A DNA stretch of 64,000 nt from a virus. Of the stretch, positions 1 through 64,000 are shown in pieces. The stretch lies in the IMG/VR virus record IMGVR_UViG_3300006098_000001. One strand, given 5' to 3'. Every line of letters starts with the position of its first letter. Positions within the stretch are counted from its first letter, which is position 1. A program made the translations under genes and the position numbers. The notes below the pieces were generated by a model. The model saw only the letters and a program-made list of their open reading frames with translations. It was not told the origin of the DNA and made no database searches.

Positions 1-278
1 ATTTCATTCATATCTTCGTCGTAGAATAACGCTTGCCATTTATCGGCGTTTCCTTCAAAATCAACTAGCCAAACAATTGAGTCATGTTCTGCGCTTAATT
101 GATCCAAAAATTCATCGGTTGCATACTTTGTTTCTAAAACCCGAAAAATTTCGTCTAGTTCCGAGTTAGTAATTAAATTTTCTGTACTATTACCAATGCT
201 GTACCAGCCTTCTGTAAGATAGGTAACATTTAATTCATCTAGTCGTGCTAATGCGTCTTTTGCTGTTAAAATTTCCAT
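1..278 (-). CDS. hypothetical acidic early protein; C-terminus runs off the left edge
   Basis: ATG at 278-276 (minus) preceded by AGGAG. My translation (MEILTAKDALARLDELNVTYLTEGWYS...) stays open to position 1. It is missing from the ORF track only because no stop lies in the window. Confidence 0.45.
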   Translation of the reverse strand, partial: MEILTAKDALARLDELNVTYLTEGWYSIGNSTENLITNSELDEIFRVLETKYATDEFLDQLSAEHDSIVWLVDFEGNADKWQALFYDEDMNE

Positions 279-283
279 TTTAT

Positions 284-466
284 TCACTCTCCTAAAATTT
301 CTTTTTCTTTTAACTGTTCTACTTTGTACCCAACATTTTCTAATGCTTCAATTGCCTCGGATAATGTCATTTCTATACCAATTCCAAATGACTCTCCCCA
401 TTTAATTAACTCTTGTTCATTAACTCGTTCACGAAATCCGTCGTGAGTGTCAATTAAAAATCTCAC
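284..466 (-). CDS. small hypothetical protein (track ORF 284..565, probably with a shorter true start)
   Basis: The 5' third of the track ORF overlaps the clamp-like gene. An internal GTG at 466 with GGAGA about 10 nt upstream is the likelier start. Confidence 0.35.
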   Translation of the reverse strand: MRFLIDTHDGFRERVNEQELIKWGESFGIGIEMTLSEAIEALENVGYKVEQLKEKEILGE

Positions 467-491
467 TCTAAAATCATCTCCAAATTTTCTT

Positions 492-1304
492 TTAGTGCAA
501 ACGAATAGGGCAAACCAAACCAAGCCCACCATTTTCTCGTGAAATTGTGAATGGACGGTAAGCATTTTGGTAGAATCTAAATGTTAGATTTTCTCGACTA
601 CTAAGATGTTGTAAACGTTGCTTTAATTTTTTCATGTTGAAATTAATTTCAAACTCACCTTCTACTTCTACATTAGTGACTGCGAGTGGGAACTCTAAAT
701 CTTTTCTCCCATCAAAGTATTCAAGTTTTACTACATTACCTTTTACCAAAAGTGCTCCTACATCAGACTTTTTTACTATTTCTTTCAACACTGGAAAAAT
801 TTCTTTTTGTTGTACATCAAACTTAACGGTTGCATCATTAAGATATGGTGTAACTCGTACTAAATCTGGATAACCAAACACACTTATATTTCCTCGGCTG
901 TCATCAATAAATTCTTCACCACCGCCAACGATTGAAATAATTCCCTTGTACTTTCCATCATTAAATTGAGGGTAAACTCCCAATGTCTTCCCGTATTTCG
1001 TCGGTGTCTTAGATAAATTCTTTGCAAACTTACCATCAATTAAAAATTCTTTACCAACTAACTCAGATGGAATACTTGCTGCCACGTGTGAACGTTCTAA
1101 TACATGGCTATCTGTTGCTTCTAAGATCAAGTTATTTTCTGTAATCCGAACATGAACAAATGTAAGGTTAGGACGATGGTCAGATGGCTTAGCAACAGCA
1201 GTCGCCACTTGACGTAACTTTTGTAAAAATTCTTTTGCGTTTACAAAAATACCGTTATCTTTATTAATAGTTGCTACATTGTTTAATAGTGTTTGTGTAT
1301 TCAT
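492..1304 (-). CDS. DnaN (DNA pol III beta)-like sliding clamp, short 270-aa form
   Basis: LILEATDSHVLER, GYPDLVRVTP and C-terminal GLVCPIRLH resemble the ATDGHRL, FPDYRRVIP and MPMRL signatures of bacterial beta clamps. Length is about two thirds of a canonical clamp. Confidence 0.5.
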   Translation of the reverse strand: MNTQTLLNNVATINKDNGIFVNAKEFLQKLRQVATAVAKPSDHRPNLTFVHVRITENNLILEATDSHVLERSHVAASIPSELVGKEFLIDGKFAKNLSKTPTKYGKTLGVYPQFNDGKYKGIISIVGGGEEFIDDSRGNISVFGYPDLVRVTPYLNDATVKFDVQQKEIFPVLKEIVKKSDVGALLVKGNVVKLEYFDGRKDLEFPLAVTNVEVEGEFEINFNMKKLKQRLQHLSSRENLTFRFYQNAYRPFTISRENGGLGLVCPIRLH

Positions 1305-1368
1305 GATAATTACCTCTTAATAGTGAATTTATTTTTAATAGTGTATTTGTTATGAGAATTTCTTTTGA

Positions 1369-1704
1369 TTAGTACGATAGCGGGTGTTTATACATATCGA
1401 TTGCCTTATCTTTCTTACCAGCCTTCCATGCGTTCATAATTTTTTCACCCATGCAGCTTTCCATGGTATGGAAATAATTGCAACTATAGAAATCAACATT
1501 ACTTTTTTCTTCCTCGGTCAAACTTTCAATTAACGCCTTATGGAATTCCTCGGTTTCACTCAAAGCAATTGCACATTTGGCTTCAATTATCGCTAACGGC
1601 TCGCCTAACTTATAAGCGACGGCTTTCTTCAAATGCAACTTTACTACCCTGTCTAATTCTTTCTTAAATGACTTTTCATCAAAATTTGCATCAAAATAAC
1701 TCAT
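1369..1704 (-). CDS. hypothetical early protein
   Basis: Track ORF in a tightly packed same-strand array; GGAGG upstream of the ATG. Confidence 0.6.
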   Translation of the reverse strand: MSYFDANFDEKSFKKELDRVVKLHLKKAVAYKLGEPLAIIEAKCAIALSETEEFHKALIESLTEEEKSNVDFYSCNYFHTMESCMGEKIMNAWKAGKKDKAIDMYKHPLSY

Positions 1705-1727
1705 TTTCTATTTCCTCCAAAAATTTT

Positions 1728-1922
1728 TTACTGTGATACCTTACAAATTCCACATTCCTGTAATGCTTCATTCAATTCTTCAATGCTTACTGGACTAATT
1801 CCAACACTTTCAATAAATTCCTGAACAGTTTCACCAATATGGTCAATTCCACCTGTAACCGTTGCGTCATCTTTTAATTCAATTCCCAAAGTCTTTTTTG
1901 ATAACATTTCTATTTCCTCCAA
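1728..1922 (-). CDS. hypothetical small acidic early protein
   Basis: Track ORF; GGAGG RBS; same-strand array. Confidence 0.55.
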   Translation of the reverse strand: MEEIEMLSKKTLGIELKDDATVTGGIDHIGETVQEFIESVGISPVSIEELNEALQECGICKVSQ

Positions 1923-1986
1923 TTCATAAATACCGTTATATCAACGTTTCTAGCATCTGAATTTCTTTATAAAATACATATTTTAT

Positions 1987-2256
1987 CTAATCTTCTGCTT
2001 CGCTCAGTAATTCGTTTAGATTAATTCCAAATGTTATCCTTGGTTTCAAAGCATCAATTTCTTGCTCCCAAATTTCGATACTATTATTTAATTCTTGCCC
2101 AAAATCTACTGCGCTATATTCGTTGAATTGTAGATATTGAACTAATAATTTCTTTGCCTTGTCTAACGTGGTTGCTGTAGTAATGTAATCAGTCGGTTCC
2201 TGCCAAAACTCTTGATGATCGACAATAACAACAACATAAACTTTTTTATTTTCCAT
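1987..2256 (-). CDS. hypothetical early protein
   Basis: Track ORF; GGAGG RBS. Confidence 0.6.
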   Translation of the reverse strand: MENKKVYVVVIVDHQEFWQEPTDYITTATTLDKAKKLLVQYLQFNEYSAVDFGQELNNSIEIWEQEIDALKPRITFGINLNELLSEAED

Positions 2257-2282
2257 CTTTATTTCCTCCGTTTATCTAATTT

Positions 2283-2555
2283 TTAATATTGGGCACCAAT
2301 CAACCACCATTTACTTCCGGGCAAATCTTCATCATCTCGCCAATTTTCTGACTGGCTATCAATAAATGAACGATAATCACTATCGTTTTCATATTGTTCC
2401 TGATCCACTTCCTCACAACCAATTGCTCCATATTCATACCCTAAATAACCAGCATTTACGATTTTGGTTGCTAATTCTTCGTCACCACTAACTTCCCACT
2501 GTACCAACCAATCGAATAAGGCTTTCTGGGTTTTCGTCCAAATTGATTTACTCAT
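2283..2555 (-). CDS. hypothetical acidic early protein
   Basis: Track ORF; GGAGG RBS. Confidence 0.6.
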   Translation of the reverse strand: MSKSIWTKTQKALFDWLVQWEVSGDEELATKIVNAGYLGYEYGAIGCEEVDQEQYENDSDYRSFIDSQSENWRDDEDLPGSKWWLIGAQY

Positions 2556-2682
2556 CTTAATTTCCTCCGTTTATTGAAAAATTCTTTTCGTATCTACCAA
2601 ATAGGAAAAACATATTTTTCTTTAACAATAGTTGTTTGACTAACTGGCATTCCTCCTGCAATACCAACTAATTCATGCTTTT

Positions 2683-2883
2683 CTACACTTTCACCATCTT
2701 CAAGTGGATAAAAGACTCAATCATTTCGTTTTCATCATAGAAACCTTCAAGCTCATTGCCGAACCAATCGCAAACACTGAAATACCAAGACTTACGAATT
2801 AGCTCACCATCAAAGTAGTCGTCTGGCTTAATCCATTTGAAAGTAACTGGATAGTTTTCTCGGCGATAGTGTAATTTCTTCAT
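2683..2883 (-). CDS. hypothetical early protein
   Basis: Track ORF; GAGGAG RBS. Confidence 0.55.
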   Translation of the reverse strand: MKKLHYRRENYPVTFKWIKPDDYFDGELIRKSWYFSVCDWFGNELEGFYDENEMIESFIHLKMVKV

Positions 2884-2910
2884 GATTATTTTCTCCTCAA
2901 TAATTTTTTC

Positions 2911-3135
2911 TTAGTGTTCGATACGTAGGCACCACCAGTAGTTATCAACTACCGCTTGATTGATTACGTCATACTCCCACAACTTGTTGAATGTAAAAAC
3001 TGCGATTGCGTCATTACATAAGCTCGCAATTCTAATACCCTTTTTGTCAGCTTTCGTTAAGACAAGTTCGATAAACTTATCAAGTTTCTTCTGGCTCGCT
3101 TTTGTCTTAAATTCATTCATTTTTATTTCCTCCAA
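2911..3135 (-). CDS. hypothetical early protein
   Basis: Track ORF; GGAGG RBS. Confidence 0.55.
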   Translation of the reverse strand: MEEIKMNEFKTKASQKKLDKFIELVLTKADKKGIRIASLCNDAIAVFTFNKLWEYDVINQAVVDNYWWCLRIEH

Positions 3136-3162
3136 GTGGTTAATTTATTTTCTGTTCAGTAA

Positions 3163-3510
3163 TTAATAGTGATAATTTCTTTTATTCTTAACGTTGACCA
3201 ATTCAATACCATCAGCACCTTCACCTTGTTGACCCACAATTTTTTGTGATTTATCAGTAGGAACAACAACGAGGTTGTAGTCACCATTGCCTTGGTCGTG
3301 GTACTCAACCTCGAAATTCTGAGTTTTAATAGTGTCGTCATTCTTGAGCGATAAATTTTTCTGTTTGTGACCAATAGTCTTACTAATAATTTTTGCCTCA
3401 CTGTGCATTGTGATTGCGTTTGAGTTGGCTTCATGCTTTGACATAATCCAGCCGGTAACGCTTACGATAGTTGTTAGGGTTAATACGATTAGTGCAATAT
3501 TTTTCTTCAT
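3163..3510 (-). CDS. secreted or membrane-anchored protein (N-terminal signal/anchor MKKNIALIVLTLTTIVSVTGW)
   Basis: Track ORF; GGAGG RBS; hydrophobic N-terminus. The overlapping ORF 3156..3434 in another frame has no RBS. Confidence 0.6.
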   Translation of the reverse strand: MKKNIALIVLTLTTIVSVTGWIMSKHEANSNAITMHSEAKIISKTIGHKQKNLSLKNDDTIKTQNFEVEYHDQGNGDYNLVVVPTDKSQKIVGQQGEGADGIELVNVKNKRNYHY

Positions 3511-3550
3511 GGTTATTTATCCTCCGAGTGGTTGTATTGTGTGGTTGTGG

Positions 3551-3907
3551 TTAGTCTTCTAATTCTTCGATAGCATCATCAATCGCTTGACTTAATACAT
3601 AGCAACGCAAGGAAACATCAATTGATTCATAGCAATCATCAAGCCACCATTCAGCAGTTTTTTGACGGTCCATAAACCCTTCATCAATTGCTTCGCGGAT
3701 TAAGTCCTTGTTATCATCAACGTATTCCTTGGCTTTGTTGGCGTTGAAAGTATATGATCCTGAGCCATTACCAGTTACAGAATCTTCGATCCAAAGTTGT
3801 TCGTTGAGTTCTTCACGATCAACCTCGTTGACATTGATTTCGTTGTCCTTGATGAAGTCGATTACATCGTTCTTAACATTTTCAAAGTAGTCATATTGTT
3901 GTGTCAT
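3551..3907 (-). CDS. hypothetical strongly acidic early protein
   Basis: Track ORF; GAGGGG RBS; very acidic composition, as is often seen in host-takeover or anti-restriction-type proteins (function not assigned). Confidence 0.6.
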   Translation of the reverse strand: MTQQYDYFENVKNDVIDFIKDNEINVNEVDREELNEQLWIEDSVTGNGSGSYTFNANKAKEYVDDNKDLIREAIDEGFMDRQKTAEWWLDDCYESIDVSLRCYVLSQAIDDAIEELED

Positions 3908-3970
3908 GATATTTACCCCTCAATTAATATATTTTAGTATTTTTGTTGTGATTAATAGTGTAAGATTACA

Positions 3971-4183
3971 TTAGTTTAGCAAGTTCGTCAATAGTACCCG
4001 TAGAAGTGGTAAGGTCACTGCAATAACAATAACTGTAATGAATACAGCTAAAATACTGTACTTCTTGAACCTGATTAGCCTTTCGCTATCTCGTTCTAAC
4101 TGCTTAATGTATTCAGGATCAACCAACTTGTAATCCTGTTCAGCGTATTTCTGTAGTTCCTTTTGTGACATCATAATTATCAA
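3971..4183 (-). CDS. small protein with C-terminal transmembrane helix
   Basis: Track ORF; hydrophobic SILAVFITVIVIAVTLPLL segment. Start is ambiguous (TTG 4183 or ATG 4174). First gene downstream of the long leader. Confidence 0.55.
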   Translation of the reverse strand: MIIMMSQKELQKYAEQDYKLVDPEYIKQLERDSERLIRFKKYSILAVFITVIVIAVTLPLLRVLLTNLLN

Positions 4184-4189
4184 AACCTT

Positions 4190-4790
4190 TCTAATTTGCT
4201 TCAGCGGTTATTATTAATCGCTTTATATAGAGTCTTATCGTGTTGATAAGGCTCTCTAAAAACAATTAATAGTGTCTTTTTCACTTTCACAGGCTTAAAC
4301 CAAGGAATATTAGCAAGTCCCTGCTGGTAGTATCACGGTGCCTTTATCTACTATTGATTAGGCGGTTGACGTGGAATCACCTACCCCTACCGTACCGGGT
4401 TATTTACCAACTTTTGATATTGCGGAGTTGTTCTCAGTTCTACTGAAAGATTGAACCGCCGTTATTTTGTTTTCAAAGTTCAGCATATGTTGGTTTGAAA
4501 GTGATTGAGTATGCTCTCGCTCACACTGTCCGCCACCTTAACTTTTAGCTTGAATACAGTTATGGCTTTATCCTGCCCTAGGTGATATATGGAATCCTAC
4601 ACCCTTGCGGTTTATCAAGTTATTATGTTAAGCCTGTTCAGCCCGTTGACTTTTGCGACTTGTTAACGTTTTTTGAATTGGTAACTTTCCAATTAGTTTG
4701 AACAATTTTATATAACATCGTAAGTTATATAAGGATAACCTTTTATTTCTTAATCGCTTCAAGGCTTGCGATTGCCTGCTCCTTTATCGT
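4190..4790 (-). ncRNA. about 600-nt GC-enriched untranslated leader / candidate large structured RNA
   Basis: No ORF of 60 aa or more in any frame between 4184 and 5192. Visibly higher GC than flanks. Lies directly downstream of four consensus minus-strand promoters. Many local hairpins (AATCGC/GCGATT, AATTGG/CCAATT, a GCAA-loop hairpin, an 11-bp AGAGCCTTATC/GATAAGACTCT stem) and possible long-range pairs (GGCGGTT 4362 with AACCGCC 4453). Confidence 0.3.
4709..4731. promoter_or_regulatory. operator-type palindrome TATAAC-N7-GTTATA without promoter hexamers
   Basis: Same half-sites as the operators embedded in the four upstream promoters. It lies inside the leader, so it may act as a roadblock. 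Confidence 0.45.
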
Positions 4791-4796
4791 GTCTTT

Positions 4797-4825
4797 ATTA
4801 TAACTTCCGATGTTATAATTGTCAA
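4797..4825 (-). promoter_or_regulatory. consensus sigma-A promoter P1 with embedded operator
   Basis: Minus strand reads TTGACA-17 nt-TATAAT. The palindrome TTATAAC-TTCCGAT-GTTATAA (4798-4818) fills the spacer and overlaps the -10. Confidence 0.65.
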
Positions 4826-4921
4826 GACTTAATTTTTTGAATTGTAGCGGTTGACCTTGAAGTCAAAGTTAGATACTCAAGTGAACTCACTTTCAATCCA
4901 TTTATTAAGTTTGTGCTTTTT

Positions 4922-4951
4922 ATTATAACTTCGTAAGTTATAAATTGTCAA
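4922..4951 (-). promoter_or_regulatory. consensus promoter P2 with embedded operator
   Basis: Minus strand TTGACA-18 nt-TATAAT; operator TTATAAC-N7-GTTATAA at 4923-4943. Confidence 0.65.
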
Positions 4952-5037
4952 GAAGTAAATTTGATTAATTTTTAATCACCTAGGCTAGTTCGATGACTGC
5001 TCTTTATTGTGATTGTCCTAATCAACTTTACGGCTTT

Positions 5038-5066
5038 ATTATAACTTCCGATGTTATAAATGTCAA
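5038..5066 (-). promoter_or_regulatory. consensus promoter P3 with embedded operator
   Basis: Minus strand TTGACA-17 nt-TATAAT; operator at 5039-5059. Confidence 0.65.
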
Positions 5067-5128
5067 TACCTTTTTCAAATTATTTTTGATACCTGGTATT
5101 TATTGCCGTTGTCCTTTTGACGATTCCA

Positions 5129-5156
5129 ATTATAACATCGCAAGTTATAAAGTCAA
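5129..5156 (-). promoter_or_regulatory. promoter P4 with embedded operator
   Basis: Minus strand TTGACT-16 nt-TATAAT; operator TTATAAC-ATCGCAA-GTTATAA at 5130-5150. Confidence 0.6.
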
Positions 5157-5164
5157 CTATTTTT

Positions 5165-5200
5165 TGTAAAAAAATAAGAGTAGTTATAATAACTACTCTT
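5165..5200 (-). terminator. rho-independent terminator of gene 5193..5423
   Basis: Perfect 10-bp stem AAGAGTAGTT/AACTACTCTT followed on the minus strand by ATTTTTTT. Confidence 0.65.
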
Positions 5201-5423
5201 GTAATTCTTTTAGGCGCTTATCTAATTCAATTTTAAACTCTTTCAAATCACTGATATAAGTATCTCTTATATCTATATTAGATTTTATTAATTGATATAA
5301 TCTTGTTTTAGATGATGGGCGAATAAAGCCCCCCGCCTCACTCTTACGCTTCCAATAGTAAGCTTTATCTGGATTAGCTTTTTCATAATTCTTTTTTGCT
5401 TGTTTTTGTGCTTCACTAACCAA
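5193..5423 (-). CDS. small basic protein, candidate operator-binding regulator (paralog of 6701..6898)
   Basis: Track ORF; AGGAGG RBS. Its own promoter carries a sixth copy of the operator. It shares the KxYxE...KKSxAxxF...RLKEL pattern with 6701..6898. Confidence 0.5.
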   Translation of the reverse strand: MVSEAQKQAKKNYEKANPDKAYYWKRKSEAGGFIRPSSKTRLYQLIKSNIDIRDTYISDLKEFKIELDKRLKELQE

Positions 5424-5445
5424 GACTTCACCTCCTTTTTACTTT

Positions 5446-5477
5446 ATAACATGGTAAGTTATAAGTATTATACCATA
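5446..5477 (-). promoter_or_regulatory. extended -10 promoter (TGGTATAAT) plus operator over the transcription start
   Basis: Minus strand TGGTATAAT at 5477-5469. TTATAAC-ATGGTAA-GTTATAA at 5446-5466 lies just downstream of the -10. Confidence 0.5.
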
Positions 5478-5508
5478 CTCAACAGAAATAAAACTACACA
5501 ATCAGTAA

Positions 5509-5537
5509 TTGACTATTACAATACTTAAGTTTAAAAT
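5509..5537 (+). promoter_or_regulatory. promoter of micro-ORF 5570..5668
   Basis: TTGACT-17 nt-TAAAAT. Confidence 0.55.
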
Positions 5538-5569
5538 TGTTATATCTCCTTGAGTAAGGAGGTGACAAC

Positions 5570-5668
5570 ATGAAACATAATGAAAAAGAAAAGAAACAAC
5601 CCTATAAGGCTTTTTACTTTGAGTGTAGCCTAATAAAGTTATTTCTTAAAATCATCATTATAAAGTAG
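5570..5668 (+). CDS. 32-aa peptide MKHNEKEKKQPYKAFYFECSLIKLFLKIIIIK (toxin-like micro-ORF)
   Basis: Strong RBS AAGGAGGTG, own promoter and terminator. A clear paralog lies on the opposite strand at 5863..5958. Below the track's length cutoff. Confidence 0.45.
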   Translation: MKHNEKEKKQPYKAFYFECSLIKLFLKIIIIK

Positions 5669-5678
5669 TGTAATCACT

Positions 5679-5723
5679 TCCCTGAGTTGTTGTGTGACGG
5701 CTCAACCCAGGGAGATTTTTATT
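5679..5723 (+). terminator. terminator of micro-ORF 5570..5668
   Basis: 11-bp stem TCCCTGAGTTG/CAACCCAGGGA (one mismatch) followed by a T run. Confidence 0.5.
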
Positions 5724-5731
5724 ACAATTAC

Positions 5732-5740
5732 ATTATATCA
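5732..5740 (-). promoter_or_regulatory. extended -10 (TGaTATAAT) for an antisense RNA covering the 3' end of 5570..5668
   Basis: Minus strand reads TGATATAAT immediately beyond the terminator, pointing back into the micro-ORF. Confidence 0.4.
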
Positions 5741-5766
5741 CAATTTATTGTGGTATTATATATTTG

Positions 5767-5795
5767 TTGATATGATATTACTAGATTGTTATAAT
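5767..5795 (+). promoter_or_regulatory. strong promoter for an antisense RNA covering the 3' end of 5863..5958
   Basis: TTGATA-17 nt-TATAAT with TG extension at 5787-5788. Confidence 0.6.
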
Positions 5796-5801
5796 ATAGA
5801 T

Positions 5802-5848
5802 ACAAGAAAACCCCTAAAGGTTGTTAACTTGTCCGTTAACCTTTAGGG
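5802..5848 (-). terminator. terminator of micro-ORF 5863..5958
   Basis: Long hairpin CCCCTAAAGGTTGTTAAC/GTTAACCTTTAGGG followed on the minus strand by TTTTCTTG. There is no T run on the plus strand, so the plus-strand antisense RNA can read through. Confidence 0.5.
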
Positions 5849-5862
5849 CGGTGAGTTATTCA

Positions 5863-5958
5863 CTACTTAATAATAAAGAATTTAAAGAATAATCTTAAAA
5901 GGCTGAACTCGCAATATACAACCTTAAAAGATTGTTCTTTTTTCTTTTTATTGTTCAT
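5863..5958 (-). CDS. 31-aa peptide MNNKKKKEQSFKVVYCEFSLLRLFFKFFIIK (paralog of 5570..5668)
   Basis: Hand translation checked base by base; RBS AGGGGGTGGG upstream of the ATG at 5958; alignable along its full length with the other peptide. Confidence 0.45.
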   Translation of the reverse strand: MNNKKKKEQSFKVVYCEFSLLRLFFKFFIIK

Positions 5959-6242
5959 GTTCCCACCCCCTTTCCTTAAGGGGTTAAAATAATTTAAACA
6001 TCGTTATTTCTGAAAGTCAATAATTGAAAAAGAAAAAGCCAAAACGCAAAAGTAAAAAACGTTAAGGCTTAAAGGCTTAAAAGCTTACATATTGAGGGAA
6101 CGTGGCGCCGTTCCCTTTTTGTATAATTATCATATCATACTTACAACCCTAACAGAATAGAAAAATAACACCCCTTTATTTTTCTATATAAGGAAGAAAA
6201 AACATAATAAAAAAACGATAAAGAAAAAAATAAATATACATG

Positions 6243-6273
6243 TTGACAACATGAAGAATTGTGTTATTATAAT
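6243..6273 (+). promoter_or_regulatory. strong promoter
   Basis: TTGACA-16 nt-TATTAT with TG extension (alternatively TATAAT at 6268). Confidence 0.55.
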
Positions 6274-6345
6274 ATACGTAAGCTATTAATATAGTTTACA
6301 AGGCGACACACTAACAACAAATAATAAAGGTTTGAGGTGGTCAAA

Positions 6346-6486
6346 TTGTATTCTATATTGTTGCATGCTGCAACCTTGTTTAGTTTGGTAAGTGGTGGAA
6401 TTCTGGCGATAGTAACATCAATCGAAAAAGTTCTTATCATAAAAGAAAAAGCCCACAAGTCAGATAAGGACAAGGGGCAAAAATAA
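6346..6486 (+). CDS. 46-aa small membrane protein (MYSILLHAATLFSLVSGGILAIVTSIEKV...)
   Basis: TTG start 5 nt after GAGGTGG; consensus promoter upstream; clean terminator downstream; one predicted TM helix. It competes with the unsupported track ORF 6267..6473 (minus). Confidence 0.45.
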   Translation: MYSILLHAATLFSLVSGGILAIVTSIEKVLIIKEKAHKSDKDKGQK

Positions 6487-6505
6487 CTTACATTTATGAA
6501 TATTT

Positions 6506-6533
6506 GGGAAGTGTTGCGACCACTTCCCTTTTT
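6506..6533 (+). terminator. rho-independent terminator
   Basis: GGGAAGTG/CACTTCCC stem followed by TTTTT. Confidence 0.65.
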
Positions 6534-6573
6534 CTACAGTGTTATAATAACATAATAAAAAGGGTGTGACAAT

Positions 6574-6681
6574 ATGAAATGGATCATATTAATTGGTCTA
6601 TATCTTTTCGGGTTTGTTTGTCTAACGGTTGCGATCAAAAAGGCGAGAAAAATATATAATACTTTAAAGCATAATAAATAA
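6574..6681 (+). CDS. 35-aa hydrophobic peptide MKWIILIGLYLFGFVCLTVAIKKARKIYNTLKHNK
   Basis: ATG-initiated micro-ORF with one TM-like segment and a basic tail; weak RBS (AGGGTG). Confidence 0.35.
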   Translation: MKWIILIGLYLFGFVCLTVAIKKARKIYNTLKHNK

Positions 6682-6700
6682 TTAAAATAAATATAGAATT

Positions 6701-6898
6701 ATGGAAAACAAACAAAACAAAACAAGTAAAGCAAAATTACAAGCAAATAAACGCTATCAAGAAAGACATAAAAAAGAAGTTTATCGCAATCAGAAAAAAT
6801 CTAGGGCGAAAAATTTTCTATTGAATGATGCAAGGATTGACGAACTAGAATTTTTTTCTGAATTAATTTCTGAAAGATTGAAAGAATTAAAAAAATAA
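6701..6898 (+). CDS. small basic protein, paralog of 5193..5423
   Basis: Track ORF; the shared KRYQE...KKSRAKNF...RLKEL pattern aligns with the other protein. Confidence 0.55.
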   Translation: MENKQNKTSKAKLQANKRYQERHKKEVYRNQKKSRAKNFLLNDARIDELEFFSELISERLKELKK

Positions 6899-6949
6899 TA
6901 ATAGTAATTAGGGTAATGCGTTAGTGTTTAGCGTGTTGCCCTTTTGCAT

Positions 6950-7590
6950 TGTGGTTATATGATAACGCTTACATAGTGATGTATAGCAGTGTATAGGTAT
7001 TACAGTGATATGTATATAGTAGCGTGCATAGTGTTGTTATGATAGTGATATATAGTAGTGTTATTTGTGTCTGTGTATAGATGTATATAGGTTAGTGAGT
7101 GAGTAGTGTTACATAGTGATATGCATAGTGAAGTAATATGATAGTGTAGTGATGTATATAATGTATTGAGTTAGTAACTGATTTACGTTTGTAGATATTA
7201 GATTGTCAAGGCTGAGAGTGAGTGCGGTGTATGGGGTGTAGTGTGATTAGTATGTTTGATATATGATAATGTTTTCATATGTTATTGTAATGATATAGTA
7301 AGTGAGTAGTATATTGATATGTATGTATTGAGTGAGTAAGTAGGCGGATTGCGTGAGTGTGTTTGGTTAGTTAGTTATTATATTAGGGGTGTGTATTAAG
7401 TTACGTTTGTAAATTTTAAATTGTCAAGAGTGAATTTTTATGGTCTGGGTTTATTATTGTGTTGGTTGTGATATGTATTAGTTAGATTTTATTTATTAGG
7501 GGTGTGGGTGAATTATTGGGCGGTGTTAGGTTAGGTAAACGGTTATTATATTAATTTATTGGGTGTTTGGTGTGGTGTGTGAGTATGTGT
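6950..7590. repeat. C-depleted (G/T/A-only) arm of a mirror-composition region with degenerate TAGTGAT/GTATAT-type repeats
   Basis: By hand count, about 23 C in the 600 nt of 6961-7560. No ORF. Two copies of TTACGTTTGTA-N-ATTGTCAAG (7184-7210, 7401-7429). Confidence 0.7.
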
Positions 7591-7617
7591 GAACATTTGT
7601 TCATAGCAGATTATAAT
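7589..7617 (+). promoter_or_regulatory. candidate LexA-controlled promoter
   Basis: GTGAAC-17 nt-TATAAT, with the Cheo box 7590-7603 covering the -35 and spacer. Confidence 0.4.
7590..7603. promoter_or_regulatory. LexA (Cheo/SOS) box tGAACATTTGTTCa
   Basis: Perfect GAAC-N4-GTTC core of the Firmicutes LexA operator. Confidence 0.55.
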
Positions 7618-7623
7618 ATATGA

Positions 7624-7749
7624 AATTTTGTTCATATGAATTAGTGAAAAGTACCCTACCCAGCCCACCAAAATAAATATATTAAGTTTACAACTGTAGC
7701 CCCTTATAAATAAAATTACCCCTTATCAAAAGATAGGGGCTTTCTTTTT
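7624..7749 (+). ncRNA. candidate short SOS-controlled transcript (about 125 nt)
   Basis: Runs from the promoter at 7589-7617 to the terminator at 7719-7749. It contains only an 18-codon ORF with no RBS. Confidence 0.3.
7719..7749 (+). terminator. rho-independent terminator
   Basis: CCCCTTATC-AAAA-GATAGGGG followed by CTTTCTTTTT. Confidence 0.65.
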
Positions 7750-8051
7750 CGATATTAAAATATTCTTGTAACCGTTTACACATAACAACAACTATTATTG
7801 TGTCTTAAATTTGCAAATAGGCGGGGGTTATTTTACTCAAAACGCCTTAATTTTTAGGGAAAATTTTAGGGTAGTTGCTTCACTCACACACCACAAAATT
7901 TTTTCCATTCACCCCATTTCTCGCACCCTATCACCCCTCAAATATCCCAATAAATTAATACCAAATTTAACCTTTTCAAAACTATGAAAATATCTTTCAT
8001 AATCTTTCAACACAATATCCCTACCCATTCCTCTCACCCTTTCCCATTCAA

Positions 8052-8087
8052 CTATAAATAAAGAGCCTAGGAATTACCCTAGACTCT
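8052..8087 (-). terminator. terminator of gene 8086..8412
   Basis: AGAGCCTAGG/CCTAGACTCT stem (one mismatch) followed on the minus strand by TTTATTTAT. Confidence 0.45.
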
Positions 8088-8412
8088 AATTCATCTCATT
8101 ATTAATATACTCTTCTAACCCAACTCTGGTCTCGTCATCTAAATTGGCAACATACTCCCTATATTTACTCAAATAGCCCTCATTAATACTACTAATTACA
8201 TATAATATATACCCTTCGTATAGACCATCTGGACACTTTAATAATCGCTGCATCAGTCTCATTAAATAGTAATACTGTTCATCATAACCATCATTCATAT
8301 ATTTATTCTCAAATATATAATATGCAGTCCAAATAATATTATCGTCCCTATTTTCTAAACTGGATATACCCCATAGTTCCTTAATTATAGTATCTAGTTT
8401 AATAATCTCCAC
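8086..8412 (-). CDS. orphan 108-aa protein under a LexA-box promoter
   Basis: Track ORF with GTG start and GGGGA RBS. It is the only sizeable ORF in 6.9-9.6 kb, and its coding strand shares the C-poor composition of the arm. Confidence 0.55.
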   Translation of the reverse strand: MEIIKLDTIIKELWGISSLENRDDNIIWTAYYIFENKYMNDGYDEQYYYLMRLMQRLLKCPDGLYEGYILYVISSINEGYLSKYREYVANLDDETRVGLEEYINNEMN

Positions 8413-8450
8413 TGTCGTTTCCCCATTCTTATATTAAACGTATGTTCCCT

Positions 8451-8459
8451 TGTTATAAT
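8451..8459 (+). promoter_or_regulatory. extended -10 element TGtTATAAT facing rightwards
   Basis: Read directly; the LexA box starts 4 nt downstream. No clear -35. Confidence 0.35.
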
Positions 8460-8483
8460 ACACGAACGAATGTTCTTTATCAA
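8455..8483 (-). promoter_or_regulatory. promoter of 8086..8412 with a LexA box in its spacer
   Basis: Minus strand TTGATA-17 nt-TATTAT. The 17-nt spacer is AAGAACATTCGTTCGTG, which is the Cheo box. Confidence 0.55.
8463..8476. promoter_or_regulatory. LexA (Cheo/SOS) box CGAACGAATGTTCT
   Basis: Matches 13 of 14 positions of CGAACRNRYGTTYC, with a perfect GAAC-N4-GTTC core. Confidence 0.6.
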
Positions 8484-9561
8484 GTATTATCAGTAAATAG
8501 ATACATATATCGCTTTATAGTACATTTTTATATTTATGTTCTTAATGCCATATACCTAATTATTCTGATTTATGAAAATATTGCGCACCCAAAATAGCCA
8601 TTTTTTGAAACAAAGAAAATTGCCTCTCGCTTTCATAACAATTATTTTCATAAAATTACTCAAAACTACCCTATTTTGCACCCAATAAAATCTTCGAAAC
8701 TCCCTATGAGGAATTCCTCAATTCACAAACTTTCGACTTCTACACAAACAACATTACTGAATTTAATTATACTTTGTGAATTTTTCTTCACTAATTCAAG
8801 AATTCAATTCTAAATAACTAAAATATGAACAAAAATTGTTATGAAAACATCGTTTTATGCATACCTAACTTATTTACGAAATAATCTGTCTTATTGTACA
8901 AAACTAAAAATTCATCATTCTTAATATTTCGCACCCTACTACTCATGTAACTAACCCTATCGAAACTCCCTATTTTTCATTTTGATATTTTTACTCAAAT
9001 CACTGAATTTTTAACCAAAAAAAATGAACTAATACCAAATCCTATTTAATAGGATCTAGTAGTACTTTTTTATAATTATTATTCACTTGAGACATTTATT
9101 AGTACATCTTCGATAATACAAGGGGTTTCAAACATCTAATTCCAGAAAATTTCACAAACTTAAAAAGGGTGCGGGGTATTTTTACTCTAATAACCTATAA
9201 TTATATGTTTCGTATTGGTTCATTATTTCCACTCAGACTATTTTTCATAATTCCGCCGCCATCTATCCATTGTAATAGGAAGAAAACCTCTATTTTCTAT
9301 CACTGCTTTTATTGTCGCTTGTGAAGTCATCAAAAAATGCTGTTTCATTTTTATGTAACTATTCTCGCCTTCTTTTTCTCTTTAAACACAGCCAAACACC
9401 AACGTAGAATGGAGTTAACGGGTCATAAATCAAAATTACATTAATTTATCTAAATCAGCTCTTAGCCCCATTATTCATTGTTCGTTTTGATTATTTATGA
9501 GCAATAATTATGTAGGTCAATTATTAAAACAGCTATTCCACAAGTTCCTTTAAATAAAAAA

Positions 9562-9590
9562 CAGCGACAGTAAATACCACCGCTGAAATA
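9562..9590 (-). terminator. weak terminator downstream of the toxin-like micro-ORF
   Basis: CAGCG/CGCTG stem followed on the minus strand by TTTTTTATTT. Confidence 0.35.
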
Positions 9591-9598
9591 ATTACGGA

Positions 9599-9688
9599 TT
9601 ACTTACATAACCACTTACTAATCTTTTTAATTAAATGTTTAACGTGCTTATTAGGCACAATCAATATTATTAGACACCAATGCGTCAT
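9599..9688 (-). CDS. 29-aa Fst/Ldr-like type I toxin candidate MTHWCLIILIVPNKHVKHLIKKISKWLCK
   Basis: Hand translation. The AGGAGG RBS is locked in a perfect hairpin AAAGGAG-TTGC-CTCCTTT. Hydrophobic N-half and basic C-half. It lies next to the partition genes. Confidence 0.45.
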   Translation of the reverse strand: MTHWCLIILIVPNKHVKHLIKKISKWLCK

Positions 9689-9750
9689 AAAGGAGTTGCC
9701 TCCTTTCTGCACTAGTCGGGTTTCCTAAGCCCGCTCAAATGTGCCTAATT

Positions 9751-9759
9751 ATTGTATCA
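9751..9759 (-). promoter_or_regulatory. extended -10 (TGaTACAAT) for the toxin-like mRNA
   Basis: Read on the minus strand about 60 nt upstream of the ATG. Confidence 0.4.
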
Positions 9760-9770
9760 TATTTATTTTA

Positions 9771-9779
9771 TGCTATAAT
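9771..9779 (+). promoter_or_regulatory. extended -10 (TGcTATAAT) for a divergent sRNA
   Basis: Read directly; back to back with the toxin promoter. Confidence 0.45.
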
Positions 9780-9785
9780 ATAGTT

Positions 9786-9873
9786 ATCAATATTATTAGG
9801 CCGTGTGATGTGGGTGCTTCCTAGCTCACGCATTGGTTTAACGTGGGGCGCCCTGATAGGCGCTCTTTTTTTT
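9786..9873 (+). ncRNA. candidate antitoxin sRNA (about 88 nt)
   Basis: Bounded by the promoter at 9771-9779 and a terminator (GGGCGCC/GGCGCTC stem plus T8, 9846-9873). Its 5' ATCAATATTATTAG (9786-9799) repeats 9660-9673, so it is complementary to codons 6-10 of the toxin mRNA. Confidence 0.4.
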
Positions 9874-9882
9874 ATTTAAAAT

Positions 9883-9922
9883 AAAAGCCACAGTAACTAG
9901 TTTATCTGTTACTGTGGCTTTT
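9883..9922. terminator. bidirectional terminator at the end of the parM-parR operon
   Basis: Perfect 15-bp stem AAAAGCCACAGTAAC/GTTACTGTGGCTTTT with A and T runs on both sides. Confidence 0.7.
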
Positions 9923-9983
9923 CACATTTTATATTACTTTATATGTTTAATTCCGATTAAATCATATATAATCAGATTAAGTA

Positions 9984-10373
9984 TTACGATAACATGTCTA
10001 AATTAGGCCTGTTTTTCAATTTAGAACTCAAAGAACTGTCATCAGTTTTAGAGTCATTATCGTTTTTCTTATTTCCAATTCTTGTCCTTAATTTGCGCTT
10101 GGGCTTTTCTTCAACATCGACATCATCATTCTCTTCTACCGACGTCTTTTCTTCTAGTTTTGAAACTGAGTTAATAGTACCTAACTGTCCATCTAAGCTT
10201 GCACTATCTAAAATAGCTTGGATAAGATCACCAGTTCCATATTTCCTAACTACCATTTCTAATGCCCTAATAGCAGCCGGAGAAAATTGTGACTGGTTTT
10301 TAGACCATTCTGCAACTTTTGAATCCTCGGGAATAAGGATAGTTTTTCTAATCATTTTCGCCATAAAAATCAC
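9984..10373 (-). CDS. ParR-like centromere-binding adaptor (N-terminal RHH-like segment, charged tail)
   Basis: Track ORF immediately downstream of the actin-like ATPase gene. Size and the KTILIPEDSKVAEW beta-strand-like N-terminus fit ParR. The call rests mainly on position. Confidence 0.5.
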   Translation of the reverse strand: MIFMAKMIRKTILIPEDSKVAEWSKNQSQFSPAAIRALEMVVRKYGTGDLIQAILDSASLDGQLGTINSVSKLEEKTSVEENDDVDVEEKPKRKLRTRIGNKKNDNDSKTDDSSLSSKLKNRPNLDMLS

Positions 10374-10378
10374 ACTCT

Positions 10379-11590
10379 CTATAAGGCTTCAACAATTACT
10401 TGTAATCCTAATTCATTTAAATATTGTGCATATTCCTTATCAATCCAAATTACTGGAACATCATATCCACCACTGAAGCTCTTAAGTTTTTCGTTCAATA
10501 CTTCGCGAAGATTACTCTCATCTAGCATTGGAATGGAACCACCACCATATACGTAAACAAGTTCAGTATCCTTAGCGATACGCATTGTTTGACTAACTGT
10601 ATCGATAATCTTGTCAGCTAATGGTTCTAATTGGTCGTAAACAACTTGACGTACTTTATCTTGGCGAGCTCGACGCAATGGACTGACCTTTTCAGATAAG
10701 AAACTCTGTAATTGTGAACGTTCCTCAAAATTCATTTGTTGATCTTGAAGAACACGCACTGCATCTTGTAATACATTTCCGTATCCTTGTGGTAACGAAG
10801 CTGATGCTGCTGGATTAGCTTTACCGTTAATAATTGCTACTACATCAGTAGTCCCTTCTCCGATATCAATTCCAAGTACATTTCGTGAATTAATAAGGTC
10901 GTCAGCTCCAACTTCATCCTTCATTTCTGAATAGTTCTTATCAAAGTCTTCCTTAATTTTATCTGTTAATCCATCATAATCGGAGGAAATAAGCATTTGG
11001 GCTGTTTCACCTTCTAATGCAACATATACTTTATTAAATTCAATGGTTACATTAATTGGATCCTTAAAGTTATGGAAAGTTACTGTATGCGTACTACCCA
11101 TGTAACGTTCTTTGTAACGATCTTTTGCATTATTAACCTTACCTTCTGAAATAGGTAACGCAGTCGCCATATTAACTTTTACCTTTAGAGTCTCCTTTAA
11201 GTCTTGTCCAGCTTCATATGCTTCTTTTACTTTCTTCCCAGCTATCAAACTTAAAGTAAGAATAATTGCTAAATCTGTTTCTGATTTACCAGTAAAGTCA
11301 TTAACATCAAAAGCCCTCATAGATAGACCACTGTCGATCGCAGCATTACCAATTAAAAATCTTCCAGAGGTTTTTACTGCATTACTTGACACACTAACGT
11401 CCATGTTATTAAGAAAGTTCTTCATATATGTATCTTGATCTTGTTTAGAATCAAATTCCATAGGAGCTTGTACATCTTGTGGACGTTCTGCTGCTATAAC
11501 TGACGGAAACTTAATATTTTCACCATCAACATTTGCTTTTACAGAACCATATCCCAAATCATTTGCAACCTTCATAATCTTCTCAACCAT
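10379..11590 (-). CDS. parM: actin-like segregation ATPase (ParM/Alp family)
   Basis: N-terminal NDLGYGSVKA phosphate-1 motif, GIDIGEGTTDV phosphate-2 motif and YVYGGGS adenosine motif. About 400 aa. Confidence 0.7.
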   Translation of the reverse strand: MVEKIMKVANDLGYGSVKANVDGENIKFPSVIAAERPQDVQAPMEFDSKQDQDTYMKNFLNNMDVSVSSNAVKTSGRFLIGNAAIDSGLSMRAFDVNDFTGKSETDLAIILTLSLIAGKKVKEAYEAGQDLKETLKVKVNMATALPISEGKVNNAKDRYKERYMGSTHTVTFHNFKDPINVTIEFNKVYVALEGETAQMLISSDYDGLTDKIKEDFDKNYSEMKDEVGADDLINSRNVLGIDIGEGTTDVVAIINGKANPAASASLPQGYGNVLQDAVRVLQDQQMNFEERSQLQSFLSEKVSPLRRARQDKVRQVVYDQLEPLADKIIDTVSQTMRIAKDTELVYVYGGGSIPMLDESNLREVLNEKLKSFSGGYDVPVIWIDKEYAQYLNELGLQVIVEAL

Positions 11591-11756
11591 TATTTCTACC
11601 TCCGATTTATAACATAATCATATTATATCATACTTAATACAAATTTAAGTGTAACTAAATAAGATATTTTATTTTTTTATATGATATAATCTTCTTTTTG
11701 ATTACCACAATGTTAATAATACTATGTATTTAACATAATGTAAATAACATTTAACA

Positions 11757-11767
11757 CTTTTAGAAAG
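11757..11767. repeat. parS-like site (reverse complement of GTGTTAAATGT)
   Basis: The inverted copy of AAAGTGTTAAATGT, also found at 13060-13073, lies downstream of the parA operon and upstream of parM. Confidence 0.35.
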
Positions 11768-11811
11768 TTTTATGAAGGCAAATAAAAAACGCTTTGGTAG
11801 CGTTTCATAGT

Positions 11812-12141
11812 TTACTTAAGGCTTTTAGACATGTAGTCCTTTTGCTCTAATATATTATACATTCTATCAAATCGAGTTTTTTCACTCTCGTTTAATTCAG
11901 CAATTTCACTCTCAATCATATGTTCGACAACTGCCTTTGCATTTTTTGCAACACCAAGATTAATTAAGGCAGAAACCTTATTACGAATATGATTGTCAAC
12001 ACGTATATTAACTGGAAAGGACACTTCTTTATTGTCTGTTAAGATGTCTTCTTTTTTTGTTATCTCCTTGAATGATGGCTTTGCATCTACCTCACTATTT
12101 TTCAAGGAATTCTTTGATTTAGCTGGCTTTGATATTGCCAT
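11812..12141 (-). CDS. small RHH (ParG/CopG-like) centromere-binding partner of ParA
   Basis: Track ORF overlapping the parA stop by 1 nt (TAATG). The segment FPVNIRVDNHIRNKVSALINLG looks like a ribbon-helix-helix. Confidence 0.55.
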   Translation of the reverse strand: MAISKPAKSKNSLKNSEVDAKPSFKEITKKEDILTDNKEVSFPVNIRVDNHIRNKVSALINLGVAKNAKAVVEHMIESEIAELNESEKTRFDRMYNILEQKDYMSKSLK

Positions 12142-12953
12142 TATTCATGTGCCTCCTTAATACGCCCTAAAAGTTCAACTGCAACTTCTTTATAAACATT
12201 GAGAGTTTTTTTGTCCCATGCATCTCTATCTTCTGTAATACCTGTGACGTCATAATTTTTAGCTCTTTCCATAATCCTAATATGACTATTAAAAACGTCA
12301 GCTCCCCATTCTTCTCTTGATTTTTCCAAAATCAATTGATCGACTTTAGCATTGTCTTTAGATAAAACAGGAACAACTGCTAATACTTCTGTGTCAGCAA
12401 TATACTCATCAATTATGTCGTCTTGAATATATTCAATAAAGTCTTTTGCATCGTCAAAAGCTCTTTGTTGAGTTTGAAGAACAATTACTAATTCGTCACA
12501 AGCATACAAAGCTGTATCATTTTGTAAACTCAACGTAGGACTAACATCTATAAAAATGTAATCATACTTGTCCTTTATATCACTTAGCTTATTTTTAAAG
12601 GATGCGACACGCTCCTTTTCATTAAGATAAGCATGTTCAAGATATCTAGGATATAGATAAAAATCACTAGCAGTTGGGACAAGATAAAGATTATCCATTA
12701 CCTGAACTGTAACATTATCCAAACTTTCATTATCTTTAATAGCGCTCATTAGCGTCTTGTTAAATGATAAAATCTCATCAGACTTTTGACTCTTTGTCTT
12801 TACCATCAATGTTGTCAAATCTGCCTGTGGATCAAAATCAATTAATAATACCTTATTCCCCATTTTTGCCAAACTATACGCTACCAATGCAGTGGTCGTT
12901 GTCTTACCAACACCACCCTTTTGATTACACATTGAAATTACTTTTGCACTCAT
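12141..12953 (-). CDS. parA: ParA/Soj-type partition ATPase (type Ib size)
   Basis: Deviant Walker A NQKGGVGKTTT and DFDPQ motif; 270 aa. Confidence 0.8.
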   Translation of the reverse strand: MSAKVISMCNQKGGVGKTTTTALVAYSLAKMGNKVLLIDFDPQADLTTLMVKTKSQKSDEILSFNKTLMSAIKDNESLDNVTVQVMDNLYLVPTASDFYLYPRYLEHAYLNEKERVASFKNKLSDIKDKYDYIFIDVSPTLSLQNDTALYACDELVIVLQTQQRAFDDAKDFIEYIQDDIIDEYIADTEVLAVVPVLSKDNAKVDQLILEKSREEWGADVFNSHIRIMERAKNYDVTGITEDRDAWDKKTLNVYKEVAVELLGRIKEAHE

Positions 12954-13007
12954 TTCAATTCCACCTCACCTATTTATTAAGTACTATAATATCAAACCTT
13001 TCGGATT

Positions 13008-13074
13008 GTGTTAAGTGTAATATGTAATGTATATTATATGAATCGCATAAAACTACACAAAAGTGTTAAATGTG
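13008..13074. repeat. parS-like direct repeats GTGTTAARTGT upstream of parA
   Basis: GTGTTAAGTGT at 13008 and GTGTTAAATGT at 13063, plus a related AATGTGAAAT at 13090. Confidence 0.4.
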
Positions 13075-13129
13075 ATTTATATAATGCATAATGTGAAATA
13101 TATTATTAATTATAAATTATGTATAAAAC

Positions 13130-13176
13130 ATATCCCATTATATATAATGTTTTTAATACTATACATAATGGGATAT
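13130..13176. repeat. 12-bp perfect inverted repeat ATATCCCATTAT / ATAATGGGATAT (23-bp spacer)
   Basis: Read directly in the divergent parA-repA intergenic region; candidate operator. Confidence 0.5.
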
Positions 13177-13260
13177 ACACGACTTATTAATATCTATTGA
13201 CTTTTTAGGTTTTTGATGGGATTATCTACTTGTAACAACAAACTATCCAAATGTGTTACA

Positions 13261-13395
13261 GGTGAGAGTTATTTATATGATTGGCTCACACAAAACAATT
13301 TTATATCTGCCCGAAAATAAGTCACTATCAAAGTATATGTTCGTGAGATAGTGTTATTTAAGCGTGATTTAATATGGTTCACGCAAAATATATTG
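13261..13395. repeat. two ~45-50-bp direct repeat units upstream of repA
   Basis: GTGAGAGTTATTTA..GGCTCACACAAAACA and GTGAGATAGTGTTATTTA..GGTTCACGCAAAATA. Confidence 0.4.
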
Positions 13396-13693
13396 AACAT
13401 TATTGTTATATTGCTATTTAAATTCGGGTATGGTATCTTATATTACATACCACAATAAGTGGTATTTTAGGCGAACCAAGTTTGAGAAGGATTAGGCACC
13501 CTTTGATAACTATTACAACTGAATAAAGAGTATAAAAAAAGACCCAACCATTAGGCATTTGGTTAGATCGACAAAAAAAACTTTTATTCATATATTGTAT
13601 GTATTTATAATACCATACTTTGTCGATTAATCAATAGGTTGAGCTTGTTTTCTTATACTCATTTTCAAATAAATGAATTAAGGAGAAACTACA

Positions 13694-14779
13694 ATGAATA
13701 ACCAAAAAGCATTTCTAGGTATCAACCTAGATTTACTCGAAAATCCAAAATATAAGAATTTAGACTCCCGTGCAATGATGTTGTACGCTCTTTACGCTGA
13801 CCGCTATTCTGCATCAATGAATAACGCTCGTTTAGGGAATACTGCATTCGTTGATGACATGGGAGTCTTTATTCGTTTTACTAATGAATTAGCCGCTAAG
13901 GTACTTCACACAACAGCCAAAATGATTAGCAAATTTCGTAAGCAATTAGAATCAGAGAATTTAATTAAGATTGTTCGTGAAGGACTTAAGGGTTACAAAA
14001 TCTATGTTTACCCAGTTCAACAAACACCAAATAATGTTGAGCTTCTTTTGCCATGGAAAAATCATACCATCACTGTACAAAAGACTATTTCTGACTGGAC
14101 TATTGCATCCAAGCTTGAATTCAGTAAAACTCTTAAATTATCTTCTCAAACCATTGATATGACTGTGAAGTCCCAACGGGAATACACGTGCAACCAAAAA
14201 GGGAATACTAGTTTATCTCACTCTAGTTTATCTCATGTATTTTTAAATAATAATGGATTGGATGATAACGCGCGTACGCGTAAGGAAAATGAAATTCAAC
14301 CCAATCAATCAAACAAGAATCCATATCACTCTTTACCAGAAAAGATAAAGAATTCATTTGGTGATGTATTTGGTTTTATTACAAAGCCTATGGCTATTGA
14401 ACTACATTCTCTAATCAGTCAAGCTAACGAAGACATGGTTAACTACGTAATTACAAGCAGCAAAGGTCATAAGGTTACTAATGCTATCGCATATATCAAA
14501 GCCGCTATTACCAATGCTATTAAACGAGGGGATAAGTGCGCCCAAGATATGATTGACTTTTATAACAACAACGTAAAAACTACGTTCTCTAGTTACAAGA
14601 AAAAGCCAGCAAAGCGTTTTATGTCTGAAGAAGAAGTAAATGCTATGGTTGCAAAAGACGAAGAAGAAATGCGCCAAAACAATCCGAAGCTTTACACTCG
14701 TATACAGGAAATTAAGCGTCGCAGCGCAGAAAAGGCACAGAATCGTCCAGAAATTCCAATCTATAAGCTTGAGTTTTAA
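13694..14779 (+). CDS. RepA_N-type theta-replication initiator with DnaD/DnaB-like C-terminal domain
   Basis: The N-terminus LLENPKYKNLDSRAMMLYALYADRYSASMNN...FIRFTNELAAKVL matches the RepA_N pattern of Firmicute plasmids. The C-terminal MVNYVITSS...AIAYIKAAITNAIKRG resembles the DnaD-type domain. Confidence 0.6.
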   Translation: MNNQKAFLGINLDLLENPKYKNLDSRAMMLYALYADRYSASMNNARLGNTAFVDDMGVFIRFTNELAAKVLHTTAKMISKFRKQLESENLIKIVREGLKGYKIYVYPVQQTPNNVELLLPWKNHTITVQKTISDWTIASKLEFSKTLKLSSQTIDMTVKSQREYTCNQKGNTSLSHSSLSHVFLNNNGLDDNARTRKENEIQPNQSNKNPYHSLPEKIKNSFGDVFGFITKPMAIELHSLISQANEDMVNYVITSSKGHKVTNAIAYIKAAITNAIKRGDKCAQDMIDFYNNNVKTTFSSYKKKPAKRFMSEEEVNAMVAKDEEEMRQNNPKLYTRIQEIKRRSAEKAQNRPEIPIYKLEF

Positions 14780-14796
14780 AACAAATCCAGGATTAT

Positions 14797-14853
14797 AAAA
14801 ACGTTACTGGTAGGTGCAAATCTGTGACTTGCTCATGCTATTTTTGGTAAGAT
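14797..14853 (+). promoter_or_regulatory. promoter class copy 1: conserved 32-bp upstream element + GTGACT-18-TGgTAAGAT
   Basis: AAAAACGTTACTGGTAGGTGCAAATCTGTGAC is shared with 15865 and 39431. Confidence 0.5.
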
Positions 14854-14894
14854 AACCTCCAGAATGTTGATATGACGCCAAACTCAAAAAGGTA

Positions 14895-14997
14895 AGAAAA
14901 TCTACATCTTTTTTTGTTGAAGTGACCACGAAAAGGTGTAGATTTTCTACCGCCTCGACCACGAAAGGGTGTAGATTTTCTTATCAATGCGTGGTCC
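14895..14997. repeat. iteron cluster / candidate oriV
   Basis: GACCACGAAARGGTGTAGATTTTCT occurs twice at 33-bp spacing (14924, 14957). There is an inverted AGAAAATCTACA (14895) and an inverted GACCACGC (about 14990), followed by an AT-rich stretch TTATTAATATATAAATATATAAATAAG. Confidence 0.55.
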
Positions 14998-15101
14998 TTA
15001 TTAATATATAAATATATAAATAAGAAAAGGTATATGAGTAATAGGGAAATAAAAGCCCGCGCGTAGGCGGAGCTTTTCAGAACATATATCACAGGAGGAT
15101 A

Positions 15102-15848
15102 TTGATGAATCTAATCACGAAATACGATAGTTACAAAGAAGGATTGCCAAAAACAGAAATATATGGGATCGTTGACAAGAACATATTCCAAATCAATTTC
15201 GATCTTGAAGTTAATGATAAACTAACCTTTGACGAAATTAGCTTATTTATATATCTGTCTTATATGTCTTCACGAGCAACTATATATAATGGCAAGAGAA
15301 CAGTTATTGGCGCAGATGATGTAAGCCTATATAAACTAATTTATAAAACTAGTAAATTAGCAGGACGTTATCAGGAAAAAATTAGTAAAATCCACAAGTC
15401 ATTAAATCATCTTAAACGTCTTAGACTTATCAAATCGATGTTATACATAGACCGAGAAGATATTATTATACCTGATGTCGAAGATAACTATGGGAGGCTC
15501 TCCCCGGTAACGGTAGAATCAATTATTAAAATCTCTAAGGGCGACGCTTTATTAAAACATATTGGGGTGTATGCTGCTATGAAATCTACTGTTTATGCGG
15601 GAAGCACAAACACCTCTGTAGTTGAAAAAAATTCAAAATATATTGCCCATATGCTAAATACAACTAGTACAACTGTTGACCGACATCTTAAATGGCTGAG
15701 GGATAATAAACTAATTTGTTATTTTCTTTGTGCCTCAGAAAAAGGTACAGTTCGTAAATATTATTATGCCGATCTTCCTGATTGGGAAAATCTAAGAGAT
15801 AATATAAAGACAAAAATCAAAAGGGAACATATTCAATTAATTGCATAA
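15102..15848 (+). CDS. second winged-helix (RepA_N-like) DNA-binding protein
   Basis: Track ORF; LTFDEISLFIYLSYMS and two wHTH-like segments (ISKIHKSLNHLKRLRLIK, STTVDRHLKWLRDNKLI). Confidence 0.4.
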   Translation: MMNLITKYDSYKEGLPKTEIYGIVDKNIFQINFDLEVNDKLTFDEISLFIYLSYMSSRATIYNGKRTVIGADDVSLYKLIYKTSKLAGRYQEKISKIHKSLNHLKRLRLIKSMLYIDREDIIIPDVEDNYGRLSPVTVESIIKISKGDALLKHIGVYAAMKSTVYAGSTNTSVVEKNSKYIAHMLNTTSTTVDRHLKWLRDNKLICYFLCASEKGTVRKYYYADLPDWENLRDNIKTKIKREHIQLIA

Positions 15849-15864
15849 ACAGCTTGACTTTCAA

Positions 15865-15921
15865 AAAAACGTTACCGGTAGATGCAGATCTGTGACCTGC
15901 CCACCGTGTTCTTGGTACAAT
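15865..15921 (+). promoter_or_regulatory. promoter class copy 2: conserved upstream element + GTGACC-18-TGgTACAAT
   Basis: AAAAACGTTACCGGTAGATGCAGATCTGTGAC; contains the palindrome TACCGGTA. Confidence 0.5.
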
Positions 15922-15950
15922 AACACCAGCGAACACGGTTTTTATTTTTT
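15904..15950 (+). terminator. rho-independent terminator whose loop contains the -10 of promoter copy 2
   Basis: CCGTGTTC/GAACACGG stem followed by TTTTTATTTTTT. Confidence 0.65.
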
Positions 15951-16018
15951 AAAAATAATCACAACGAAAATACTAAAATAAATTTATTTGATATAAAGAG
16001 AGGGGATACAAAGACAAG

Positions 16019-16741
16019 GTGAACAAAACACTATTTAAAACTGAATTAATGACGTACAAAGAGAGAAAAGAGAACATTGATAAAGAATTGAACCCCAACT
16101 TCTTTGAGGAATTTAATCGTGATGATATCGATAAGGGTAAGACAATGGCAGAAAGCTATTCGGGCTGGTTCAATGATCGAATTGTTCAATACTTAGTACA
16201 CGGGCGCAATATAGATAATCCCAAGGAAACAGATTATCCATTTTATGCGAGTGATTATGATTATTACAGAACAAGAATGGCTAAAGCCACATTGCTAACT
16301 GCGCAGATTGATGATTGGGTTAATCCGATTATGTCAAAGGATTATGAAATAAAAAATCAGGAAAATAAAAAAGAATATATTGAACGCTTATTTGATACAA
16401 ACAATTTAGAAGTTAATGACTTAAGAAATTTTATTAAATTAGGGCTTCACAAGGATCTGAAAAGGTTAAATTTTGAAGATTATTCTTTTGATTTATTACG
16501 AAATCTGCAAGAATTACAAAAAATTGTTTGGATGGGCTGTACAAAAAACACTGATCAAATATTCTTGAATTATTTTGATGGGAAAAGATCAATTAATGAA
16601 ATAAGCGTTATTTATGGTGTTACTCATCAGAATGTTTCAAAAAAATTAACAAGAATTTGCAAAAATGCCTTAAAAAAGTTGCGCGCACATGAAGGGTGCG
16701 CTTGTCTTAATGAGGAAGTAGATAATAAATTATCTGCTTAG
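16019..16741 (+). CDS. sigma-70-family-like transcription factor (region 4-type HTH at C-terminus)
   Basis: SINEISVIYGVTHQNVSKKLTRICKNALKKLR resembles sigma region 4.2. GTG start (an ATG 10 codons in is an alternative). Confidence 0.4.
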   Translation: MNKTLFKTELMTYKERKENIDKELNPNFFEEFNRDDIDKGKTMAESYSGWFNDRIVQYLVHGRNIDNPKETDYPFYASDYDYYRTRMAKATLLTAQIDDWVNPIMSKDYEIKNQENKKEYIERLFDTNNLEVNDLRNFIKLGLHKDLKRLNFEDYSFDLLRNLQELQKIVWMGCTKNTDQIFLNYFDGKRSINEISVIYGVTHQNVSKKLTRICKNALKKLRAHEGCACLNEEVDNKLSA

Positions 16742-16752
16742 TCGTAAAATAC

Positions 16753-16781
16753 TTGCGTTTGTACCATTTTTCTTCGCGGTT
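16753..16781. repeat. IR-A: TTGCGTTTGTACCATT..TCTTCGCGGTT, inverted partner of 41846-41872
   Basis: 16-nt perfect reverse-complement match plus about 11 further matching positions with small indels. Confidence 0.6.
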
Positions 16782-16801
16782 GTTGCGAACCGCGGAGTTA
16801 T

Positions 16802-16843
16802 GAGGATTAAGGGTATTAGTCAGTTCGACTCTGACATATCCTC
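16802..16843 (+). other. T-arm-like hairpin (GTCAG-TTCGACT-CTGAC) closed by an outer GAGGAT/ATCCTC helix
   Basis: It has the same 7-nt TTCGACT loop as the two minihelices at 25951 and 30639. Confidence 0.35.
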
Positions 16844-16888
16844 ACCGTATAAAATAAACATTTTAACAAGAGAGCGAGAGAGAAAAAT

Positions 16889-17155
16889 ATGTTAAACAAG
16901 AAAGATTTAATTGAAATTATTGCAAAGCAACAAGAAACTACAAAGGTTGAAGCTAAGAAGATTGTGGAAGCCTTTACTGATGGTATCAAGTCAATTATGA
17001 AGGATAACAAGTCAGTAAACATTACAGGCTTTGCTAAGTTTGAAAGTAAGTACAAGGAAGCTTACAAGCGTGTGTTTGGTGTAACTGGTGAATTAATTGA
17101 AGTTCCAGCACATCACGTACACAAGGCAACTTTATCAAAGAAGATTGCTGAATAA
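16889..17155 (+). CDS. HU/IHF-family DNA-binding protein
   Basis: 88 aa with the typical MLNKKDLIEIIAKQ..TKVEAKKIVEAFTDGI..ITGFAKFE pattern. Confidence 0.75.
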   Translation: MLNKKDLIEIIAKQQETTKVEAKKIVEAFTDGIKSIMKDNKSVNITGFAKFESKYKEAYKRVFGVTGELIEVPAHHVHKATLSKKIAE

Positions 17156-17249
17156 TTAAGTTAACAGTTCATCCGTTAGTCCATGGAGCTATAAAAACCC
17201 ACGATCGAATGGGCTGTTGGGTTGGTTAAGCAGTCCGAACTAAATAATG

Positions 17250-17275
17250 TCACACGGAAGCGCTCGTGTGATTTT
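17250..17275 (+). terminator. terminator after the HU-like gene
   Basis: TCACACG/CGTGTGA stem followed by TTTTC. Confidence 0.5.
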
Positions 17276-17392
17276 CAAAGCAGATAATAACCAGTGAAAA
17301 CCTCCTTAATAACAAATAAAAAATGAAACTGAGATTATTGTCTGTTGTGAAAACTACACGAGCGTAAGTTATGTGACGAAGGGGACAATCAT

Positions 17393-17563
17393 ATGAATTT
17401 AGATATTGATGTCGCCCTCAAGAAGCATGTTGAGTTCGTGCTTAGAAAAATGGACGAAATTGAAGCGTGCGAAGAACTATCAATTCATAACATGGCAGAC
17501 CTTGACCGGTATGCTCACATATTAAGAAATCTAGCACAAACTCACGAAGCAATTATGAAGTAG
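17393..17563 (+). CDS. 56-aa hypothetical protein upstream of the terminase genes
   Basis: ATG after AAGGGGA, open for 57 codons (MNLDIDVALKKHVEFVLRKMDEIEACEEL...). Below the track cutoff. Confidence 0.45.
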   Translation: MNLDIDVALKKHVEFVLRKMDEIEACEELSIHNMADLDRYAHILRNLAQTHEAIMK

Positions 17564-17575
17564 AGAGGTGAGTCA

Positions 17576-18352
17576 ATGGCAGGGAAAATATGTGTCATCT
17601 GTGGTAAAGAAAAAAGGTCTAACCAACTTTTAAGACACAAGAACTTATTATTCGACAATGGTTTTTCTATTTGTCGTGATTGTGCCAATACGGTAGCGGA
17701 TTTTAGTAATGAGGATTCGGTTATTGAAATGGCACAATTCGCAAATATTCCCTTTGTCAAGAACCTTTACATCGATGTAAAGAGAACAAGTAAGAATCCT
17801 AATTTTGGAGAATACTTAAAGAAAATAGCTCCGTATAAGAATTTCAAGACCTTCTCTGATTCTGTATTCACAACAGATCATGCCGAGGAAACAGTAAGCA
17901 TTACCCCCGAATTAGAAAGTAGATGGGGTAAGGGATATAACGAAGAAGAATATGCTTATTTTGAGAATGTGCTACAAGGTCTTATTGCAATTAAACCGGC
18001 AACAACGGCATTTGAGATTCAGAGATATGTTGCCAATGTAAAGTTGAAGGACGCATTGGATAAGGCGTTTATGGATGGAGACTCTAAGGCGATCACTGCC
18101 TTACGTAAAGCATATTCAGAAGATTCAAAGGATTTAGGGTTTGACGCTGTACTTAGTGGGAATGATGACAGTGGAAAGACGTTGGGTCAAAGAATTCAAG
18201 GTTGGGAACTTAGTGAACCTGTTCCAGATAGCGATAAATACGAAGACGCTGCTGGCCTAAAGAAGTACATTGAAAAATGGTTCGTGATTCCTATGAAGAG
18301 AACCTTTGGTGTCGCCTCTGAAAAGGAGGTTGAAAGTCTATATGAAGACTGA
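17576..18352 (+). CDS. putative small terminase subunit (Cys4 zinc-ribbon N-terminus)
   Basis: Position directly upstream of and overlapping terL; CVICG...CRDC motif. Confidence 0.45.
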   Translation: MAGKICVICGKEKRSNQLLRHKNLLFDNGFSICRDCANTVADFSNEDSVIEMAQFANIPFVKNLYIDVKRTSKNPNFGEYLKKIAPYKNFKTFSDSVFTTDHAEETVSITPELESRWGKGYNEEEYAYFENVLQGLIAIKPATTAFEIQRYVANVKLKDALDKAFMDGDSKAITALRKAYSEDSKDLGFDAVLSGNDDSGKTLGQRIQGWELSEPVPDSDKYEDAAGLKKYIEKWFVIPMKRTFGVASEKEVESLYED

Positions 18353-18626
18353 AAAGACACAACAAAAGTCTAGCTATTTTGAAAAACGAGAACGCAACCT
18401 GATGAAATGGGTTGGATATTGGCGAAGAAACCCACAGATATTCGTAAAAGATTATCTTGGAGTTAACCTGAAGCCTTATCAGAAATTGTTGTTTTACATG
18501 ATGAATAAGGTTGATTTCTTCATGTATATTGCGGCGAGAGGTCAGGGAAAAAGTTTCCTTATTGCTTTGTACTGTATTGTCCGGTGTATTTTATATCCTG
18601 GAACAAAAATAGTATTGGCTTCAGGT
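18342..18626 (+). CDS. terL: terminase large subunit, exon 1 (Walker A)
   Basis: AAGGAGG RBS and ATG at 18342; YIAARGQGKSF Walker A. The frame runs into a stop at 18716 unless spliced. The 3' boundary is inferred. Confidence 0.6.
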
Positions 18627-19748
18627 AAAAAAGAAACGTATATATTTTGGGAGGATACATATCGTAAGAGTAATGAAGAGATGGACCGTAGAGGAAGAGA
18701 AGTTCCTCAAGGATAATTACGGGAAAATGACATGCCGAGAAATAGGCGATTGTTTGGAGAGATCTGTAGGATCTATAAGAAAACATCTTCCATATTTAGG
18801 CTTAAGGCGATCAAGATACAAATACAGCTTTAATGCTTCGTATTTCAATACAATTGATACGCCAGAAAAAGCATATTGGCTAGGATTCATTGCTGCTGAT
18901 GGATGCATTATAGATACAAGCTCTGAAAAGGGTTCACAGAAGCGTCTTAAAATTGGGTTACAAAAAAGTGATGATGAACACCTTAAAAAATTCAGAGAAT
19001 GTATTAACGGAAATCACCCAATTACATACTATGAATCAGTAAACAAAAAGCGAAATATTTGTTCTGAAGAATGTCAAATCGTTATTTATTCAGCAAGCAT
19101 GGTTGAGGATTTAGAGAGACTTGGATTATATCCAAGAAAAACATATTCTTTGCCATTCCCAACAGAAGAGCAAGTTTCTATAGGACTTATGCCACATTAC
19201 ATTCGAGGTTTTATAGATGGAGATGGAGCTTTTACTTCGCGTATCCGTAATGATCGTAATAGGCGCGTTGCCGAGTTTACAGTTACGGGTGCAGATAAAT
19301 CGTTCTTATTTGCTATGAAACAATTTTTTGAGTCTACGTTAGATGTACGTGTGGGATTATATGGGAAGTCTGATGGTAATTGGCGAATAACATCGTCTGC
19401 CATCTCTGATGTTTTAAAAATATTAGATTACGCATATAAGGCTGAAGGAATTACTTATAATTCAGTACTCAATAGAAAATACCTAAAATATATACGATCA
19501 AGAAAAGAATTTGCCGTCTGTGTTGGCAACAATACAGATAATAAACCCGGAAAAAGCTGGAAGCCTAAACTTGATATAAGCATGGTAATCAGAGCGGAAG
19601 GTCGCGAGAAAGCGAACACGTGCAGAGCATAGATTCTGAAATAATGAATCCACGAGGCCGGGTCATCTCTCAGAGATGAAAAGATATGCCGAGCTTATGA
19701 GAAATCATAAGAAGTAGAGGATAAAAAGCCTTTACGATAACAAAACTG
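18627..19748 (+). mobile_element. group I-type intron with homing-endonuclease ORF interrupting terL (boundaries approximate)
   Basis: The Walker A and Walker B halves of terL are separated by 1.1 kb holding a LAGLIDADG ORF in another frame. Splicing after U18626 and after G19748 gives in-frame ...IVLASG/TRSQAANIISQKI... The ~115 nt after the ORF look structured. Confidence 0.55.
18673..19632 (+). CDS. double-motif LAGLIDADG homing endonuclease with N-terminal Myb/SANT-like HTH
   Basis: YWLGFIAADGCI and YIRGFIDGDGAF motifs. Confidence 0.75.
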   Translation: MKRWTVEEEKFLKDNYGKMTCREIGDCLERSVGSIRKHLPYLGLRRSRYKYSFNASYFNTIDTPEKAYWLGFIAADGCIIDTSSEKGSQKRLKIGLQKSDDEHLKKFRECINGNHPITYYESVNKKRNICSEECQIVIYSASMVEDLERLGLYPRKTYSLPFPTEEQVSIGLMPHYIRGFIDGDGAFTSRIRNDRNRRVAEFTVTGADKSFLFAMKQFFESTLDVRVGLYGKSDGNWRITSSAISDVLKILDYAYKAEGITYNSVLNRKYLKYIRSRKEFAVCVGNNTDNKPGKSWKPKLDISMVIRAEGREKANTCRA

Positions 19749-21218
19749 ACAAGAAGCCAAGCTGCAAATATCATTTCACAAAAGATAGTGGACTTTTACG
19801 ATCAATCAGCAGCAGTTCGATACGAAATAGGTTACAAGAAGGACCATATTAAAACGACGGTCAATGAGGCAAAGGTTGAGTTTAAGAATGGATCGAGGAT
19901 CTTTGCCGCTACATCTGGTGAAAGTGCTCGTGGTTTACGTTGTAATATCTTAATCTGTGACGAATTTCGTCTGATTAAGAAAGAAACATTGGATAAGATT
20001 CTAAAACCGATGCTTAACGTTTACCGCCAGCCACCATATTTATCGAAACCAGAATATAGTCACTTAAAGCGAGAGGAAAACAAACAGATTTACATTTCTT
20101 CTGCTTGGTATAAGTCGCATTGGATATGGGACGAATTCAAGAGCTATTTTAAGAAAATGACCAATTCGGATAAGCGTTATTTCGTTTCAATTCTCCCATA
20201 TCAATTATCGGTTAAGAGCGGATTACTTTCACAGAGTGCGGTTGATGCCGAAAGAACGAGTGACACATTCGATCAAACGAGTTTTGATATGGAATATGAA
20301 ACTATATTTGTTGGTGAAAATGATAAAGCCTACTTCAAGCTTGATCCATTAAACAAGATTAGAACGGTGGGAAAGACGTTTAGACCTCCAACTAATCAAG
20401 AATTCGTTGAAAATCAACATAGATCAAAACCAAGAACGTTGTCGAATTTCAAACGTGTCGATAAAGTAAATGAAATTAGAATAGTAGCCCTTGATATTGC
20501 CTTAATGGGTGGAAATAAGCTCGTTAAGAACGATACATCAGCATTTACGTTGATGAGGTTAATTCGTGAGGGTGATGAATATAAGCGCCAGGTTGTCTAT
20601 TTGGAAAGTATTCAAGAGTCAATTTCTTCGGAGAACTTAGCTATTCGTTTAAAACAACTATATTACGACTTTGAAGCCGATTATGTAGTTATGGATGCGA
20701 ATGGTAATGGGTTAGGAGTATTTGATGCTTGTACAACCGTCCTTACAGATAAAGATCGTGATATAGAATATCCAGCCTGGGCTTGTATCAATGATGACGA
20801 AACAAACGATAGAACAAAAACTAAGGGAATTAAATGTGTATATACGGTTAAGGCAAATGCGGCTTTCAACCACGAAATTGCAGTTTCCCTAAAGAATGTC
20901 ATTGAATCTGGAAAACTCAGATTACCTATGAATGACATTCAAAAGCGCGAAGAATTACAGGAAGATAAGGAATATCGAAAGTTGCCGGCCGAAGAACAAA
21001 TTAAGGTCTTATATCCATATGTTCAAGCGACTGCATTGGTCAACGAGTTGGTAAACCTTGAATATACCGTTAGAACTGGATATATCAAGATTTACGAAGT
21101 CGGAACCACAACAAAAGATAGGTATAGTTCGATCGCCTACTGTAATTATTACGCGAATGAATTAGAAAAAGATTTAAAAGAAGAAGCAGCTGACAATTTT
21201 AGCTACTTTATGATCTAA
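19749..21218 (+). CDS. terL: terminase large subunit, exon 2 (Walker B and nuclease domain)
   Basis: The frame is open from 19725. RCNILICDEF is the Walker B. The track ORF 19788..21218 is the same frame. Confidence 0.6.
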   Translation, partial: TRSQAANIISQKIVDFYDQSAAVRYEIGYKKDHIKTTVNEAKVEFKNGSRIFAATSGESARGLRCNILICDEFRLIKKETLDKILKPMLNVYRQPPYLSKPEYSHLKREENKQIYISSAWYKSHWIWDEFKSYFKKMTNSDKRYFVSILPYQLSVKSGLLSQSAVDAERTSDTFDQTSFDMEYETIFVGENDKAYFKLDPLNKIRTVGKTFRPPTNQEFVENQHRSKPRTLSNFKRVDKVNEIRIVALDIALMGGNKLVKNDTSAFTLMRLIREGDEYKRQVVYLESIQESISSENLAIRLKQLYYDFEADYVVMDANGNGLGVFDACTTVLTDKDRDIEYPAWACINDDETNDRTKTKGIKCVYTVKANAAFNHEIAVSLKNVIESGKLRLPMNDIQKREELQEDKEYRKLPAEEQIKVLYPYVQATALVNELVNLEYTVRTGYIKIYEVGTTTKDRYSSIAYCNYYANELEKDLKEEAADNFSYFMI

Positions 21219-21233
21219 ATAGGCGGTGGAGTT

Positions 21234-22799
21234 TTGGCGAATAGACGCAGAAATATGCGAGGAAAACGACGCACCTATGAGCGAAATATAGCAGCTATCC
21301 GTAGAAGAAATGCTGAATATGCTTCTGTTTTAGCTGATCCAAAAAGTCGGTTTAAGCCAAGTACAAGTGCAGCGACCGAAAAAAGTAATATTAAGAGCTA
21401 CTTACAGAGACCTGCTGATAACTTTGCACAAATAGCGGCAACCTTACGGCAGGCATATTTAAACAGCGGAATTGTAAGCGGTGTCATAGACTATTACGTT
21501 GCTCATCCAACATATAATTATTCAATTTATCCTGTCTTGGGTAATAAGCAATATGCCATTGGTGGCAACATGCAAGAAGATTATATCGATGTGGCATATC
21601 AATTAAATTTATTGAATATAAATTATTGGGCACCAAAATTCTTTAAGGATACCTTGCTAGATGGGGTTACCTTTTATATCAAGATCGAAGATTCTACTGG
21701 AATAGCATATATGAAGCTCCCTCCTGAGTGGTGTCGTATTTCTAATTTAGAAAATGGAGTATATCGATTTAGAATCGACATTTCTAAATTAAAGCAAGAA
21801 CAATACGATGAACTACCTAATGAACTTCAGCAAGCTTACGACAAATATCATGGGAGCGGCATAAGCGACGATGACCAAGATTGGTATGACCGTAAATGGT
21901 ACCTGGTATCAGACGACGGTGTTGCTTTTACTTTTGACCATAATGCTATCAACAATGGTGGAACGGCGGTTTCTCCATTCGCAAGCGTATTGGCAGATAG
22001 TCTTTCCCTAGACGCTGCTAAAGACAATATTGATATAAAAGATAAGCTCGATACAGTACGACTAATTCATTCAAAAATACCAACTGACAGTAATGGGACA
22101 CCATCGTTAGATTTAAAGACAGCTCGTAATTTTGATGATCAAATGAGGTCAAGATTACCAGAAGGTGTTGTTGCTATTACTAGTCCTTCTTCATTGGACA
22201 ACATTCCTTTGAAAGGATCGGGTAATGAAGGAATTTACGATACTGTAAACAATGGATTAGAACAATTATTTTATGACCTGGGTATCAGCTCATCATTATT
22301 TGGTGGGAAAACTACGAGTTCTAACATCGTAAAAGAATCCGTTAAAAAGGACTCCAATTGGATTTATACAAACTTATTTCCGATGTTGGAAGCTTATTAC
22401 AACTTTGAACTTAGCCAGGTAAAAACGAAAAGTAAGATTCCGTGGAACTTGAAGTTCATTAGGGAATCAAACTTCACCTTAAAAGAAGATATTGCTAATT
22501 ATAAAGATCAACTTAGCTACGGTGGTTCAAGACTTGATTATTTGGCTTCTGTTGGATTTACACCAGATCAAATAATCTCTCAATTAACCTTTGAGCAACA
22601 AGCGCTTGATATTGATTCAATTATGGTTGTTAAGCCAACGTCAAATACCATATCAAGCAAAGAAGCCTCGACAGGTAGTGGGAAGACAATAGTTAAATCA
22701 CCTAATAGCAATATAAATAATCCAAATAAAGGCAACGTAGGACGACCAGAAACGGATAATCCAACTGATGACACTGATCGTTTGAGTGATGCCGCATAG
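21234..22799 (+). CDS. portal protein
   Basis: 521-aa ORF immediately after terL; size and position are typical. Confidence 0.6.
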   Translation: MANRRRNMRGKRRTYERNIAAIRRRNAEYASVLADPKSRFKPSTSAATEKSNIKSYLQRPADNFAQIAATLRQAYLNSGIVSGVIDYYVAHPTYNYSIYPVLGNKQYAIGGNMQEDYIDVAYQLNLLNINYWAPKFFKDTLLDGVTFYIKIEDSTGIAYMKLPPEWCRISNLENGVYRFRIDISKLKQEQYDELPNELQQAYDKYHGSGISDDDQDWYDRKWYLVSDDGVAFTFDHNAINNGGTAVSPFASVLADSLSLDAAKDNIDIKDKLDTVRLIHSKIPTDSNGTPSLDLKTARNFDDQMRSRLPEGVVAITSPSSLDNIPLKGSGNEGIYDTVNNGLEQLFYDLGISSSLFGGKTTSSNIVKESVKKDSNWIYTNLFPMLEAYYNFELSQVKTKSKIPWNLKFIRESNFTLKEDIANYKDQLSYGGSRLDYLASVGFTPDQIISQLTFEQQALDIDSIMVVKPTSNTISSKEASTGSGKTIVKSPNSNINNPNKGNVGRPETDNPTDDTDRLSDAA

Positions 22800-22812
22800 G
22801 TGAGGTTAAAAA

Positions 22813-24474
22813 ATGATTGATGTAACTACGGTAAATCTACCGACTCACTTTGAAGAAATTGAGAGTTGTAATGATTCGAGATTTCAAAAGGTGAAAATTT
22901 ATATCGCTCATACCGGAGAGAACTTAAATAAATCGATTTTCTCACGAGAAGTTCTTGAAAATATGATCCCATCTCTTTCACATATTCCAATTTTAGGACT
23001 GATCAGTGAAAAAGATAACGGTGATAAAGATTTTAGAGGTCATGAGAAGAACCTATCGTTGGAAGATGGAAAATTCAAAATTAAGTTTAATACTCATGCG
23101 TATGGGTTTGTTCCAGAAGATAACAACGCTCATTTCGAGATAACTGGCGGTAAAGAATGGCTAGTTACTGATGGTTATCTTTGGACAAGATTTATTGATG
23201 CCATGGAACTCTTCAATGATGCAAGTGGTTCTAAAGGACAGTCAATGGAAGTGGGAGACGTTGAAGGTTATACAGATAATCGAGGAAGATTAGTATTTAC
23301 CAATGCTGTATTTACTGGATTATGTATTCTTGGTGACGATGTACCGCCTGCAATGACTGGCTCAACGGTATCAACAGTATTTAGTAAGCAAGACTTTAAG
23401 TCGAGTTTTGAAGAAATGTTAGCCGAATTCACGGCTGAGAAAGGAGAAAAAGCTTTGGCAACTAAGAAAAAGCAAAATGATGAACCAGCAGTAGCAACAA
23501 CGATTACAGAACCAGAAAGTTCTGCAAGTACTGAACCGGCTAAACCAGCTACGCCTGCCTCATCAGCTAATACCAGTAGCGCTTCTAAACCAGCCGCAGA
23601 ACCTGCAAAAGCAGATGACAAGACAAAGGCTAGTCCTGCTTCACCAGACAGCTCTACATCTGATGATAAGCCATCAACAAGTGATACAAGTGCCGGACCA
23701 GCAAGTGGTGAAAGCAGTGATTCAACTGATGAAAATGCTGAGATGTCTAGTAAGAAGGACGACAAAGATACTAATTTTTTAAACAAAAATGAAAGCGCTT
23801 TCAAAAAGGATGAAGAGGAAGACGAACCCGACTCCGAGGATGCGGAAGATGACAAGGAAGACAAGAATAGGTTCTCCCAATTCGAACTCAGTCTTTCAGA
23901 TCGGGAACGCGCATTGAGCGACGCCGTTCGCCAAAGATACGAAGACGACATTGTTGTAGAAGGAGTTTGGCCGGTAGATATCTTTGAAGATTACGGAATT
24001 TTCAAATTCGTTAACTGGTCTAACGACAACAGACAACTGTTCCGCATCGCATACAGCGTTAATACTGATGACTCAATCAAATTAGGTGATAAAACAGAGA
24101 TTTTCTCAATGTATGTCACTCAAGAAGAGAAAAACAAGATTGAGGACAATCGGGCGAAATTAGCTGATTTAGAAACTAAGATCGCTGAACTTACTGAGTA
24201 CAAGAACAACATTGAAATGTCTAAGAAAGAGAAGGCATTGGACGAGGTTAAGGCTTCATTAACAGCTGAACAAATGAAGAATATCCGGGGCAAGTTTACA
24301 GAAATGTCTGTAGAAGACGTTGAACGAGAAATTGCCTACGCGATGTACTCAGCTAATAAACAAGAATTTACACACTCCAAGCGTGGAGGGGTTCGGACCA
24401 CGAATTTCAACGCTAAGCAAGAGAGTGATTTTGGCTATGGAACGGCAGATGACCTGTTCCGTAAACGATATTAA
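22813..24474 (+). CDS. scaffolding or protease-scaffold fusion protein
   Basis: Sits between the portal and capsid genes. Globular N-domain, long P/A/S/D/E-rich linker, C-terminal coiled coil (KLADLETKIAELTEYKNN). Confidence 0.45.
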   Translation: MIDVTTVNLPTHFEEIESCNDSRFQKVKIYIAHTGENLNKSIFSREVLENMIPSLSHIPILGLISEKDNGDKDFRGHEKNLSLEDGKFKIKFNTHAYGFVPEDNNAHFEITGGKEWLVTDGYLWTRFIDAMELFNDASGSKGQSMEVGDVEGYTDNRGRLVFTNAVFTGLCILGDDVPPAMTGSTVSTVFSKQDFKSSFEEMLAEFTAEKGEKALATKKKQNDEPAVATTITEPESSASTEPAKPATPASSANTSSASKPAAEPAKADDKTKASPASPDSSTSDDKPSTSDTSAGPASGESSDSTDENAEMSSKKDDKDTNFLNKNESAFKKDEEEDEPDSEDAEDDKEDKNRFSQFELSLSDRERALSDAVRQRYEDDIVVEGVWPVDIFEDYGIFKFVNWSNDNRQLFRIAYSVNTDDSIKLGDKTEIFSMYVTQEEKNKIEDNRAKLADLETKIAELTEYKNNIEMSKKEKALDEVKASLTAEQMKNIRGKFTEMSVEDVEREIAYAMYSANKQEFTHSKRGGVRTTNFNAKQESDFGYGTADDLFRKRY

Positions 24475-24499
24475 TCAAATGAGAGAAAGAGGTTAAAGA

Positions 24500-24940
24500 A
24501 TGGCTGAAGTTATTTTAGACAAGATTAGTGCTACTGCGCATATTGATAGCGTTGTGGCCGAAGAAGATCTAAAGAACGGTCAATGGTTAACTTTGGGCCT
24601 TCTTGATGCAGACGGTGAACGTCGTTTAGCAACAAAGGCAGCAAAGGAAGAAGAAGCAGATGTACTTCTTGTAACTAGTTTTACTAAGTATGACCCTAAC
24701 ACAGATTTCGCAGATTACGTAACTAAGAGAGGTCAAACAGGACGTGGATTCCACATGATTTCTGGTGACGTTATCTCTGTAACTAAGGATTTAGTTGCTG
24801 GAGCTAAGAAGGGTGACAGCCTAACCATTGGTGACGATGGATTAGGTTTCAAGAAGGCAGAAGGTCGCGGTATCGCTCAAATTATTGGCGAAGAAAATCA
24901 AGGCTTTTACGGCGACATGTTTGTGATCGCAATTCGCTAA
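24500..24940 (+). CDS. head morphogenesis protein (possible decoration protein)
   Basis: 146-aa ORF directly upstream of the capsid gene. Confidence 0.5.
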   Translation: MAEVILDKISATAHIDSVVAEEDLKNGQWLTLGLLDADGERRLATKAAKEEEADVLLVTSFTKYDPNTDFADYVTKRGQTGRGFHMISGDVISVTKDLVAGAKKGDSLTIGDDGLGFKKAEGRGIAQIIGEENQGFYGDMFVIAIR

Positions 24941-24960
24941 TAAGGAAACGAGGTAAATTA

Positions 24961-25944
24961 ATGGAAAAGAATGATTTTATGAAATTTGCTCGCGACCTCT
25001 ACTTCCACAAGGAATTTACAAAAGGCGAAGTTTCAGGTCAAGAAGCAATGCGTAACGCTATTTTAGATGCTCTTGGTGGCGAATTTACCCCAACTTCATG
25101 GGGCAAGAATAAATACGATGTTTTCGAATTGATTTCAGAAGCAGTTGATGCTGTTGTTCCACGTTTGTTAACTGATCAATTTGCAAACATTGCCGATGTT
25201 CGGACAGTTGCACTTGGTGAAAAACCAATTTTCCAAGTGAAAGATCCAAAGGCTATTCGAGTTGGTCGTGTAGCTGCTGGTGACCAAGACATTCGTCGGC
25301 AAACAATTAAGGATACTCATTACTCAATTGAAACAGAAGACTTTGGTGCATCTGTATATACAGAACTTCATCAATTCATGACTGGAACAGTTGATTGGAG
25401 CGACTTAATTGATCGGGTTGCGCAAGCTTTTACCAACCACATTCAAGCAACTATTGCAGAAGCCTTAAATGATAGTTACTCATTGCTTGACGCAACTGAC
25501 AAGATTACTGGTAAAGCAACTCTTGATCAAATTGTTAAGTTAGCAGAACGAATTCAAGTTAAGTCTAACAGTAATGTAGAAGTTTACGGCACTAAGGCTG
25601 CTTTAAGTAAATTAGCAGAAATGGCTAATGTGAACCTTTACTCAGGATCAATGAAAGATGAATTAAATCAAAAGGGCTACCTAGGTGTTGTGCGTGGCTT
25701 GAAGTTAAATGAAATTCCACAGGCATTTAAGGTTAATAAAGATGAGTTTGCCCTTGACGACAACAAGCTTTTGATCCTTCCAGAAGGTGAAAAGATTGTT
25801 GGTGTAGTCATGGAAGGTGACGCTATTACAGTTGAACCAGATTACACAGGACGTAATGATTTACAAATGGGCTTTAAGACGATCGAACGGATTGGAATTA
25901 TGGCTCTTCAAATGAAAGTGTACGGTATGGCCGACTTAGGCTAA
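24961..25944 (+). CDS. major capsid protein
   Basis: 327 aa with a strong RBS; position after the scaffold. Followed by a conserved RNA hairpin, as is the major tail gene. Confidence 0.6.
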   Translation: MEKNDFMKFARDLYFHKEFTKGEVSGQEAMRNAILDALGGEFTPTSWGKNKYDVFELISEAVDAVVPRLLTDQFANIADVRTVALGEKPIFQVKDPKAIRVGRVAAGDQDIRRQTIKDTHYSIETEDFGASVYTELHQFMTGTVDWSDLIDRVAQAFTNHIQATIAEALNDSYSLLDATDKITGKATLDQIVKLAERIQVKSNSNVEVYGTKAALSKLAEMANVNLYSGSMKDELNQKGYLGVVRGLKLNEIPQAFKVNKDEFALDDNKLLILPEGEKIVGVVMEGDAITVEPDYTGRNDLQMGFKTIERIGIMALQMKVYGMADLG

Positions 25945-25950
25945 TCGTTT

Positions 25951-25981
25951 AGCTGAATGGGGTTCGACTCCCTATTTAGTT
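25951..25981 (+). other. tRNA-like acceptor/T-arm minihelix, copy 1
   Basis: 12-bp stem (3 G-U pairs) with the 7-nt loop TTCGACT, 7 nt after the capsid stop. About 85 percent identical to 30639-30669. Confidence 0.55.
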
Positions 25982-26014
25982 GTAGTGACTAAGTACGAGA
26001 GAGAGGTTTTGAGA

Positions 26015-26578
26015 ATGTCACGTGAACAAAAGCGCCGGAAGCGCAAAATTATTGACCCCTCAACCGAAATAGTAGTGGCAAATAATACATATGGAATATT
26101 TGCTTATGAATCAAATAATGGGGCCCTTTCTTTTGTTTTGGAAGAAAACGGTGATGAAGAATATATCACATATGCCGAAGCAAGAAAGTTAAAGAAATAC
26201 TTTGAAAATATGTCTTTATTAATAATTGACGTCAACTCCGAGGAAGACATTTCAATTATGGATGTAGTTCGTGGATTGAGATTAACTGATGTTTATAAAT
26301 CATATCTTGAGCTAGTTGAAGGTTTCGAAGAAGACGAGTTTGACGAAGTAGAAGCGTTATATGCAGAGGCATTAGCAGATTTCTGCTTAGACTCTGAACT
26401 TGACGACTTCAAGAAGGCATTAAAAACACCTTTAAGAAACGCAGTTATTATGACGACTGTTGAAATGTATAAGCAACGGCGGTTATCTGATCGTGATAAA
26501 CAAGACCTTGTAAATACCAGAGGTGAAGACTTCTGGGCCGATATTGATGTATCGGTTCGTGCAGCAGAAGGTCGCTAA
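26015..26578 (+). CDS. hypothetical head-associated protein
   Basis: Track ORF 25985..26578; the ATG at 26015 after GAGAGG is the likelier start. Confidence 0.55.
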   Translation: MSREQKRRKRKIIDPSTEIVVANNTYGIFAYESNNGALSFVLEENGDEEYITYAEARKLKKYFENMSLLIIDVNSEEDISIMDVVRGLRLTDVYKSYLELVEGFEEDEFDEVEALYAEALADFCLDSELDDFKKALKTPLRNAVIMTTVEMYKQRRLSDRDKQDLVNTRGEDFWADIDVSVRAAEGR

Positions 26579-26603
26579 ATCTTGTTTGGAAGGGGAATCT
26601 TTC

Positions 26604-27062
26604 ATGGCAAATGAGAGCAATGACCCGAAATATACATATTATGAAGAAGTCTATAAGGCGTTCTTGAATACTGTTGATTCATATGATCTTCCACGATTGG
26701 ATGATGATGAATTGGCAGATGTCCTTTACGGGTATATGGACGCGGGTCGTTTGATGTTTAGCACTTATATTGCTAAAGATTTCATGGATGATGACCCAGA
26801 AAATAAGCGTTTCAACTTTAAGATGACCAGGATTGAGATCACTCTTTTAGCCCAAGCAATGAAACTTGAATGGGTTAGGGAACACTTGAATTCCGAAGAA
26901 TTGATGAGAAAAGCAATCGGTGACCGAGATTACACAACAGTGCAAGGTTATCAGTATATCGACAGATTGCAAAATATGGAAAAGCAATTGAGCCGTGAAA
27001 TTACTGCGCAAATCAATCGTTTGGAATATTCAAATTCAGAGCTCTATGGAGAAATGAAATGA
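26604..27062 (+). CDS. head-tail connector/adaptor candidate
   Basis: Track ORF 26523..27062; the ATG at 26604 after GAAGGGGA avoids overlap with the previous gene. Confidence 0.5.
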   Translation: MANESNDPKYTYYEEVYKAFLNTVDSYDLPRLDDDELADVLYGYMDAGRLMFSTYIAKDFMDDDPENKRFNFKMTRIEITLLAQAMKLEWVREHLNSEELMRKAIGDRDYTTVQGYQYIDRLQNMEKQLSREITAQINRLEYSNSELYGEMK

Positions 27063-28120
27063 GTAGTTTTTCAACATCTTATCGTAGAAAACAAAAAGTC
27101 CTCGGAGATAACAGGGTTACAAGAAATTATAACCGTCGACTTGAGGAATTTAATTTGTTCTATCGGGATACGTTGACAAGGCATGATTGTGTAATTGATG
27201 GTGTCCCAACGCAGGCGGTCTTTCAAGATCATTCACAAAGTAACAATAAAGATTTGTCTGATGACAAGTACGTTGTTGTCCCAAATTCAGTTGAAGTTGG
27301 TGTGGGCTCATATATTGAATGGGCGGACGAAACATGGATGGTTTTTACAGAAGAATATAAGACCATTCCCACCCATCAACAATTAAAGATAAAGCATACG
27401 AATAGACGGCTTAAGTGGTTGACGAACAAGAACAGTAAGCTGATTTGCAACTTTGGGAAAGGTTGGCCTGCTTATGTACAGAACCAGACGCTTTATACAT
27501 TAGGGGTGTCATTCGCAGGACAAAATATCGCATTAGCGAATGCAAAGATGTCTGTCTATATCAAAGATATTCCTGAAACGCGTGCAGTTAAGGTTGGGAC
27601 CAGATTATGGATAGCTGGGCAAGTCTATAAGGTTGAATTCGCTGACTACGTATCAAGACCGGGATTAGTTAACTGGTTATTAGACGAAGATACAAAGAAT
27701 CCGGAAACCGATAATTCTGACTTAGAAATAGCTGATTATTGGAATTCTGGAGGTAAAGACGAAGATGATTCCATAAAAGACGTATCTAAGTCGACTGTGC
27801 CTACAAACGGCTCTGGCAGCAGCCATTCTGAGGACGAAAAGCCGAAAGCTGAATGGAACATCGAAGGAACAATTAAAGCTCGCCTAGGGCATACCTATGT
27901 CTATACAGCGATGAATTCTGATGGAACTAAGGCAGATGTCTCCGAATGGATGATTGGAACCCTTGAAGACTCTCCATTTTATGTAAAAGAAAAAGATAAT
28001 CATAGCATTACTGTGACCGTGAAAGACATCTATAAGCTAGTTGGACAAACAGTAACAATCACAGCAAAAGCCAATGACGAAATAAAAAATATTGCAATAA
28101 AAATTATAAAGAAGTTCTAG
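27059..28120 (+). CDS. neck/head-closure protein with C-terminal Ig-like domain
   Basis: Start overlaps the upstream stop (ATGA). The last ~90 aa look like a Big_2-type domain. Confidence 0.45.
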   Translation: MSSFSTSYRRKQKVLGDNRVTRNYNRRLEEFNLFYRDTLTRHDCVIDGVPTQAVFQDHSQSNNKDLSDDKYVVVPNSVEVGVGSYIEWADETWMVFTEEYKTIPTHQQLKIKHTNRRLKWLTNKNSKLICNFGKGWPAYVQNQTLYTLGVSFAGQNIALANAKMSVYIKDIPETRAVKVGTRLWIAGQVYKVEFADYVSRPGLVNWLLDEDTKNPETDNSDLEIADYWNSGGKDEDDSIKDVSKSTVPTNGSGSSHSEDEKPKAEWNIEGTIKARLGHTYVYTAMNSDGTKADVSEWMIGTLEDSPFYVKEKDNHSITVTVKDIYKLVGQTVTITAKANDEIKNIAIKIIKKF

Positions 28121-28123
28121 GGA

Positions 28124-28687
28124 GTGAATGAGAGAGTGCCCGCAAAGGAAATTACAAATGAGGCTCCAAAACATGTGTCTTCAGTTATGAAGATTAGTGA
28201 GTGGAAACAGCAAATGATGGAAACAATGGCAATGGATGATGATTTAGCAAAATTACTTTATTATGACTCATCTGATGCATTAAGCCGTCCTGATTTAACC
28301 GAGGAGCAAAAATATGAACTGGTAACAGAGGGAGAAGAAAAGCGTCGGATTTATCCAACAAGATATAAGCCTGGGGTCGTTATGGACCAGCAATCATTTA
28401 TTGGTATGGCAATTTCTAATTTCTCATTTCCAGAAATTCATTATCACGTAGATAGTGATTTCGTGATGGGGTACTTATACTTCTTTATCCTTGTTGATAA
28501 CAAAATTATGGATATCGATGAAGGACAAAGGCAAGATCAAATACTCGCTAGAATTTATGACTTATTCTCCGATTCTAGAAGATACGGAATCGGGACTGTA
28601 AAAATTGGCCAACTTTCCGAATTATGGGAGCAAAACAATAAGTTTGGCGGCTACCAACTAATGATGAGAGTATACGACTTTAAGTAA
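28124..28687 (+). CDS. head-tail joining protein candidate
   Basis: Track ORF in the structural operon. Confidence 0.45.
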   Translation: MNERVPAKEITNEAPKHVSSVMKISEWKQQMMETMAMDDDLAKLLYYDSSDALSRPDLTEEQKYELVTEGEEKRRIYPTRYKPGVVMDQQSFIGMAISNFSFPEIHYHVDSDFVMGYLYFFILVDNKIMDIDEGQRQDQILARIYDLFSDSRRYGIGTVKIGQLSELWEQNNKFGGYQLMMRVYDFK

Positions 28688-28699
28688 AGGACGTCTGCT

Positions 28700-29503
28700 A
28701 TGAGAATTAACTATTCTTACGTGATTCTCGGGAAAGATATACCCATAAACGATAAGGTAACTTTTCATATTCCCACAATTGGCGAACTAGCAGAAGCAGA
28801 AAACAATGACTTTAGTGATTGTACTCGTGTTTTTGTAACAGGGGTTCGGGAACAATTTAGTGGTGTTCCTGAGCAGGTTGATCTGATAGAAGAAAGATTC
28901 CCGTCTCTATGGGATATGGCTTTTGACGATGAAATGAATGACCTTGTTGGAGAGGCCATGTTTGGTAAGGGCGCTACTTTATTACGACAATTTTTGAAAG
29001 CGATTTCGTACTGGACTAGGACGAAAGAAGAACAGTACAAAATCCTGAGTAATAAAAAGATCGTAAGCGAAGAACTGGATTGGATTATCGACAGGGAAAC
29101 ATACATTGACCTATCCAACCTAATCAAAGCAGTTACTTTGTCAAAGCCCAATAGGGATTTGATTGCACCCAAGGGTGTGGGAAGTAATCCGAGAAAGATT
29201 CAAATGTGGAAAAACACATACAAAGGTCGATTACAACAAGCCATGAAAAGAAAAGGAACGGAATTAGGAGATCAAATCCTTCAGCTAGAAGTATTTGCGC
29301 CTGGATACATTAGCTTTGCTGATATTCAAGGTATGACCTACTACCAGTTTTCAAATCTTTTATCTGCTTACACCGCTAAGTATTCATCAGAAAAACAGTA
29401 TCAGATTTACACATCAGAAAAGTTCGATACGAAAGATATGAAGATGCCTGATCTAAACGAAGAAATAAAACTAATCAAATTTGATGAAAAAAATAAAGAC
29501 TAA
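28700..29503 (+). CDS. tail completion/terminator-type protein candidate
   Basis: Track ORF directly upstream of the major tail gene. Confidence 0.4.
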   Translation: MRINYSYVILGKDIPINDKVTFHIPTIGELAEAENNDFSDCTRVFVTGVREQFSGVPEQVDLIEERFPSLWDMAFDDEMNDLVGEAMFGKGATLLRQFLKAISYWTRTKEEQYKILSNKKIVSEELDWIIDRETYIDLSNLIKAVTLSKPNRDLIAPKGVGSNPRKIQMWKNTYKGRLQQAMKRKGTELGDQILQLEVFAPGYISFADIQGMTYYQFSNLLSAYTAKYSSEKQYQIYTSEKFDTKDMKMPDLNEEIKLIKFDEKNKD

Positions 29504-29526
29504 ATACGAAAGGAGACATTGATTAT

Positions 29527-30633
29527 ATGTCTACTTATGGTTTGAAGGATGCGTCAAATATCACATTTGTAAAGCGTGGTACTACTACTCCCGTTTTATA
29601 CATTGATTACGCAAACCAAACAAATACTCAATGGCAATCTAACCGTGTATATGCCAAGAAGAAGGGTACACAAGCAATTGCATGGGACTCTGCACGGACT
29701 GGTAAGTTAACCATTCAAACTGAAATGTTTGATCTTCGGCTCTTAGCAATGATGGCCGGTGATGATGACTTACATAAGGGAACAAACACTATCTTTAAGC
29801 GAAAAGTATTCCAATTACGAGGAGATCGCTTAATTGATTTAGGCGCAAAGCCAGTTGAAGGTTCTGTATCTGTGTTCCGTGTAGACGACAAGGATAAGCG
29901 TGAACACATTACTGAAATCCCTATGTTAGTTTCTGGAGACGCTGGTTCAGTTCCACAAATGGTAACTGATGTTGCTGTTTCTGCCAAGGATACAACTGCA
30001 ACAATTACTTGGAGTTCTACAGCCAATGCAACTAGTTATGTTGTTTACCGAAATGGAGTAGCTACTGGATACCCTGTTGGTACTTCATTTAACGACTCAA
30101 ACTTAACTCCTGAAACAGAATACAAGTACACAGTTGTTGCTAAGAATGAGGCAGGACAATCAGTTCAATCTGCTGAAGTAGTTATTACTACTGCTACATC
30201 AGGTACTAAAGAGGCCGGCGCTGCTGTTAAGGCAACTGAAGATGCAATCAAGAAGGCACAAGAAAATGCTAGTGGGGCCAACTTAAATGGCTTGTACTTC
30301 AAGATGACTGATGGTGGAAACGGAATTCAACTTTCTGATGAAGCCGTTGTCGGTGCTGCTTACGCAGTGTACTACGTTGTAAAGCAAGACGGTGTATCTT
30401 CCTACACTATCAATGCACTTAAGTTTGCAACTAACTACGAAATTTACGCCGATGCCGTAATTCGTTCCCAAGACGGTGAAGATAAGTTTGCGCAAATTCA
30501 CTTTACTAATGTAAAGCCCGCTGCAAATGTAACATTCAACCAAAACTCAGAACAAGTAACTTCCCTTTCATTAGAATTTGACTTGTTAGCTGATGAAAAT
30601 AACGACCAAGCTATTTACGAATACATCGAATAG
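29527..30633 (+). CDS. major tail protein with internal fibronectin type III-like domain
   Basis: Position. The segment TATITWSSTANATSYVVYRNG...EYKYTVVAKNEAGQS is a typical FN3 signature. Confidence 0.55.
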   Translation: MSTYGLKDASNITFVKRGTTTPVLYIDYANQTNTQWQSNRVYAKKKGTQAIAWDSARTGKLTIQTEMFDLRLLAMMAGDDDLHKGTNTIFKRKVFQLRGDRLIDLGAKPVEGSVSVFRVDDKDKREHITEIPMLVSGDAGSVPQMVTDVAVSAKDTTATITWSSTANATSYVVYRNGVATGYPVGTSFNDSNLTPETEYKYTVVAKNEAGQSVQSAEVVITTATSGTKEAGAAVKATEDAIKKAQENASGANLNGLYFKMTDGGNGIQLSDEAVVGAAYAVYYVVKQDGVSSYTINALKFATNYEIYADAVIRSQDGEDKFAQIHFTNVKPAANVTFNQNSEQVTSLSLEFDLLADENNDQAIYEYIE

Positions 30634-30638
30634 CTATT

Positions 30639-30669
30639 AGCTGGATGGGGTTCGACTCCCCATTCAGCT
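30639..30669 (+). other. tRNA-like acceptor/T-arm minihelix, copy 2
   Basis: Continuous 12-bp stem AGCTGGATGGGG/CCCCATTCAGCT with T-loop TTCGACT, 6 nt after the tail gene stop. Confidence 0.6.
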
Positions 30670-30722
30670 TTCAACTAAGTAGATTAAATTAATCCATTTA
30701 TACGGTTATGAATGGACAGAAA

Positions 30723-30748
30723 GTCCGAAACCTCGGGCTTTATTTTTT
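30723..30748 (+). terminator. rho-independent terminator
   Basis: GTCCGA/TCGGGC stem followed by TTTATTTTTT. Confidence 0.55.
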
Positions 30749-30782
30749 CAAGAATTTATAGATTTTACAAAAAGGGGAATCG

Positions 30783-33700
30783 TTGATGGAGAAAACGATT
30801 AAGTATTTAGAAAACGGAGAATACCATTATGCTACAGTTCGCTCTGTTGGTGATTTGGCACAATTAAAGACTGATTCAAAGGAAACACTTGTCGAAGCCA
30901 TCAACGAGCTCTGGAATGGTGGAGGTAATGCTGATCCAAGTAAAGCACCAAAACCAGAAGGCTATGACCAATTAGTTCAAGATGTTGCTGATGCTGTAAA
31001 GAATCAACAAGAAATCAGTCAACAATGGATTGAGTGGCAAAACGAAGAAGCTCAATTAACGGAAGAACGAAAACAAGCTTATCTTCAAGCAATGAAAGAA
31101 ATGCAAGAAGCCATTGATAAGGCTAAAGCAGATGCAGCGGCTCTTGATGATAAGACAGCTAAATTGGACGAACAAATTACTAAGACCTTTAGTGATCTTG
31201 ATACATCAATCCAAAATATGCATGAACAGCTTCAAAAAGAAGCAGATCGCATGAATAAAGATTTACAAGACACTAAGGGAACCTTGTCAACCCTTCGTAC
31301 CGATTTGCAAAATACGCAAATGGATAATGGGAAAATTCATGACGAGCTAACTAATATTAATGGGAAATTTGAACACAAAGTTTGGCAAACAGATTTGGAT
31401 CCATTAAAGGAGCAGATCGACAGAGCAGAAACCAGTGTTCAACAGACCAAAGATGAGTTACTTGGAAAGGCGAGTCGTCAAGACCTAGATACAGTAAGTA
31501 ACACTGTTTCTAAGCTTGATACGCAACTGAAAGAAACCGCTAAAGGTGTAGAAATCAGCGTTAAGAAAGCTGAACTTGGTGGTGAAATCGCTGAGGCGCT
31601 GACTAATAAAACGAACATTTTACTAGGTACAAGAAGATTCACTACTAATAACTGGCAGCAACGAGAGCATGTTGAAATATGTAGCGATCCTTGGAAGGGA
31701 TTCTTAGTAGCTAAGCAAAATAGTCCAATTGAGGGTATCCAACAAGCTTATGAAGCAAAAGCTGGAACTACCTATACCTTTAGTCTTTTTGCAAAGATGG
31801 ATACTTTGGACGATAGTAGCAAACCGCAAATTATTCTTGCCAAGAATAACCTTGATACTAGTCTAGATACCAAAATTGATGTATGGCGTAAAGAAATTGA
31901 TGATATTACCTCTGATTTCAAGAGATATGATTTGACCTTTACCCCAAGTGAAGATTGCACAATTTATCCTCATGTTATATCAAATAGCAATAATCCTATA
32001 TTCGTTTGTGGCTATCAGCTAGAAATTGGAAAGATATCAACTCCATGGGAACCTAATCAAGAAGATGTTGGTGATTACGTAGAAAAGTCTGAGGCGCAAT
32101 TCAATGTCTATAATGATAAGATTCAAGCCCTAACTGAAAAACAACGCCAACAAGGTGATACCCAAGAAAAGTTACGAACAGAAGTCACTCAGACAGCCGA
32201 GGGAACTCGACAAGTATCTGAAAATCTTAAAAAGACTAATGATGATATCACTAAACTTCGTGGCGAATTTGAAGTAAAAGCGGATCACATGAAGTCTGAG
32301 TATGAGACTTATACGAATAAAGCTGTAGGTCAAATCAGTGATAGTACATTGAATCTTATTAGAAATAGTTCATTCCAAAATAAAGATAGCGATTTTGACC
32401 AATGGCAAAATATAAGTGCTAAAGCTAATGTTCGCTCAGATGAGAATGGGCTACGTTGGGTTGAACTAACTCAATCAGGATTAACAACTAATAATCCTGA
32501 AGGAATTACGAGTAACTACTTTAATATCAAACAAGGTAAGGTTACTGTTGCCGTCGATATTAAGAGTGGTGACAAAGCGAGTTTAGATAATGATTCGGTT
32601 CTTTCGCTAGAACTTTACAACGATGTAAAAAAACGTGTGGACTTCTACGATGTTTCTTTATCACAATTGGGGTTAAGCAAAGAATTGCTTGGCGACCACA
32701 AGGTTCATAGAGGATTATACCGATTAGGTATTGATCGCAATGATGCTAAATATATGACAGTCAAAGCTAAATTAGTAAAAAATGGTGATTTATACTTTAC
32801 TAATTTCTCTGCAAGATTGTCTTCGATTGACGATGGAGCTTATGAGCCCAATCCAGATGACTTAAATCAACAAATTCTTAAACAGAATACAAAGATTGAA
32901 CAGAATGCTAAAGAAGTAGCCATTAAGGCTAATTCAGTTGATGTAACAAGGGATATTAAAAGTGCTGTTGAAAATAATAATGGTGGGGGAGTTAATCTTT
33001 TAAAAGGGACGAAAGATTTTCGACCAGACAGTATATGGTTTCCATTAGGTGCATGGGTTAGAACTAATGATACCTACAATGACCTAACGATATTTAAAGG
33101 AAAATCAACAGAAGATTGGAATGGTCTAACCCAATATTATTCGGTAAAAGCTGGCGAAACTTATACGTTTAGCTTAAATGCTCGATATGAATCCGGCTCT
33201 GGTTCATCTGCGCTATACATTATGTTACACGAAGATCCCGAAAATGGGCATAAGGCAGCAAAGGTATCTCCATGGTCACGTGATATTACTCTGAATGAAA
33301 ACTGGCAAAGATATAGTATCACATTTACTGTGAATTCTGATGGTTATATCAAACCAAGAATTGAACGAGGATCCCATAATAAGAATGTACTAGAAATTTG
33401 TGGGCTTAAGCTAGAGCGAGGGACAGTTGCTACTCCATGGACCCCGGCATCCGAGGACACTTCCACTGAAATCAAATCGGCAAAAGATGCCGCAATTCAA
33501 GTAGCTAGTGACCAAATTAATCTTCATGTTAACGAAATATCCACTCAATTTGATGATAAGTTAAATAGACGAATCAATGAACAAAAAACGGCCAGTGAAA
33601 AGTTCACGTCCGATGGTATTGAGCAGGTCGTAACTAAGGTTACTAATGTAAAGAATGATGTTGATAGATTGGGAGATAATCTACGTAATACGGGTTCACG

Positions 33701-36700
33701 GAATCTTCTTCATAATACAAGTGATCAGTGGAGAACTTTAACTAATAACAATGACTGGCTACAACAGACAACAGCATCTTCTTGTTGGACTTCTACTTCT
33801 GATTACCATGGCGGGAATAAATTTACTTATGCTGCGAAGATTACTAATAATAGCCATCAACAAGCTGAATTAGAAATTTGGTTATGTGATCAGAATAAGA
33901 ATTTCATTAATGGGCAAGCATTCCATGCTCCTATTCCTAAAGGTGCGAATGCTTATGATGTGAATGTTACATTTCCGATTACGACAGGAACTTGGTATAT
34001 AAGAAGTTGGATTATCTTTACGGGCGGACACGCCCCTAAAGGAGATATTGTTCAGGTTAAAGATGAACGTTTGGTTGAGGGGGTCGCTCCCGGGAGTTGG
34101 TCACCTAATCCTGAAGATATTAACCAACAGATTACTAATACTAATAAAAAGATTGATACCCAAACACTTGACTCAGCCAATATAGATAATATGCGTACCC
34201 AGGGTCATTACTTTGTAAGAAATCTTTCTGGAAATCCTATCGGCGGATGGGTCTATGTTGATGTGACTGGTAACAATAATAATCGTGTGCGGCAAGATGT
34301 TTATGCTGACCAAAATAATCAACATAAATATAGATCATGGAATGGATCAAGATGGTCCGATTGGGAACAAGGCGCTTATTTAAGTGATGTTAAAACTGAA
34401 GTTACTGCTTCGGTTAAGAATCTTGGAGATAGAGTTACAACTGAAGTCAATTCAGTTACAAGTAAGATTAATAATGTTGACGGTAAAGTCAACAATCTGA
34501 AAATAGGTGGCCGGAACTTACTAAAAGGCACTCGTGACTTCAATAGTAAGTATTGGTATCAAAGTGGAGATCATACTGCGTTAGCTGATAACTCTACAGA
34601 TCCGTCCACCAAAGAGCTCCATAGTTGGCTAGATTGGCACAGTTATAAAAATAATCAAACTATTCAGTTAGATCCATCGAAGAATTATATGATTAGTGCT
34701 GATATTGCGATTTATGGTGGTGACGGTAATGGATTATATGTTACTCCATATGGAACGGTAGACGGACAGGGGAGCAATTTAGTTGGCACAGATGTTAACT
34801 TAGCTGGATTCCCTAGACAGGTTAAAGGCGAAGGATTTCGACGAATTTATCTTCCTGTGACGGCACATGGACGAACCTTAAAAGATTTTCGTATCGAAGG
34901 GCATGGTAATTGGAACGCAGGTAGTGGCTCAGTATTTATTTCTAAAATTGCGCTTTACGAGGGTAATACTCCAATGGCATGGTCGGATTCTTCAGATGAT
35001 TTTGTTGAAGCCATTAAGGAGGTTAATACCAAATGGGACGTTGCTAACGGTCAAATTCAAGGTAAGGTAACGGCCACGGATGTAAATAATATTCTAAACG
35101 GCAAGGGATATGCTACACAGTCATGGGCACAAACGATGTTCCAAATGAAAAGCGATTCCATTACTTTGCAGGCTGTTAGAGATAATATTACGAATGGAAT
35201 TCAGAACCAGGTAAATAGTATTAATAACCGTGTAACGAATGCTCAAATTGGGGAACGTAATTTAGCGGTTGGAACTAATCGAGGAAAAGCTGGATGGTGG
35301 GTCGATCCAGGAAATGGAACAGCAAGTACAGATATAGCACTTCTAAATGGTGTCAAAGGTCTTCATATAAATAATACAAAGAAAAGTACATCTTGGTGGG
35401 TTGTTTGTTACCCCTTTGATATGGGGAAATTAAAACCGAATACTTATTACACAATAAGCTTTGACATACAAACGAGTGAAAACACCAATGGTGGAGCAAT
35501 AATTGACCTTGCAAGAGGTAATTCATCTGGTAGTCCTTTTATTGAAGGACGAGGCGGGAACATTACGACCCGTGGTGGAGAAATTACTCATATAACTCGC
35601 ACTTTAAAGACAGGCGCAAGTATAGAAAATAATGGGCAAGCTCTATATATAAATAGTATAGCTTTTGGTAGCTCTAATGTAGTTAACATTGCTAATTTAA
35701 TGATTGTTGAAGGTACACAAAGTTCTGTTTGGAAACCAGCTCCAGAAGACCAAGGTAGTGGACAAAATCTTTTAAGAGGTACAGCTGATTTCAGTTGGCC
35801 TACTGGAATAGGAATGAATAATTCATTCGAATTTAATTATGAGCGTTTTGATGATTCTACTATTGCCATGCATCTTTGGAATATAAAAAGTAATGGTACG
35901 GGTATTTACACCAAATGGGGTGGAGCCTTCCCAGATGGACAGATACAAGTCGGTGAACAATATACATTCTCATTTGATGTAAAAGGTTCAGGAAAGTTTC
36001 TAACTGTAAAAAATGAAAGCGAACCTGGAAAAGGCATGCTTACGCTAGATGGAGTAAATGTCCCTAGCGAATGGGCTAGAGTGTCAGTTGCAGGAACAAT
36101 TCAGGCACTCGATAAAGCATTTATTATTTATTTCGCACAAGGCGCTAATGTTTGGATAAAGAATGTAAAGATTGAACGAGGGGCGATTGCTACTCCTTGG
36201 ACACCACACCCGTTTGATGATAAAGACAAAGGTGTAAATCTTCTTAAGTCTACTGCCTATTGGAATCCAGCTGACTGGAACCATATTAGTAATAATGTCT
36301 GGTATGACGATGGTTGGGTAGATAGTAGTGGACATAAAGCGTATGGACATCATACAGCATGGCAGGGATTAGGGCAGACCGTATATGTAACTCAGGGTGT
36401 TTATACATGGAGTGCCAAGATATATCTGAACGGTTTAGATAGCAATGATTTTGTGTATCCTTATATGGGTGATGGTCAATATAATGGTACAGCACAAGTT
36501 CAAGATATACGAAAGCCTATGCTGGGAGTTAATGACCAAAATCGATGGATTGATTATAGTACAACCTTTTATGTTAAAAATGCGGGCAATCTATGTGTAA
36601 GACCAGAATTAAATCGAGATCATGGGAACATTCATGTTGGCTCTCAGAAATTAGAACATGGAATGGTTGCGACTCCGTGGAGCCCTTCCCCATTAGATGA

Positions 36701-37946
36701 TAAGAATGCGACAATAACTCTTGATTCCGCAGATATTAATAGCATGAAGACACAGGGGCATTACTTTGTTAGAAACTTAGCAAATAGTCCAATAGCTGGT
36801 TGGGTTTATGTTGATGTCACTGGTAACAATAATAATCGCTTGAAACAAGAGGTTTATCAAGACAATGGCTATGAACATAGATCCAGACGATGGACTGGTA
36901 GGGGTTGGACTGAGTGGACAACAGATGTAAACAATAAAAATGTTGTTTCGCAAATTAATATCACCCCAGATCAGATTAAGATTGCTTCAAATAAGATTGT
37001 TATTGATGGTAATACTGATATTCATGGTGATTTAAGAACTGATAGAGTACGCCTTGTTGGGAAAAATGGGGCTATTGATATGACTGGTGACACTGGTATA
37101 AAGCTAACCAACAACGATGGAAGTTCGATGTTATTAGGACGTGGAAATATTGATTTAATGTACAAAAATGATTTCCGAATGAATATTGATAGTTCTTTGA
37201 TGACAATCATGCAAAGGAATCAATTTACTGGTCAAAATAAACCGATGGCTATTTTAAATATTGGAGCATCTTGGAACCATAGCTATGAAAAGATACGCGG
37301 AGCGGATATTAGATATAATCCTGGAAATGTTAATGATGTTAATTTACATGGCGCAGATTATCTAGCTCTAAGTTATAATAGACCAAATTTCATACCAGGA
37401 GAGGCCAATATTCATCCTCAGCTTGTAATGGCATATCAAGACCTTAAGTTTGATGAAAATCACTATCTATGGCGTAAAGGAGTCAATGTAGCCGATGATT
37501 TAACTATTCAGGAATATCAAAGAATTAATGTTGGGTACAGAGATAAGGAAGATCAGAGTGGAAAATGGACCAACGATCCATTGATGATTCATCGAATGCA
37601 ATGGGGAGTTTCTTCTCAAGCTGATCGCTATCAACCAACAGTAAGACTTGGCTATAGCAAAGACAGTATGGGGAGTGCAGGAGTAACCTTTCTATGGAAT
37701 CAAGTAAAGCCCTTTGGGAATATGGATATAAGTGATTTAGGAGAAATTTTGTTTAATGGACAAAGATTTGTCTTTGGTTGGGCTAGTCATGAAAGAATGT
37801 TTAATAACCAGAATCAACCAGCGTTTATGAGACTCGATGATAAAGGCGGAATTATGTCTGGAATAGCATTTACTCCCGGATCAACATGGGATTTAGGATC
37901 AGGAGCATGGAATATTACAGCATCGGTAATGAATCATGGGGGTTAA
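30783..37946 (+). CDS. 2387-aa fibre-like protein with about eight jelly-roll/CBM-like modules separated by coiled coils
   Basis: Single open frame. Recurrent module-end signature G-x-x-A-T-P-W-x-P-x-P-x-D (EIGKISTPWEPNQED, ERGTVATPWTPASED, VEGVAPGSWSPNPED, ERGAIATPWTPHPFD, EHGMVATPWSPSPLD and others). N-terminal 270-aa coiled coil. Confidence 0.65.
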   Translation: MMEKTIKYLENGEYHYATVRSVGDLAQLKTDSKETLVEAINELWNGGGNADPSKAPKPEGYDQLVQDVADAVKNQQEISQQWIEWQNEEAQLTEERKQAYLQAMKEMQEAIDKAKADAAALDDKTAKLDEQITKTFSDLDTSIQNMHEQLQKEADRMNKDLQDTKGTLSTLRTDLQNTQMDNGKIHDELTNINGKFEHKVWQTDLDPLKEQIDRAETSVQQTKDELLGKASRQDLDTVSNTVSKLDTQLKETAKGVEISVKKAELGGEIAEALTNKTNILLGTRRFTTNNWQQREHVEICSDPWKGFLVAKQNSPIEGIQQAYEAKAGTTYTFSLFAKMDTLDDSSKPQIILAKNNLDTSLDTKIDVWRKEIDDITSDFKRYDLTFTPSEDCTIYPHVISNSNNPIFVCGYQLEIGKISTPWEPNQEDVGDYVEKSEAQFNVYNDKIQALTEKQRQQGDTQEKLRTEVTQTAEGTRQVSENLKKTNDDITKLRGEFEVKADHMKSEYETYTNKAVGQISDSTLNLIRNSSFQNKDSDFDQWQNISAKANVRSDENGLRWVELTQSGLTTNNPEGITSNYFNIKQGKVTVAVDIKSGDKASLDNDSVLSLELYNDVKKRVDFYDVSLSQLGLSKELLGDHKVHRGLYRLGIDRNDAKYMTVKAKLVKNGDLYFTNFSARLSSIDDGAYEPNPDDLNQQILKQNTKIEQNAKEVAIKANSVDVTRDIKSAVENNNGGGVNLLKGTKDFRPDSIWFPLGAWVRTNDTYNDLTIFKGKSTEDWNGLTQYYSVKAGETYTFSLNARYESGSGSSALYIMLHEDPENGHKAAKVSPWSRDITLNENWQRYSITFTVNSDGYIKPRIERGSHNKNVLEICGLKLERGTVATPWTPASEDTSTEIKSAKDAAIQVASDQINLHVNEISTQFDDKLNRRINEQKTASEKFTSDGIEQVVTKVTNVKNDVDRLGDNLRNTGSRNLLHNTSDQWRTLTNNNDWLQQTTASSCWTSTSDYHGGNKFTYAAKITNNSHQQAELEIWLCDQNKNFINGQAFHAPIPKGANAYDVNVTFPITTGTWYIRSWIIFTGGHAPKGDIVQVKDERLVEGVAPGSWSPNPEDINQQITNTNKKIDTQTLDSANIDNMRTQGHYFVRNLSGNPIGGWVYVDVTGNNNNRVRQDVYADQNNQHKYRSWNGSRWSDWEQGAYLSDVKTEVTASVKNLGDRVTTEVNSVTSKINNVDGKVNNLKIGGRNLLKGTRDFNSKYWYQSGDHTALADNSTDPSTKELHSWLDWHSYKNNQTIQLDPSKNYMISADIAIYGGDGNGLYVTPYGTVDGQGSNLVGTDVNLAGFPRQVKGEGFRRIYLPVTAHGRTLKDFRIEGHGNWNAGSGSVFISKIALYEGNTPMAWSDSSDDFVEAIKEVNTKWDVANGQIQGKVTATDVNNILNGKGYATQSWAQTMFQMKSDSITLQAVRDNITNGIQNQVNSINNRVTNAQIGERNLAVGTNRGKAGWWVDPGNGTASTDIALLNGVKGLHINNTKKSTSWWVVCYPFDMGKLKPNTYYTISFDIQTSENTNGGAIIDLARGNSSGSPFIEGRGGNITTRGGEITHITRTLKTGASIENNGQALYINSIAFGSSNVVNIANLMIVEGTQSSVWKPAPEDQGSGQNLLRGTADFSWPTGIGMNNSFEFNYERFDDSTIAMHLWNIKSNGTGIYTKWGGAFPDGQIQVGEQYTFSFDVKGSGKFLTVKNESEPGKGMLTLDGVNVPSEWARVSVAGTIQALDKAFIIYFAQGANVWIKNVKIERGAIATPWTPHPFDDKDKGVNLLKSTAYWNPADWNHISNNVWYDDGWVDSSGHKAYGHHTAWQGLGQTVYVTQGVYTWSAKIYLNGLDSNDFVYPYMGDGQYNGTAQVQDIRKPMLGVNDQNRWIDYSTTFYVKNAGNLCVRPELNRDHGNIHVGSQKLEHGMVATPWSPSPLDDKNATITLDSADINSMKTQGHYFVRNLANSPIAGWVYVDVTGNNNNRLKQEVYQDNGYEHRSRRWTGRGWTEWTTDVNNKNVVSQINITPDQIKIASNKIVIDGNTDIHGDLRTDRVRLVGKNGAIDMTGDTGIKLTNNDGSSMLLGRGNIDLMYKNDFRMNIDSSLMTIMQRNQFTGQNKPMAILNIGASWNHSYEKIRGADIRYNPGNVNDVNLHGADYLALSYNRPNFIPGEANIHPQLVMAYQDLKFDENHYLWRKGVNVADDLTIQEYQRINVGYRDKEDQSGKWTNDPLMIHRMQWGVSSQADRYQPTVRLGYSKDSMGSAGVTFLWNQVKPFGNMDISDLGEILFNGQRFVFGWASHERMFNNQNQPAFMRLDDKGGIMSGIAFTPGSTWDLGSGAWNITASVMNHGG

Positions 37947-37952
37947 AAATAT

Positions 37953-38270
37953 ATGTATAAAGTAGTGCGGCTTGTTAAGACAATTAAAGATAATGACGGA
38001 AATAACATAGCTACAATTCAAGTAGATTTAAATGGAGACGGATCAACACCAGATCCTTTGACTGCAATATATGGTTCTGCTCAAATTATAGGATTTAATG
38101 ACGATGGATCTCCAATCTATGACATGGAAATTAAACAGCGGATTAAAGATGAGAAGCAAAAATTTATGGCAGAAGCTATAAAAGAACAAAAAAAGTTATG
38201 CATTGAGAATGGTGTGGACCCAGATTTAGTCAACATCTTAAATGCTGAAAAGAAGGTAAATAATGAATAA
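37953..38270 (+). CDS. hypothetical protein
   Basis: Track ORF. Confidence 0.5.
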   Translation: MYKVVRLVKTIKDNDGNNIATIQVDLNGDGSTPDPLTAIYGSAQIIGFNDDGSPIYDMEIKQRIKDEKQKFMAEAIKEQKKLCIENGVDPDLVNILNAEKKVNNE

Positions 38271-38475
38271 TCAACGACAAGCGCCCGGAAAAGGTGAAAA
38301 AGTAGCAAGTAAGTTAATTAATAAATTGGCGTTAACAGAACTGGAATTAGCTAATCGTGAAGTTGATATTGATGAACTTAACGAAAAAATTCAACAACTA
38401 ACTCAAGCTAATCAACAACTCTCTGCTGAAAATCAACAACTTAAAAGTAAACAAGAAACTAAAACAGAAGAATAA
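38263..38475 (+). CDS. small coiled-coil protein
   Basis: Track ORF overlapping the previous gene by 8 nt; QQLTQANQQLSAENQQLKSK. Confidence 0.5.
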   Translation: MNNQRQAPGKGEKVASKLINKLALTELELANREVDIDELNEKIQQLTQANQQLSAENQQLKSKQETKTEE

Positions 38476-38496
38476 GAAGAAAAGGGGAATATTAGC

Positions 38497-38775
38497 ATGG
38501 CTTTACGCAAAACTAAATCAACATCATTAACTGGTGAATCAGTAATCAATGGCACTACTGTTGTGCGCATGACTGCTAGTTTATCAACGAGCGGTGGTTC
38601 AGACTCGGTAAATCAGTATGTCCAAAATGTAGACTTATATAACGCAAACAAGCGAGACGTGCGTAAGGATATCTCTGCATTTCAAGAATATGTATATGAG
38701 CAACAAGATGCTATTGACGCAGAACTTGAAGCTGATAAGGAAGCTGCCGATTCTGAAAAGAAAGAAGCTAAATAA
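38497..38775 (+). CDS. hypothetical protein
   Basis: Track ORF with GGGGA RBS. Confidence 0.5.
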   Translation: MALRKTKSTSLTGESVINGTTVVRMTASLSTSGGSDSVNQYVQNVDLYNANKRDVRKDISAFQEYVYEQQDAIDAELEADKEAADSEKKEAK

Positions 38776-38874
38776 AACAAGGCTTTTACCAGCATATTTG
38801 GTTTTCGAGAACGCCTAATATACTGGATATTTCGTCGCCTAAGAAATTCACAGTTCCTTAATTGAGGGGCGGCC

Positions 38875-39159
38875 ATGATCGGTGGTGACAGCATGGACAA
38901 AGATAAAGAGCTTGAACTACTAATGGATATTCAAGAAAAAGTCGGTCGAATTGATGAGAGACTTAAAAAGGTTGAAGATACAGATCGCAAAGCGGAAGAG
39001 GCGATTCGTTTAAGTGAAAAGAATGAAGAAAAAATTGTTGAGCTTTCCGCAGCAGTTGAAGAACTTAAGGAAGGTCGAAAGTGGACCCAAAGAACTGCCA
39101 TTGGTGCCATTATCAGTGCCGCAATTGCAGTTTTATCTTGGATTCACCCGCCATTCTAA
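38875..39159 (+). CDS. XhlA-like lysis-associated membrane protein
   Basis: N-terminal coiled coil plus a single C-terminal TM (WTQRTAIGAIISAAIAVLSW), the architecture of PBSX XhlA. It lies directly upstream of a holin. Confidence 0.45.
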   Translation: MIGGDSMDKDKELELLMDIQEKVGRIDERLKKVEDTDRKAEEAIRLSEKNEEKIVELSAAVEELKEGRKWTQRTAIGAIISAAIAVLSWIHPPF

Positions 39160-39172
39160 AGGGGTAAATAAA

Positions 39173-39430
39173 ATGAAAAAAGTATTGAATTTAATTAAAA
39201 ATAAGGTAGTTAAGCCAGATGGAACGCTGAATGGGAAGATCATTAGTGGTTTGGTAGCACTAATCATTGTATTTGTACAACAAATCTTTGCCTGCTTTGG
39301 AGTTCAACCCAAAGGTGACGTGACTGCTTTTGTTGGACTTGCTAATACAGCCTTAACTATTCTTGGATTGGTTGGAGTATTAAGCGATCCAACGCCTGTG
39401 GAAGTTCCTGTTAAGACAGAAAATAAATAA
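39173..39430 (+). CDS. holin (phi LC3 / XhlB-like class)
   Basis: 85 aa with two hydrophobic helices (IISGLVALIIVFVQQIF, FVGLANTALTILGLVGVL) followed by SDPT. The ATG at 39173 after AGGGG is the likelier start; the track ORF starts further upstream at 39014. Confidence 0.55.
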   Translation: MKKVLNLIKNKVVKPDGTLNGKIISGLVALIIVFVQQIFACFGVQPKGDVTAFVGLANTALTILGLVGVLSDPTPVEVPVKTENK

Positions 39431-39485
39431 AAAATGTTACCGATAGATGCAATTTTGTGACAGCGATTGCAGAATTTGGTAGAAT
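39431..39485 (+). promoter_or_regulatory. promoter class copy 3: conserved upstream element + GTGACA-17-TGgTAGAAT
   Basis: AAAAATGTTACCGATAGATGCAATTTTGTGAC. Confidence 0.5.
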
Positions 39486-39524
39486 AATCGGTGTGGTACG
39501 AACGGGAAACGGAGAGTACACGAA

Positions 39525-40133
39525 TTGGTACAATTTAATAGTTTTTATAATGATCCAAATAATCGACAAATTCTTGAGGTTATTAATACACCTACGGGTG
39601 CTGTTACAATCTTTGAACCATCAAAAGATGATGTTAATAAGATAATGCAGCTTAAGGAAATGGTAGATGCATTTAATCAAGAAAATACTGATGAAAATCT
39701 ACTAGATATTAATGGAACTACAATTTTAAAGGAATTAATTCCTCTTCTTACAGATTTGGAAATTGATCCAGATATGACTGATGAAGAAATGGCTCAAATC
39801 ATTGAAAATCCTACAGTGGAATTAAGTTTAATTACGTCAGTCCTTTCAAGTGTAGTAACGAATATCTATACGTTAATGATTATGAACTTTAAGAATAATC
39901 TAGAATTACGTAATATGGTAGATCAAACTGAAGAGATTTCTGATAGTGCTTTAGCTATGTTTATTTCTAAACAGTCTAAGACTGACGAAGGACGTAAACA
40001 AATCGAAGAGATCAATAAGCAATCAGATAAGATCGTTAAGATGGAAACGGCTATTAAACAAGCTGAAGAAAAAGAAAAAACAAACGCAAAACCAGAGGAA
40101 GAGTCGCAAACTTCCGAAAAACAAGCTGGTTAA
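39525..40133 (+). CDS. tail assembly chaperone candidate
   Basis: Acidic 202-aa ORF upstream of the tape measure; TTG start after GGAGAG. Confidence 0.4.
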   Translation: MVQFNSFYNDPNNRQILEVINTPTGAVTIFEPSKDDVNKIMQLKEMVDAFNQENTDENLLDINGTTILKELIPLLTDLEIDPDMTDEEMAQIIENPTVELSLITSVLSSVVTNIYTLMIMNFKNNLELRNMVDQTEEISDSALAMFISKQSKTDEGRKQIEEINKQSDKIVKMETAIKQAEEKEKTNAKPEEESQTSEKQAG

Positions 40134-40173
40134 TAAAAATAAAATGGTACATAAAAATAGCGCAAGTAATGAA

Positions 40174-40199
40174 ATGGACAGGAGATAGTCCATCTTTTT
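40174..40199 (+). terminator. rho-independent terminator inside the tail gene block
   Basis: ATGGAC/GTCCAT stem followed by CTTTTT. Confidence 0.5.
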
Positions 40200-40236
40200 G
40201 CTTACGCTATTTTTGATTTTAAACAAGGAGGTTTTT

Positions 40237-40761
40237 ATGTCTAGTTTTGTTATTGAAGGTACTTTAACCGTAGACATAAGTGGCCTAGAAGGATTGGCAG
40301 GAGAAATTCGCTCTGTAAGTATTAAGGCGCTTCAGGGTGAAATAAGAAAAGTAGCAGATCAAATATTAAGAGAATTAGTTGAGAAGGATTGGCCGGCAGG
40401 TCGGGCTTCTCCAGGATACGTTTCAACTGGTGAGTTAGTAGATGCCATCAATGTAACGGGTGGTGGGACTAGTTTATCTATTGAAATGGATGGTTCTCGT
40501 ATGAGTATGAGTCCTCCAAGCACAGGAAATAGTGCAAACGGAGACTGGGGTGGAATTGAAAGCTGGGGAACCCATATGGGTGTACAGTCTCAGCCATTTA
40601 ATGACGAGATGCCAGCATATCTTAACTATGGTGGTGGCGGACTTGTTCCACATCAAGGTACTCACTATTTTGACAATGCATTTTCTAAATATGTAGAAAT
40701 AATTCCTAAACTCCTTGCTGATGCTCTTCGTGCTGCTGGGTTTGAAGTATCTAGCGCATAA
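40237..40761 (+). CDS. hypothetical tail-associated protein
   Basis: The ATG at 40237 after AGGAGG lies inside track ORF 40198..40761. Confidence 0.5.
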   Translation: MSSFVIEGTLTVDISGLEGLAGEIRSVSIKALQGEIRKVADQILRELVEKDWPAGRASPGYVSTGELVDAINVTGGGTSLSIEMDGSRMSMSPPSTGNSANGDWGGIESWGTHMGVQSQPFNDEMPAYLNYGGGGLVPHQGTHYFDNAFSKYVEIIPKLLADALRAAGFEVSSA

Positions 40762-40773
40762 GAGGGGATATAT

Positions 40774-41802
40774 TTGAAACGAAAAGAAGGATTAACGTAT
40801 CAAACAAAAAGCGATAGAAAAATCGTAAGATACGCAACGAAAGCAAGAATGGCAAAAGTAAATCCTAAAAACATTAAGATTTATGAGCGCTATCTTAAGA
40901 GTCGAATCATTCACAATTCTGATGTTAAAGATACTACTTATAAGGTTTACCACTCTTATATGAATATCTTCATGTGTTATATTGCAGAAGAATGGGACAA
41001 TTTTTATCTTTTAGATGAAGATATGCTAGAAGATGAAATGATCGACGTAATGGAAGGCTATATGGCTTTCCTTGCCGATGAATGTGGTAATGGTAAAAAA
41101 GTCATTAACACTAAATTAAGTGCTGTATCCAGTTTCTACCTATGGGCAACTAAGCGAGGAATGATTCGAAGTCATCCTTTTGATGGAAAATTAGACCGTA
41201 TTAAGAATGCTCAAGATGAAAAGAAGATTTCAGTTCACTTTTTACACGAAGACAAGATTAATCAAATTTATAAAACTCTTGAAGAAGAAGCAGAACCTGA
41301 GGGAGCAAGATATGATTATCAAGACAGATTGATTTGGGAGATTGCTTTTTATAGTGCTTGTCGTATTGGAGCATTGTATAACTTAAGTTTGTCTAATCTG
41401 AAACTTGATGAAAATAAGTTTGTCGACATTCGAGAAAAGCGAGGAAAGAGAGTGGAGGTTCCGTTCACAAATGAAACTAAGGAATTAATTAAGAAGTTCC
41501 TTAAGTGGCGTGAGGATAATGGAATTGATACAGATGCGTTCTTTGTTAATCGCCTAGGTGGTCATATGAGTAAACAAGCCATGTCAATCCGTATTCGCAA
41601 AATAGGAGAAATTGTTGGTGTTGGTGATTTCAGAGCTCACAGTATTCGTAAGAGTCGATTAAACCAAGTTGGGCAAAAGAATATTGAATTAGCTAAGCAA
41701 TTAGCACACCACGAATCAATGGATACAACAGCACGCTTCTATATGGAAAAGAAGAGTGAAACAGCAACATTGAAAGAAATCGATGCATTACTTTCAGAAT
41801 AA
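40774..41802 (+). CDS. tyrosine recombinase (XerC/D / phage integrase family)
   Basis: ACRIGAL (Arg), HSIRKS (His-x-x-Arg) and HHESMDTTARFY (His...Tyr) catalytic signature. Confidence 0.75.
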   Translation: MKRKEGLTYQTKSDRKIVRYATKARMAKVNPKNIKIYERYLKSRIIHNSDVKDTTYKVYHSYMNIFMCYIAEEWDNFYLLDEDMLEDEMIDVMEGYMAFLADECGNGKKVINTKLSAVSSFYLWATKRGMIRSHPFDGKLDRIKNAQDEKKISVHFLHEDKINQIYKTLEEEAEPEGARYDYQDRLIWEIAFYSACRIGALYNLSLSNLKLDENKFVDIREKRGKRVEVPFTNETKELIKKFLKWREDNGIDTDAFFVNRLGGHMSKQAMSIRIRKIGEIVGVGDFRAHSIRKSRLNQVGQKNIELAKQLAHHESMDTTARFYMEKKSETATLKEIDALLSE

Positions 41803-41845
41803 AATATCCATTTTATAAAGTTGTAATTAATAATTTTATAATTTA

Positions 41846-41872
41846 AACCGCAGAAGAATGGTACAAACGCAA
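41846..41872. repeat. IR-B: AACCGCAGAAGAATGGTACAAACGCAA, inverted partner of 16753-16781
   Basis: Lies 44 nt after the recombinase stop and 30 nt before the tape-measure start. It contains a TGgTACAAA extended -10-like element. Confidence 0.6.
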
Positions 41873-41901
41873 AATCATTTCTTTTAGGCGGGTGAAATAT
41901 A

Positions 41902-44900
41902 TTGGCAAGTAAAGAACTGTCAATAAAAGTTAAAGTTAACCTCCCAACGGCAGGGGAAATTGAAAATCAAATTCAACGTTCTCTGCGTGGGTTAAAGGAT
42001 ATTAAGGTTGACGCAAATGTAAAATTAAAAGTTGGCAAGCTTGGCAATCTCAAACGCCAACTAAGAAATGCTCTTGGTAAAGAAAACTTTAGAGTAAACG
42101 CAAATGTTAAAGTACATGGAATGTCCGAATTAAATCGGGTATCCAGTAAATTAAAAGAAATTAGACGTTTAGCAAATGAGCCAATTAAGTTAAACGTTGA
42201 TATGGGTGGACATGATTTTGATAAGTCCATCGAAGAGGCACGGCGAAAGGCTAATAAAGAGTTAGAGAATACTAATTCTAGAAGTCACTATGCTCGAGCA
42301 GCAGTTGATGTGCAAAAGGAAATGCGAGCACAACAGCGTGCTATTGAAAAAGCACAACAAGAGTATTTAAAGCTCCAAAATCAAGCTGCTAAGGCTAGTG
42401 ACGAACGTATTCGACAAAATATACAACATTATGCTAGTCAAGTTGCTAAACAACAAGAGCAAGCTGAAATGCGGTATAGAATGGCTGCGAATAAGGCTGG
42501 CTTGAGTGATTCAGAAATTAGTAAAAATGTTCTTGGTTTCAGAGAACAGCCCAAAGCTCGCATGACTCTCAAGAACACTGAAATTGAACAACAGTTAAAA
42601 AGAGACGCAGAAGCCTTTAGGAGATATAAAAGTGCATTAAATGACGTCACTAAAGCGCAAATGACCCTGGCAAAAGGTGGTTTAGGTGACAATGTGTTTG
42701 CCGAAGTTCAGAGACAAGCTGGGGCAGCAGAAAAAAAGGTACGATCTCTTGAAAGTGCTATAAGAAAAACAAAGTATGCATCTCAAGCATCAGATCTTAG
42801 AGAAGCTTCAGACGCAAGAATTAGAATGGCGCGAGCTCAAGCGGCAGATCGGGAAAATGTAAAGATACGTCGAGGTAGAAAATCTTCTGCTGGCATGATG
42901 AATACCTTAAACACTTGGGACGTATTACAAAATGGTATATATGGAGCCGCTGCTGTTGTAAATGGTTTAAATGAAGTTGATAAGGCCATTACAAAAGTTA
43001 CAAAAGTTGTTCCCGACAGTCAAGCAGCAGTAAATAGATGGAAGAAGAATATCTATAAGGATGCTTCAGAAGTTGGTAAGACTGCTCCAGAATTTGCTGC
43101 CGCTGTAGAACAATGGGCAACAGCTGGATATAATCTTAAACAATCAAATCGTCTTGCAAAGGCGTCAGTTATGGGTTCTTTCGTTGGTGAAGTGCCTGTA
43201 GAAGACATGGTTAAGTATATGTCTGTTCCAATGAAAGCTTTCCAAAAGGAAGGTATTAAATCGAAAGACATTATTAACGCAATGAACCAAGTTTCTAACA
43301 AACATGCCATTGAAATGAATGACTTGGGGGCTGCATATCAGAAAGCTAGTTCAACAGTTGGTGCTACTGGAACTAAGTTCTCACAACTAACAGGTATTAT
43401 TACAGCTGCTCAAGAAGGTACTCGTGCGGGTGGAGATATGATTGGAACCGCATATAAGACGATTGGCTCACGTCTTGCTAAGATGGGTACTGGATTAACA
43501 AAGCAGGATCAAACCCGTGCAGCGTTCTTTAAGAAGTTGGGTGTTGATTTAACTGACAGCAATGGAAAGTTGAAATCTACTTGGCAAATTATGGATCAGT
43601 TAGGTAAGCAATGGGATAAGTTAGATAGTAAAGACAAGAATACGGCAGCTCAATATGCCGCTGGAGCGAACCATGCTAACATTTTCCAAGCTACGATGGA
43701 TAATTGGAAAATCGCACGTAAAGCCATGAAAGAAGCACAAGCTCAGGTTGATTTAAAAGATAAAGATCATGGATCGGCATATCAAGAATTTGAGAAGCAA
43801 AAGCAATCTATCGAATTCCAGTTAGCTTCATTAAAGAATACATGGATGTCATTCTTAAACAATATATCTGGTGGTAGAGAAGGAATTTCCCAAATTCTTC
43901 AAAGTCTTAATGGAATAGGATCTGTTGCAGATAAACTTGCTTCAAATAAATTATTCTCACAAGCTATTAGATGGGGTGCAATCACTGCTGGAATAGTTAT
44001 GGCACGTAACGCTATAACAGGAATGGTTAAAAGCTTTGCAAGCATTGGAAATGCGGGCAAAGGAATTGAGGGATTAAAATCTAAATTTACTAATGTTGGA
44101 AGTTCTGTTTCTGAATTAAAGGCAAAAATTCATGAATTAAGAGCAGAGTTAGATGGCTTAAATGCCAAGGGCTTTAAGTCAAAAACAAAGCTAGATAGAG
44201 ATGCAAAAGGAAGAACCAAGGGAGAGTATACAGGTAAAGACGTAGGTTTAATTAAATACTCTATTCCAGAGAATAACGTCCTCCAAACTAGACGTGGGGC
44301 CCGAAGACAATATGGTCTATCTAAGAAGTATCCAACTCATTTTGCTCCAAAGGAACTTGCAAAAGAAAATGAAGATTTAGCAAAATCATATTCAAATGTT
44401 ACTCCTGCAATTAGTAGAGCAGAACAAAAACTAAAAGACACCAATGGTACTCTTTCTAAAGGAACTAAAGCAACTGCTAAATTAGGAAAAGTCATGGGTG
44501 TTGCTGGTAGTGTACTGGGAGTAATTGGTAGCGGACTTGGTGTCGTTGGATTAGGCATTGATGCGATTACTATTGCGTCAGGAGCCTTAGAAATGATGGG
44601 CGTTCATCCATGGGAGCTTATCCGAAAGGCAATTAAGCCGGCCCAAGCTAATGCTGAAGCATTTAGTAAATCTATGCAGAAAATTCATTCCGATATTGGA
44701 AATGTTAATTCTGGATTAAAAGACAATGTATTATTTAATGGCACTGCTGAAAAGTCGAAAAAGAGTCTTTCTGGATTAGATAAAGTCTTAAAAGGCGTTA
44801 CAGATGGTTCTAATCAATTGAGCAAAGGTGACTGGAAAAACTTCAAGGATAGCTTTAATGCAATTTCAAAGGCTAATGGGCTTGGAATTAGAGCATATTC

Positions 44901-47900
44901 AAATAATGTTGAAGTCTTAAAAGGCCAAATGACAGATCTTAAGAATGCTATTCACGATGTTAACTTGGAACAACTAAAGTCTGGTTCAAGAGAATTAGAT
45001 AAGCTTGATAAGACTGGTAAAAAAATTAATAGTCAAAAGACATTAAATGACTTACTCAAGACTAATAATGATTATCTAAAAAAATCTAAGGAATTAGAGC
45101 AAGAGCGAGACAATGCTAATAACGGGGTTACAAATAGTGCTCAAGCCAAGAAGAATAATGATAAATATGAGCACAAGTTAGCAGCTTTACGTGGCTCTGC
45201 AATTCGTAAAGAAATGGGTTCCGCTGCGTACCAAGAGTGGGCTCAACAATATCAAGACTATGGTGACTCTGTAAGAAAACAATATGGTGAATTAGCATCG
45301 ATCCTTGATTCTGGTATATTCAAGAAGACAGACTTTAATATGATGTCTTCAAATGAATTGCGGAAGATGGGAACTGCTCAAACTATGAATCTGCAAAATG
45401 CAGCTAGAGCAAATAAAATTTGGAATGATGTTAATAAGCAGTTAACTCAGAATAATAAATTAGGCAGTCAGCAAGGTAAGTTAACAAAAGAGCAACAGCA
45501 ATATCTTTCTAAGAATGTTAAAGGACTTGAAGGTATTAGTCGTAACATGCGTAAGTGGACTGATGCTCAAAGAACAGCGTTCGATGAGTATGGTAAGACT
45601 GCGGCAAAGAATCTTAAGAATCAACAAAGTCGAATGATGGATATCCTTACGGCTCAAGGAATGTCAAAAAGTGCTGCTCAAAAACAAATTAATAAGCTTG
45701 ACGGTACTGGTTCAGGATATATTAATGCTCTTGGGAACAATTACAATGCTCAGGCATTGTTGAATGTTGATCCTGATTATGCGGCGTTATATGGGAAAAA
45801 GTGGTTCCCACAGCTACAAGAGCAACAGCGGCAAATTCAAAATTACCAGAATAGAAAAGGAAAAAAGAATAGCGATACAATAGATGCATTTCTTGATCCG
45901 CAAACTGGGGTAATGAATACTGGTATGATCGCCAGAAGTCAGGCTGTTATGACCTATAACTCAAAGCGACAAAAGCAATTCCAAAAGATGGGATTCATTG
46001 ATGGCGATGGGAATATAAAATTCGATAAGGTATCAGACGCATTTGATGGTGTTAAAGGTCGCGATAATCCAATGCAGCTTATTAGTTCATTAGCAGATGG
46101 TTCTATTAATAAGTTTAGTAAGCTGCATATTTCTGCAAACCAAAGCCATGGAAAGTTAACTAAGGATGTTAAAAGTGATATCAGAAACTTGGTGAAGAGT
46201 AAAGGAGCTGAAGCGGCAGGAAATTATATTAAAGGGTTACAAGCCGATAACGTCTTAGGAAAAGATGCAATGAATTACTATGATGCCCTTGTTCGCAAAG
46301 GTAATGAGACTAAGCGAACACCTAAGAGTCAGCGTAGTCAAAGAAAGCCATCAGGTTCTAGAAAATCTTCAGGGTCATCTAAAAAGAATTGGTACGACAA
46401 AGATGATGATGACCCAATGGCGAAACCATTATGGAAACGTAATGATACTAAACCATCATCAAGTCGTCATCGTGGTACATCGAAGCCTGATACTAAGAAT
46501 CAACCTAGAACTTCTAAGAATCAGCAAAAAGCATTAGAGAAAGCGGCACAAGGTAAACAGCAGACCAAGAGCCCTAATTTAATACCTAATTTGCTTAAGA
46601 AATTAGGACTTATTACAGATGCGAAAGCTGATACTAAACCAAAAACAGCCAAGGATGTCGAAAAGAATCTTAAGGGCCGTAAGGTATCAGACAAAGAGCT
46701 TAAGAATGCTCAGGCGCTCCTTAAGAACAAGAAAGAGCAGAAAAAACTCGAAGATGATTTGAGGAAGAATGGGCAATTAAAGACTTCGAAACCATCTAGC
46801 TCCAATTCTAATAAAAAGAATTCATCAAAGAATAAGAAACAAGCCGAAAAGGAAGGGCGCGAAGAAGAGAAAGCCTGTCAAAAGGGTAGAGATAGTGCAA
46901 AGAAAACATCATCCAAGAAATCTAATTCTTCCAAAAAACAGAATCAAGAACAAAAAGATCTTGCCAAACAGTTAAATAAAGGCAAAGGAGTAAAAGTAAA
47001 ACTTCAACCAGATGCTAAAAGTTTAACGAAGGGGTTGAAAAATCTTGGTGGTAAAAAAGGTACCAAGATTAAGTTACAACCAGATACAAAATCTCTTACA
47101 AAAGGCCTTAAAAACTTAGGCGGCAAAAAGGGTACTAAAATAAAACTTCAAGCCGACACGAAAAGTTTAACAAAAGATCTTAAGAATCTCGGTGGTAAAA
47201 AAGGCACTAAAGTCAAGTTACAAGCAGACACCAAGGGACTTACTAAGAGTCTTAAGAATCTAGGCGGTAAGAATGGAACAAAGGTTAAGCTTCAAGCTGA
47301 TACTAAGTCTCTAACAAAGAGTTTATCTAATCTTGGTAAAGGTAAAGGGGTAAAGGTAAAGCTCCAAGCAGACACCAAAGGACTAGATAAGTCACTCAAA
47401 AGCCTAAAAGGGCTTAAAAAGTCTCAGAATATTAAGATTAATGTTTCTGGTAACGCTTCAAGCAAGATAAGTAAGATCAAGTCTTCTCTAAATGGGTTGA
47501 GTGGTAAGAGTAAGAATATCTCTATTAACGTTCGAGGTAATGCAGTTAGTCAGGTAAATAAAATAAAGTCTGCATTAAACGGGATAAAAGGTTCTAAGAA
47601 TATCTCAATCAATGCCTCTGGTAACGCAGCCTCCTTTGCTTCCAAGGTTAAATCATCGCTTGCCGGAATTCATAATAAGCATGTAAATATTAGTGCTTCT
47701 GGCAACGCTGCATCGATGGCACAAAGAGCGTCCTCAGCAATTAATAGTATCCCGACTAGTCATCAGACGAATATAACTGCTCACGATGGAGCCTCTCCTA
47801 AGGCAAATGCAGCTAAATCGGCAATTGAGAATATTCCCAAAAAACATAATACTCATATTAGTGTTACTGGAGACGGACAAGCTATAGCAAAAGCACACAG

Positions 47901-50900
47901 TGTAGCAGCCGCTATAAATAGTATTCCAAGTAGCAAGACAGTTACTATCAATGTTAATAAGAACGAAACTCACACCATTACAACAGAACATAAGTCTAAA
48001 TCAATGGCTATTACACCAGAAAATTCACAGCCAGTTAGCCCGATGACTTCTATGTCTGTCGTTGCAGGAAATCCTGCTATGAATATGGCCGTAAATAGTG
48101 GAGCTGCTAACATGGGTGTTGATACGAATTCTGCAACTAATGGCGATAAGGTAAGCGGAATTGCTACAACAGATCGTTCTGATTCTACCCAAAAAGTTAG
48201 TGAAGATTATTGGCGTTATATGGGAAATGAACTTTACACGGGCTTACCACTTGACGAAAAAGTTCAGAACCTTGAAAATGCAGTAACCCAAGCTGACGAA
48301 GATATGGACAAGCTTATTAATCTATCAAAGCAGAGAATTGACTTAGATAATAAGCAAATCGCATATCAAAGAACTATGCAGGGCGCTTATCAGCAACAAA
48401 TTACTGATGTCCTTAATGAATTGCATAAATATGGTTTCCAAACAAATGGTAATCAGATTACTAATTTGAACCATGCAAAGGATATTACAGGTGATAATGC
48501 AAGTAAAGCTGATGAATTACTTGGGAAATACCAAACTGCTTATCAAAACTTCTCTGAAGCTACAAAGAAGATTGATGAGTTGCAAACAGATATTTGGCAA
48601 CAAGGTAAGAATCAACAAGATTATAACAACACTAAAGATCAAAAGATGGTTGAAAAGTTACAACGTGAATTAGAGCTTGTGACTACTGCTATTGATAACC
48701 AAAAGAATATTCTTGAGCGTGAAGGTAATTCACTAGAAGATAGTGATTATCGTATGAAGTTAAAGAACAATTCTGATCAGATCTATGCTAAGTCCGAGGC
48801 TGTTCAACAGTTGTTAGCCGAATTTAATCAATTAAGTGTTGCCAATTTTGTTGGTACAAAAGACGCCGATAATGCAAAGAATTTAGCTGACTCCTTAAGT
48901 CAAATTCGTGATGCTATCATGGAAAACCTTGATTCCATTGATGAATTAAAGAAGAGCATTCGGGATATTCAACTTAATTCTATTATTGAAAGCCTGTCTA
49001 AATACACCGACAATCTTAGCAATAGTATTGATCGGCTAAAGAACAATGTAACAAATCTTCAAGATGGGTTATTAAGTGGAACATCTTATAACGACCTTAT
49101 GAGTAGTAATTTTGATGTTGTTAACCTTAATCAAAAATCTGCTTATGAGAAGAGTGTGGCCGATAAGATTTCATTAGAACGTCAATTGGATAGTGCTCTA
49201 GATCAATTCGCTAGAAAGAACGTTGATCGAACGGCACAAGTAGCCAATGATCAACTTCAAATTGAAGCACAAAAGTATAACGATATGCTTTCGATGGCAA
49301 TTAACTATGCTAGAGGTGCGCGTAATGAAGTTGGAGCTATTGATGTTAAATACAATGTATCTGTTGAATCTGACAAGATTGAAGTTCCTAACCTTACTCA
49401 TAACCAAGAGTATGTACAGTCCTCAATTGCTTATCAGAAAGAAATGAATGAATTAAAGGCTGAGTACAACCGTTTAATGGGCGAAGCTAATACTGCTGAA
49501 CAAAAAGAAGCAATTAATTCTGAAATGATCTATAAGCAATTAGAACTCCAGGAAAAAGTTTACAAGTCCATGATTGAGGCCGATCAAAAGGCGATCAATG
49601 ATTTACGTGAACAAGCTAAGAATCCAGATATGACTACTGAACAGCTTAAAACGATAACCGACCAAATTACAGAGTATGAAAAAAATGTTATTGATGCCCA
49701 AAATAGCATTAAGGACGTTGTTAAGAATCGTTTTGAGTATGAAAAGTCTCTTATTGATAAGCAAATTGATGAGTATAAACGTGCCAGCGACACAATAAGT
49801 ACTTTAGTAAGTATTGCTGATACCCTTCATTTAGAAGGTTCTACTCAAGCCGCTATTATAAATCAGCAATATGCCTCCACTTACCGTGAGTACAATAATT
49901 ACCTTGATTTACTCCAAAGACTTCGAAATGAATTATCTGGATACGAAAAGAATTCCTACGAATACAATCAATTGAAGGCAATGATTGATGAATATCAAAC
50001 TTCGCTTGATAGCACAATGTCTTCGCTTATGGATATAAGCAAAAATGAGTTTGGCCAGACTCTTGATTCCATTCAAAAGGAATTTGAAAAGAGTGTTAAC
50101 AAGGGAATGACCGCTGATCAGGCTAAGTTCGACCAAGATGTATGGTATAACCCCATGCAAAAAGAACTTCGCCTTGAGGAAATGCGGTTAAAGATTGTTG
50201 AGTTGGAAGATAAGACGGTTGAAAAACGTATAGCTGCTCTCGACGCCCAAGAGAGAATGTCTAAGGCGGAAGCTGATTACGTTGACAAGCAACTTGATTT
50301 GGCACTTGCTCAACAAAAACTTGATAACACTATAAATAAAAAAGACGTCCGTTACCTTGAAAAAGATAAGGACGGCAAGTTTAACTGGACATACATTGCT
50401 GACCAAGCAAATGTAGAAGAGGCACAAAGAGCTGTCAACTCTGCAAAACAAGCTCTTGAAGAGTCAAAGATTTCCAATCGAAATGATTACATTCAAAAAG
50501 TCAGTGAAACTATTAATAGTATTAAAGACGGTTCGATTAATCAGGAAGAAGCTCGGAAACGTCTCGAACAGTTAAATGATTCATATAAGTTTATTCTTAA
50601 GGACATTCCTACTTTTGATATTGCAAAAGTTGAGGATGTCATCAAAGCCTACAATGACTATGAAAAGAAGAATAGCGACATATTAAATGATTACAAACGA
50701 AGCGTTAAGCCAGAGGTAACACAAGGCTATGAAACAATCGTTAAAGGATTTGGAGATCAGTTTAAAGCTGTATCAAAAGATCTAGGTGAGATTTTCGGAA
50801 AGCAGCTAAGAGAAGCTCTTAATCTACCAAGTGGCATTCGTAATGCATATGGTAATGGAAATGATAGATCATTAGTAATTAATGGTGGACTTACCATTAA

Positions 50901-50991
50901 GCTCCCTAATGTTAAAGACGCTGACGGTTTTACAGAAGCGATGAAGAATCTTCCCCAATTAGCTCAACAATACGCGACTAAGAAATTGTAA
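41902..50991 (+). CDS. tail tape measure protein, 3029 aa
   Basis: Single frame. The TP901-type core (AAVEQWATAGYNLKQSNRLA...GTRAGGDMIGTAYKTIGSRLAK), long coiled coils and hydrophobic GVAGSVLGVIGSGLGVVGLGI segments are all typical of tape measures. Confidence 0.8.
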   Translation: MASKELSIKVKVNLPTAGEIENQIQRSLRGLKDIKVDANVKLKVGKLGNLKRQLRNALGKENFRVNANVKVHGMSELNRVSSKLKEIRRLANEPIKLNVDMGGHDFDKSIEEARRKANKELENTNSRSHYARAAVDVQKEMRAQQRAIEKAQQEYLKLQNQAAKASDERIRQNIQHYASQVAKQQEQAEMRYRMAANKAGLSDSEISKNVLGFREQPKARMTLKNTEIEQQLKRDAEAFRRYKSALNDVTKAQMTLAKGGLGDNVFAEVQRQAGAAEKKVRSLESAIRKTKYASQASDLREASDARIRMARAQAADRENVKIRRGRKSSAGMMNTLNTWDVLQNGIYGAAAVVNGLNEVDKAITKVTKVVPDSQAAVNRWKKNIYKDASEVGKTAPEFAAAVEQWATAGYNLKQSNRLAKASVMGSFVGEVPVEDMVKYMSVPMKAFQKEGIKSKDIINAMNQVSNKHAIEMNDLGAAYQKASSTVGATGTKFSQLTGIITAAQEGTRAGGDMIGTAYKTIGSRLAKMGTGLTKQDQTRAAFFKKLGVDLTDSNGKLKSTWQIMDQLGKQWDKLDSKDKNTAAQYAAGANHANIFQATMDNWKIARKAMKEAQAQVDLKDKDHGSAYQEFEKQKQSIEFQLASLKNTWMSFLNNISGGREGISQILQSLNGIGSVADKLASNKLFSQAIRWGAITAGIVMARNAITGMVKSFASIGNAGKGIEGLKSKFTNVGSSVSELKAKIHELRAELDGLNAKGFKSKTKLDRDAKGRTKGEYTGKDVGLIKYSIPENNVLQTRRGARRQYGLSKKYPTHFAPKELAKENEDLAKSYSNVTPAISRAEQKLKDTNGTLSKGTKATAKLGKVMGVAGSVLGVIGSGLGVVGLGIDAITIASGALEMMGVHPWELIRKAIKPAQANAEAFSKSMQKIHSDIGNVNSGLKDNVLFNGTAEKSKKSLSGLDKVLKGVTDGSNQLSKGDWKNFKDSFNAISKANGLGIRAYSNNVEVLKGQMTDLKNAIHDVNLEQLKSGSRELDKLDKTGKKINSQKTLNDLLKTNNDYLKKSKELEQERDNANNGVTNSAQAKKNNDKYEHKLAALRGSAIRKEMGSAAYQEWAQQYQDYGDSVRKQYGELASILDSGIFKKTDFNMMSSNELRKMGTAQTMNLQNAARANKIWNDVNKQLTQNNKLGSQQGKLTKEQQQYLSKNVKGLEGISRNMRKWTDAQRTAFDEYGKTAAKNLKNQQSRMMDILTAQGMSKSAAQKQINKLDGTGSGYINALGNNYNAQALLNVDPDYAALYGKKWFPQLQEQQRQIQNYQNRKGKKNSDTIDAFLDPQTGVMNTGMIARSQAVMTYNSKRQKQFQKMGFIDGDGNIKFDKVSDAFDGVKGRDNPMQLISSLADGSINKFSKLHISANQSHGKLTKDVKSDIRNLVKSKGAEAAGNYIKGLQADNVLGKDAMNYYDALVRKGNETKRTPKSQRSQRKPSGSRKSSGSSKKNWYDKDDDDPMAKPLWKRNDTKPSSSRHRGTSKPDTKNQPRTSKNQQKALEKAAQGKQQTKSPNLIPNLLKKLGLITDAKADTKPKTAKDVEKNLKGRKVSDKELKNAQALLKNKKEQKKLEDDLRKNGQLKTSKPSSSNSNKKNSSKNKKQAEKEGREEEKACQKGRDSAKKTSSKKSNSSKKQNQEQKDLAKQLNKGKGVKVKLQPDAKSLTKGLKNLGGKKGTKIKLQPDTKSLTKGLKNLGGKKGTKIKLQADTKSLTKDLKNLGGKKGTKVKLQADTKGLTKSLKNLGGKNGTKVKLQADTKSLTKSLSNLGKGKGVKVKLQADTKGLDKSLKSLKGLKKSQNIKINVSGNASSKISKIKSSLNGLSGKSKNISINVRGNAVSQVNKIKSALNGIKGSKNISINASGNAASFASKVKSSLAGIHNKHVNISASGNAASMAQRASSAINSIPTSHQTNITAHDGASPKANAAKSAIENIPKKHNTHISVTGDGQAIAKAHSVAAAINSIPSSKTVTINVNKNETHTITTEHKSKSMAITPENSQPVSPMTSMSVVAGNPAMNMAVNSGAANMGVDTNSATNGDKVSGIATTDRSDSTQKVSEDYWRYMGNELYTGLPLDEKVQNLENAVTQADEDMDKLINLSKQRIDLDNKQIAYQRTMQGAYQQQITDVLNELHKYGFQTNGNQITNLNHAKDITGDNASKADELLGKYQTAYQNFSEATKKIDELQTDIWQQGKNQQDYNNTKDQKMVEKLQRELELVTTAIDNQKNILEREGNSLEDSDYRMKLKNNSDQIYAKSEAVQQLLAEFNQLSVANFVGTKDADNAKNLADSLSQIRDAIMENLDSIDELKKSIRDIQLNSIIESLSKYTDNLSNSIDRLKNNVTNLQDGLLSGTSYNDLMSSNFDVVNLNQKSAYEKSVADKISLERQLDSALDQFARKNVDRTAQVANDQLQIEAQKYNDMLSMAINYARGARNEVGAIDVKYNVSVESDKIEVPNLTHNQEYVQSSIAYQKEMNELKAEYNRLMGEANTAEQKEAINSEMIYKQLELQEKVYKSMIEADQKAINDLREQAKNPDMTTEQLKTITDQITEYEKNVIDAQNSIKDVVKNRFEYEKSLIDKQIDEYKRASDTISTLVSIADTLHLEGSTQAAIINQQYASTYREYNNYLDLLQRLRNELSGYEKNSYEYNQLKAMIDEYQTSLDSTMSSLMDISKNEFGQTLDSIQKEFEKSVNKGMTADQAKFDQDVWYNPMQKELRLEEMRLKIVELEDKTVEKRIAALDAQERMSKAEADYVDKQLDLALAQQKLDNTINKKDVRYLEKDKDGKFNWTYIADQANVEEAQRAVNSAKQALEESKISNRNDYIQKVSETINSIKDGSINQEEARKRLEQLNDSYKFILKDIPTFDIAKVEDVIKAYNDYEKKNSDILNDYKRSVKPEVTQGYETIVKGFGDQFKAVSKDLGEIFGKQLREALNLPSGIRNAYGNGNDRSLVINGGLTIKLPNVKDADGFTEAMKNLPQLAQQYATKKL
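46978..47420 (+). repeat. about 6.5 tandem 63-bp (21-aa) coding repeats KLQADTKSLTKxLKNLGGKKGTK
   Basis: Read from the translation. The units are nearly identical in protein but differ at many third-codon positions. Confidence 0.8.
47421..47960 (+). repeat. second tandem coding repeat family (about 7 units) NISINxSGNAxSxxxKIKSxLNG
   Basis: Read from the translation. Confidence 0.7.
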
Positions 50992-50996
50992 TCATA

Positions 50997-51027
50997 TTGA
51001 CCGAGGTTAAAACCTTGGTTGTACATA
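50997..51027 (+). repeat. DR1: TTGACC-hairpin-CTTGGTTGTACATA
   Basis: Direct repeat of 51642-51673; the two copies flank gene 51097..51618. Confidence 0.55.
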
Positions 51028-51096
51028 ACTTCTTATTCATTTTCTATAAAAGGTATGTCATCATATTAAAGACACTTATCTAATGGAGGAATTGAA

Positions 51097-51618
51097 ATGA
51101 ATAAAGTAAAAGTGTTTATTGTAAATCATAAACTTATTACTGTCGTATGTTTTTTTATTTTGATATATGCGATAGCAGGTGGACTATATTTAGCTGATCA
51201 ACATAGAAAACAACAGGAATTTTATGATGAACACCCCTTAGTTAATAAGGTTTATAAGTCTCATGTCTTAGAGAAGCCAGCTGAGGGTGATTGGACTACT
51301 ACAGACTCGTACTATATTTTTGGAAATAATGAATATAGAGATAAAGTTATTGAAATTTTCCAAGATGAGGGAGGATTGAAGAGAGTAAAAGAAATAATGA
51401 ATGATGAAAATGAATATAAAAAAGAATTTGAGTCTAATACCTCCGAAAAATATATAGTTGAAGATGGAAATAAATTAATCATTGGTGATAATCCCGAAAA
51501 TGTCTATTCTCACCAAGTAAAAGATGGTGAGAATTGGGTTGGAATGTATAATCCCGATAATAAAAATGAAGAAGAACCTGGTGAAATCCATAAGACTACA
51601 CCAGTAAATATAGACTAA
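51097..51618 (+). CDS. membrane-anchored moron protein (N-terminal TM)
   Basis: Track ORF with GGAGG RBS and TM segment LITVVCFFILIYAIAGGLYL. It is inserted between the tape-measure and distal-tail genes. Confidence 0.6.
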   Translation: MNKVKVFIVNHKLITVVCFFILIYAIAGGLYLADQHRKQQEFYDEHPLVNKVYKSHVLEKPAEGDWTTTDSYYIFGNNEYRDKVIEIFQDEGGLKRVKEIMNDENEYKKEFESNTSEKYIVEDGNKLIIGDNPENVYSHQVKDGENWVGMYNPDNKNEEEPGEIHKTTPVNID

Positions 51619-51641
51619 TTCATAACATAAACATATTTTAT

Positions 51642-51673
51642 TTGACCAAGGACACTCTTCTTGGTTGTACATA
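51642..51673 (+). repeat. DR2: TTGACC-hairpin-CTTGGTTGTACATA
   Basis: See DR1. Confidence 0.55.
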
Positions 51674-51704
51674 TCAAAGAATAAAAAGAAAGGAGCTGAA
51701 TTGG

Positions 51705-53336
51705 TTGACGCAACCAATACTAAATCAGGCGTCTAATTACGATGCGAAGAACTCATATACATTCACATTTACGTATTTGGGCGCAGAGCATACGACAACG
51801 AATACATTATCAATTCGTGAAGATGGTCCAGGAACAAAACCTGTCTACGAAAAGGATCAAGTGTCGCTAGATAAAAACCACATTTTACCAGCAAAAACTC
51901 TGAACAATGGTACGGCATATCTAGCAAAAGTTCGCGTTAAACTCAAAGATGGCTATTCTGAGTGGTCACCAGAGATTAAATTTACGTGTTATACAACACC
52001 ACGAATTCTATTTGATACGATTGACCAACATCAATTTATCTATACGAATGATGTATTAATGTCGGCTATTTATACGCAAGCACAAAATGAGCCTGTTACG
52101 TCATATCAATATACTCTTTACGATCAAAGACATGTTGCTTTAGTTAAATATCCAATTCGGAAGCCGGAAAGAAATTCTCCAACAAGATTTTCAGAACGTG
52201 TTTCAAATATAAAAAAAGGTAAATTATATTACATTGGATTGAAGGTAGTAACAGAGCACGGAATTATTTATGAGCAACTTCAAGAATTTACCGCTCAATA
52301 TATCACGCCATCTGTATCGGGTATTATTCAGCCAACAATGAATAAAGATGACGGACAAATAGTTGTTGACCTTTTCCTAAAACAATTGTTAGGAACGTCA
52401 GCTCGTGCTTACATTCCTCATCGTAAAAATGATAATGCTGATAACTATACATATTGGAAAGATGATTATGTCTTTGTCCCAAAAGAAAACCCTTTGATTT
52501 ATACCAAGTTAGCGATGGCGAAAGCGAGTGATTGGATCGGAAAGTTCTGGGTAATGAATGTTCAGAATGGATTATTCCTAGACTTCTCGCCAGCCGAAGA
52601 TAGAGGACAGCATATAAAGTTCTATAAACATGATGATTATATTACCTGTGAAAAAGAATTTGGACAGATTAAATCCAGAACACGGTCTAATGTAATTAAG
52701 GATTTAAAACTGCGTCCTTTCTATATGTTTGTATATGTTAAGGAATATCGAGTTGAAATAAAGATAGTTCCTGATCAGACATTCAAAGATGATGATTGGA
52801 ATGAAGAGTTATCCAAAGAAGAATTGTCTCAGTACGGTGAAATAACTAAAGAAACTCAACAAATGATAGATGCAGCAGAAGCGAAAATTAACGCTGCAAG
52901 ACAAAGGCTTCAACAAATCCACGATGAACATTGGCAACAATACATCACCAAGGTAGAGCAAGCAATATCAGACGCTAGAGCACGTATTTTAGGGCAAAAT
53001 GAACTACGCGATCGAGTGATGGAAATTGACGACCAATATTGGGACTACTTTGAAAATACTGAAATGGTCAACTACTGGAAAGAATTAGCAAAGGCGGAAC
53101 GTGAGTCCGAAGCCAAGTATGAAATCTATCGTACCGAATATGAGCAAAGAATTAATGAAACTTTATCAGAAATTAAAAGTGGTGCTATGACGCTTGATGA
53201 TGGACGTTTGAAGTTAACTCAATATAGCCTTGTGTATAGCTTTATTTTACGTGAAGTCATTGATTTTAACGATACGAAGCTAACATTAGATGGACTTCAA
53301 GAGCTCTACGATGAATATTTACAAAAATATAAATAG
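51705..53336 (+). CDS. distal tail/baseplate structural protein with C-terminal coiled coil
   Basis: Track ORF 51642..53336. The TTG at 51705, 9 nt after AGGAG, is the likelier start because the upstream part lies in DR2. Confidence 0.5.
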   Translation: MTQPILNQASNYDAKNSYTFTFTYLGAEHTTTNTLSIREDGPGTKPVYEKDQVSLDKNHILPAKTLNNGTAYLAKVRVKLKDGYSEWSPEIKFTCYTTPRILFDTIDQHQFIYTNDVLMSAIYTQAQNEPVTSYQYTLYDQRHVALVKYPIRKPERNSPTRFSERVSNIKKGKLYYIGLKVVTEHGIIYEQLQEFTAQYITPSVSGIIQPTMNKDDGQIVVDLFLKQLLGTSARAYIPHRKNDNADNYTYWKDDYVFVPKENPLIYTKLAMAKASDWIGKFWVMNVQNGLFLDFSPAEDRGQHIKFYKHDDYITCEKEFGQIKSRTRSNVIKDLKLRPFYMFVYVKEYRVEIKIVPDQTFKDDDWNEELSKEELSQYGEITKETQQMIDAAEAKINAARQRLQQIHDEHWQQYITKVEQAISDARARILGQNELRDRVMEIDDQYWDYFENTEMVNYWKELAKAERESEAKYEIYRTEYEQRINETLSEIKSGAMTLDDGRLKLTQYSLVYSFILREVIDFNDTKLTLDGLQELYDEYLQKYK

Positions 53337-53353
53337 TAAAGAGGTGAGAGTTT

Positions 53354-54394
53354 TTGATTATAGGTGTCGATTATTTTAATTATGGATTTGACCAACAATT
53401 TTATGATACTCCTATTCCAACTTCTGAGATTGACGAGGTTATGATGGGGGCCGGAATGTATGATGAAATGTTCATTAGTGTGGATACAACTTTAGATGAT
53501 TCACAAACCAAACCAGCTCAATGGAATCTGAAAACTATTATGGACGCTAAGTTCAATAATTCTCTTGAAGCTGGGAGTATTGACGGAGCTGGTCATATTG
53601 TCACCAAAATACAATGTTATCGTCGAGAATACATGAGCACGAATACGGATTGGCAATTAGTAGCGCAATTTGATTATGATGACCATTATAACCTTTATAC
53701 GGTAGTTGATAGATTCATTGAAAATGGCAAAACATATGAATATGCAGTTGTTCCATTAGCCAATGAAATTCAAGGTGACTTACAAGTTGGCCCACCAATT
53801 GATAGCAAGTTTTATGGCTCCTTTATTTCTAATCTAGGTTCGAATTATTCAATGAACATCGACTTCAAGTTCTCGGATTTAGTTTGGAATTCTAACACGA
53901 GTACCAGTGTGCCGCTTAATGGTCAATATCCAATAGTGACGTTTGGAAATGCAAACTATCGAACTGGTACAGTTTCGTTCTTACCACTTACTCCGCAACA
54001 AGAATTTGGTTATGAAAACGAAATTGATCCACACGCCGAATACATTAATAGAACTAATGTTATTGACTTCCTTAATGATGGACAAACAAAGGTAATTCGT
54101 CGTGAAGATGGAGATATTATTGTTTGTGCAACACATAATATTAAAACTACTCCGAAAGATGAAAGTCTTGAAGCTATTTCTACGGTAACATTTGATTTCA
54201 CTGAAATAGGTAAATTAGATTACAACACCATGGAAAAAGCGGGATTAATTGCTGATGCAGGTAAATCTGTCTACACATACGATGAAGATGGGAATATTAA
54301 GTGGAATCAGGAATATATTGCTGAAGATGGTTCTATTCAATCTAGAACTAGATATAGAAATTCATTCTTATATGAACGAGACAATTTAAAGTAA
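53354..54394 (+). CDS. tail/baseplate structural protein
   Basis: Track ORF. Confidence 0.5.
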   Translation: MIIGVDYFNYGFDQQFYDTPIPTSEIDEVMMGAGMYDEMFISVDTTLDDSQTKPAQWNLKTIMDAKFNNSLEAGSIDGAGHIVTKIQCYRREYMSTNTDWQLVAQFDYDDHYNLYTVVDRFIENGKTYEYAVVPLANEIQGDLQVGPPIDSKFYGSFISNLGSNYSMNIDFKFSDLVWNSNTSTSVPLNGQYPIVTFGNANYRTGTVSFLPLTPQQEFGYENEIDPHAEYINRTNVIDFLNDGQTKVIRREDGDIIVCATHNIKTTPKDESLEAISTVTFDFTEIGKLDYNTMEKAGLIADAGKSVYTYDEDGNIKWNQEYIAEDGSIQSRTRYRNSFLYERDNLK

Positions 54395-54406
54395 GAGGGA
54401 TAAAGT

Positions 54407-56503
54407 ATGCCACTGAAATACAAAAAGCCCAATTACAATGAAACGTTATCGAATATTGTAAATGGACTTGAAGAAAAAGTAAGTGGTCGAGCAGCAAGTG
54501 TTTTACGACAACCAATTCGCAACCTTCAAACAACTATTCAAGTGTTGGATAATGATGGCTCCATAATTGATACTATTACTGGAAAAACAACTGGTGGAAC
54601 TATTAATTATGATGCAACTTCATTGATACGACGAACGGGAACTTTGAAGATGGTTGTTGATCCTTCATATATGCCAAACAACAAAAGTGTTTTTTGGTTC
54701 GATAAGAAGTTTAGAGTCTATCAAGGAGTTGTTGATTTATCTCGTTTCCCCAGAGAGGCAGTTAACTTTTTGCTAGGAACGTTTTGGGTTAACGAATCCT
54801 CTCTACGTTTTGATAAAACAACACGTGAAATATCAGTTACATTAGCTGACAAAATGACCTTATGGGACGGCCAAGGACTAGAAAATAAACTCAAAATAAA
54901 GCGTGGAACTCCTATGAGTGATGCTATTAGGGGAATCATGGAATTAGTGGGAGAAACAGATTTTGGGTATATGTACACCAGTAATGGTGAAGAAATACTT
55001 CAGTACGATTACGAAAAGGAACCGGGAACTTCAATCAATGATATCATTGAAGACTTTCGTGATATGTACATGGATTTTATCTGTGGATATAATTCTCTTG
55101 GTCAATTTGAGTATCGGAAGTTGCCTATTCAAAAGGAAGAAGAAATTCCTAAGCCTAAATGGGAATTTGATGCAACTTCACAAGATAGAGCAGATCTCAC
55201 CTTATCATTTCAAGAAAGCTACGACTTAAAGAATGTTAAGAACAGATTTGTTGTTATTGGGTCCACATCAACCAAAACAGGCTATACACCTAAAGGTTCA
55301 GTAAAAATTACTGATACAAATAGCGAGTTTAATATAGATGCTATCGGAACTAGAACAAAAGTTATCCAAAATAGTGATCTAACAAATGATCTACAGTGTG
55401 TATCTCAAGCACGATATGAAATGTGGAAAGCTGCACACTTCCAAGAAAAAGTAAGCATTGATGTTTCTCCAGTTTACTTCTTGCAACCCAATGATATTAT
55501 TCTGGTCACCAATCCTGTAACAAAAAAAGTATATCAGTACATGATTGATACTATTCAAATTGACTTAGCTGTCGATGGAATTATGTCAATTGACGCTCAT
55601 AAAATGTACTTTGTTAAGCCGGATTATGGTGAGGCAGATATGCCAATTGTGGCGGCTATCAAAAATGGTATCAATAAATTAGGCTGGTTGTCACTTCCAG
55701 AAGAAAGAATTAAGGATACGTATGGTATTTCCGCCGATGGAAAGAATTACTTGAGTATACGATTCGTCGTTGATGAAGAAGGTGGATGGCAAGCAGAAAC
55801 AACTGCGTATAACACTTCCAGAAATCAAACACTAGAAATCGACCTTCGAGATTTTGAAAAGCTCAATCTTAAGGATGAAAATGGTGACGTTGGTAGATCT
55901 AAAGGTGATTATGCAGATCGTGTACTCGGACATGAAATGTTTCATGCAGTATGTAACGATTTCTATGGTGCTGTTAAAACGATGGATATGCCTGTGTGGT
56001 TCAAAGAAGGCTTTGCGGAATTGCTTCATGGTGGAAAAGATCGTTATGTAACGATAACGGGATTTGAAAACAGGGAAGCTAAGAAGCAAGCATTAATTAA
56101 GCGAGCTAGAAACCAACTAAACGGAACATGGGAGAGTACATCAGATGACTATGTAGCCGCGTATCTTATTGCTTGTGCTATGTATTATTTGGCTGGAGAC
56201 TTAAAAGGTATTCATGACATGTTTCAGCGACTAGAAAAAGAAAGTAACTTAAATTTGAACTTTCTGTACAAAGCATTACCTATTACTGAATCGGCAGGTC
56301 AAATCTTCGATAAGGTAATTGATGAAATGCAAAAGATGCCAATTTGGGATTTCTTAAATGACCCCACAGATGTAGACACATGTTCTATTGGTGGAAATCA
56401 TATGCTTAATCTATATGGCAGACCGCTTAGTCCAGAAGATGTGTTTAACAATCAGACGGCAACAACTGATTCATTAGGATTCAAAATTAAGTTTGACGAG
56501 TAG
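54407..56503 (+). CDS. tail-tip (Tal-like) protein with C-terminal MA-clan zinc-metallopeptidase-like domain
   Basis: The N-terminal 400 aa resemble prophage-tail/Tal proteins. The C-terminal LGHEMFHAV...WFKEGFAELLHGG has the HExxH plus downstream Glu pattern. Confidence 0.5.
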   Translation: MPLKYKKPNYNETLSNIVNGLEEKVSGRAASVLRQPIRNLQTTIQVLDNDGSIIDTITGKTTGGTINYDATSLIRRTGTLKMVVDPSYMPNNKSVFWFDKKFRVYQGVVDLSRFPREAVNFLLGTFWVNESSLRFDKTTREISVTLADKMTLWDGQGLENKLKIKRGTPMSDAIRGIMELVGETDFGYMYTSNGEEILQYDYEKEPGTSINDIIEDFRDMYMDFICGYNSLGQFEYRKLPIQKEEEIPKPKWEFDATSQDRADLTLSFQESYDLKNVKNRFVVIGSTSTKTGYTPKGSVKITDTNSEFNIDAIGTRTKVIQNSDLTNDLQCVSQARYEMWKAAHFQEKVSIDVSPVYFLQPNDIILVTNPVTKKVYQYMIDTIQIDLAVDGIMSIDAHKMYFVKPDYGEADMPIVAAIKNGINKLGWLSLPEERIKDTYGISADGKNYLSIRFVVDEEGGWQAETTAYNTSRNQTLEIDLRDFEKLNLKDENGDVGRSKGDYADRVLGHEMFHAVCNDFYGAVKTMDMPVWFKEGFAELLHGGKDRYVTITGFENREAKKQALIKRARNQLNGTWESTSDDYVAAYLIACAMYYLAGDLKGIHDMFQRLEKESNLNLNFLYKALPITESAGQIFDKVIDEMQKMPIWDFLNDPTDVDTCSIGGNHMLNLYGRPLSPEDVFNNQTATTDSLGFKIKFDE

Positions 56504-56550
56504 ATTTTATTGAGGAGGACATTAATACATATGAGAGGAAGTTGTATTAA

Positions 56551-57285
56551 ATGTCGAGATCTACTTTTCCGCAAAAGATAGATGTATTTAGAGAATTATT
56601 TGATCTTCCGGCAAATCAAGTTGCAAATGCACTAGAATTGCAGAGATTAAAACAAAAGACAACACTAACAAATGATGAACAAAACCAAATTTCCGCATTA
56701 AGCGCCCAACTACAAGATTATATGATTACGCCTGAAACCATGAATAAACTTCAGGACGCAATTGTAGAAATCGAAACATTCTTTGATGGGAATGTAAGAA
56801 AGTACATCCTTGAAAAGCAGAAAGAATGGGATACCTATGTCAATGATTTTGATTATATAGGCGAATGGGACGCAACGAAGAAATTTAAGAAACATAATCT
56901 TATAACATATCAAGGTGCATTATATATTGTTACAAAAGATGTGGTAGCGGATAGGCAACATACACCAGATAATGATTCCGATCATTATCGGCCTGCATCT
57001 AGTAAGGGTGACAAAGGTGATATAGGATTAAATGCTATTTTTAAGGGTGAATGGAATGGAGCAACTAGCTATAAGGCTGGTGATGCCGTGTCTGTTCGTG
57101 AAGGTCAAAGTTGGCGCCCATTAGATTTAGTATTTATTGCTAAAAAAGATAATCAAGGTCAAAAGCCAACAATAGGCGCTGCAAGCGATTATTGGTTCCC
57201 ATATCATAATTTAATTGTTGTTCCTAAAGAATATGCTAACTATAAATTTCATCCAGATATTCATCGAATCCAGATAGTTGATTAG
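56551..57285 (+). CDS. baseplate-associated protein with CBM5/12-like repeats
   Basis: YQGALYIVTKDV..HTPDND..HY and YKAGDAVSVREGQSW...DYWFPY resemble small carbohydrate-binding repeats. Confidence 0.35.
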   Translation: MSRSTFPQKIDVFRELFDLPANQVANALELQRLKQKTTLTNDEQNQISALSAQLQDYMITPETMNKLQDAIVEIETFFDGNVRKYILEKQKEWDTYVNDFDYIGEWDATKKFKKHNLITYQGALYIVTKDVVADRQHTPDNDSDHYRPASSKGDKGDIGLNAIFKGEWNGATSYKAGDAVSVREGQSWRPLDLVFIAKKDNQGQKPTIGAASDYWFPYHNLIVVPKEYANYKFHPDIHRIQIVD

Positions 57286-57295
57286 AGGTGGGAGA

Positions 57296-57685
57296 ATGGA
57301 AGTTAGCGAACAACAAAAAGGATTATTAGAAGCCATGCGAACAATAGCTCAGCATGAAGCACAACGTAATTCAGGACCACAGTTTCAAACAGGTGTCGTG
57401 GTGGAAGATCCTGCTGGATATAAATGTATTGTCAGAGTGAATGATACCGAAAAAACATGTACTTTGCCAGAACATTTGCATGATTGGGTAAGCAAAGACG
57501 ATATAGTTCAAATTTGCGATATGTATGGAAATGGTGCTGAGCTAATTGTCACTGGATCTTCTGGATCAACAAGAAAGAAAACATTGGTTGTTAACGATGA
57601 AGATAAAGATAAGTTAACTGGTGGCGTTACTAAATTTGCAGATGATAGTGGAAATTTAACCGATAATACACTAACGCTAGAGTAG
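57296..57685 (+). CDS. hypothetical baseplate protein
   Basis: The ATG at 57296 after GAGGTGG lies inside track ORF 57278..57685. Confidence 0.5.
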   Translation: MEVSEQQKGLLEAMRTIAQHEAQRNSGPQFQTGVVVEDPAGYKCIVRVNDTEKTCTLPEHLHDWVSKDDIVQICDMYGNGAELIVTGSSGSTRKKTLVVNDEDKDKLTGGVTKFADDSGNLTDNTLTLE

Positions 57686-57699
57686 AGAGAAGGTATTAA

Positions 57700-59055
57700 A
57701 TGGCTGTAAAGAGAGCAAAATATTTAGTTGCAGATGATGAATATCATTTCGTAACGGACGACAAGGCTCTTAGAGTCCTAGATTCAAATAATAATGAAAT
57801 TGGAACGTTTAGAGAATTAGGCTTTGAGGGAAAGCTAATCACAAGCGGTGATTATAGAGACATAAAACATACTGGAGTATACCGAATCAAAGGAGTAGGA
57901 GGTTTACCCGGAAACATTCCAGGAGACAAGGAATCCATTCTGACAGTTACATCGATTGGTGATCAGGGTAATCCAGAATTAACCTTTTATAAGGTAATTA
58001 GTCCTAACGGAGTAATTTTAGAAAATACTGTCTCACGGAGTAATCAGTCTGGATGGGGATCTGGTGGTGTTGATTTACGAAATACCATTACAAGTATTAA
58101 CAATATTATTGGTGATATTTCAAAACTTCAGACAGATTCCAAGAATATGACTGGGGCAATTAATGAGTTAAATTCCAAAATAAATAATGTATCTGGCAAC
58201 TCGCAAAGTGGGTTGGAAGACTTAAAAAAAGATAGTAACAATAGATATTTGTTCAAATGGGGAGATACAGTCAACGGTGACCTTTCAGTTAAGTTTGGGG
58301 CAAAATACAAACTTCGAGGTAAGAATGGTCACGACTACAATTTAGCTTCTATTGACGATAACAATAATATCCATATTGGCGATGCAGATACCAATTTACA
58401 GTTTTGGGGTAATGATAATCCTACTTTTAATGGTAAAAAGATATTCACAGAAGCTAATGTAGGTAGTGGATCGGGGTTAGATGCTGATAAGCTTGATGGA
58501 ATTGATAGTTCAGGTTTCTTAAAGACTAATAGCGATGATACTAAATATAGTGGTCTTCGCATGGATAAACGGAACATTCACTTCAATATCAAAGATGGCG
58601 AAAATACAGAAACAGGCTTAGTTTTTGATAAGAATAATAAGTGGACTGCTAAAGTTGTTGCAACCGATATTGGTGATGTCCATATTCAAACAGGTGGTAA
58701 AGAGTATAAATATCCTCCATTTACGTTCAATCAAGATCGTAATTTTGTTCAATATGGTGGTATGCACGTTATTCGAGCCAATGAGCCACAAATTAATTTT
58801 CAGACATTTGATGAAAAAACTGGAAACTTTGATAAAGGAGTAGGGTTTTTCAAGCCAACATGGGATCAAGGATCATTAGCTGTTGGTAACTGGAATACTA
58901 GTGAGGTTGTTGCGCAATTTGCCGTTGGTACTAATCATGAAGCGGTTAAGCTCAATCATTCTCCTTATATTGGTGATCATAATAGACGGTTATTCTTGCA
59001 AGACGAACAGCCTAGTGGTGACGTTCCCGTAGGATCTGTTTGGATTGGTATTTAG
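57700..59055 (+). CDS. tail fibre / receptor-binding protein
   Basis: GSGLDADKLDGIDSSGFL motif common in phage tail fibres; 451 aa. Confidence 0.55.
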   Translation: MAVKRAKYLVADDEYHFVTDDKALRVLDSNNNEIGTFRELGFEGKLITSGDYRDIKHTGVYRIKGVGGLPGNIPGDKESILTVTSIGDQGNPELTFYKVISPNGVILENTVSRSNQSGWGSGGVDLRNTITSINNIIGDISKLQTDSKNMTGAINELNSKINNVSGNSQSGLEDLKKDSNNRYLFKWGDTVNGDLSVKFGAKYKLRGKNGHDYNLASIDDNNNIHIGDADTNLQFWGNDNPTFNGKKIFTEANVGSGSGLDADKLDGIDSSGFLKTNSDDTKYSGLRMDKRNIHFNIKDGENTETGLVFDKNNKWTAKVVATDIGDVHIQTGGKEYKYPPFTFNQDRNFVQYGGMHVIRANEPQINFQTFDEKTGNFDKGVGFFKPTWDQGSLAVGNWNTSEVVAQFAVGTNHEAVKLNHSPYIGDHNRRLFLQDEQPSGDVPVGSVWIGI

Positions 59056-59066
59056 GAGGTGAACAT

Positions 59067-59756
59067 ATGCCATTTGTAAATTATAGAGGAGCCAATGGAG
59101 AATGGATCAAACTTGGCGGTGGCAATGTTCGCGTTTCTAATGGACATAATTGGATTCCTCCCAGAGCAAAAATTTGGACTGGGAGTGAATGGAAAAATTT
59201 ACTTGAAGACCGTCATGTAGATACATGGGAAGCGACTGCATCGGAAGGCTATTGGGGACCAACAAAAGGGAATCTTGCTCATACTCATTATAATTCCTTA
59301 GTTCGTCATGACAGATTATGTCAAGGAAATTATCTTCCATATCATGACTCTTTCATTGGGCGTAATGGTAAAGAAGGCGGAATGTTTTGGGTAGATATAG
59401 ATAATATGAGAAATGCTCTACAAGGTAGCCGTATAGAAAAGGTCGAGGTATATATGCATGTTTTACACTCAGGGTATAGATCGGGTACACAGCTAACGAT
59501 TGGAACCCACAACACTAGAGGGTGGCAAGATAGATTTAGCCAGATTAATTATGGAGTAGCGTCTGCGCGTTATTATGGTCAAGATCAGGGACAATGGATT
59601 ACGGTTCCTACTTGGGTTGGTAATGATCTTAGAGATGGTAAGATATGTGGCTTTACGACCTTCGACAATCAACCAGATCTATGGCATTATTGCTATATTG
59701 CTGGAATATGGGATGGCTGGAAAAAGCCAAAGATTCGTATTACCTACTGGAAGTAA
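59067..59756 (+). CDS. hypothetical distal tail protein (Trp/Gly-rich)
   Basis: The ATG at 59067, 7 nt after AGGAGG, lies inside track ORF 59040..59756. Confidence 0.5.
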   Translation: MPFVNYRGANGEWIKLGGGNVRVSNGHNWIPPRAKIWTGSEWKNLLEDRHVDTWEATASEGYWGPTKGNLAHTHYNSLVRHDRLCQGNYLPYHDSFIGRNGKEGGMFWVDIDNMRNALQGSRIEKVEVYMHVLHSGYRSGTQLTIGTHNTRGWQDRFSQINYGVASARYYGQDQGQWITVPTWVGNDLRDGKICGFTTFDNQPDLWHYCYIAGIWDGWKKPKIRITYWK

Positions 59757-59793
59757 CAATTGAATAATCAGATTCTTATTTTTTAACACAAAA

Positions 59794-59809
59794 TAGTAAG
59801 CGCTTACTA
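59794..59809. repeat. 16-bp perfect palindrome TAGTAAGCGCTTACTA upstream of the endolysin gene
   Basis: Read directly. Confidence 0.5.
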
Positions 59810-59872
59810 AAAACTGAGGAGGAAACTTCATTAAGGAGGACAAAATAAAACACTCGAAAGGAGCAATTTATT

Positions 59873-61168
59873 TTGTTCAAGAAGTTTCTAAAGAAAGCTG
59901 CTTTAACAGTAGCAGTATTAGGATTGACTATACCTGTGACGACAGGTGTTGTTAATGTAACAAATCATGACAATGTGGCATATGCTGCTAAGGGAGACCA
60001 TGGCCCCGACTGGTCGAAATATCAGGGCGCAAATGGCATTTTCGGTTATCCAGACGATAAGTTCGCTATTATTCAAATGGGTGGAACTACAAGTGGATGG
60101 AACCTTTACGACCAATGGACTTATGGCTCACAAGTTTCTAGTGCAATTGCACAAGGAAAACGGGCCCATAACTATATTTGGTGGCAAAACGTTACTACTA
60201 ATCAACAGGCAGACCAAGTATTAAATTACTTTCTGCCTAAGGTGCAGACACCGAGAGGCTCAATTATCGCTCTGGACGTTGAGTCAGGCTACCAGAGTAC
60301 CCAGGCAATTGATTACGCTTGTCAACGAATTAAAGACGCAGGTTTTACGCCAATGGTTTACGGTTACAAGAATTATCTTGTGAATAACACAGATCTTCAT
60401 TATCTAGCAAGCAAGTATCAACTGTGGCTGGCAGAGTATCCAAACTATGCCGTAACTAGAGAACCAAACTATAACTTCTTCCCTAGTTTTGAGAATATTG
60501 GCCTTTTCCAATACACCTCAACTGCAATTGCTGGTGGTCTTGATCGGAATATTGACCTTACTGGTATTACCGATAATGGTTACGTCAATGGAAATTCACA
60601 AAAGCCAAAGACTGAAACTCCGGCAACTGAACAAGGCAAGCAAATTCATAAGGACACTCATAACTACACTGTAAAGCCAAATGATAGCTGGTGGGCAATA
60701 GCAAATCGTTATGGCATGGAAATGAACGCTTTAGCACAACTGAATGGCAAGACCATCAATGATGTAATTCACCCAGGTCAAGTTATTCGTGTTGCTGATA
60801 AAGGAGATGGTCAATCTGTTTCAAACAAGGTTAACACCACCCCCGCACAACCATCAAATAATACTCAATACTACACTGTACAACCAAATGATACGCTCTC
60901 AGGTATCGCTACAAAATTTGGGACAACATATCAATCAATCGCATTCCTTAACAGAATTGATAATCCAAATTGGATTTATCCTGGTCAGCGACTAAAAATT
61001 AATAGGGCGACTCAAAATAACAGTTCTAACAGAGTACACTATGTGCGTTACGGTGAAACACTAAGCGGCTTGAGTTATTCTCTTGGAGTTAATTACCAGA
61101 CACTGTTAAGCAAAAATAATATAGCTAATCCTAATTTTATTCGTGTAGGTCAGGCCATTTACTACTAA
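59873..61168 (+). CDS. endolysin: signal peptide + GH25 muramidase + three LysM repeats
   Basis: MFKKFLKKAALTVAVLGLTIPV signal-like N-terminus, GPDWSKYQG GH25 motif, and three YTVxPNDxxxxIA...GQxI LysM units. Confidence 0.8.
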   Translation: MFKKFLKKAALTVAVLGLTIPVTTGVVNVTNHDNVAYAAKGDHGPDWSKYQGANGIFGYPDDKFAIIQMGGTTSGWNLYDQWTYGSQVSSAIAQGKRAHNYIWWQNVTTNQQADQVLNYFLPKVQTPRGSIIALDVESGYQSTQAIDYACQRIKDAGFTPMVYGYKNYLVNNTDLHYLASKYQLWLAEYPNYAVTREPNYNFFPSFENIGLFQYTSTAIAGGLDRNIDLTGITDNGYVNGNSQKPKTETPATEQGKQIHKDTHNYTVKPNDSWWAIANRYGMEMNALAQLNGKTINDVIHPGQVIRVADKGDGQSVSNKVNTTPAQPSNNTQYYTVQPNDTLSGIATKFGTTYQSIAFLNRIDNPNWIYPGQRLKINRATQNNSSNRVHYVRYGETLSGLSYSLGVNYQTLLSKNNIANPNFIRVGQAIYY

Positions 61169-61190
61169 AAGAGATACAAGGAGGAAATTA

Positions 61191-61991
61191 ATGAAAGAAA
61201 TTTGGAAAGATATAGAAGAATTTGAGGGATATTATCAAATCTCTAATTTGGGACAAGTTAAAAGTATGGATAGAGATGTTATTTATAGCAATGGGGTTAT
61301 TCGACATTACGAAGAAAGAATTAGGACCCCAGTAACAGATAAGAATGGATATTTGATGGTAACGTTAAATAAAAGTTCTAAAAGTTATCCTAAAAGAGTA
61401 CATCAGCTTGTTGCCAGAGCGTTTATTCCCAATCCAGATAATTTACCATCAATTAATCATATTGACGAAGATAAGACAAACAATCGAGTGGATAATTTAG
61501 AATGGTGTTCGGTTTACTATAACAATCATTATAATGGTAGATATGAACGAATAAAGCGCTATCCCAAGTCGGTTTGCTTGTTTAATGTTGTAAATGGTGA
61601 GGTAATAAAAATCGAGTCTATATCTGAGGCTGCTCGTAGGCTGCACGGGTCCGCCGGAAATATTGAAGAAGTGATAGATGCAAAAGGAAGGACTTTTAAG
61701 GGGTGGATGATATTTTCTGAACGCAATTTTAATGGCTTAGCTATTAAACAGAGTTTGGAGGAATATAATAAACATCGCCCTAGGGGTATTGTCGTTGAAT
61801 TTATTGACACCGAAGATAAAAGGTTCTATGCGACCGAAAATGAATTCTGTCACGAATATAATGAGCATCCAGGTAGCATAAACACGTATTTAAGAAATAA
61901 CAGAGATGTATTCAAAAATAAATACGTTATACGATACGCTCTCCCATTTGAGGAGTCTAAATATCAAAATGGGCAGTTGCTAGATTATTGA
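61191..61991 (+). CDS. free-standing HNH homing endonuclease (NUMOD4 + HNH_3 type)
   Basis: EIWKDIEEFEGYYQISNLGQVKS and HQLVARAFIPNP..INHIDEDKTNNRVDNLEW. Confidence 0.75.
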   Translation: MKEIWKDIEEFEGYYQISNLGQVKSMDRDVIYSNGVIRHYEERIRTPVTDKNGYLMVTLNKSSKSYPKRVHQLVARAFIPNPDNLPSINHIDEDKTNNRVDNLEWCSVYYNNHYNGRYERIKRYPKSVCLFNVVNGEVIKIESISEAARRLHGSAGNIEEVIDAKGRTFKGWMIFSERNFNGLAIKQSLEEYNKHRPRGIVVEFIDTEDKRFYATENEFCHEYNEHPGSINTYLRNNRDVFKNKYVIRYALPFEESKYQNGQLLDY

Positions 61992-62170
61992 TCTGGGTCG
62001 GCCAAAGAATCGCTGCATAACATATTCGTTTGTAAAACATGGGTTTTATAAACTTTAGGGAATGTGTAGACTCAATGTCTACGCATTTTCATACATAAAT
62101 ATATTTATACTAATCCACCGATTGGTAATTAAGGAGGAAAAATTAATTACTCATGAGGTGAAATAAAGAT

Positions 62171-64000
62171 ATGAGATATTTAACAACATATCTTGACGAT
62201 GAAATTAATTTCAAGTTTGGCAATAATGGCTCAATCATTGAGTTGAAAGCTGTTGATGACCATGCGGTTATGAGTTTCTCAAACGAAGAAAAACTCCTCA
62301 TTCGTATTAAGAATGAGGAATCATATATCAAAACGGTGCCCGTTACTGCCGAACGTAAGATTATTCAACTCCCTACCAAGTTATTAAAAGACCTAACGGT
62401 AGGTCAGTACGATGTTGAGTTATGGCAAGGCGAAGGTGACGATCAAGTTATCTATCCTGACGAAGGATTCCTTAGATTAAAGATTCATGGCAACGCATCA
62501 CAAATTGATGGTAGCTTGGTTTCTTCTATTACTCTTGCTGATTTTGAAAAGAAGTTTAATGAACTAGCTCAAAAGATTGAGGATAAATTAGAGAAATTAC
62601 CAGATATCGATGGGAAGAATATTAGCATCGATGTGAAAGTAGTTGATGGCAACCTTTGTATTAACGGCAAAGATACAGGAATTAACCTAACTGCCAAGGA
62701 TGGTAGGGACGGAAGAGATGGACATACGCCAGAAATCACTGTATCAGATGCAGGTACACTTGTTGTTGATGGAATTGACACTAATAAATCTTTAATCGGT
62801 CCTAGAGGTGAGAATGGACTTCCGGGTAAGGATGGAGTTGCTGGTCAAGATGGTAAATCTGCCTATCAAGTAGCTGTCGATAATGGGTTTGATGGGACAG
62901 AAGTCGAATGGTTACGCTCATTGCATGGAAATGATGGCCTTGATGGAAAGTCAGGTAGAGACGGACTTCCAGGACAGAGTGGTAAATCTGCCTATGAGAT
63001 AGCTATCGCAAACGGGTTTATGGGAACTGAAACTGAATGGCTAGAATCCCTCAAAGGTAAGGATGGGCGAGATGGTAATGACGCTAATGTCGATTTATCT
63101 GAATTCTTAACTAAAGAAACTGCGAATTCAGAATATGCTAAAAAGAATGATGTTCCTCTTATCGTATATGATGCAGAAAACAATACTCTAACTATCAATG
63201 GTCAAAAGGTAGAAATACCTTCTCAAGTAGATTTGTCTAGTTATGTTACCAAGACTGATGCAGATAAATATGCTTTAAAATCTGATGTAAAGAATATTGT
63301 CCTTGATAAAAATGAAAGAACTTTAACTGTTGGAAAAGAATCAATTAATATTCCTAATAATATTGACCTTTCTCCTTATTACACTAAAGAAGAAATTGAT
63401 AAGAAGTTAACTGACATTGCGACAAATGGAAAGGTTGACCTTACTGGTTATCTTAGACAGAGTGATTTAACGGATTACGCTAAGAAATCAGATATCCCAA
63501 GTCAACCAGACCTTACTCCATATGCTAAAAAGTCAGAGCTACCCAAGATTTCAATAGACGTTGAGAAACGAACGCTTACTTTAAACGATAGTGTTATCAA
63601 TATTCCAGATAGTGTTGACTTAACTGACTATGCTAAAAAATCAGAAATTCCAAGTATCGTATTAGACACGGAAACTAATACCCTAACCATTAACGGAACA
63701 AAAGTAGTTATTCCAGGTAATGTTGACCTCACTCATTACTACACTAAAGGAGAAATTGATGAAAAAATAGCTGATATTCAATCTGGCGGAAAAATTGATT
63801 TAAGTAATTATGTCAATAAGCAAGAACTTTCTGATTATGCTAAGAAAGCAGATATTCCTGAAACGCCTGACTTAACTCCTTATGAGACTAAAGAGAATGC
63901 AGATAAGACTTATGCTACTAAGAAAGCGTTGGAAGATATTCAACTCACTCCCGGAAAAGATGGGAAGAATGGTAAGTCTGCTTATGATTTGGCGGTAGAA
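62171..64000 (+). CDS. collagen-like / tandem-repeat fibre protein; C-terminus beyond the right edge
   Basis: ATG 9 nt after GAGGTG. My reading is open for all 610 codons to the window end. It has Gly-X-Y runs (GPRGENGLPGKDGVAGQDGKS), two GKSAY..A..NGF.GTE.EWL.SL motifs, and then about 45-aa repeats (VDL..Y..K.E.../TLTINGxKVxIP). Absent from the track because there is no stop. Confidence 0.6.
   Translation, partial: MRYLTTYLDDEINFKFGNNGSIIELKAVDDHAVMSFSNEEKLLIRIKNEESYIKTVPVTAERKIIQLPTKLLKDLTVGQYDVELWQGEGDDQVIYPDEGFLRLKIHGNASQIDGSLVSSITLADFEKKFNELAQKIEDKLEKLPDIDGKNISIDVKVVDGNLCINGKDTGINLTAKDGRDGRDGHTPEITVSDAGTLVVDGIDTNKSLIGPRGENGLPGKDGVAGQDGKSAYQVAVDNGFDGTEVEWLRSLHGNDGLDGKSGRDGLPGQSGKSAYEIAIANGFMGTETEWLESLKGKDGRDGNDANVDLSEFLTKETANSEYAKKNDVPLIVYDAENNTLTINGQKVEIPSQVDLSSYVTKTDADKYALKSDVKNIVLDKNERTLTVGKESINIPNNIDLSPYYTKEEIDKKLTDIATNGKVDLTGYLRQSDLTDYAKKSDIPSQPDLTPYAKKSELPKISIDVEKRTLTLNDSVINIPDSVDLTDYAKKSEIPSIVLDTETNTLTINGTKVVIPGNVDLTHYYTKGEIDEKIADIQSGGKIDLSNYVNKQELSDYAKKADIPETPDLTPYETKENADKTYATKKALEDIQLTPGKDGKNGKSAYDLAVE

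Follow-up and report, generated by a model that had tools for sequence, protein, structure and literature searches.

What purpose is served by four tandem, near-consensus promoters that each carry the same palindrome, and which protein reads that palindrome? The locus that raises this question lies in a window of 64,000 nucleotides (the whole stretch of DNA analyzed here, IMG/VR record IMGVR_UViG_3300006098_000001). The element encodes a RepA_N initiator, ParA, an actin-like partition protein, a terminase that is 41% identical to that of the SPbeta lineage and tail genes, and is an SPbeta-like phage-plasmid of Limosilactobacillus reuteri. A promoter scan recovered all four minus-strand tandem promoters that had been proposed in a first-pass annotation of this DNA, each matching the consensus at 11-12 of 12 positions. 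These promoters and the associated operators are:

4797..4825, minus strand: promoter P1, TTGACA-17-TATAAT, 12/12, with its operator at 4798-4818
4922..4951, minus strand: promoter P2, TTGACA-18-TATAAT, 12/12, with its operator at 4923-4943
5038..5066, minus strand: promoter P3, TTGACA-17-TATAAT, 12/12, with its operator at 5039-5059
5129..5156, minus strand: promoter P4, TTGACT-16-TATAAT with a TG, with its operator at 5130-5150
4710..4730, no strand assigned: leader operator (O-L), ATATAAC-N7-GTTATAT
5444..5464, no strand assigned: autoregulatory operator (O-auto), TTATAAC-ATGGTAA-GTTATAA

P1-P3 are the only 12/12 promoter matches of the whole window (n=3, both strands counted), while the -35 element of P4 is degenerate in some relatives, reading TTGATT or TTGCAT. 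The claim that in every promoter the palindrome takes up the spacer plus the initial 5 nt of the -10 holds for all four: each operator starts 1 nt inside the -10, covering 5 nt of it and nearly the whole spacer. The two additional sites of the first-pass annotation were likewise recovered, one downstream in the leader (O-L) and the other (O-auto) beginning 2 nt 3' of an extended -10 and spanning the expected start site of the adjacent 76-aa gene. Thus, the locus has six palindromes (starts 4710, 4798, 4923, 5039, 5130 and 5444; span 4710-5464), which are regularly spaced in the array at 88-125 bp. All except the leader site are perfect copies of TTATAAC-N7-GTTATAA (5/6). Allowing up to two mismatches, this motif has 7 matches in the 64-kb window against 0.89 expected by chance, a count reached by none of 100 shuffled windows. 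Moreover, TATAAC-N7-GTTATA is the sole palindrome with 6-7-nt half-sites that is seen at least three times in the window, barring one trivial A/T motif, and a scan of all 64 kb placed the operator sites at 4710-5464 only.

The candidate for the protein recognizing these sites is the product of the 76-aa gene, which appears to stand alone behind its own autoregulated promoter. The features of this gene and of a paralogue found 1.3 kb away are:

5467..5475, minus strand: extended -10 promoter of the 76-aa gene, TGgTATAAT, with a weak -35
5193..5423, minus strand: proposed 76-aa repressor gene of the Aca13 family, with a TTG start at 5423 and the ribosome-binding site AAGGAGGTGA
5169..5200, minus strand: intrinsic terminator with an 11-bp stem and a T-run, between the repressor gene and the promoter array
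6701..6898, plus strand: 65-aa paralogue of the repressor, also of the Aca13 family, with a length nearer to that of the Aca13 domain

The 76-aa protein is basic (pI 9.6) and its AF2 model is all-helical, with four helices and a pLDDT of 96.8. Pfam detected neither a HTH in it nor any match for it or for the 65-aa protein; a PHROGs search with both proteins returned phrog_2277 alone, whose function is not annotated; and a Foldseek search of the 76-aa model against the PDB found no match. However, a hmmsearch of the PDB with a profile of 36 family members recovered 8ye6_B (AcrIIA32 residues 91-141; E 4.9e-5), and a hhalign comparison of the family profile with the Aca13 domain gave a probability of 97.5% (E 6.5e-12, 50 columns). 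The 65-aa paralogue, which the first-pass annotation did not mention, aligns without gaps to the C-terminal domain of AcrIIA32 at 31% identity (E 5e-6). EMSA and reporter assays have established this domain, Aca13, as a non-HTH helical repressor (Song et al., 2025; PMC12282945). Its target is an inverted repeat located between the -35 and the -10, and the promoters under its control lie both 5' and 3' of its gene (PMC12282945); Aca13 also occurs stand-alone in Streptococcus prophages (Song et al., 2022, 2025; PMC8934645, PMC12282945).

The predicted sites in our locus show the same placement, with spacer palindromes in four downstream promoters and a site on the promoter of the gene itself. 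This operator register is the same in six operator alleles and in distant family members (26-31% identity). The latter directly follow an AcrVA2-like gene at prophage ends, and the repeat TTGTACCG-N4-CGGTACAAT in the promoter of their operon overlaps the -10. The essential residues of AcrIIA32, K92, W99, R107 and S111, align with Q6, Y13, A21 and K25 of the 76-aa protein; hence, only the aromatic position is conserved among these four, and that conservatively (W99 to Y13). The non-conserved positions may be specificity residues: their loss fits a different operator, but weakens the transfer of contact details from AcrIIA32.

Seven plasmids of L. reuteri, along with several relatives from metagenomes, have the same scaffold of repressor gene, terminator, one to five tandem promoters and leader site, and this architecture is kept even where the repressor is only 64-89% identical to that of the window. 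The operators, in turn, come in at least six sequences, each of which changes together with the adjacent protein allele, while the DNA between the promoters remains homologous among the L. reuteri plasmids and contigs:

TATAAC-N7(WTCGKAW)-GTTATA: operator allele of proteins 60-89% identical to one another and 64-89% identical to that of the window
TATAAC-CACACA-GTTATA: operator allele of FN041 and pAN417A
TATAAC-TTTSAAA-GTTATA: operator allele of pLr03
TATAAAC-N4-GTTTATA: operator allele of YLR001
TATAGCGTTCACGCTATA: operator allele of IMAUJBR3
ATATAGACTTAAGKCTATAT: operator allele of p53608_1

Within each locus the promoter and leader sites are of one operator type, as is the site before the repressor gene wherever it was found. 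The counterpart of O-auto lies 33-40 nt upstream of the repressor gene in most relatives, and the motif TGnTA(T/A)AAT just 5' of it is kept in relatives L001, L005 and L006-L009. The hairpin of the terminator after the 76-aa gene (5176-5200 with the T-run) is conserved in L001 and L005. The distance between O-L and the P1 operator is exactly 88 bp in all same-allele relatives that possess O-L. YLR001 has a single promoter, with a 15-nt spacer, on this scaffold; therefore, four promoters are not essential to the design. A scan of IMG/VR with the bare palindrome was uninformative, yielding scattered single chance matches only, and the promoter-plus-operator pattern gave mostly chance matches and a few true relatives in IMG/VR and metagenomes. 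Matches in RNA runs are low-depth assembled contigs without 5' ends and show presence only. No relative was found by a back-translated search of one-genome-per-species contigs, and there was no match to the 76-aa protein by tblastn against phages or to 3500-7500 by megablast against a phage collection.

Because the 76-aa protein is homologous to a domain proven to bind inverted repeats in promoter spacers, and because the operators of its relatives change in concert with the protein allele, we conclude that it is very probably the repressor of the six palindromes. The first-pass proposal that it is an autoregulated repressor is thus supported by the computational evidence from homology and allelic co-variation. 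The presence of a second Aca13-like protein nearby raises the question of whether another factor binds the palindromes instead, such as this paralogue, a protein of the host or a master repressor whose gene lies beyond the window. We consider this very unlikely, as the operators switch with the allele of the adjacent gene while the flanking DNA stays homologous, and one of the sites lies on the promoter of the 76-aa gene itself. The host-factor version was rejected, since it could not account for six specificities in one species. A search of the window for an operator of the 65-aa paralogue revealed no other recurrent palindrome. Less probable still is a reading of the palindromes as a plasmid centromere or replication iterons, with the promoter matches being incidental. 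The element is indeed a plasmid, encoding two partition systems as well as a RepA_N initiator within 9 kb, and the regular spacing of the sites would be in keeping with such a role. However, the regions upstream of the par and rep operons are separate and contain other repeats, and the 76-aa protein belongs to a repressor family. The centromere or iteron reading was rejected as, in all operator alleles, the sites are fixed in the same register of an 11-12/12 promoter match and form part of its -10.

We then considered what the array transcribes. The relevant features are:

4677..4693, minus strand: conserved 5' leader hairpin, AATTGG-AAAGTTA-CCAATT, followed by CAAAAAAC
4485..4658, minus strand: structured part of the leader, with long-range stems round a variable core, ending at the conserved GCTGAACTTTGAAAAC (4485-4500)
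284..4183, minus strand: operon of 12 closely packed genes, downstream of the leader

No stretch of the minus strand from 4200 to 1 matches the promoter consensus at more than 9/12, and the sole terminator-like site is near 509-530, at the distal end of the operon. With neither another good promoter nor an internal terminator between 4200 and about 530, the earlier suggestion that the four promoters feed one operon, here of 12 genes, appears sound. This operon encodes a protein of 70 aa whose C-terminal segment is hydrophobic, an acidic one of 118 aa, other small acidic proteins and a 270-aa protein resembling a sliding clamp; four of the operon proteins have a pI of 4.05-4.3. In relatives L188 and L189 and in five plasmids, the second position after the array is taken by the anti-restriction gene ArdA. 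In the window, this slot is occupied by the 118-aa protein (net charge -22), for which Pfam, a PDB sequence search, PADLOC, Foldseek against the PDB and BFVD gave no match; no known Acr or Ard gene was found in the window.

Between P1 and the first gene are about 600 nt without a credible ORF, and this structured leader was also absent from the first-pass annotation. Conservation stops at the 5' leader hairpin and CAAAAAAC, where mosaic cassettes start; this hairpin displays one compensatory change, from G-C to A-U. It is conceivable that the leader is the main product of the array, namely a functional non-coding RNA (e.g. one with an anti-defence or regulatory role), with the genes being expressed by secondary read-through. 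In an alignment of the structured part from six homologues, 37 pairs are 93% paired, as against 34-40% when the alignment is slid, and 7 pairs show compensatory changes, a number equalled in 15 of 500 shuffles; however, the structure was derived from the same six-sequence alignment that was used to score covariation. The G-U pairs tie the structure to the minus strand, which is the transcribed strand, and unrelated GC-rich inserts of about 200 nt fill the same bounded slot of the leader in other relatives. Against this, the folding z-score is only -2.1, no terminator was found after the leader, Rfam gave nothing credible (the window at the gathering threshold; 3900-10000 at E<=1), and a gapped-pattern search found no further homologues of the leader. 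A search for tRNAs in the window also found none. We therefore regard a leader RNA as the main product as unlikely, with the proviso that it can coexist with our preferred explanation.

We propose that the locus is probably the control region heading an early gene train, which would deliver a repressor-gated burst of expression followed by shut-off. Sequence and comparison show the anatomy of the locus and how far it is conserved, the kinship of its protein with a proven repressor of like design, and operators that vary along with the protein; the binding, the strength and use of the promoters, the timing, and the anti-defence role of the window's cargo are inferred. The 76-aa Aca13-family protein, presumably as a dimer, would bind the 21-bp TTATAAC-N7-GTTATAA and exclude RNA polymerase from all four near-perfect sigma-A promoters at once, because the palindrome takes up the spacer and reaches into the -10. 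The fifth site, 88 bp downstream of the last promoter, might serve as a roadblock or a looping partner, and the sixth, over the start site of the repressor's own transcript, would mediate negative autoregulation. When the DNA enters a repressor-free cell, the four promoters would fire together to produce the long structured leader and the operon of small, often very acidic proteins, which in relatives carries ArdA and continues towards replication genes. As the repressor accumulates, the array would be shut and then kept at a low set-point in the plasmid-prophage state.

In our view, these observations are better explained by such a burst and shut-off, acting on genes for establishment and anti-restriction, than by a CI-like switch between lysis and lysogeny. 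In such a switch, the 76-aa protein would be CI-like, the array would be the main early lytic promoter (PL/PR-like) and the alleles would define heteroimmune groups. Allelic repressor-operator pairs on a homologous scaffold are the classic pattern of immunity regions, and the at least six matched pairs seen here, together with an autoregulated repressor, recall it; hence, their diversity is immunity-like nonetheless. Further, in YLR001 the array stands in front of about 36 kb of same-strand genes, including a DnaB-like helicase and other replication genes, with no comparable promoter cluster in the 20 kb scanned downstream of the array. However, a plausible terminator lies about 11 kb downstream of that array, ahead of the replication genes, and the module is retained by plasmids as small as 58-84 kb, of which one has five promoters. 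A CI/Cro-type HTH repressor with a divergent cro-like gene sharing its operators was not found at the locus, nor was an antirepressor or a cleavage-prone domain; the sole divergent promoter (5509-5537, plus strand) is separated from the nearest operator by 45 nt and lies ahead of a hydrophobic peptide of 32 aa. The description of the locus as an immunity design in the first-pass annotation is thus not established, given that the operator is found at one locus only in 64 kb, the family is known as an anti-defence-associated regulator and the known cargo of relatives is ArdA. Taken together, we see a true lysis-lysogeny switch as doubtful, though the least improbable of the alternatives. A slightly more tentative thought is that the repressor-operator cassette mediates exclusion between competing L. 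reuteri phage-plasmids by disarming the counter-defence of the invader. Here, the repressor of the resident would turn off the operon for anti-restriction and establishment in an invader with the same allele, leaving that invader to be destroyed by host restriction, and escape would select for new matched repressor-operator pairs and multiplied promoters. If true, this would be a form of immunity acting via disarmed counter-defence rather than via repressed lytic genes.

If the burst-and-shut-off interpretation is correct, Aca13, which has so far been studied only beside Streptococcus anti-CRISPR genes, would gate the whole early arm of phage-plasmids, and its reach would extend to large elements of this kind in a widely used probiotic and gut symbiont. 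It would do so through an unusual architecture of three to five perfect tandem promoters with an operator built into each. The locus would also offer at least six natural orthogonal repressor-operator pairs on one scaffold, a set useful for tests of how this fold reads DNA and as gene-control parts for lactic acid bacteria, and would single out the structured leader and the small acidic proteins of the operon as candidates for a role in counter-defence.

Among known systems, Aca13/AcrIIA32 is comparable in its homologous small helical non-HTH protein, in the inverted repeat between the -35 and the -10, and in the control, here proposed, of promoters on both sides of the repressor's own gene; distant members of the family lie beside an AcrVA2-like gene. 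It differs in that here three to five tandem consensus promoters and a leader site face the repressor gene, the palindrome is 19-21 bp long with several allelic versions, and three of the four critical residues are different. Further, the module resides on a phage-plasmid of about 120-140 kb, and its known cargo comprises ArdA (in relatives) and acidic proteins rather than known Acrs. In Acr-Aca operons, strong acr promoters are reportedly damped by the Aca repressor (Stanley et al., 2019; Birkholz et al., 2019), which parallels the proposed scheme of a strong early promoter providing a burst of counter-defence on entry before the element's own repressor shuts it off. However, their HTH Aca is encoded downstream of acr in the same operon under one promoter, whereas here the repressor gene lies upstream and is transcribed separately, facing several tandem promoters. 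In phage T7, the early promoters A1, A2 and A3 precede gene 0.3, which codes for the DNA-mimic anti-restriction protein Ocr. Like the T7 cluster, the array comprises at least three tandem promoters for the host polymerase, predicted here to be strong, at intervals of about 100-125 bp where the early region would begin; T7 makes an anti-restriction protein among its first products, and ArdA is encoded by the second gene in relatives of our element. In contrast, T7 is virulent and its promoters are not known to carry a repressor operator, while here one is built into every promoter; moreover, the anti-restriction gene is present in relatives, with the slot in the window being taken by the 118-aa acidic protein.

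The immunity regions of lambdoid and other temperate phages resemble the locus in the diversification of matched pairs on a conserved scaffold, the autoregulated repressor and the multiple operators. Unlike them, it has no HTH CI/Cro pair, divergent PRM/PR or evident induction mechanism, and its operators are confined to one unidirectional array. Finally, the related SPbeta lineage uses MrpR (YopR), a repressor of about 325 aa with a tyrosine-recombinase fold, which binds SPBRE, a 15-bp element present at about ten promoters in dispersed positions (Kohm et al., 2023; PMC10516654). While both pair a phage repressor with an element repeated in early promoters, the phage-plasmid described here would combine a four-helix protein of 76 aa with a single clustered array at 4710-5464.

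Inspection of the region on both strands upheld the proposal of the first-pass annotation that operators are embedded in the tandem promoters, with every operator of the array starting 1 base inside the -10 hexamer. The 64-kb window has seven matches to TTATAAC-N7-GTTATAA at no more than 2 mismatches (0.89 expected by chance), a count attained in none of 100 dinucleotide shuffles. When all palindromes with half-sites of 6-7 nt and spacers of 0-11 nt were counted de novo over the whole window, TATAAC-N7-GTTATA was the sole one with at least 3 copies, besides one trivial A/T motif. Sites matching at least 11/12 of the promoter consensus number only seven on both strands of the window, and the three 12/12 sites all fall within the array.

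Operators, promoters and neighbouring signals of the array
4710, 4798, 4923, 5039, 5130 and 5444: starts of six of the seven operator matches
4797, minus strand: start of -10, tandem promoter TTGACA-17-TATAAT
4922, minus strand: start of -10, tandem promoter TTGACA-18-TATAAT
5038, minus strand: start of -10, tandem promoter TTGACA-17-TATAAT
5129, minus strand: start of -10, tandem promoter TTGACT-16-TATAAT
5176-5200: terminator (hairpin and T-run) after the 76-aa gene, setting it apart from the array
5423: TTG start codon of the 76-aa gene, with RBS AAGGAGGTGA
5467-5475: extended -10 of the 76-aa gene, TGgTATAAT

The sixth operator lies 2 bases downstream of this extended -10 and therefore overlies the position where transcription of the 76-aa gene is expected to begin, as had also been proposed.

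We observed that contigs encoding proteins 64-89% identical to the 76-aa protein keep the same layout, namely the autoregulatory site, four promoter-operators and the leader site. Start-to-start spacings of the sites in close relatives are 309-319, 91-102, 114-116, 122-125 and exactly 88 bp, and in a three-locus alignment of these the array and inter-promoter DNA are conserved at least as well as the gene. At 79-81% identity, one relative differs in having three promoters and lacking the leader site. The Limosilactobacillus reuteri plasmids share a common scaffold with recognisably homologous inter-promoter and leader DNA, on which the operator varies with the allele of the adjacent protein.

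Protein and operator alleles in L. reuteri strains and plasmids (identity to the window's protein; operator; promoters)
FN041 and pAN417A: 56% (78% mutual); TATAAC-CACACA-GTTATA (N6); 4 and 5 tandem promoters
pLr03: 53%; TATAAC-TTTSAAA-GTTATA; 3 tandem promoters
p53608_1: 52%; ATATAGACTTAAGKCTATAT; 3 tandem promoters
YLR001: 49%; TATAAAC-N4-GTTTATA; 1 promoter (15-nt spacer)
IMAUJBR3: 33%; TATAGCGTTCACGCTATA; 3 tandem promoters

A single operator type is common to the proteins of the window group (60-89% identical among themselves), and outside this group operators differ even at 72% protein identity (YLR001 versus p53608_1). The promoter and leader sites switch together within each locus, as does the site at the gene's own promoter wherever it was found; at up to 2 mismatches none was detected there in IMAUJBR3, which has an IS30 element just upstream, or in p53608_1. 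The right half-site provides the start of the -10 in every operator allele. Because protein allele and operators switch in concert, the adjacent protein is the predicted binding factor, and such concerted switching would be hard to explain otherwise.

A mouse-gut metatranscriptome contig (runs X30 and X32) has, at the counterpart of window 4705-4833, 39 nt in place of the leader operator and P1, the promoter nearest the downstream genes. The replacement comprises TTGACA-N17-TATATA and a YLR001-type operator (TTATAAACGTAAATTTATA), and the upstream window-type promoter is retained; this would be a mixed-allele array. Separately, TTGACA occurs on the minus strand within a 33-nt repeat (7183-7215 and 7401-7433); in one metagenomic relative (run X26) the sequence of this repeat abuts the promoter array at 4954, at a loose end. 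This junction suggests that promoter-like units recombined with each other.

The 76-aa protein has no match in Pfam; together with a 65-aa paralogue it falls in PHROG 2277, of unknown function. The family is small: 1.84 billion proteins include 45 representatives of it at 50% identity. A 36-member profile retrieved one solved chain, 8ye6_B 'A32', over residues 91-141 (E 4.9e-5), and profile-profile comparison with this segment gave a probability of 97.5% (E 6.5e-12). The chain is AcrIIA32; Song et al. (2025, PMC12282945) demonstrated that its C-terminal domain is Aca13, a helical regulator of non-HTH type. AlphaFold modelled the basic 76-aa protein (pI 9.6) with confidence (pLDDT 96.8) as four helices, for which Foldseek found no match in the PDB. 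Only one of the four AcrIIA32 residues essential for repression is kept, conservatively, as an aromatic (W99 corresponding to Y13), the other three aligning with Q6, A21 and K25. Family members at 26-31% identity sit at prophage ends directly after an AcrVA2-like gene, and the promoter of that operon has TTGTACCG-N4-CGGTACAAT, again overlapping the -10. The 65-aa paralogue (6701-6898, plus strand) lacks the middle insertion, as does the AcrIIA32 domain. Its gene follows a small membrane-peptide ORF and has an equivalently placed counterpart in relatives (e.g. L001 5201-5401); we found no recurrent operator for it in the window.

Downstream of P1, the leader operator is followed by a conserved hairpin (4677-4693) and CAAAAAAC, after which about 480 nt lack a credible ORF until the first gene at 4183. 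Leader conservation among relatives ends at about 4667, where a cassette slot opens between two conserved borders, AATTCAAAAAAC and CTGAACTTTGAAAAC (window ~4667 and 4485-4500), 196-213 nt apart. In relatives the slot is filled by GC-rich inserts of about 200 nt, of three kinds unrelated to one another (loci compared include L001:6745-6999 and L005:6728-6972). We aligned the window insert type (4485-4700, minus strand) over six homologues of 70-100% identity, among them L149:14137-14377, L188:2468-2709, L200:5562-5801, L201:5962-6211 and L206:4061-4302. The long-range stems comprise 37 pairs with 93% of cells paired, as against 34-40% with partners slid. Compensatory changes occur in seven of the pairs, a number that 15 of 500 shuffles attained. 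Several G-U pairs are invariant, and the fold is therefore specific to the transcribed strand. Single-sequence folding gave a z-score of -2.1, and there was no Rfam match. In this small sample (n=6), these observations are suggestive of a conserved long-range stem system round a variable core, a candidate new structured RNA.

Behind the leader lie 12 genes with intergenic gaps of 23-127 nt, no internal minus-strand promoter above a 9/12 match and a sole terminator-like site at the distal end, near 509-530. Four products are very acidic (pI 4.05-4.3, net charge -10 to -22) and one is sliding-clamp-like. In the relatives L188/L189 and in five plasmids, the gene next after that for a small membrane protein encodes ArdA; in the window (3551-3907, minus strand) and YLR001 this slot is occupied by a 118-aa protein with a net charge of -22. 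Its family comprises over 1000 proteins of Firmicute phages and plasmids, including fusions to a DpnD/PcfM-like domain. AF2 modelled the 118-aa protein with confidence (pLDDT 92.8), and it matched no fold or known family; an anti-restriction role, from position and charge only, is a guess. In YLR001 the same-strand gene train spans about 36 kb, passing toxin-antitoxin pairs before it reaches genes for a DnaB-like helicase and for nucleotide metabolism. A plausible terminator lies about 11 kb beyond the array, and no further consensus promoter cluster was found in the 20 kb scanned downstream of the array.

The window's terminase shares 45% identity with its Lysinibacillus phage LC76P1 counterpart and 41% with those of SPbeta-group phages. 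The window also has very large genes (products of 2387 and 3029 aa), and in YLR001 the counterparts of genes of this kind carry the annotations phage specificity protein and tail tape measure protein. Plasmid functions are encoded as follows.

10379-11590: Alp7A/ParM-like actin
11812-12953: ParA and DUF5388 protein
13694-14779: RepA_N initiator

The partition region (9984-14779) thus has two par systems and RepA_N beside SPbeta-like structural genes; a 129-aa protein accompanies the actin, and the ParA operon lies between the arms of a 41-nt inverted repeat (11734-11774 and 13046-13086). Eight L. reuteri plasmids of 52-139 kb have DNA matching 3500-7000; of those whose records were read, all are typed as rep_cluster_2483 apart from p53608_1, which lacks a replicon type. 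The complete YLR001 plasmid (132.6 kb) combines terminase, tape measure and holin genes with repA and ParM, and a 117-kb relative in IMG/VR is a circular contig whose assembly break falls inside the promoter array. Mouse gut metagenomes often contain identical or nearly identical DNA. Judged by sequence, the element is an SPbeta-like phage-plasmid of L. reuteri, because phage and plasmid genes occur together, L. reuteri plasmids match it and a relative is circular.

Several further features accompany this backbone. Convergent genes at 5570-5668 (plus strand) and ~5863-5958 (minus strand) encode paralogous peptides of 31-32 aa with a charged N-terminus and hydrophobic tail (MKHNEKEKKQPYKAFYFECSLIKLFLKIIIIK, MNNKKKKEQSFKVVYCEFSLLRLFFKFFIIK); both have an RBS and promoter, a long hairpin (~5809-5848) lies between them, and the two resemble type I toxins and are candidates for that class. 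A 740-bp stretch (6900-7640) is nearly C-free, with GC skew up to +0.8, followed by a G-poor one (7640-8060, skew about -0.6); degenerate repeats and imperfect inverted repeats span the switch in this ORF-free region, which may be an origin or other cis-acting region. The terminase gene is closely preceded by an ORF (18673-19632, plus strand) that has two LAGLIDADG endonuclease domains and may encode a homing endonuclease.

The 76-aa protein, as the putative repressor, may additionally be a lysis-lysogeny immunity factor; that repressor-operator pairs occur as alleles and that the array stands at the head of the early arm are consistent with this role. However, the operator sites are confined to one locus, the cargo known from relatives is ArdA, the Aca13 family is known for anti-defence-associated regulation and the module is kept in plasmids of only 58-84 kb, all of which argue against it.

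Streptococcus already provides examples of this repressor family and of a repeat placed in the promoter spacer (PMC12282945), and our search for literature on the L. reuteri phage-plasmid and Aca13 found no other relevant paper. In the literature searched we found no description of a tandem array of 3-5 consensus promoters, a separate autoregulated repressor gene, a leader site and structured leader, a phage-plasmid context with ArdA, or at least six matched repressor-operator alleles within one species.

The RNA data covered were low-depth assembled contigs; from the arrangements above we infer operator binding, promoter use and timing as follows. On entry into a repressor-free cell the tandem promoters would fire at once, giving a burst of leader and early operon transcription, while the repressor would be supplied by its own weaker extended -10 promoter. 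It would then fill the spacer and -10 of each promoter, excluding RNA polymerase, act as a roadblock or form a loop at the leader site, and also occupy its own start site, so that its steady level in the plasmid-prophage would be low. This proposed burst-then-repression logic is that known for acr-aca loci. In phage T7, the tandem A1-A3 promoters stand ahead of the anti-restriction gene 0.3; the present array resembles these, but differs in its added repressor.

What the first reader, a model, noticed from the sequence alone, without database searches (positions are those of the whole stretch)
6950..9230. 2.3-kb region with mirror-image, strand-exclusive base composition around a dyad centre
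From about 6950 to 7590 the plus strand is almost C-free (about 23 C in 600 nt by hand count). From about 7870 to 9230 it is almost G-free (about 12 G in 240 nt). The two arms are therefore compositional reverse complements. They also share inverted 14-mers in the matching order: ATTAATTTATTGGG at 7550 with CCCAATAAATTAAT at 7946, and TGTGGTGTGTGAGT at 7571 with ACTCACACACCACA at 7882. The midpoint is near 7733-7755, on the terminator hairpin of the LexA-box transcript. Both arms are full of short degenerate repeats (TAGTGAT and GTATAT on the left; TTACTCAAA, GCACCC and TCGAAACTCCCTAT on the right). The only real gene inside, 8086..8412, obeys the same skew. This is far beyond ordinary GC skew and matches no element class I know. 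Outward transcripts would be G-free and unstructured, while inward ones would be G/U-rich. Possibilities include arrays of protein-binding sites, a lytic origin or packaging region, or a diverged ancient inverted duplication.
Basis: seen in the sequence. Interest (0 to 1): 0.75.

Follow-up and report, generated by a model that had tools for sequence, protein, structure and literature searches.

The report
Strand-exclusive tracts in reuteri phage-plasmid
A Limosilactobacillus reuteri phage-plasmid has, at one spot beside its early-gene control region, about 650 bases with almost no C on one strand and then a stretch with almost no G; every relative keeps this composition while the sequence turns over, and its function is unproven, though strand-specific control of transcription is the likeliest.

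Summary
Window 6950-7590 has 23 C in 641 nt. 7880-8110 has 7 G in 231 nt. The best C-poor and G-poor segments of the 64-kb window abut here. In a 132.6-kb relative, every 200-nt window with |GC skew| >0.6 lies in this one locus. The replicon is an L. reuteri phage-plasmid (~130 kb). The locus sits between the par/rep module and a leftward train of small early genes (antirestriction ArdA in relatives).

More than 20 family loci keep the composition. The left arm is often unalignable: a fast-evolving mosaic of C-free short repeats such as (GTAT)n and (GAGT)n. The right inner arm is non-repetitive and avoids new G.

The symmetry is compositional. The inverted 14-mers are lineage-specific, and there is no evidence of an inverted duplication. 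Centromere or iteron arrays, a dif site, G-quadruplexes and packaging were tested or weighed, and none is supported.

Best reading (about 0.3): RNAs leaving the central promoter/operator module in either direction are G-free. They would therefore lack structure, start codons and Shine-Dalgarno sites, making them Rho-loading or barrier tracts. The right inner arm fits Rut criteria well. The left arm fits only partly. Function remains open.

The parts
6910..6942 (+). Intrinsic terminator ending the rightward small-gene module (p49 6337-6486, 35-aa hydrophobic peptide 6574-6681, p65 6701-6898). It blocks inward transcription into the left arm.
   Evidence: Terminator scan, 15-pair stem plus T run; ORFs.
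6943..7590 (.). Left arm: the plus strand is nearly C-free (3.6% C, 28.5% G, 42% T). It is a mosaic of short degenerate repeats with purine/T alternation, and it is the fastest-evolving segment of the locus.
   Evidence: 37% variable columns, 160 gap columns; period 2; AGTGA 12 copies against 1.5 expected; ATGTA 8 against 2.2.
7247..7326 (.). Conserved island inside the left arm (TGATATATGATAATGTTTTCATATGTTATTGTAATGAT...). It is the only left-arm sequence alignable in all subfamilies. A diverged second copy lies at 6943-6975.
   Evidence: BLAST against L003, L005, L006 and L007; repeat family D5.
7183..7215 (.). C-containing element TTACGTTTGTAGATATTAGATTGTCAAG, with a second copy at 7401-7433. 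On the minus strand it reads TTGACA-17-GTAAAT. The -10-like part is not conserved in relatives, so it is probably a binding site rather than a promoter.
   Evidence: Repeat family D3; present in L039-L043 and the metagenome loci.
7590..7640 (.). Control centre. Overlapping divergent promoter-like sites: rightward TGAACA-16-TATAAT at 7590-7617, and leftward TTCATA-16-TATTAT at 7640-7613. LexA (Cheo) box GAACATTTGTTC at 7591-7602. 7-6-7 palindrome ATATGAA-ATTTTG-TTCATAT at 7618-7637. The palindrome or operator is swapped for other 7-6-7 palindromes in other subfamilies.
   Evidence: Promoter scan; sequence; comparison of 14 relatives.
7640..7755 (+). Small C-rich transcript-like unit that ends in a conserved intrinsic terminator (stem 7720-7739, T run to about 7750). 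No covariation seen, and no Rfam family matches.
7823..7898 (+). Conserved box 1 (GGGGGTTATTTTACTCAAAA, 7823-7842) followed after exactly 42 nt by CACACACCACAAAA (7885-7898). This marks the inner edge of the right arm in every relative, including the distant L013.
7880..8085 (.). Right inner arm: the plus strand is nearly G-free (3.4% G, 32% C). It is non-repetitive, rich in CACCC and YC, aligns without gaps among close relatives, and avoids new G.
   Evidence: C/T 20, A/C 9, A/G 1, G/T 0; 22.3 YC per 100 nt; window maximum 23.5.
8062..8087 (-). Intrinsic terminator of the p108 gene. It blocks inward (leftward) transcription into the right inner arm.
   Evidence: Terminator scan.
8086..8412 (-). 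p108, an all-helical ORFan found only in the 'long-type' subfamily. Its promoter TTGATA-17-TATTAT (8483-8455) overlaps the LexA box GAACGAATGTTC at 8464-8475.
8413..9172 (.). Right outer arm: non-coding and G-poor (about 9% G). It carries dispersed direct TTTACTCAAA, GCACCC and TCGAAACTCCCTAT motifs, two-orientation TTTCATAA/TTATGAAA motifs, and an island TTTGTGAATTTTTCTTCACTAA (8773-8794) that is 100% conserved.
9173..9196 (+). Box 2 (GGGGTATTTTTACTCTAATAACCT), a direct repeat of box 1. It closes the right arm in every relative, 1350 nt (long type) or 458 nt (short type) from box 1.

Best explanation
The two arms are composition-coded, strand-specific transcription barriers flanking the control centre (promoters, swappable operator, small RNA) of a phage-plasmid. 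Any RNA that leaves the centre is made from a template lacking C. That holds leftward through the left arm, towards the early gene train (antirestriction ArdA in relatives, then replication genes). It also holds rightward through the right arm, antisense to p108 and the par/rep genes. Such an RNA lacks G.

A G-free RNA cannot form G-C or G-U pairs. It cannot carry AUG, GUG or UUG start codons, and it cannot carry a Shine-Dalgarno site. It therefore stays naked and ribosome-free, which is the substrate preferred by termination factor Rho and by single-strand RNases. Because only composition matters, the sequence is free to turn over by slippage, provided no C (left) or G (right) accumulates.

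Inward transcription is stopped separately by intrinsic terminators at the outer edges.

Shown: the composition, its conservation and uniqueness, the lack of structure and of start codons, the selection against the missing base, and the surrounding gene and terminator layout.

Inferred: that the arms are transcribed outward, that Rho acts on them, and that the purpose is to insulate or time the early operon.
For: - Replicon and layout. Plasmid hits are all L. reuteri. Tape measure, portal and terminase show it is a phage-plasmid. The whole stretch from parA through the locus to the early genes is transcribed leftward, and the origin lies near repA (PMC4667477).
- In L003, L005 and L007 the left arm abuts the extended -10 promoter of the first early gene.
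- Outward RNAs are G-poor with C>G: left 28.4% C and 3.7% G; right inner 32% C and 3.4% G.
- They are almost structure-free. Four of the five 200-nt windows of the left arm fold at -0.8 to -4.3 kcal/mol (-13.4 in the outermost), against -34.7 +/- 6.3 for background.
- The two longest start-codon-free stretches of each strand of the 64 kb lie in this locus, on the outward-sense strand: two in the left arm, one in the right inner arm, and one antisense to p108. There are 0 and 1 SD-like motifs.
- These are the descriptors of Firmicute Rut sites: pyrimidine-rich, G-poor, C>G and U>G, unstructured, mostly antisense, and enriched in prophages (PMC12350095).
- Composition is conserved in more than 20 family loci while the sequence is replaced.
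- Selection. In the right inner arm G-creating changes are 3.5- to 6-fold rarer than their strand-symmetric counterparts. In the left arm 10 of 11 majority-C columns are invariant, while new C arises as rare variants but does not accumulate.
- Intrinsic terminators guard the outer edges against inward transcription.
Against: - No expression data exist. The outward promoters are consensus matches only, and are convincing only in some operator variants.
- The left arm is not YC-rich: 10.5 YC per 100 nt against a background of 9.3, because its C mostly follows A.
- It is 5-10 times longer than mapped Rut sites (about 100 nt). Near-total exclusion of one base is far more than Rho needs.
- The element is unique on the replicon, whereas generic insulators might be expected at several operon borders.
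- The conserved C-containing islands, the boxes with a fixed 42-nt spacing, and the iteron-like TTTTCATAAAAT repeats point to additional sequence-specific DNA-level functions.
- That L. reuteri has Rho rests on my memory and was not verified here (searches gave nothing).
Confidence: 0.3

Rival explanations
1. A DNA-level cis site for a bidirectional machine, most plausibly the lytic replication origin. In this view the centre is melted or transcriptionally activated, and helicases moving outward each track a strand of pure composition. The right-arm repeats would be initiator-binding iterons.
For: - One copy per replicon.
- A regulated, in some lineages LexA-controlled, promoter at the centre.
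- Direct repeats TTTTCATAAAAT at 14-21-nt spacing in short-type relatives. TTTACTCAAA occurs five times in direct orientation. Boxes sit at fixed distances.
- The replicon encodes its own DnaB-like helicase and AAA ATPases downstream in the same transcription direction.
- Symmetry about a centre suits any bidirectional process.
Against: - Skew polarity (+ then -) is the opposite of that at replication origins. The cumulative skew minimum, which marks the origin, is at repA 8-10 kb away.
- No initiator gene is adjacent.
- The left arm is not unusually AT-rich (30-34% GC).
- Its repeats show no helical phasing.
- Iteron regularity is seen only in the short-type right arm.
Confidence: 0.2
2. The arms have no function of their own. 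The left arm would be a runaway microsatellite region seeded by C-free units and perpetuated by slippage. The right arm would be an extreme of the replichore- and transcription-linked mutational skew.
For: - The left arm evolves fastest and by indels.
- Motif spacing is in multiples of 4 nt.
- Draft assemblies often break inside it.
- The whole right flank shows the same direction of substitution asymmetry, only weaker.
Against: - At least six different repeat units in different lineages all lack C, and non-repetitive parts are C-poor too.
- The boundaries are sharp.
- The left arm's polarity is opposite to that of its replichore and neighbouring genes.
- New C arises at about the rate of A>G, yet C stays at 2-4%.
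- The non-repetitive right inner arm avoids G strongly.
- The tract is retained in all family members, including the distant L013.
Confidence: 0.15
3. The arms encode functional G-free or C-rich non-coding RNAs. The right inner arm and the central small RNA would act as UCCC/CACCC-rich anti-Shine-Dalgarno regulators. The left-arm minus-strand RNA, rich in UACAU, would be a decoy for a MazF/PemK-type endoribonuclease encoded by the plasmid.
For: - CACCC and UCCC motifs recur in the right inner arm and the central RNA.
- ATGTA (UACAU in minus-sense RNA) occurs 6-35 times per left arm against about 2 expected, in every lineage.
- A PemK/MazF toxin gene lies in the same leftward gene train in NZ_CP065541.
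- LexA boxes would make expression SOS-inducible.
Against: - No promoter or terminator defines such RNAs.
- No Rfam match.
- Sequence is not conserved between subfamilies.
- ATGTA enrichment follows trivially from (GTAT)n slippage.
- The cleavage specificity of this toxin is unknown, and UACAU comes from other Firmicute MazF enzymes (my memory).
Confidence: 0.12
4. The arms are polar DNA signals pointing at the centre. The G/T-rich strands run 5' to 3' towards the centre on both sides. This is the arrangement of KOPS around dif, of Chi/RecA-preferred GT-rich 3' tails at a break, or of telomere-like ends if the virion DNA is cut at the centre.
For: - The geometry fits: plus strand G/T-rich on the left, minus strand G-rich on the right.
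- 7-6-7 palindromes at the centre resemble recombinase core sites as much as operators.
- The locus is a hotspot of module exchange between plasmids.
Against: - No dif-like site: nothing reaches 19 of 28 matches in the region.
- Recombinase genes are not adjacent.
- The terminase and HNH-like endonuclease are 11-12 kb away.
- Plasmid records are closed circles across the locus, and p53608_1 was closed by PCR.
- The palindrome sits directly at a -10 box, as operators do.
- G-run motifs are absent in short-type relatives.
Confidence: 0.08
5. The left arm is a centromere or iteron array bound by one of the plasmid's partition proteins: DUF5388 'RepC' with its ParA, in the manner of pAD1, or ParR of the ParM system.
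For: - A RepA_N / ParA / DUF5388 module and a ParM/ParR module lie 2.4-7 kb to the right.
- TAGTGA-type units recall the TAGTARRR iterons of pAD1 (my memory).
Against: - No co-variation. L007 has a 99% identical RepC but an unalignable arm. L001 has unrelated RepC and ParA, and ParM at 52%, yet an 85-89% identical arm.
- A DUF5388 system in E. faecalis has short TGTACAC(C/T) repeats directly upstream of parA, and these are not C-free.
- No helical phasing.
- ParM plasmids of other Limosilactobacillus species lack the tract.
Confidence: 0.05

Closest known systems
Rho-utilisation (Rut) sites and Rho-dependent terminators, such as lambda tR1 and the mapped B. subtilis Rut sites (PMC12350095)
   Same: The signal is strand-specific and defined by composition, not sequence: G-poor, C>G and U>G, unstructured, untranslated RNA. 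Such sites are often antisense to genes and enriched in prophages. The right inner arm also matches in pyrimidine and YC richness.
   Different: These tracts are 200-1200 nt rather than about 100 nt. One base is almost totally excluded. They come as a mirror pair around a control centre. The left arm is A/pyrimidine-alternating, not YC-rich, and is built of microsatellite-like repeats. No Rho dependence has been shown.
Iteron or centromere arrays of Gram-positive RepA_N / ParA-DUF5388 and ParMR plasmids (pAD1-type repBC iterons, R1 parC)
   Same: Arrays of short degenerate direct repeats in non-coding DNA near par/rep genes. The units are G/T/A-rich.
   Different: No fixed unit. Spacing is in multiples of 4 nt rather than helical turns. 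There is no co-variation with the partition proteins. The arrays are not at the par promoters, and they are 5-10 times longer.
KOPS/dif polarity and GC-skew switches at replication termini
   Same: The G-rich strand points towards a single site from both sides, and the sign of the skew flips at that site.
   Different: The scale is hundreds of bases rather than a whole replichore. The magnitude is 0.8 rather than 0.05-0.2. No dif-like core is present. The site is 6 kb from the origin rather than opposite it.
G-skewed R-loop-forming tracts (ColE1 RNA II origin region, immunoglobulin switch regions)
   Same: Extreme G-over-C asymmetry in the non-template strand for inward transcription. G-run motifs on the minus strand of the right inner arm.
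   Different: Inward transcription is blocked by intrinsic terminators at both outer edges. The (GTAT)n parts have no G runs. G4 motifs are absent in short-type relatives.

Membership tests
Rho-utilisation (Rut) site | RNA is G-poor with C>G and U>G bias | tested here: met
   Outward RNAs: left arm C 28.4%, G 3.7%; right inner arm C 32.0%, G 3.4%; whole right arm C 22.2%, G 6.8%. Criteria taken from PMC12350095.
Rho-utilisation (Rut) site | Pyrimidine-rich with YC-type anchor motifs | tested here: inconclusive
   Right inner arm: 62% pyrimidine and 22.3 YC per 100 nt (window maximum 23.5), so met. Left arm: 54% pyrimidine and 10.5 YC per 100 nt (background 9.3), so not met.
Rho-utilisation (Rut) site | No stable RNA secondary structure | tested here: met
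   Left-arm minus-sense RNA folds at -0.8 to -4.3 kcal/mol per 200 nt in four of five windows (-13.4 in the outermost). Right-arm plus-sense RNA folds at -12 to -27. Background is -35 to -40 +/- 6-8.
Rho-utilisation (Rut) site | Untranslated RNA (no ribosome loading) | tested here: met
   The two longest start-codon-free stretches of each strand of the 64 kb lie in this locus on the outward strand. They are 7279-7426 and 7428-7595 on the minus strand, and 7985-8143 and 8145-8321 on the plus strand. Three of the four are in the arms proper and the fourth is antisense to p108. SD-like motifs number 0 and 1.
Rho-utilisation (Rut) site | Length of about 50-130 nt | tested here: not met
   The arms are about 650 nt, and 200 to 1200 nt.
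Rho-utilisation (Rut) site | Transcribed in the relevant direction, with Rho-dependent 3' ends, in a host that has Rho | not testable with these tools
   No expression data. Promoters are consensus matches only. The literature search gave no statement on Rho in L. reuteri.
Partition centromere or iteron array (ParA-DUF5388 or ParR) | Repeats co-vary with the cognate DNA-binding protein | tested here: not met
   The same RepC goes with a different arm (L007), and different RepC, ParA and ParM go with the same arm (L001).
Partition centromere or iteron array (ParA-DUF5388 or ParR) | Regular unit, helically phased, located at the par promoter | tested here: not met
   Pair distances are 4, 8, 12, 16... 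with no peak at 10-11 nt. The array lies 2.4 kb from parR and 4.2 kb from repC. A reference DUF5388 system has 8-bp repeats directly upstream of parA.
Replication origin | Skew switches from - to +, and the cumulative skew minimum falls at the site | tested here: not met
   The switch here is + to -. The cumulative minimum is at repA, 83.7 kb against 93.5-94.8 kb in NZ_CP065541.
Replication origin | Initiator-binding iterons and an adjacent initiator gene | tested here: inconclusive
   TTTTCATAAAAT direct repeats at 14-21-nt spacing occur in short-type relatives, and dispersed motifs occur in the window. No initiator gene is adjacent.
Inverted duplication or IR-bounded element | The arms align as reverse complements | tested here: not met
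   Only two 14-15-mers match. Local alignment z is about 2.5. The matches are not conserved in relatives.
Xer/dif site with polar guide sequences | A dif-like 28-31-bp core at the centre | tested here: not met
   There is no match of 19 of 28 or better to the B. subtilis or E. coli dif, or to difSL, in the region.
G-quadruplex or R-loop tract | Four or more G runs on the G-rich strand, conserved | tested here: not met
   The only G4 motifs of the window are on the minus strand of the right inner arm. None is present in the left arm or in short-type relatives.

The most novel reading that the evidence does not exclude
The pair of arms is a new kind of cis element in which selection acts on the absence of one base per strand rather than on sequence. 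It would be a polar 'track' pair that gives direction-dependent behaviour to a machine moving away from, or towards, the lysis-lysogeny control centre of a phage-plasmid. That machine could be RNA polymerase with Rho, a replicative helicase, or a DNA translocase. Microsatellite turnover would be tolerated because only composition is read.
Probability: 0.2. Interest if true: 0.8.

Novelty: new variant of a known kind. Interest (0 to 1): 0.6.

Why it matters
If the arms work as proposed, they would be the clearest natural case of a regulatory element encoded purely by strand composition. A phage-plasmid would be keeping hundreds of bases free of one nucleotide so that RNA leaving its control centre is naked, untranslatable and terminable.

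That would give a simple, portable design rule for directional transcription insulators in Gram-positive bacteria. It would also give a handle on how L. reuteri phage-plasmids keep lytic genes silent.

If the transcription model fails, the locus is still a unique, conserved, strongly selected feature of unknown function. It lies next to an SOS-controlled switch, and it is a tractable entry point to a possibly new cis-acting mechanism.

It also has a practical consequence: the left arm breaks short-read assemblies of these plasmids.

Tried and rejected
- **pAD1-type RepC iterons or a ParR centromere.** Rejected by lack of co-variation, lack of phasing, and comparison with a DUF5388 system in E. 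faecalis.
- **Ancient inverted duplication.** The arms do not align, and the 14-mers are lineage-specific.
- **Known RNA families.** No Rfam hit in 4000-14000 apart from one chance snoRNA match. The central RNA shows a conserved terminator but no covariation.
- **dif/Xer site.** None found.
- **G-quadruplex or R-loop tract.** Motifs occur only in some lineages.
- **Link to the flanking phrog_2277 proteins (p65, p76).** Homologous genes in other phages have no skewed tract next to them.
- **p108 and p65.** No Pfam domain. p108 has only near-identical homologues and a helical model with no fold match. p65 is predicted as a helical hairpin. Neither is informative.
- **Search for distant lineages.** A box-1 pattern in IMG/VR gave mostly unrelated chance hits. 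The stricter two-box pattern in metagenomes returned only family members. ParM relatives in other Limosilactobacillus species lack the tract.
- **Phage GenBank collection.** No match.
- **Literature.** Searches for TAGTARRR, DUF5388, L. reuteri phage-plasmids and Rho in L. reuteri gave nothing usable.


Full report
**What the replicon is.** The region matches only large Limosilactobacillus reuteri plasmids in PLSDB. There are 7 records of 52-139 kb, of which 6 carry rep_cluster_2483 (p53608_1 carries no replicon type) and all are typed 'non-mobilizable'. Nothing matches in the GenBank phage collection. The window encodes a 3029-aa tape measure protein (PhageMin_Tail), a portal, a terminase-like protein and a 2387-aa tail protein with a carbohydrate-binding domain. 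It also encodes a RepA_N initiator, a ParA/DUF5388 pair and a ParM/ParR pair. It is therefore a phage-plasmid. One published member is p53608_1 of strain ATCC 53608, described as a 138.5-kb circular megaplasmid with an 'incomplete prophage' and nearly all genes co-oriented with replication (PMC4667477).

In the complete relative NZ_CP065541 the cumulative GC-skew minimum falls at repA. Two gene trains diverge from there. In window orientation, everything from parA (12953) leftward is transcribed leftward. That covers repC, parM, parR, the locus under study, and a long train of small early genes followed by replication genes. The early train includes ArdA in relatives. The locus is thus the non-coding gap between the plasmid-maintenance module and the early train.

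**Check of the observation.** The hand counts are correct.
- 6950-7590 holds 23 C in 641 nt (skew +0.78).
- 7880-8110 holds 7 G in 231 nt (skew -0.82).
- 7870-9230 as a whole holds 107 G in 1361 nt (7.9%, skew -0.46).

The 25 most skewed 600-nt windows of the 64 kb all lie here, against a background of +0.08 +/- 0.17. With a maximal-segment score (+1 per base, -8 per forbidden base), the best C-poor segment is 6538-7653 (score 504) and the best G-poor segment is 7878-9088 (score 473). The best segments anywhere else score 108 and 155. On the whole 132.6-kb relative, every 200-nt window with |skew|>0.6 lies in the homologous locus. The element is therefore unique on the replicon.

The two inverted 14-mers exist in mirror order. 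An exact inverted match of 14 or more appears in 3% of dinucleotide shuffles, and all shared 12-mers derive from those two blocks. The inner arms do not align beyond them (score 32 against 23.3 +/- 3.4). Relatives have only 8-12-nt inverted matches at shifting positions. The symmetry is compositional.

**Conservation.** The same profile appears in all seven PLSDB relatives, in the IMG/VR family contigs that span the locus, in five Logan/ENA loci and in eight of eight metagenome hits. The profile is a 520-770-nt arm with 13-25 C, a roughly 300-nt centre, and then a G-poor arm. p53608_1 has 300 nt with no C at all.

Yet the left arm aligns only within one subfamily. In L003, L005, L006 and L007 it is built from other units: (GTAT)n, (GAGT)n, GATAGTGATATAT, (TTGGT)n and ATAATG. 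A more distant relative, L013 (ParM 56% identical), has a weaker left arm (C 6.8% over 353 nt). It has a strong right inner arm (G 3.9%, C 37% over 178 nt) behind the same conserved box. Two groups lack any such tract: ParM plasmids of other Limosilactobacillus species, and phages carrying homologues of the flanking p65/p76 proteins.

**Anatomy.** From left to right:
- A rightward small-gene module (p49, a 35-aa hydrophobic peptide, and p65) ends in an intrinsic terminator at 6910-6942.
- The left arm spans 6943-7590. In L003-type relatives this module is absent and the left arm directly abuts the extended -10 promoter of the first leftward early gene, a p76 homologue. The same boundary sequence lies at 6140-6215 in the window.
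- The centre (7590-7880) carries overlapping divergent promoter-like sites, a LexA box, and a 7-6-7 palindrome that is swapped for different palindromes in other subfamilies. It also carries a small C-rich transcript-like unit with a conserved terminator, and box 1 followed at exactly 42 nt by CACACACCACAAAA.
- The right arm runs from there to box 2 (9173), a direct repeat of box 1. It is 458 nt long in short-type relatives. In long-type relatives it is 1350 nt long and contains the leftward, LexA-boxed ORFan p108 with its terminator at 8087-8062.

**The two arms differ in kind.**

The left arm is the fastest-evolving segment. It has 37% variable columns and 160 gap columns, whereas the flanks are about 90% identical. 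It shows strong period-2 purine/T alternation (0.59-0.69 of steps against 0.49 expected). Motif distances are multiples of 4 nt, with no 10-11-nt phasing. AGTGA (9-20 copies against 1.5 expected) and ATGTA (6-35 against about 2) are enriched in every lineage. Its few C residues sit in conserved islands: 10 of 11 majority-C columns are invariant. New C appears as rare variants at about the rate of A>G but does not accumulate.

The right inner arm is non-repetitive and aligns without gaps. It shows C/T 20, A/C 9, A/G 1 and G/T 0 variable columns. G-creating changes are 3.5- to 6-fold rarer per site than their strand-symmetric counterparts. Both patterns indicate selection on composition.

**Consequences of the composition.** Minus-sense RNA of the left arm is essentially unstructured: -0.8 to -4.3 kcal/mol per 200 nt in four of five windows, -13.4 in the outermost. 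Background is -34.7 +/- 6.3, with the least stable background window at -20.7. The two longest start-codon-free stretches of each strand of the window all fall in this locus on the outward-sense strand: two in the left arm, one in the right inner arm and one antisense to p108. SD-like motifs are absent from the left arm, and there is one in the right inner arm. Inward transcription meets intrinsic terminators at both outer edges.

**Interpretation.** The known signal that is both strand-specific and purely compositional is the Rho-utilisation site. In B. subtilis, Rut sites are about 100 nt long, pyrimidine-rich, G-poor, C>G and U>G biased and unstructured. They are mostly antisense to genes and enriched in prophages (PMC12350095). 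The outward RNAs of both arms meet the G-poor, C>G, unstructured and untranslated criteria to an extreme degree. The right inner arm is also near the window maximum for YC dinucleotides. The left arm is not YC-rich, and both arms are much longer than mapped Rut sites.

I therefore propose, at about 0.3, that the arms are direction-specific transcription barriers. They would confine or time transcription leaving the control centre. Leftward, that transcription heads towards the early operon. Rightward, it runs antisense into p108 and the par/rep genes. Excluding G is the simplest way to forbid structure, start codons and ribosome binding all at once, and slippage is tolerated because sequence is irrelevant. 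That the arms are transcribed outward and that Rho acts on them is inference. I did not verify that L. reuteri has Rho.

**Rivals.**
- **Lytic origin or other bidirectional DNA machine (0.2).** It is favoured by uniqueness on the replicon, the regulated central promoter and the iteron-like right-arm repeats. It is opposed by the terminus-type skew polarity and the lack of an adjacent initiator.
- **Non-functional microsatellite plus mutational skew (0.15).** It is opposed by the many independent C-free units, the reversed polarity, the sharp edges and the substitution spectra.
- **Functional G-free RNAs, such as anti-SD regulators or a MazF decoy (0.12).**
- **Polar DNA signals towards a break or recombination site (0.08).**
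- **Partition or iteron arrays (0.05).** This was tested and largely rejected.

**Verdict.** The finding is genuine, statistically extreme and conserved at the level of composition. It occurs once per replicon, and I could assign it to no described element class with confidence. It is confined to one L. reuteri phage-plasmid family, and its function remains to be shown experimentally.

Noticed in passing
window 6574-6681 (+): A 35-aa hydrophobic peptide with a basic tail (MKWIILIGLYLFGFVCLTVAIKKARKIYNTLKHNK), preceded by an SD-like site. It lies between p49 and p65 and resembles a type I toxin or a small membrane peptide.
   Followed up: partly
window 7591-7602 and 8464-8475: Two Gram-positive LexA (Cheo) boxes, GAACATTTGTTC and GAACGAATGTTC. 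They overlap the central promoter pair and the p108 promoter, suggesting direct SOS control in this subfamily. Other subfamilies carry different palindromes at the centre.
   Followed up: partly
window 9984-12953 (-): Two partition systems lie back to back: ParM plus a 129-aa ParR-like protein, and ParA plus a DUF5388 'RepC'. They are shuffled independently among otherwise related plasmids. ParM identity to the window ranges from 52% to 100%, and RepC identity from 52% to 99% where the gene is detectable at all. This indicates frequent module exchange around the skewed locus.
   Followed up: partly
window 30783-37946 and 41902-50991 (+): Very large tail genes: a 2387-aa protein with a CBM_4_9 domain and a 3029-aa tape measure protein. 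A tyrosine-recombinase-sized ORF (40774-41802) lies just upstream of the tape measure gene.
   Followed up: no
window 7912-8060 (minus strand): The only G-quadruplex-type motifs (four G3+ runs, loops up to 12) in the whole 64 kb lie on the minus strand of the right inner arm. They are absent in short-type relatives.
   Followed up: yes
L008, L010, L011, L029, L036, L056, L061 (contig ends): Contigs of draft genome and metagenome assemblies end inside or at the edge of the locus (the left arm, the centre, or in L008 the right outer arm). L056 and L061 both start 665 nt upstream of box 1. This is probably assembly failure on low-complexity repeats, but repeat-length heterogeneity is possible.
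   Followed up: partly
L002 8635-10315: An IS200/IS605 element (tnpA plus tnpB) is inserted just beyond the right arm of NZ_CP065541, about 380 nt past box 2, between it and the par genes. A second TnpB gene lies among the structural genes.
   Followed up: no
window 6140-6215: The sequence ACTTACAACCCTAACAGAATAGAAAAATAACACCCCTTTATTTTTCTATATAAGG marks the left border of the left arm in L003-type plasmids, where it carries the early-gene extended -10 promoter. In the window it is separated from the arm by the 0.7-kb p49-peptide-p65 module, which looks like an insertion.
   Followed up: partly
window 7689-7700; L007 about 5405-5420: The short palindrome TTACAACTGTAA in the central unit appears as the inverted 10-mer CAGTTGTAAA in short-type relatives. 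It may be a second operator-like site.
   Followed up: no

Follow-up and report, generated by a model that had tools for sequence, protein, structure and literature searches.

The locus analysed here raises the question of why a structure resembling part of a tRNA should stand directly behind two structural genes of a phage. The earlier note on this DNA had described a 31-nt hairpin with a 12-bp stem and the loop TTCGACT just past the gene for the probable major capsid protein, and a similar element after the major tail gene; the window, by which is meant the whole 64,000-nucleotide stretch that was analysed, indeed bears both (Table 1). The stop codon TAA of the capsid ORF (25942-25944) is followed by 6 bases, TCGTTT, and then by the hairpin, in which 3 of the 12 pairs are G-U and a 13th pair, U-G, is possible. 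The tail copy begins 5 nt past the stop of the ORF at 29527-30633, with T30670 in the place of the discriminator and T30671 in that of U74. The identity of the capsid gene rests on annotated homologues and precomputed Pfam matches; the 327-aa protein is ~30% identical to annotated major capsid proteins of Tsamsa/Thrax-like Bacillus phages (tblastn), a structure prediction from its single sequence reached a pLDDT of 38 and was of no use, and a profile search of the PDB with it gave no match.

Table 1. Positions of the two minihelices, their neighbours and a third tRNA-like element in the window
Feature	Positions	Strand	Basis or detail
Third tRNA-like element, upstream of HU gene (16889-17155)	16801-16844	+	7-bp acceptor-like stem TGAGGAT/ATCCTCA
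Probable major capsid protein gene, SPbeta YonB-type, 327 aa	24961-25944	+	PF27364 YonB (precomputed Pfam), phrog_4088, annotated homologues
Capsid-copy minihelix AGCTGAATGGGG-TTCGACT-CCCTATTTAGTT	25951-25981	+	sequence, folding, alignment; covariance-model match 52.1 bits
Acceptor-like strands of capsid copy	5' 25951-25957; 3' 25975-25981	+	
T stem and T loop of capsid copy	stem 25958-25962 / 25970-25974; loop 25963-25969	+	loop TTCGACT
3' flank of capsid copy	25982-25989	+	discriminator-like G25982; U74-equivalent T25983; A; GTGAC 25985-25989
Next gene, 187 aa	26015-26578	+	N-terminus MSR...
Tail tube protein gene, 368 aa, upstream of second copy	29527-30633	+	PF27173 YomU_Tube, fn3 insert, phrog_2729, phrog_7440
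Tail-copy minihelix AGCTGGATGGGG-TTCGACT-CCCCATTCAGCT	30639-30669	+	AGCTGGA-TGGGG-TTCGACT-CCCCA-TTCAGCT; covariance-model match 52.4 bits
Second hairpin of tail-gene 3' UTR, TCCATTTATA-CGGT-TATGAATGGA	30693-30716	+	kept in L. reuteri, L018 and L019 lineages
Canonical intrinsic terminator AAAGTCCG...CGGGCTTT, then T run	30720-30748	+	ends capsid-to-tail-tube transcription unit

The two copies match at 27/31 bases (87%), close to the 85% first estimated, and their four stem differences are all switches between G-U and Watson-Crick pairs. Since the G of these switches is on the 5' strand, the proposal that the element acts as RNA in the sense orientation holds; on folding, the plus strand of the capsid copy gave a z score of -2.1 against shuffled sequences and the minus strand one of -0.18. 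The sequence GGGGTTCGACTCCC is found twice in the window where 0.08 occurrences are expected, and hairpins with a 12-bp stem and a 7-nt loop number 7 on the two strands together against a mean of 1.3 in Markov simulations. Others of this geometry, at 6157-6187, 6911-6941, 62059-62089 and 62292-62322, are without a T loop and look like ordinary terminators or palindromes.

A shared ACTAAGTA that had been noticed downstream is present after both helices, but it starts 6 and 4 nt past them (25988 and 30674) and not 8 and 6. As a part of the element it has to be given up: it is not enriched in the window (5 found, 2.4 expected), and in relatives it is not kept after the tail copy. Its occurrence beside both window copies is put down to recent exchange between them. 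In strain YLR001 (L012) the tail copy (15151-15200) bears the 3' strand and flank of the capsid copy (8991-9040), TTTAGCT GTAGTGACTAAG; the copies therefore recombine (gene conversion; they are 6 kb apart there).

The element is not a tRNA gene. ARAGORN found 0 tRNA genes in the window and there was no match to RF00005 even at E values up to 10; Rfam 15 as a whole returned 0 matches at the gathering score, and in a permissive search both hairpins matched the T arm of tmRNA only, at 12.8 and 10.5 bits where 47 are required. The D and anticodon arms are missing, as the earlier note had it: the 5' acceptor strand directly adjoins the T stem and there is no cloverleaf. In the L. salivarius copy (L014) ARAGORN does call a 'tRNA-Tyr' (8957-9034), which was rejected; it overlaps the 3' end of the capsid CDS and its minimum-energy fold is the minihelix. 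This false positive is driven by the T arm and could spread via automated annotation. Several other candidates were also discarded. A viral 3' TLS does not agree with an element that is internal to the operon of a DNA phage, encodes no CCA and forms a simple helix without a pseudoknot. A 12-bp helix is too short for RNase III, and an RNase III site was ruled out on this ground. An intrinsic terminator was rejected for the window copies, neither of which is followed by a T run: their flanks, GTAGTGAC and TTCAACTA, hold no U tract, and a terminator scan gave an artefactual 5-bp reading only. Finally, for a reading as a small-RNA gene, no sigma-70-like promoter was found ahead of either hairpin (near 25900-25990 or 30600-30640).

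Close relatives of the capsid gene are carried by plasmids of ~110-140 kb in Limosilactobacillus reuteri (LN906635 p53608_1, CP065541, CP102426), L. mucosae and Ligilactobacillus salivarius (pMP1046B, published as a putative 'chromid'; PMC4165912), and by a contig of L. ingluviei; more distant ones were found in Liquorilactobacillus mali, Vagococcus, Bacillus, Clostridioides and Clostridium. Plasmid CP065541, which is complete, combines repA, RepC and ParM genes and toxin-antitoxin pairs with the full SPbeta-like virion module (terminase, portal, YonD, YonB, YomX, YomW, YomU and tape-measure protein) and, judged by this gene content, is a phage-plasmid; the window, too, is ascribed to a phage-plasmid of L. 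reuteri. The hairpin stands after the capsid gene in every Lactobacillaceae relative with a capsid protein at least 55% identical, and also after the tail-tube gene in the L. reuteri lineages, in lineages with ~67% capsid identity and in L. mucosae; it starts 4-30 nt past the stop codons of the two genes.

From these phage-plasmids (group 1) 20 distinct variants were placed in a gapless alignment (A2). It is clear from this that the helix is maintained: 95% of stem cells pair, double (compensatory) changes occur at 9/12 pairs, and the covariation score of 0.686, against 0.240 in shuffles, was reached by 0/500 of these, while control structures slid by 1-3 columns pair at 45-59%. The stem sequence can be fully replaced among relatives (e.g. 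L. salivarius ACATGATAAAGG...CCTTTGTCATGT); the positions fixed in this group are G52, G53, U54, U55, C56, G57, A58, (C/U)59, U60, C61 and C62. The helix is 12 bp long in nearly all variants, a 13th pair being impossible in 15/20, and a single bulge is seen in two, those of L. ingluviei (L008) and of the L019 tail copy; the tail copy of L. mucosae (L007) has the loop TGCAACT, without U55. A covariance model built from A2 finds only two copies in the window and, likewise, over the full 132 kb of the plasmid, where the runner-up is the T arm of tmRNA at 21.8 bits; with just these two copies a dispersed repeat of the REP/BOX kind was also rejected.

The earlier note had proposed a search of related phages, and in these the minihelix is kept with covariation even where the capsid is only 55% identical. 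The distant relatives have ordinary hairpins after the capsid gene. In two of them, from Bacillus velezensis and B. wiedmannii (L015, ~8990-9060, and L017, ~8975-9050), a near-consensus promoter is also seen past the capsid gene, with TTGAAA, a spacer of 17 nt and TATTAT or TATAAT, and a long hairpin overlaps or directly succeeds it. With ordinary hairpins and a Bacillus promoter at the same site, an RNA boundary there seems to be ancestral, with the T-loop minihelix apparently the means by which particular lineages make it.

A second carrier was found in a pattern scan of viral contigs, which returned mainly true tRNAs and, besides these, one 12-bp T-loop minihelix in a prophage contig of ~49 kb, between the gene for a major tail protein of 171 aa (phrog_158), which ends 6 nt upstream of it, and that for the tail chaperone. 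Relatives of this tail protein include the published Lactobacillus prophage Lj965 of L. johnsonii NCC533 (L192, NC_005355), where an unannotated minihelix lies between Ljo_0319 and Ljo_0320 (2962-3040). These Lj965-like temperate siphophages (group 2, L156-L184) are unrelated to the phage-plasmids and have the minihelix at the junction of major tail protein and tail chaperone genes; they add 12 distinct variants, all of 12 bp, with the loop TTCGATT or TTCGAGT and a 13th pair impossible in 11/12. Some of the prophages come from the same genomes as phage-plasmids. Further, the flank TTTAGTGAC of the L156 subgroup is common to the group-1 capsid copies, which suggests an exchange of modules.

In the combined alignment (A3; 32 distinct variants, 20 of group 1 and 12 of group 2) 97.4% of cells pair and 10/12 pairs are compensated, with a covariation score of 0.868 versus 0.283 in shuffles (0/500 reach it) and pairing of 44-55% in slid controls; the 32 variants are phylogenetically related and such raw counts overstate their independence. 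Of the 384 cells, 374 pair on the sense strand and 319 on the antisense strand. The structure is maintained by selection and is not decaying. Nothing of the kind is annotated in Lj965 or in the plasmids, and the literature searched gave no report of such an element in phages, or of the principle for structural-gene mRNAs of phages or bacteria. When the 52-nt region was searched against 50,697 genomes of isolated phages, only T-arm-sized matches were returned. One further stand-alone 12-bp T-loop minihelix, CCTGCCGAGGGG TTCGATT CCTCTTGGCAGG followed by A and U, was seen in IMGVR_UViG_3300020004_000026 (L100, 1376-1406, minus strand), 7 nt past an SSB-like gene of a high-GC phage; it is not kept in four relatives and may be a chance occurrence.

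The alignments bear directly on two other explanations. The hairpin could be the decaying remnant of a tRNA gene, without present function, and the earlier note had named such a remnant, without conservation elsewhere, as the finding that would overturn its proposal. True tRNA arrays do lie near the HU gene, in the same genome region, in the Bacillus and Vagococcus relatives, and the 'tRNA-Tyr' of ARAGORN runs across the L. salivarius copy. However, that call overlaps capsid coding sequence, and decay does not agree with compensation at 10/12 pairs, with a loop that is invariant over lineages of 55-99% capsid identity or with recurrence in a second phage group; the conservation with covariation largely refutes a remnant, which we regard as very improbable. 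Alternatively, the DNA itself could matter, be it a palindrome bound by a protein, a hot spot of recombination or a module boundary, as might be read from the recombining copies of L012 and from the group-1 flank of the L156 subgroup. We find this scarcely credible: G-U pairs make up 15% of cells, nearly always with the G on the 5' strand, so that the other strand pairs at 83%, and the arms of the duplex are not a true palindrome.

What the variants share is an acceptor/T-arm mimic, as first proposed, of 7 + 5 bp with a canonical T loop closed by G53-C61. The signature G53-U54-U55-C56-G57-A58-N-U60-C61 is essentially invariant over the 32 variants, which thus have the 5-bp stem and 7-nt loop UUCRANY of a T arm; C61-C62 is (near-)invariant too. 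Position 74, two bases past the helix, is U in 32/32 variants of A3, and no variant has C there. A or U is found at position 75 in 30/32, U at -1 in 22/32 and a purine at +1 in 31/32 (A in 23), and the pair 1-72 is A-U in 20 and G-U in 8. These features agree with what is known of RNase Z in B. subtilis, which cuts CCA-less precursors after the discriminator. The same enzyme contacts the T arm and acceptor stem only (PMC7479834); a U no more than 2 nt past the discriminator stimulates it ~200-fold (PMC10100781), and C74 inhibits it (PMC7479834, PMC1874595). RNase P measures the T stem-loop stacked on the acceptor stem, for which the T loop is needed and the D loop is not (PMC4919913).

A tRNA-like fold as a signal for RNA processing is already known from organelles and from MALAT1. 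A close likeness is to the t-elements of plant mitochondria (Forner et al. 2007), which define mRNA ends via RNase P and RNase Z and were found by a screen for GGTTCRANYCC; their cutting by the two enzymes was proposed and partly shown, and the excised form can gain non-templated C residues (PMC1920247). They too have a T-arm motif and an acceptor-like stem beside mRNA ends in longer transcripts. The minihelix contains this motif, as GGTTCGACTCC, within a 7-bp outer stem, and it stands at a coding-region boundary inside a longer transcript. t-elements differ in being organellar and usually imperfect cloverleaves, and there is no common descent; the minihelix is a bare helix of 12 bp from a phage in a bacterium, with cleavage that is predicted. 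The laboratory minihelices used as substrates of RNase P, RNase Z and the CCA-adding enzyme have the same 12-bp acceptor/T stack with no D or anticodon arm, but these are constructs, whereas the phage element is natural and conserved, lies within an mRNA that extends far to its 5' and 3' sides, and encodes no CCA. In mascRNA/MALAT1 and in mitochondrial tRNA punctuation a tRNA or tRNA-like fold in a long transcript likewise is the cleavage signal that makes the ends of its neighbours; unlike the phage minihelix both are eukaryotic, mascRNA being a cloverleaf and punctuation using functional tRNAs.

From the conserved bases, and by analogy with these systems, we take as the best explanation, at about even odds, that the minihelix is a tRNA mimic which would recruit RNase P and/or RNase Z to define transcript ends. 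Host tRNA end-processing enzymes would then handle the minihelix, which in the late polycistronic mRNA directly follows the genes of the most abundant virion proteins, like a pre-tRNA: a cut by RNase P would fall 5' of A1 and one by RNase Z, which U74 would activate, behind the discriminator N73, and the CCA-adding enzyme might extend the new 3' end. The outcome would be a defined transcript end adjoining, or capped by, a stable 12-bp helix, and the fate of the capsid and tail-tube messages would be uncoupled from that of the downstream genes. Several points count against processing, among them the L007 loop without U55 and the two bulged variants. B. subtilis RNase Z is poor with long 5' extensions (PMC1874595); cleavage by RNase P would therefore have to come first, and the capsid message would lose its protective 3' hairpin, an odd arrangement for the most abundant mRNA. 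Further, most group-2 helices are followed by TTTTT(T)AT, and these copies have the hairpin and U tract of a terminator, of which their U74 could simply be a part; termination or 3' protection therefore stays an alternative or additional role.

In this alternative a plain stem-loop at the 3' side would stop 3'-to-5' exonucleases, terminate part of the transcription, or do both; its T loop would be only a compact stable cap from a tRNA ancestor, and no tRNA enzyme would take part. Levels of capsid and tail-tube mRNA would thereby rise against those of the genes downstream. Such a stem-loop, which we think possible but unlikely, would agree with the ordinary hairpins at the same site in distant relatives, with the TTTTT(T)AT of group 2 and with the two further hairpins in the 3' UTR of the tail copy. 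It would also agree with the ordinary canonical terminator that the related Oenococcus phage Krappator27 has at the same junction of tail protein and chaperone genes; siphophage terminators and attenuators of this sort share with the minihelix the site, the presumed purpose of more message for an abundant protein and, in group 2, the U tract. They have, however, no T-loop consensus, fixed 12 bp or A1-U72, and the stem-loop leaves unexplained the invariant U54, U55, C56, G57, A58 and U60, the exact 12 bp, the A1-U72 pair and a U74 that occurs without a U tract in 19/20 group-1 variants. Moreover, neither window copy is followed by a T run, and for the tail copy a strong terminator, separate from the minihelix, is already there. 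Between this terminator and the tail minihelix the hairpin at 30693-30716 has 10 bp and the loop CGGU, and it shows at least one compensatory change in L001.

The mimicry of tRNA finds a likely source in the phage-plasmid itself. CP065541, the closest complete phage-plasmid, has a region of 9 tRNAs (Rfam) and a tmRNA (76 bits, tag ANNHRVTALAA), which lies outside the window (L035 21794-26590; NZ_CP065541.1 ~121.8-126.6 kb); it also has orphan T arms that no tool calls tRNA, e.g. at 21978, 24119, 24648 and 26301 of L035. A tmRNA on a phage-plasmid is unusual. Six of the tRNAs were read by hand, and 6/6 are CCA-less with U74 and U(-1); the pair 1-72 of the six is three times A-U and once each A.C, U-A and G-C. 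In the tmRNA the T loop reads TTCGACT, as in the minihelix, and the tRNAs have in common with the minihelix U(-1), mostly A1-U72, U74 and the missing CCA; unlike them the minihelix has no D arm, anticodon arm or variable region and cannot decode. Since the minihelices have the peculiarities of the phage-plasmid tRNAs, they most likely follow the same maturation pathway and probably derive from the plasmid's own CCA-less tRNAs.

A third tRNA-like element, upstream of the HU gene, joins its acceptor-like stem by an 11-nt linker to a 5-bp T arm with the loop TTCGACT; position 74 is C, unlike in the minihelices. It is kept with compensatory changes in L. mucosae (L007, ~651) and in L019 (~924). 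A GC-rich hairpin precedes it at 16776-16797.

The same conserved bases could instead serve some other reader of T arms (TruB, a U54 methyltransferase, the CCA-adding enzyme or a phage protein), or the excised minihelix could itself be the product, as a small RNA made in abundance late in infection that acts in trans, e.g. by luring away defence toxins that hit tRNA acceptor ends or by competing for tRNA enzymes. We judge this improbable. The invariant bases are those read in tRNA by T-loop-modifying enzymes, as is known for the minimal substrates of TruB and TrmA. The phage-plasmid is also rich in tRNA biology, with its 9 tRNAs, tmRNA and further T-arm fragments, and a by-product RNA would be made in the largest amounts from a site after the genes with the highest expression. 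Against this, no candidate partner gene adjoins the elements, the acceptor-stem sequence is free to vary so that no sequence-specific identity is encoded, and a role in trans would still require the cleavages of the main model. In its most specific form, which we would call a long shot, RNase P and RNase Z would excise the minihelix, which would receive a CCA tail and perhaps modifications at U54/U55 and accumulate in abundance late in infection, as a tRNA half-molecule of ~35 nt acting in trans. It could be a decoy for host defence toxins of tRNA acceptor ends, such as AbiEii/MenT-type nucleotidyltransferases, which are common in lactic acid bacteria, or a tRNA-enzyme sponge that reshapes host translation; if so, the site behind the two most transcribed genes would be a production strategy.

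If, as in the processing model, the enzymes cut here, phages of Gram-positive bacteria would punctuate their late operons by tRNA mimicry. RNase P in B. subtilis is considered to have almost no direct mRNA targets. An element of 31 nt with clear mutable determinants (loop, stem length and U74), present in a published prophage and in common L. reuteri phage-plasmids, makes the model directly testable. The minihelix is an unannotated, covarying RNA motif that could enter RNA family databases, and it may offer a compact, portable module for RNA processing or 3' ends in the engineering of lactobacilli.

The gap between the capsid copy and the next gene is ~30 nt, with GAGAGAGAGG, the ribosome-binding site of the 187-aa gene, ~15 nt past the element. 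The GTGAC at 25985-25989, which is kept after capsid copies in four lineages, is complementary to GTCAC at 26017-26021, overlapping codons 1-3 of the next gene (ATGTCACG); in these four lineages the two could form a weak stem around the ribosome-binding site. The pairing is absent in L. salivarius, and in the L156 subgroup of group 2 despite its GTGAC, and there is no covariation. In L002, L003, L012 and L027 a gene for an IS605-type TnpB (RNA-guided endonuclease) lies right after ...ACGAGAGAGA, between minihelix and next gene (e.g. L012 9180-10355); some L. reuteri relatives thus have one and the window is without it. A link of the hairpin to the IS605/TnpB element was rejected, the hairpin being there with or without the insertion.
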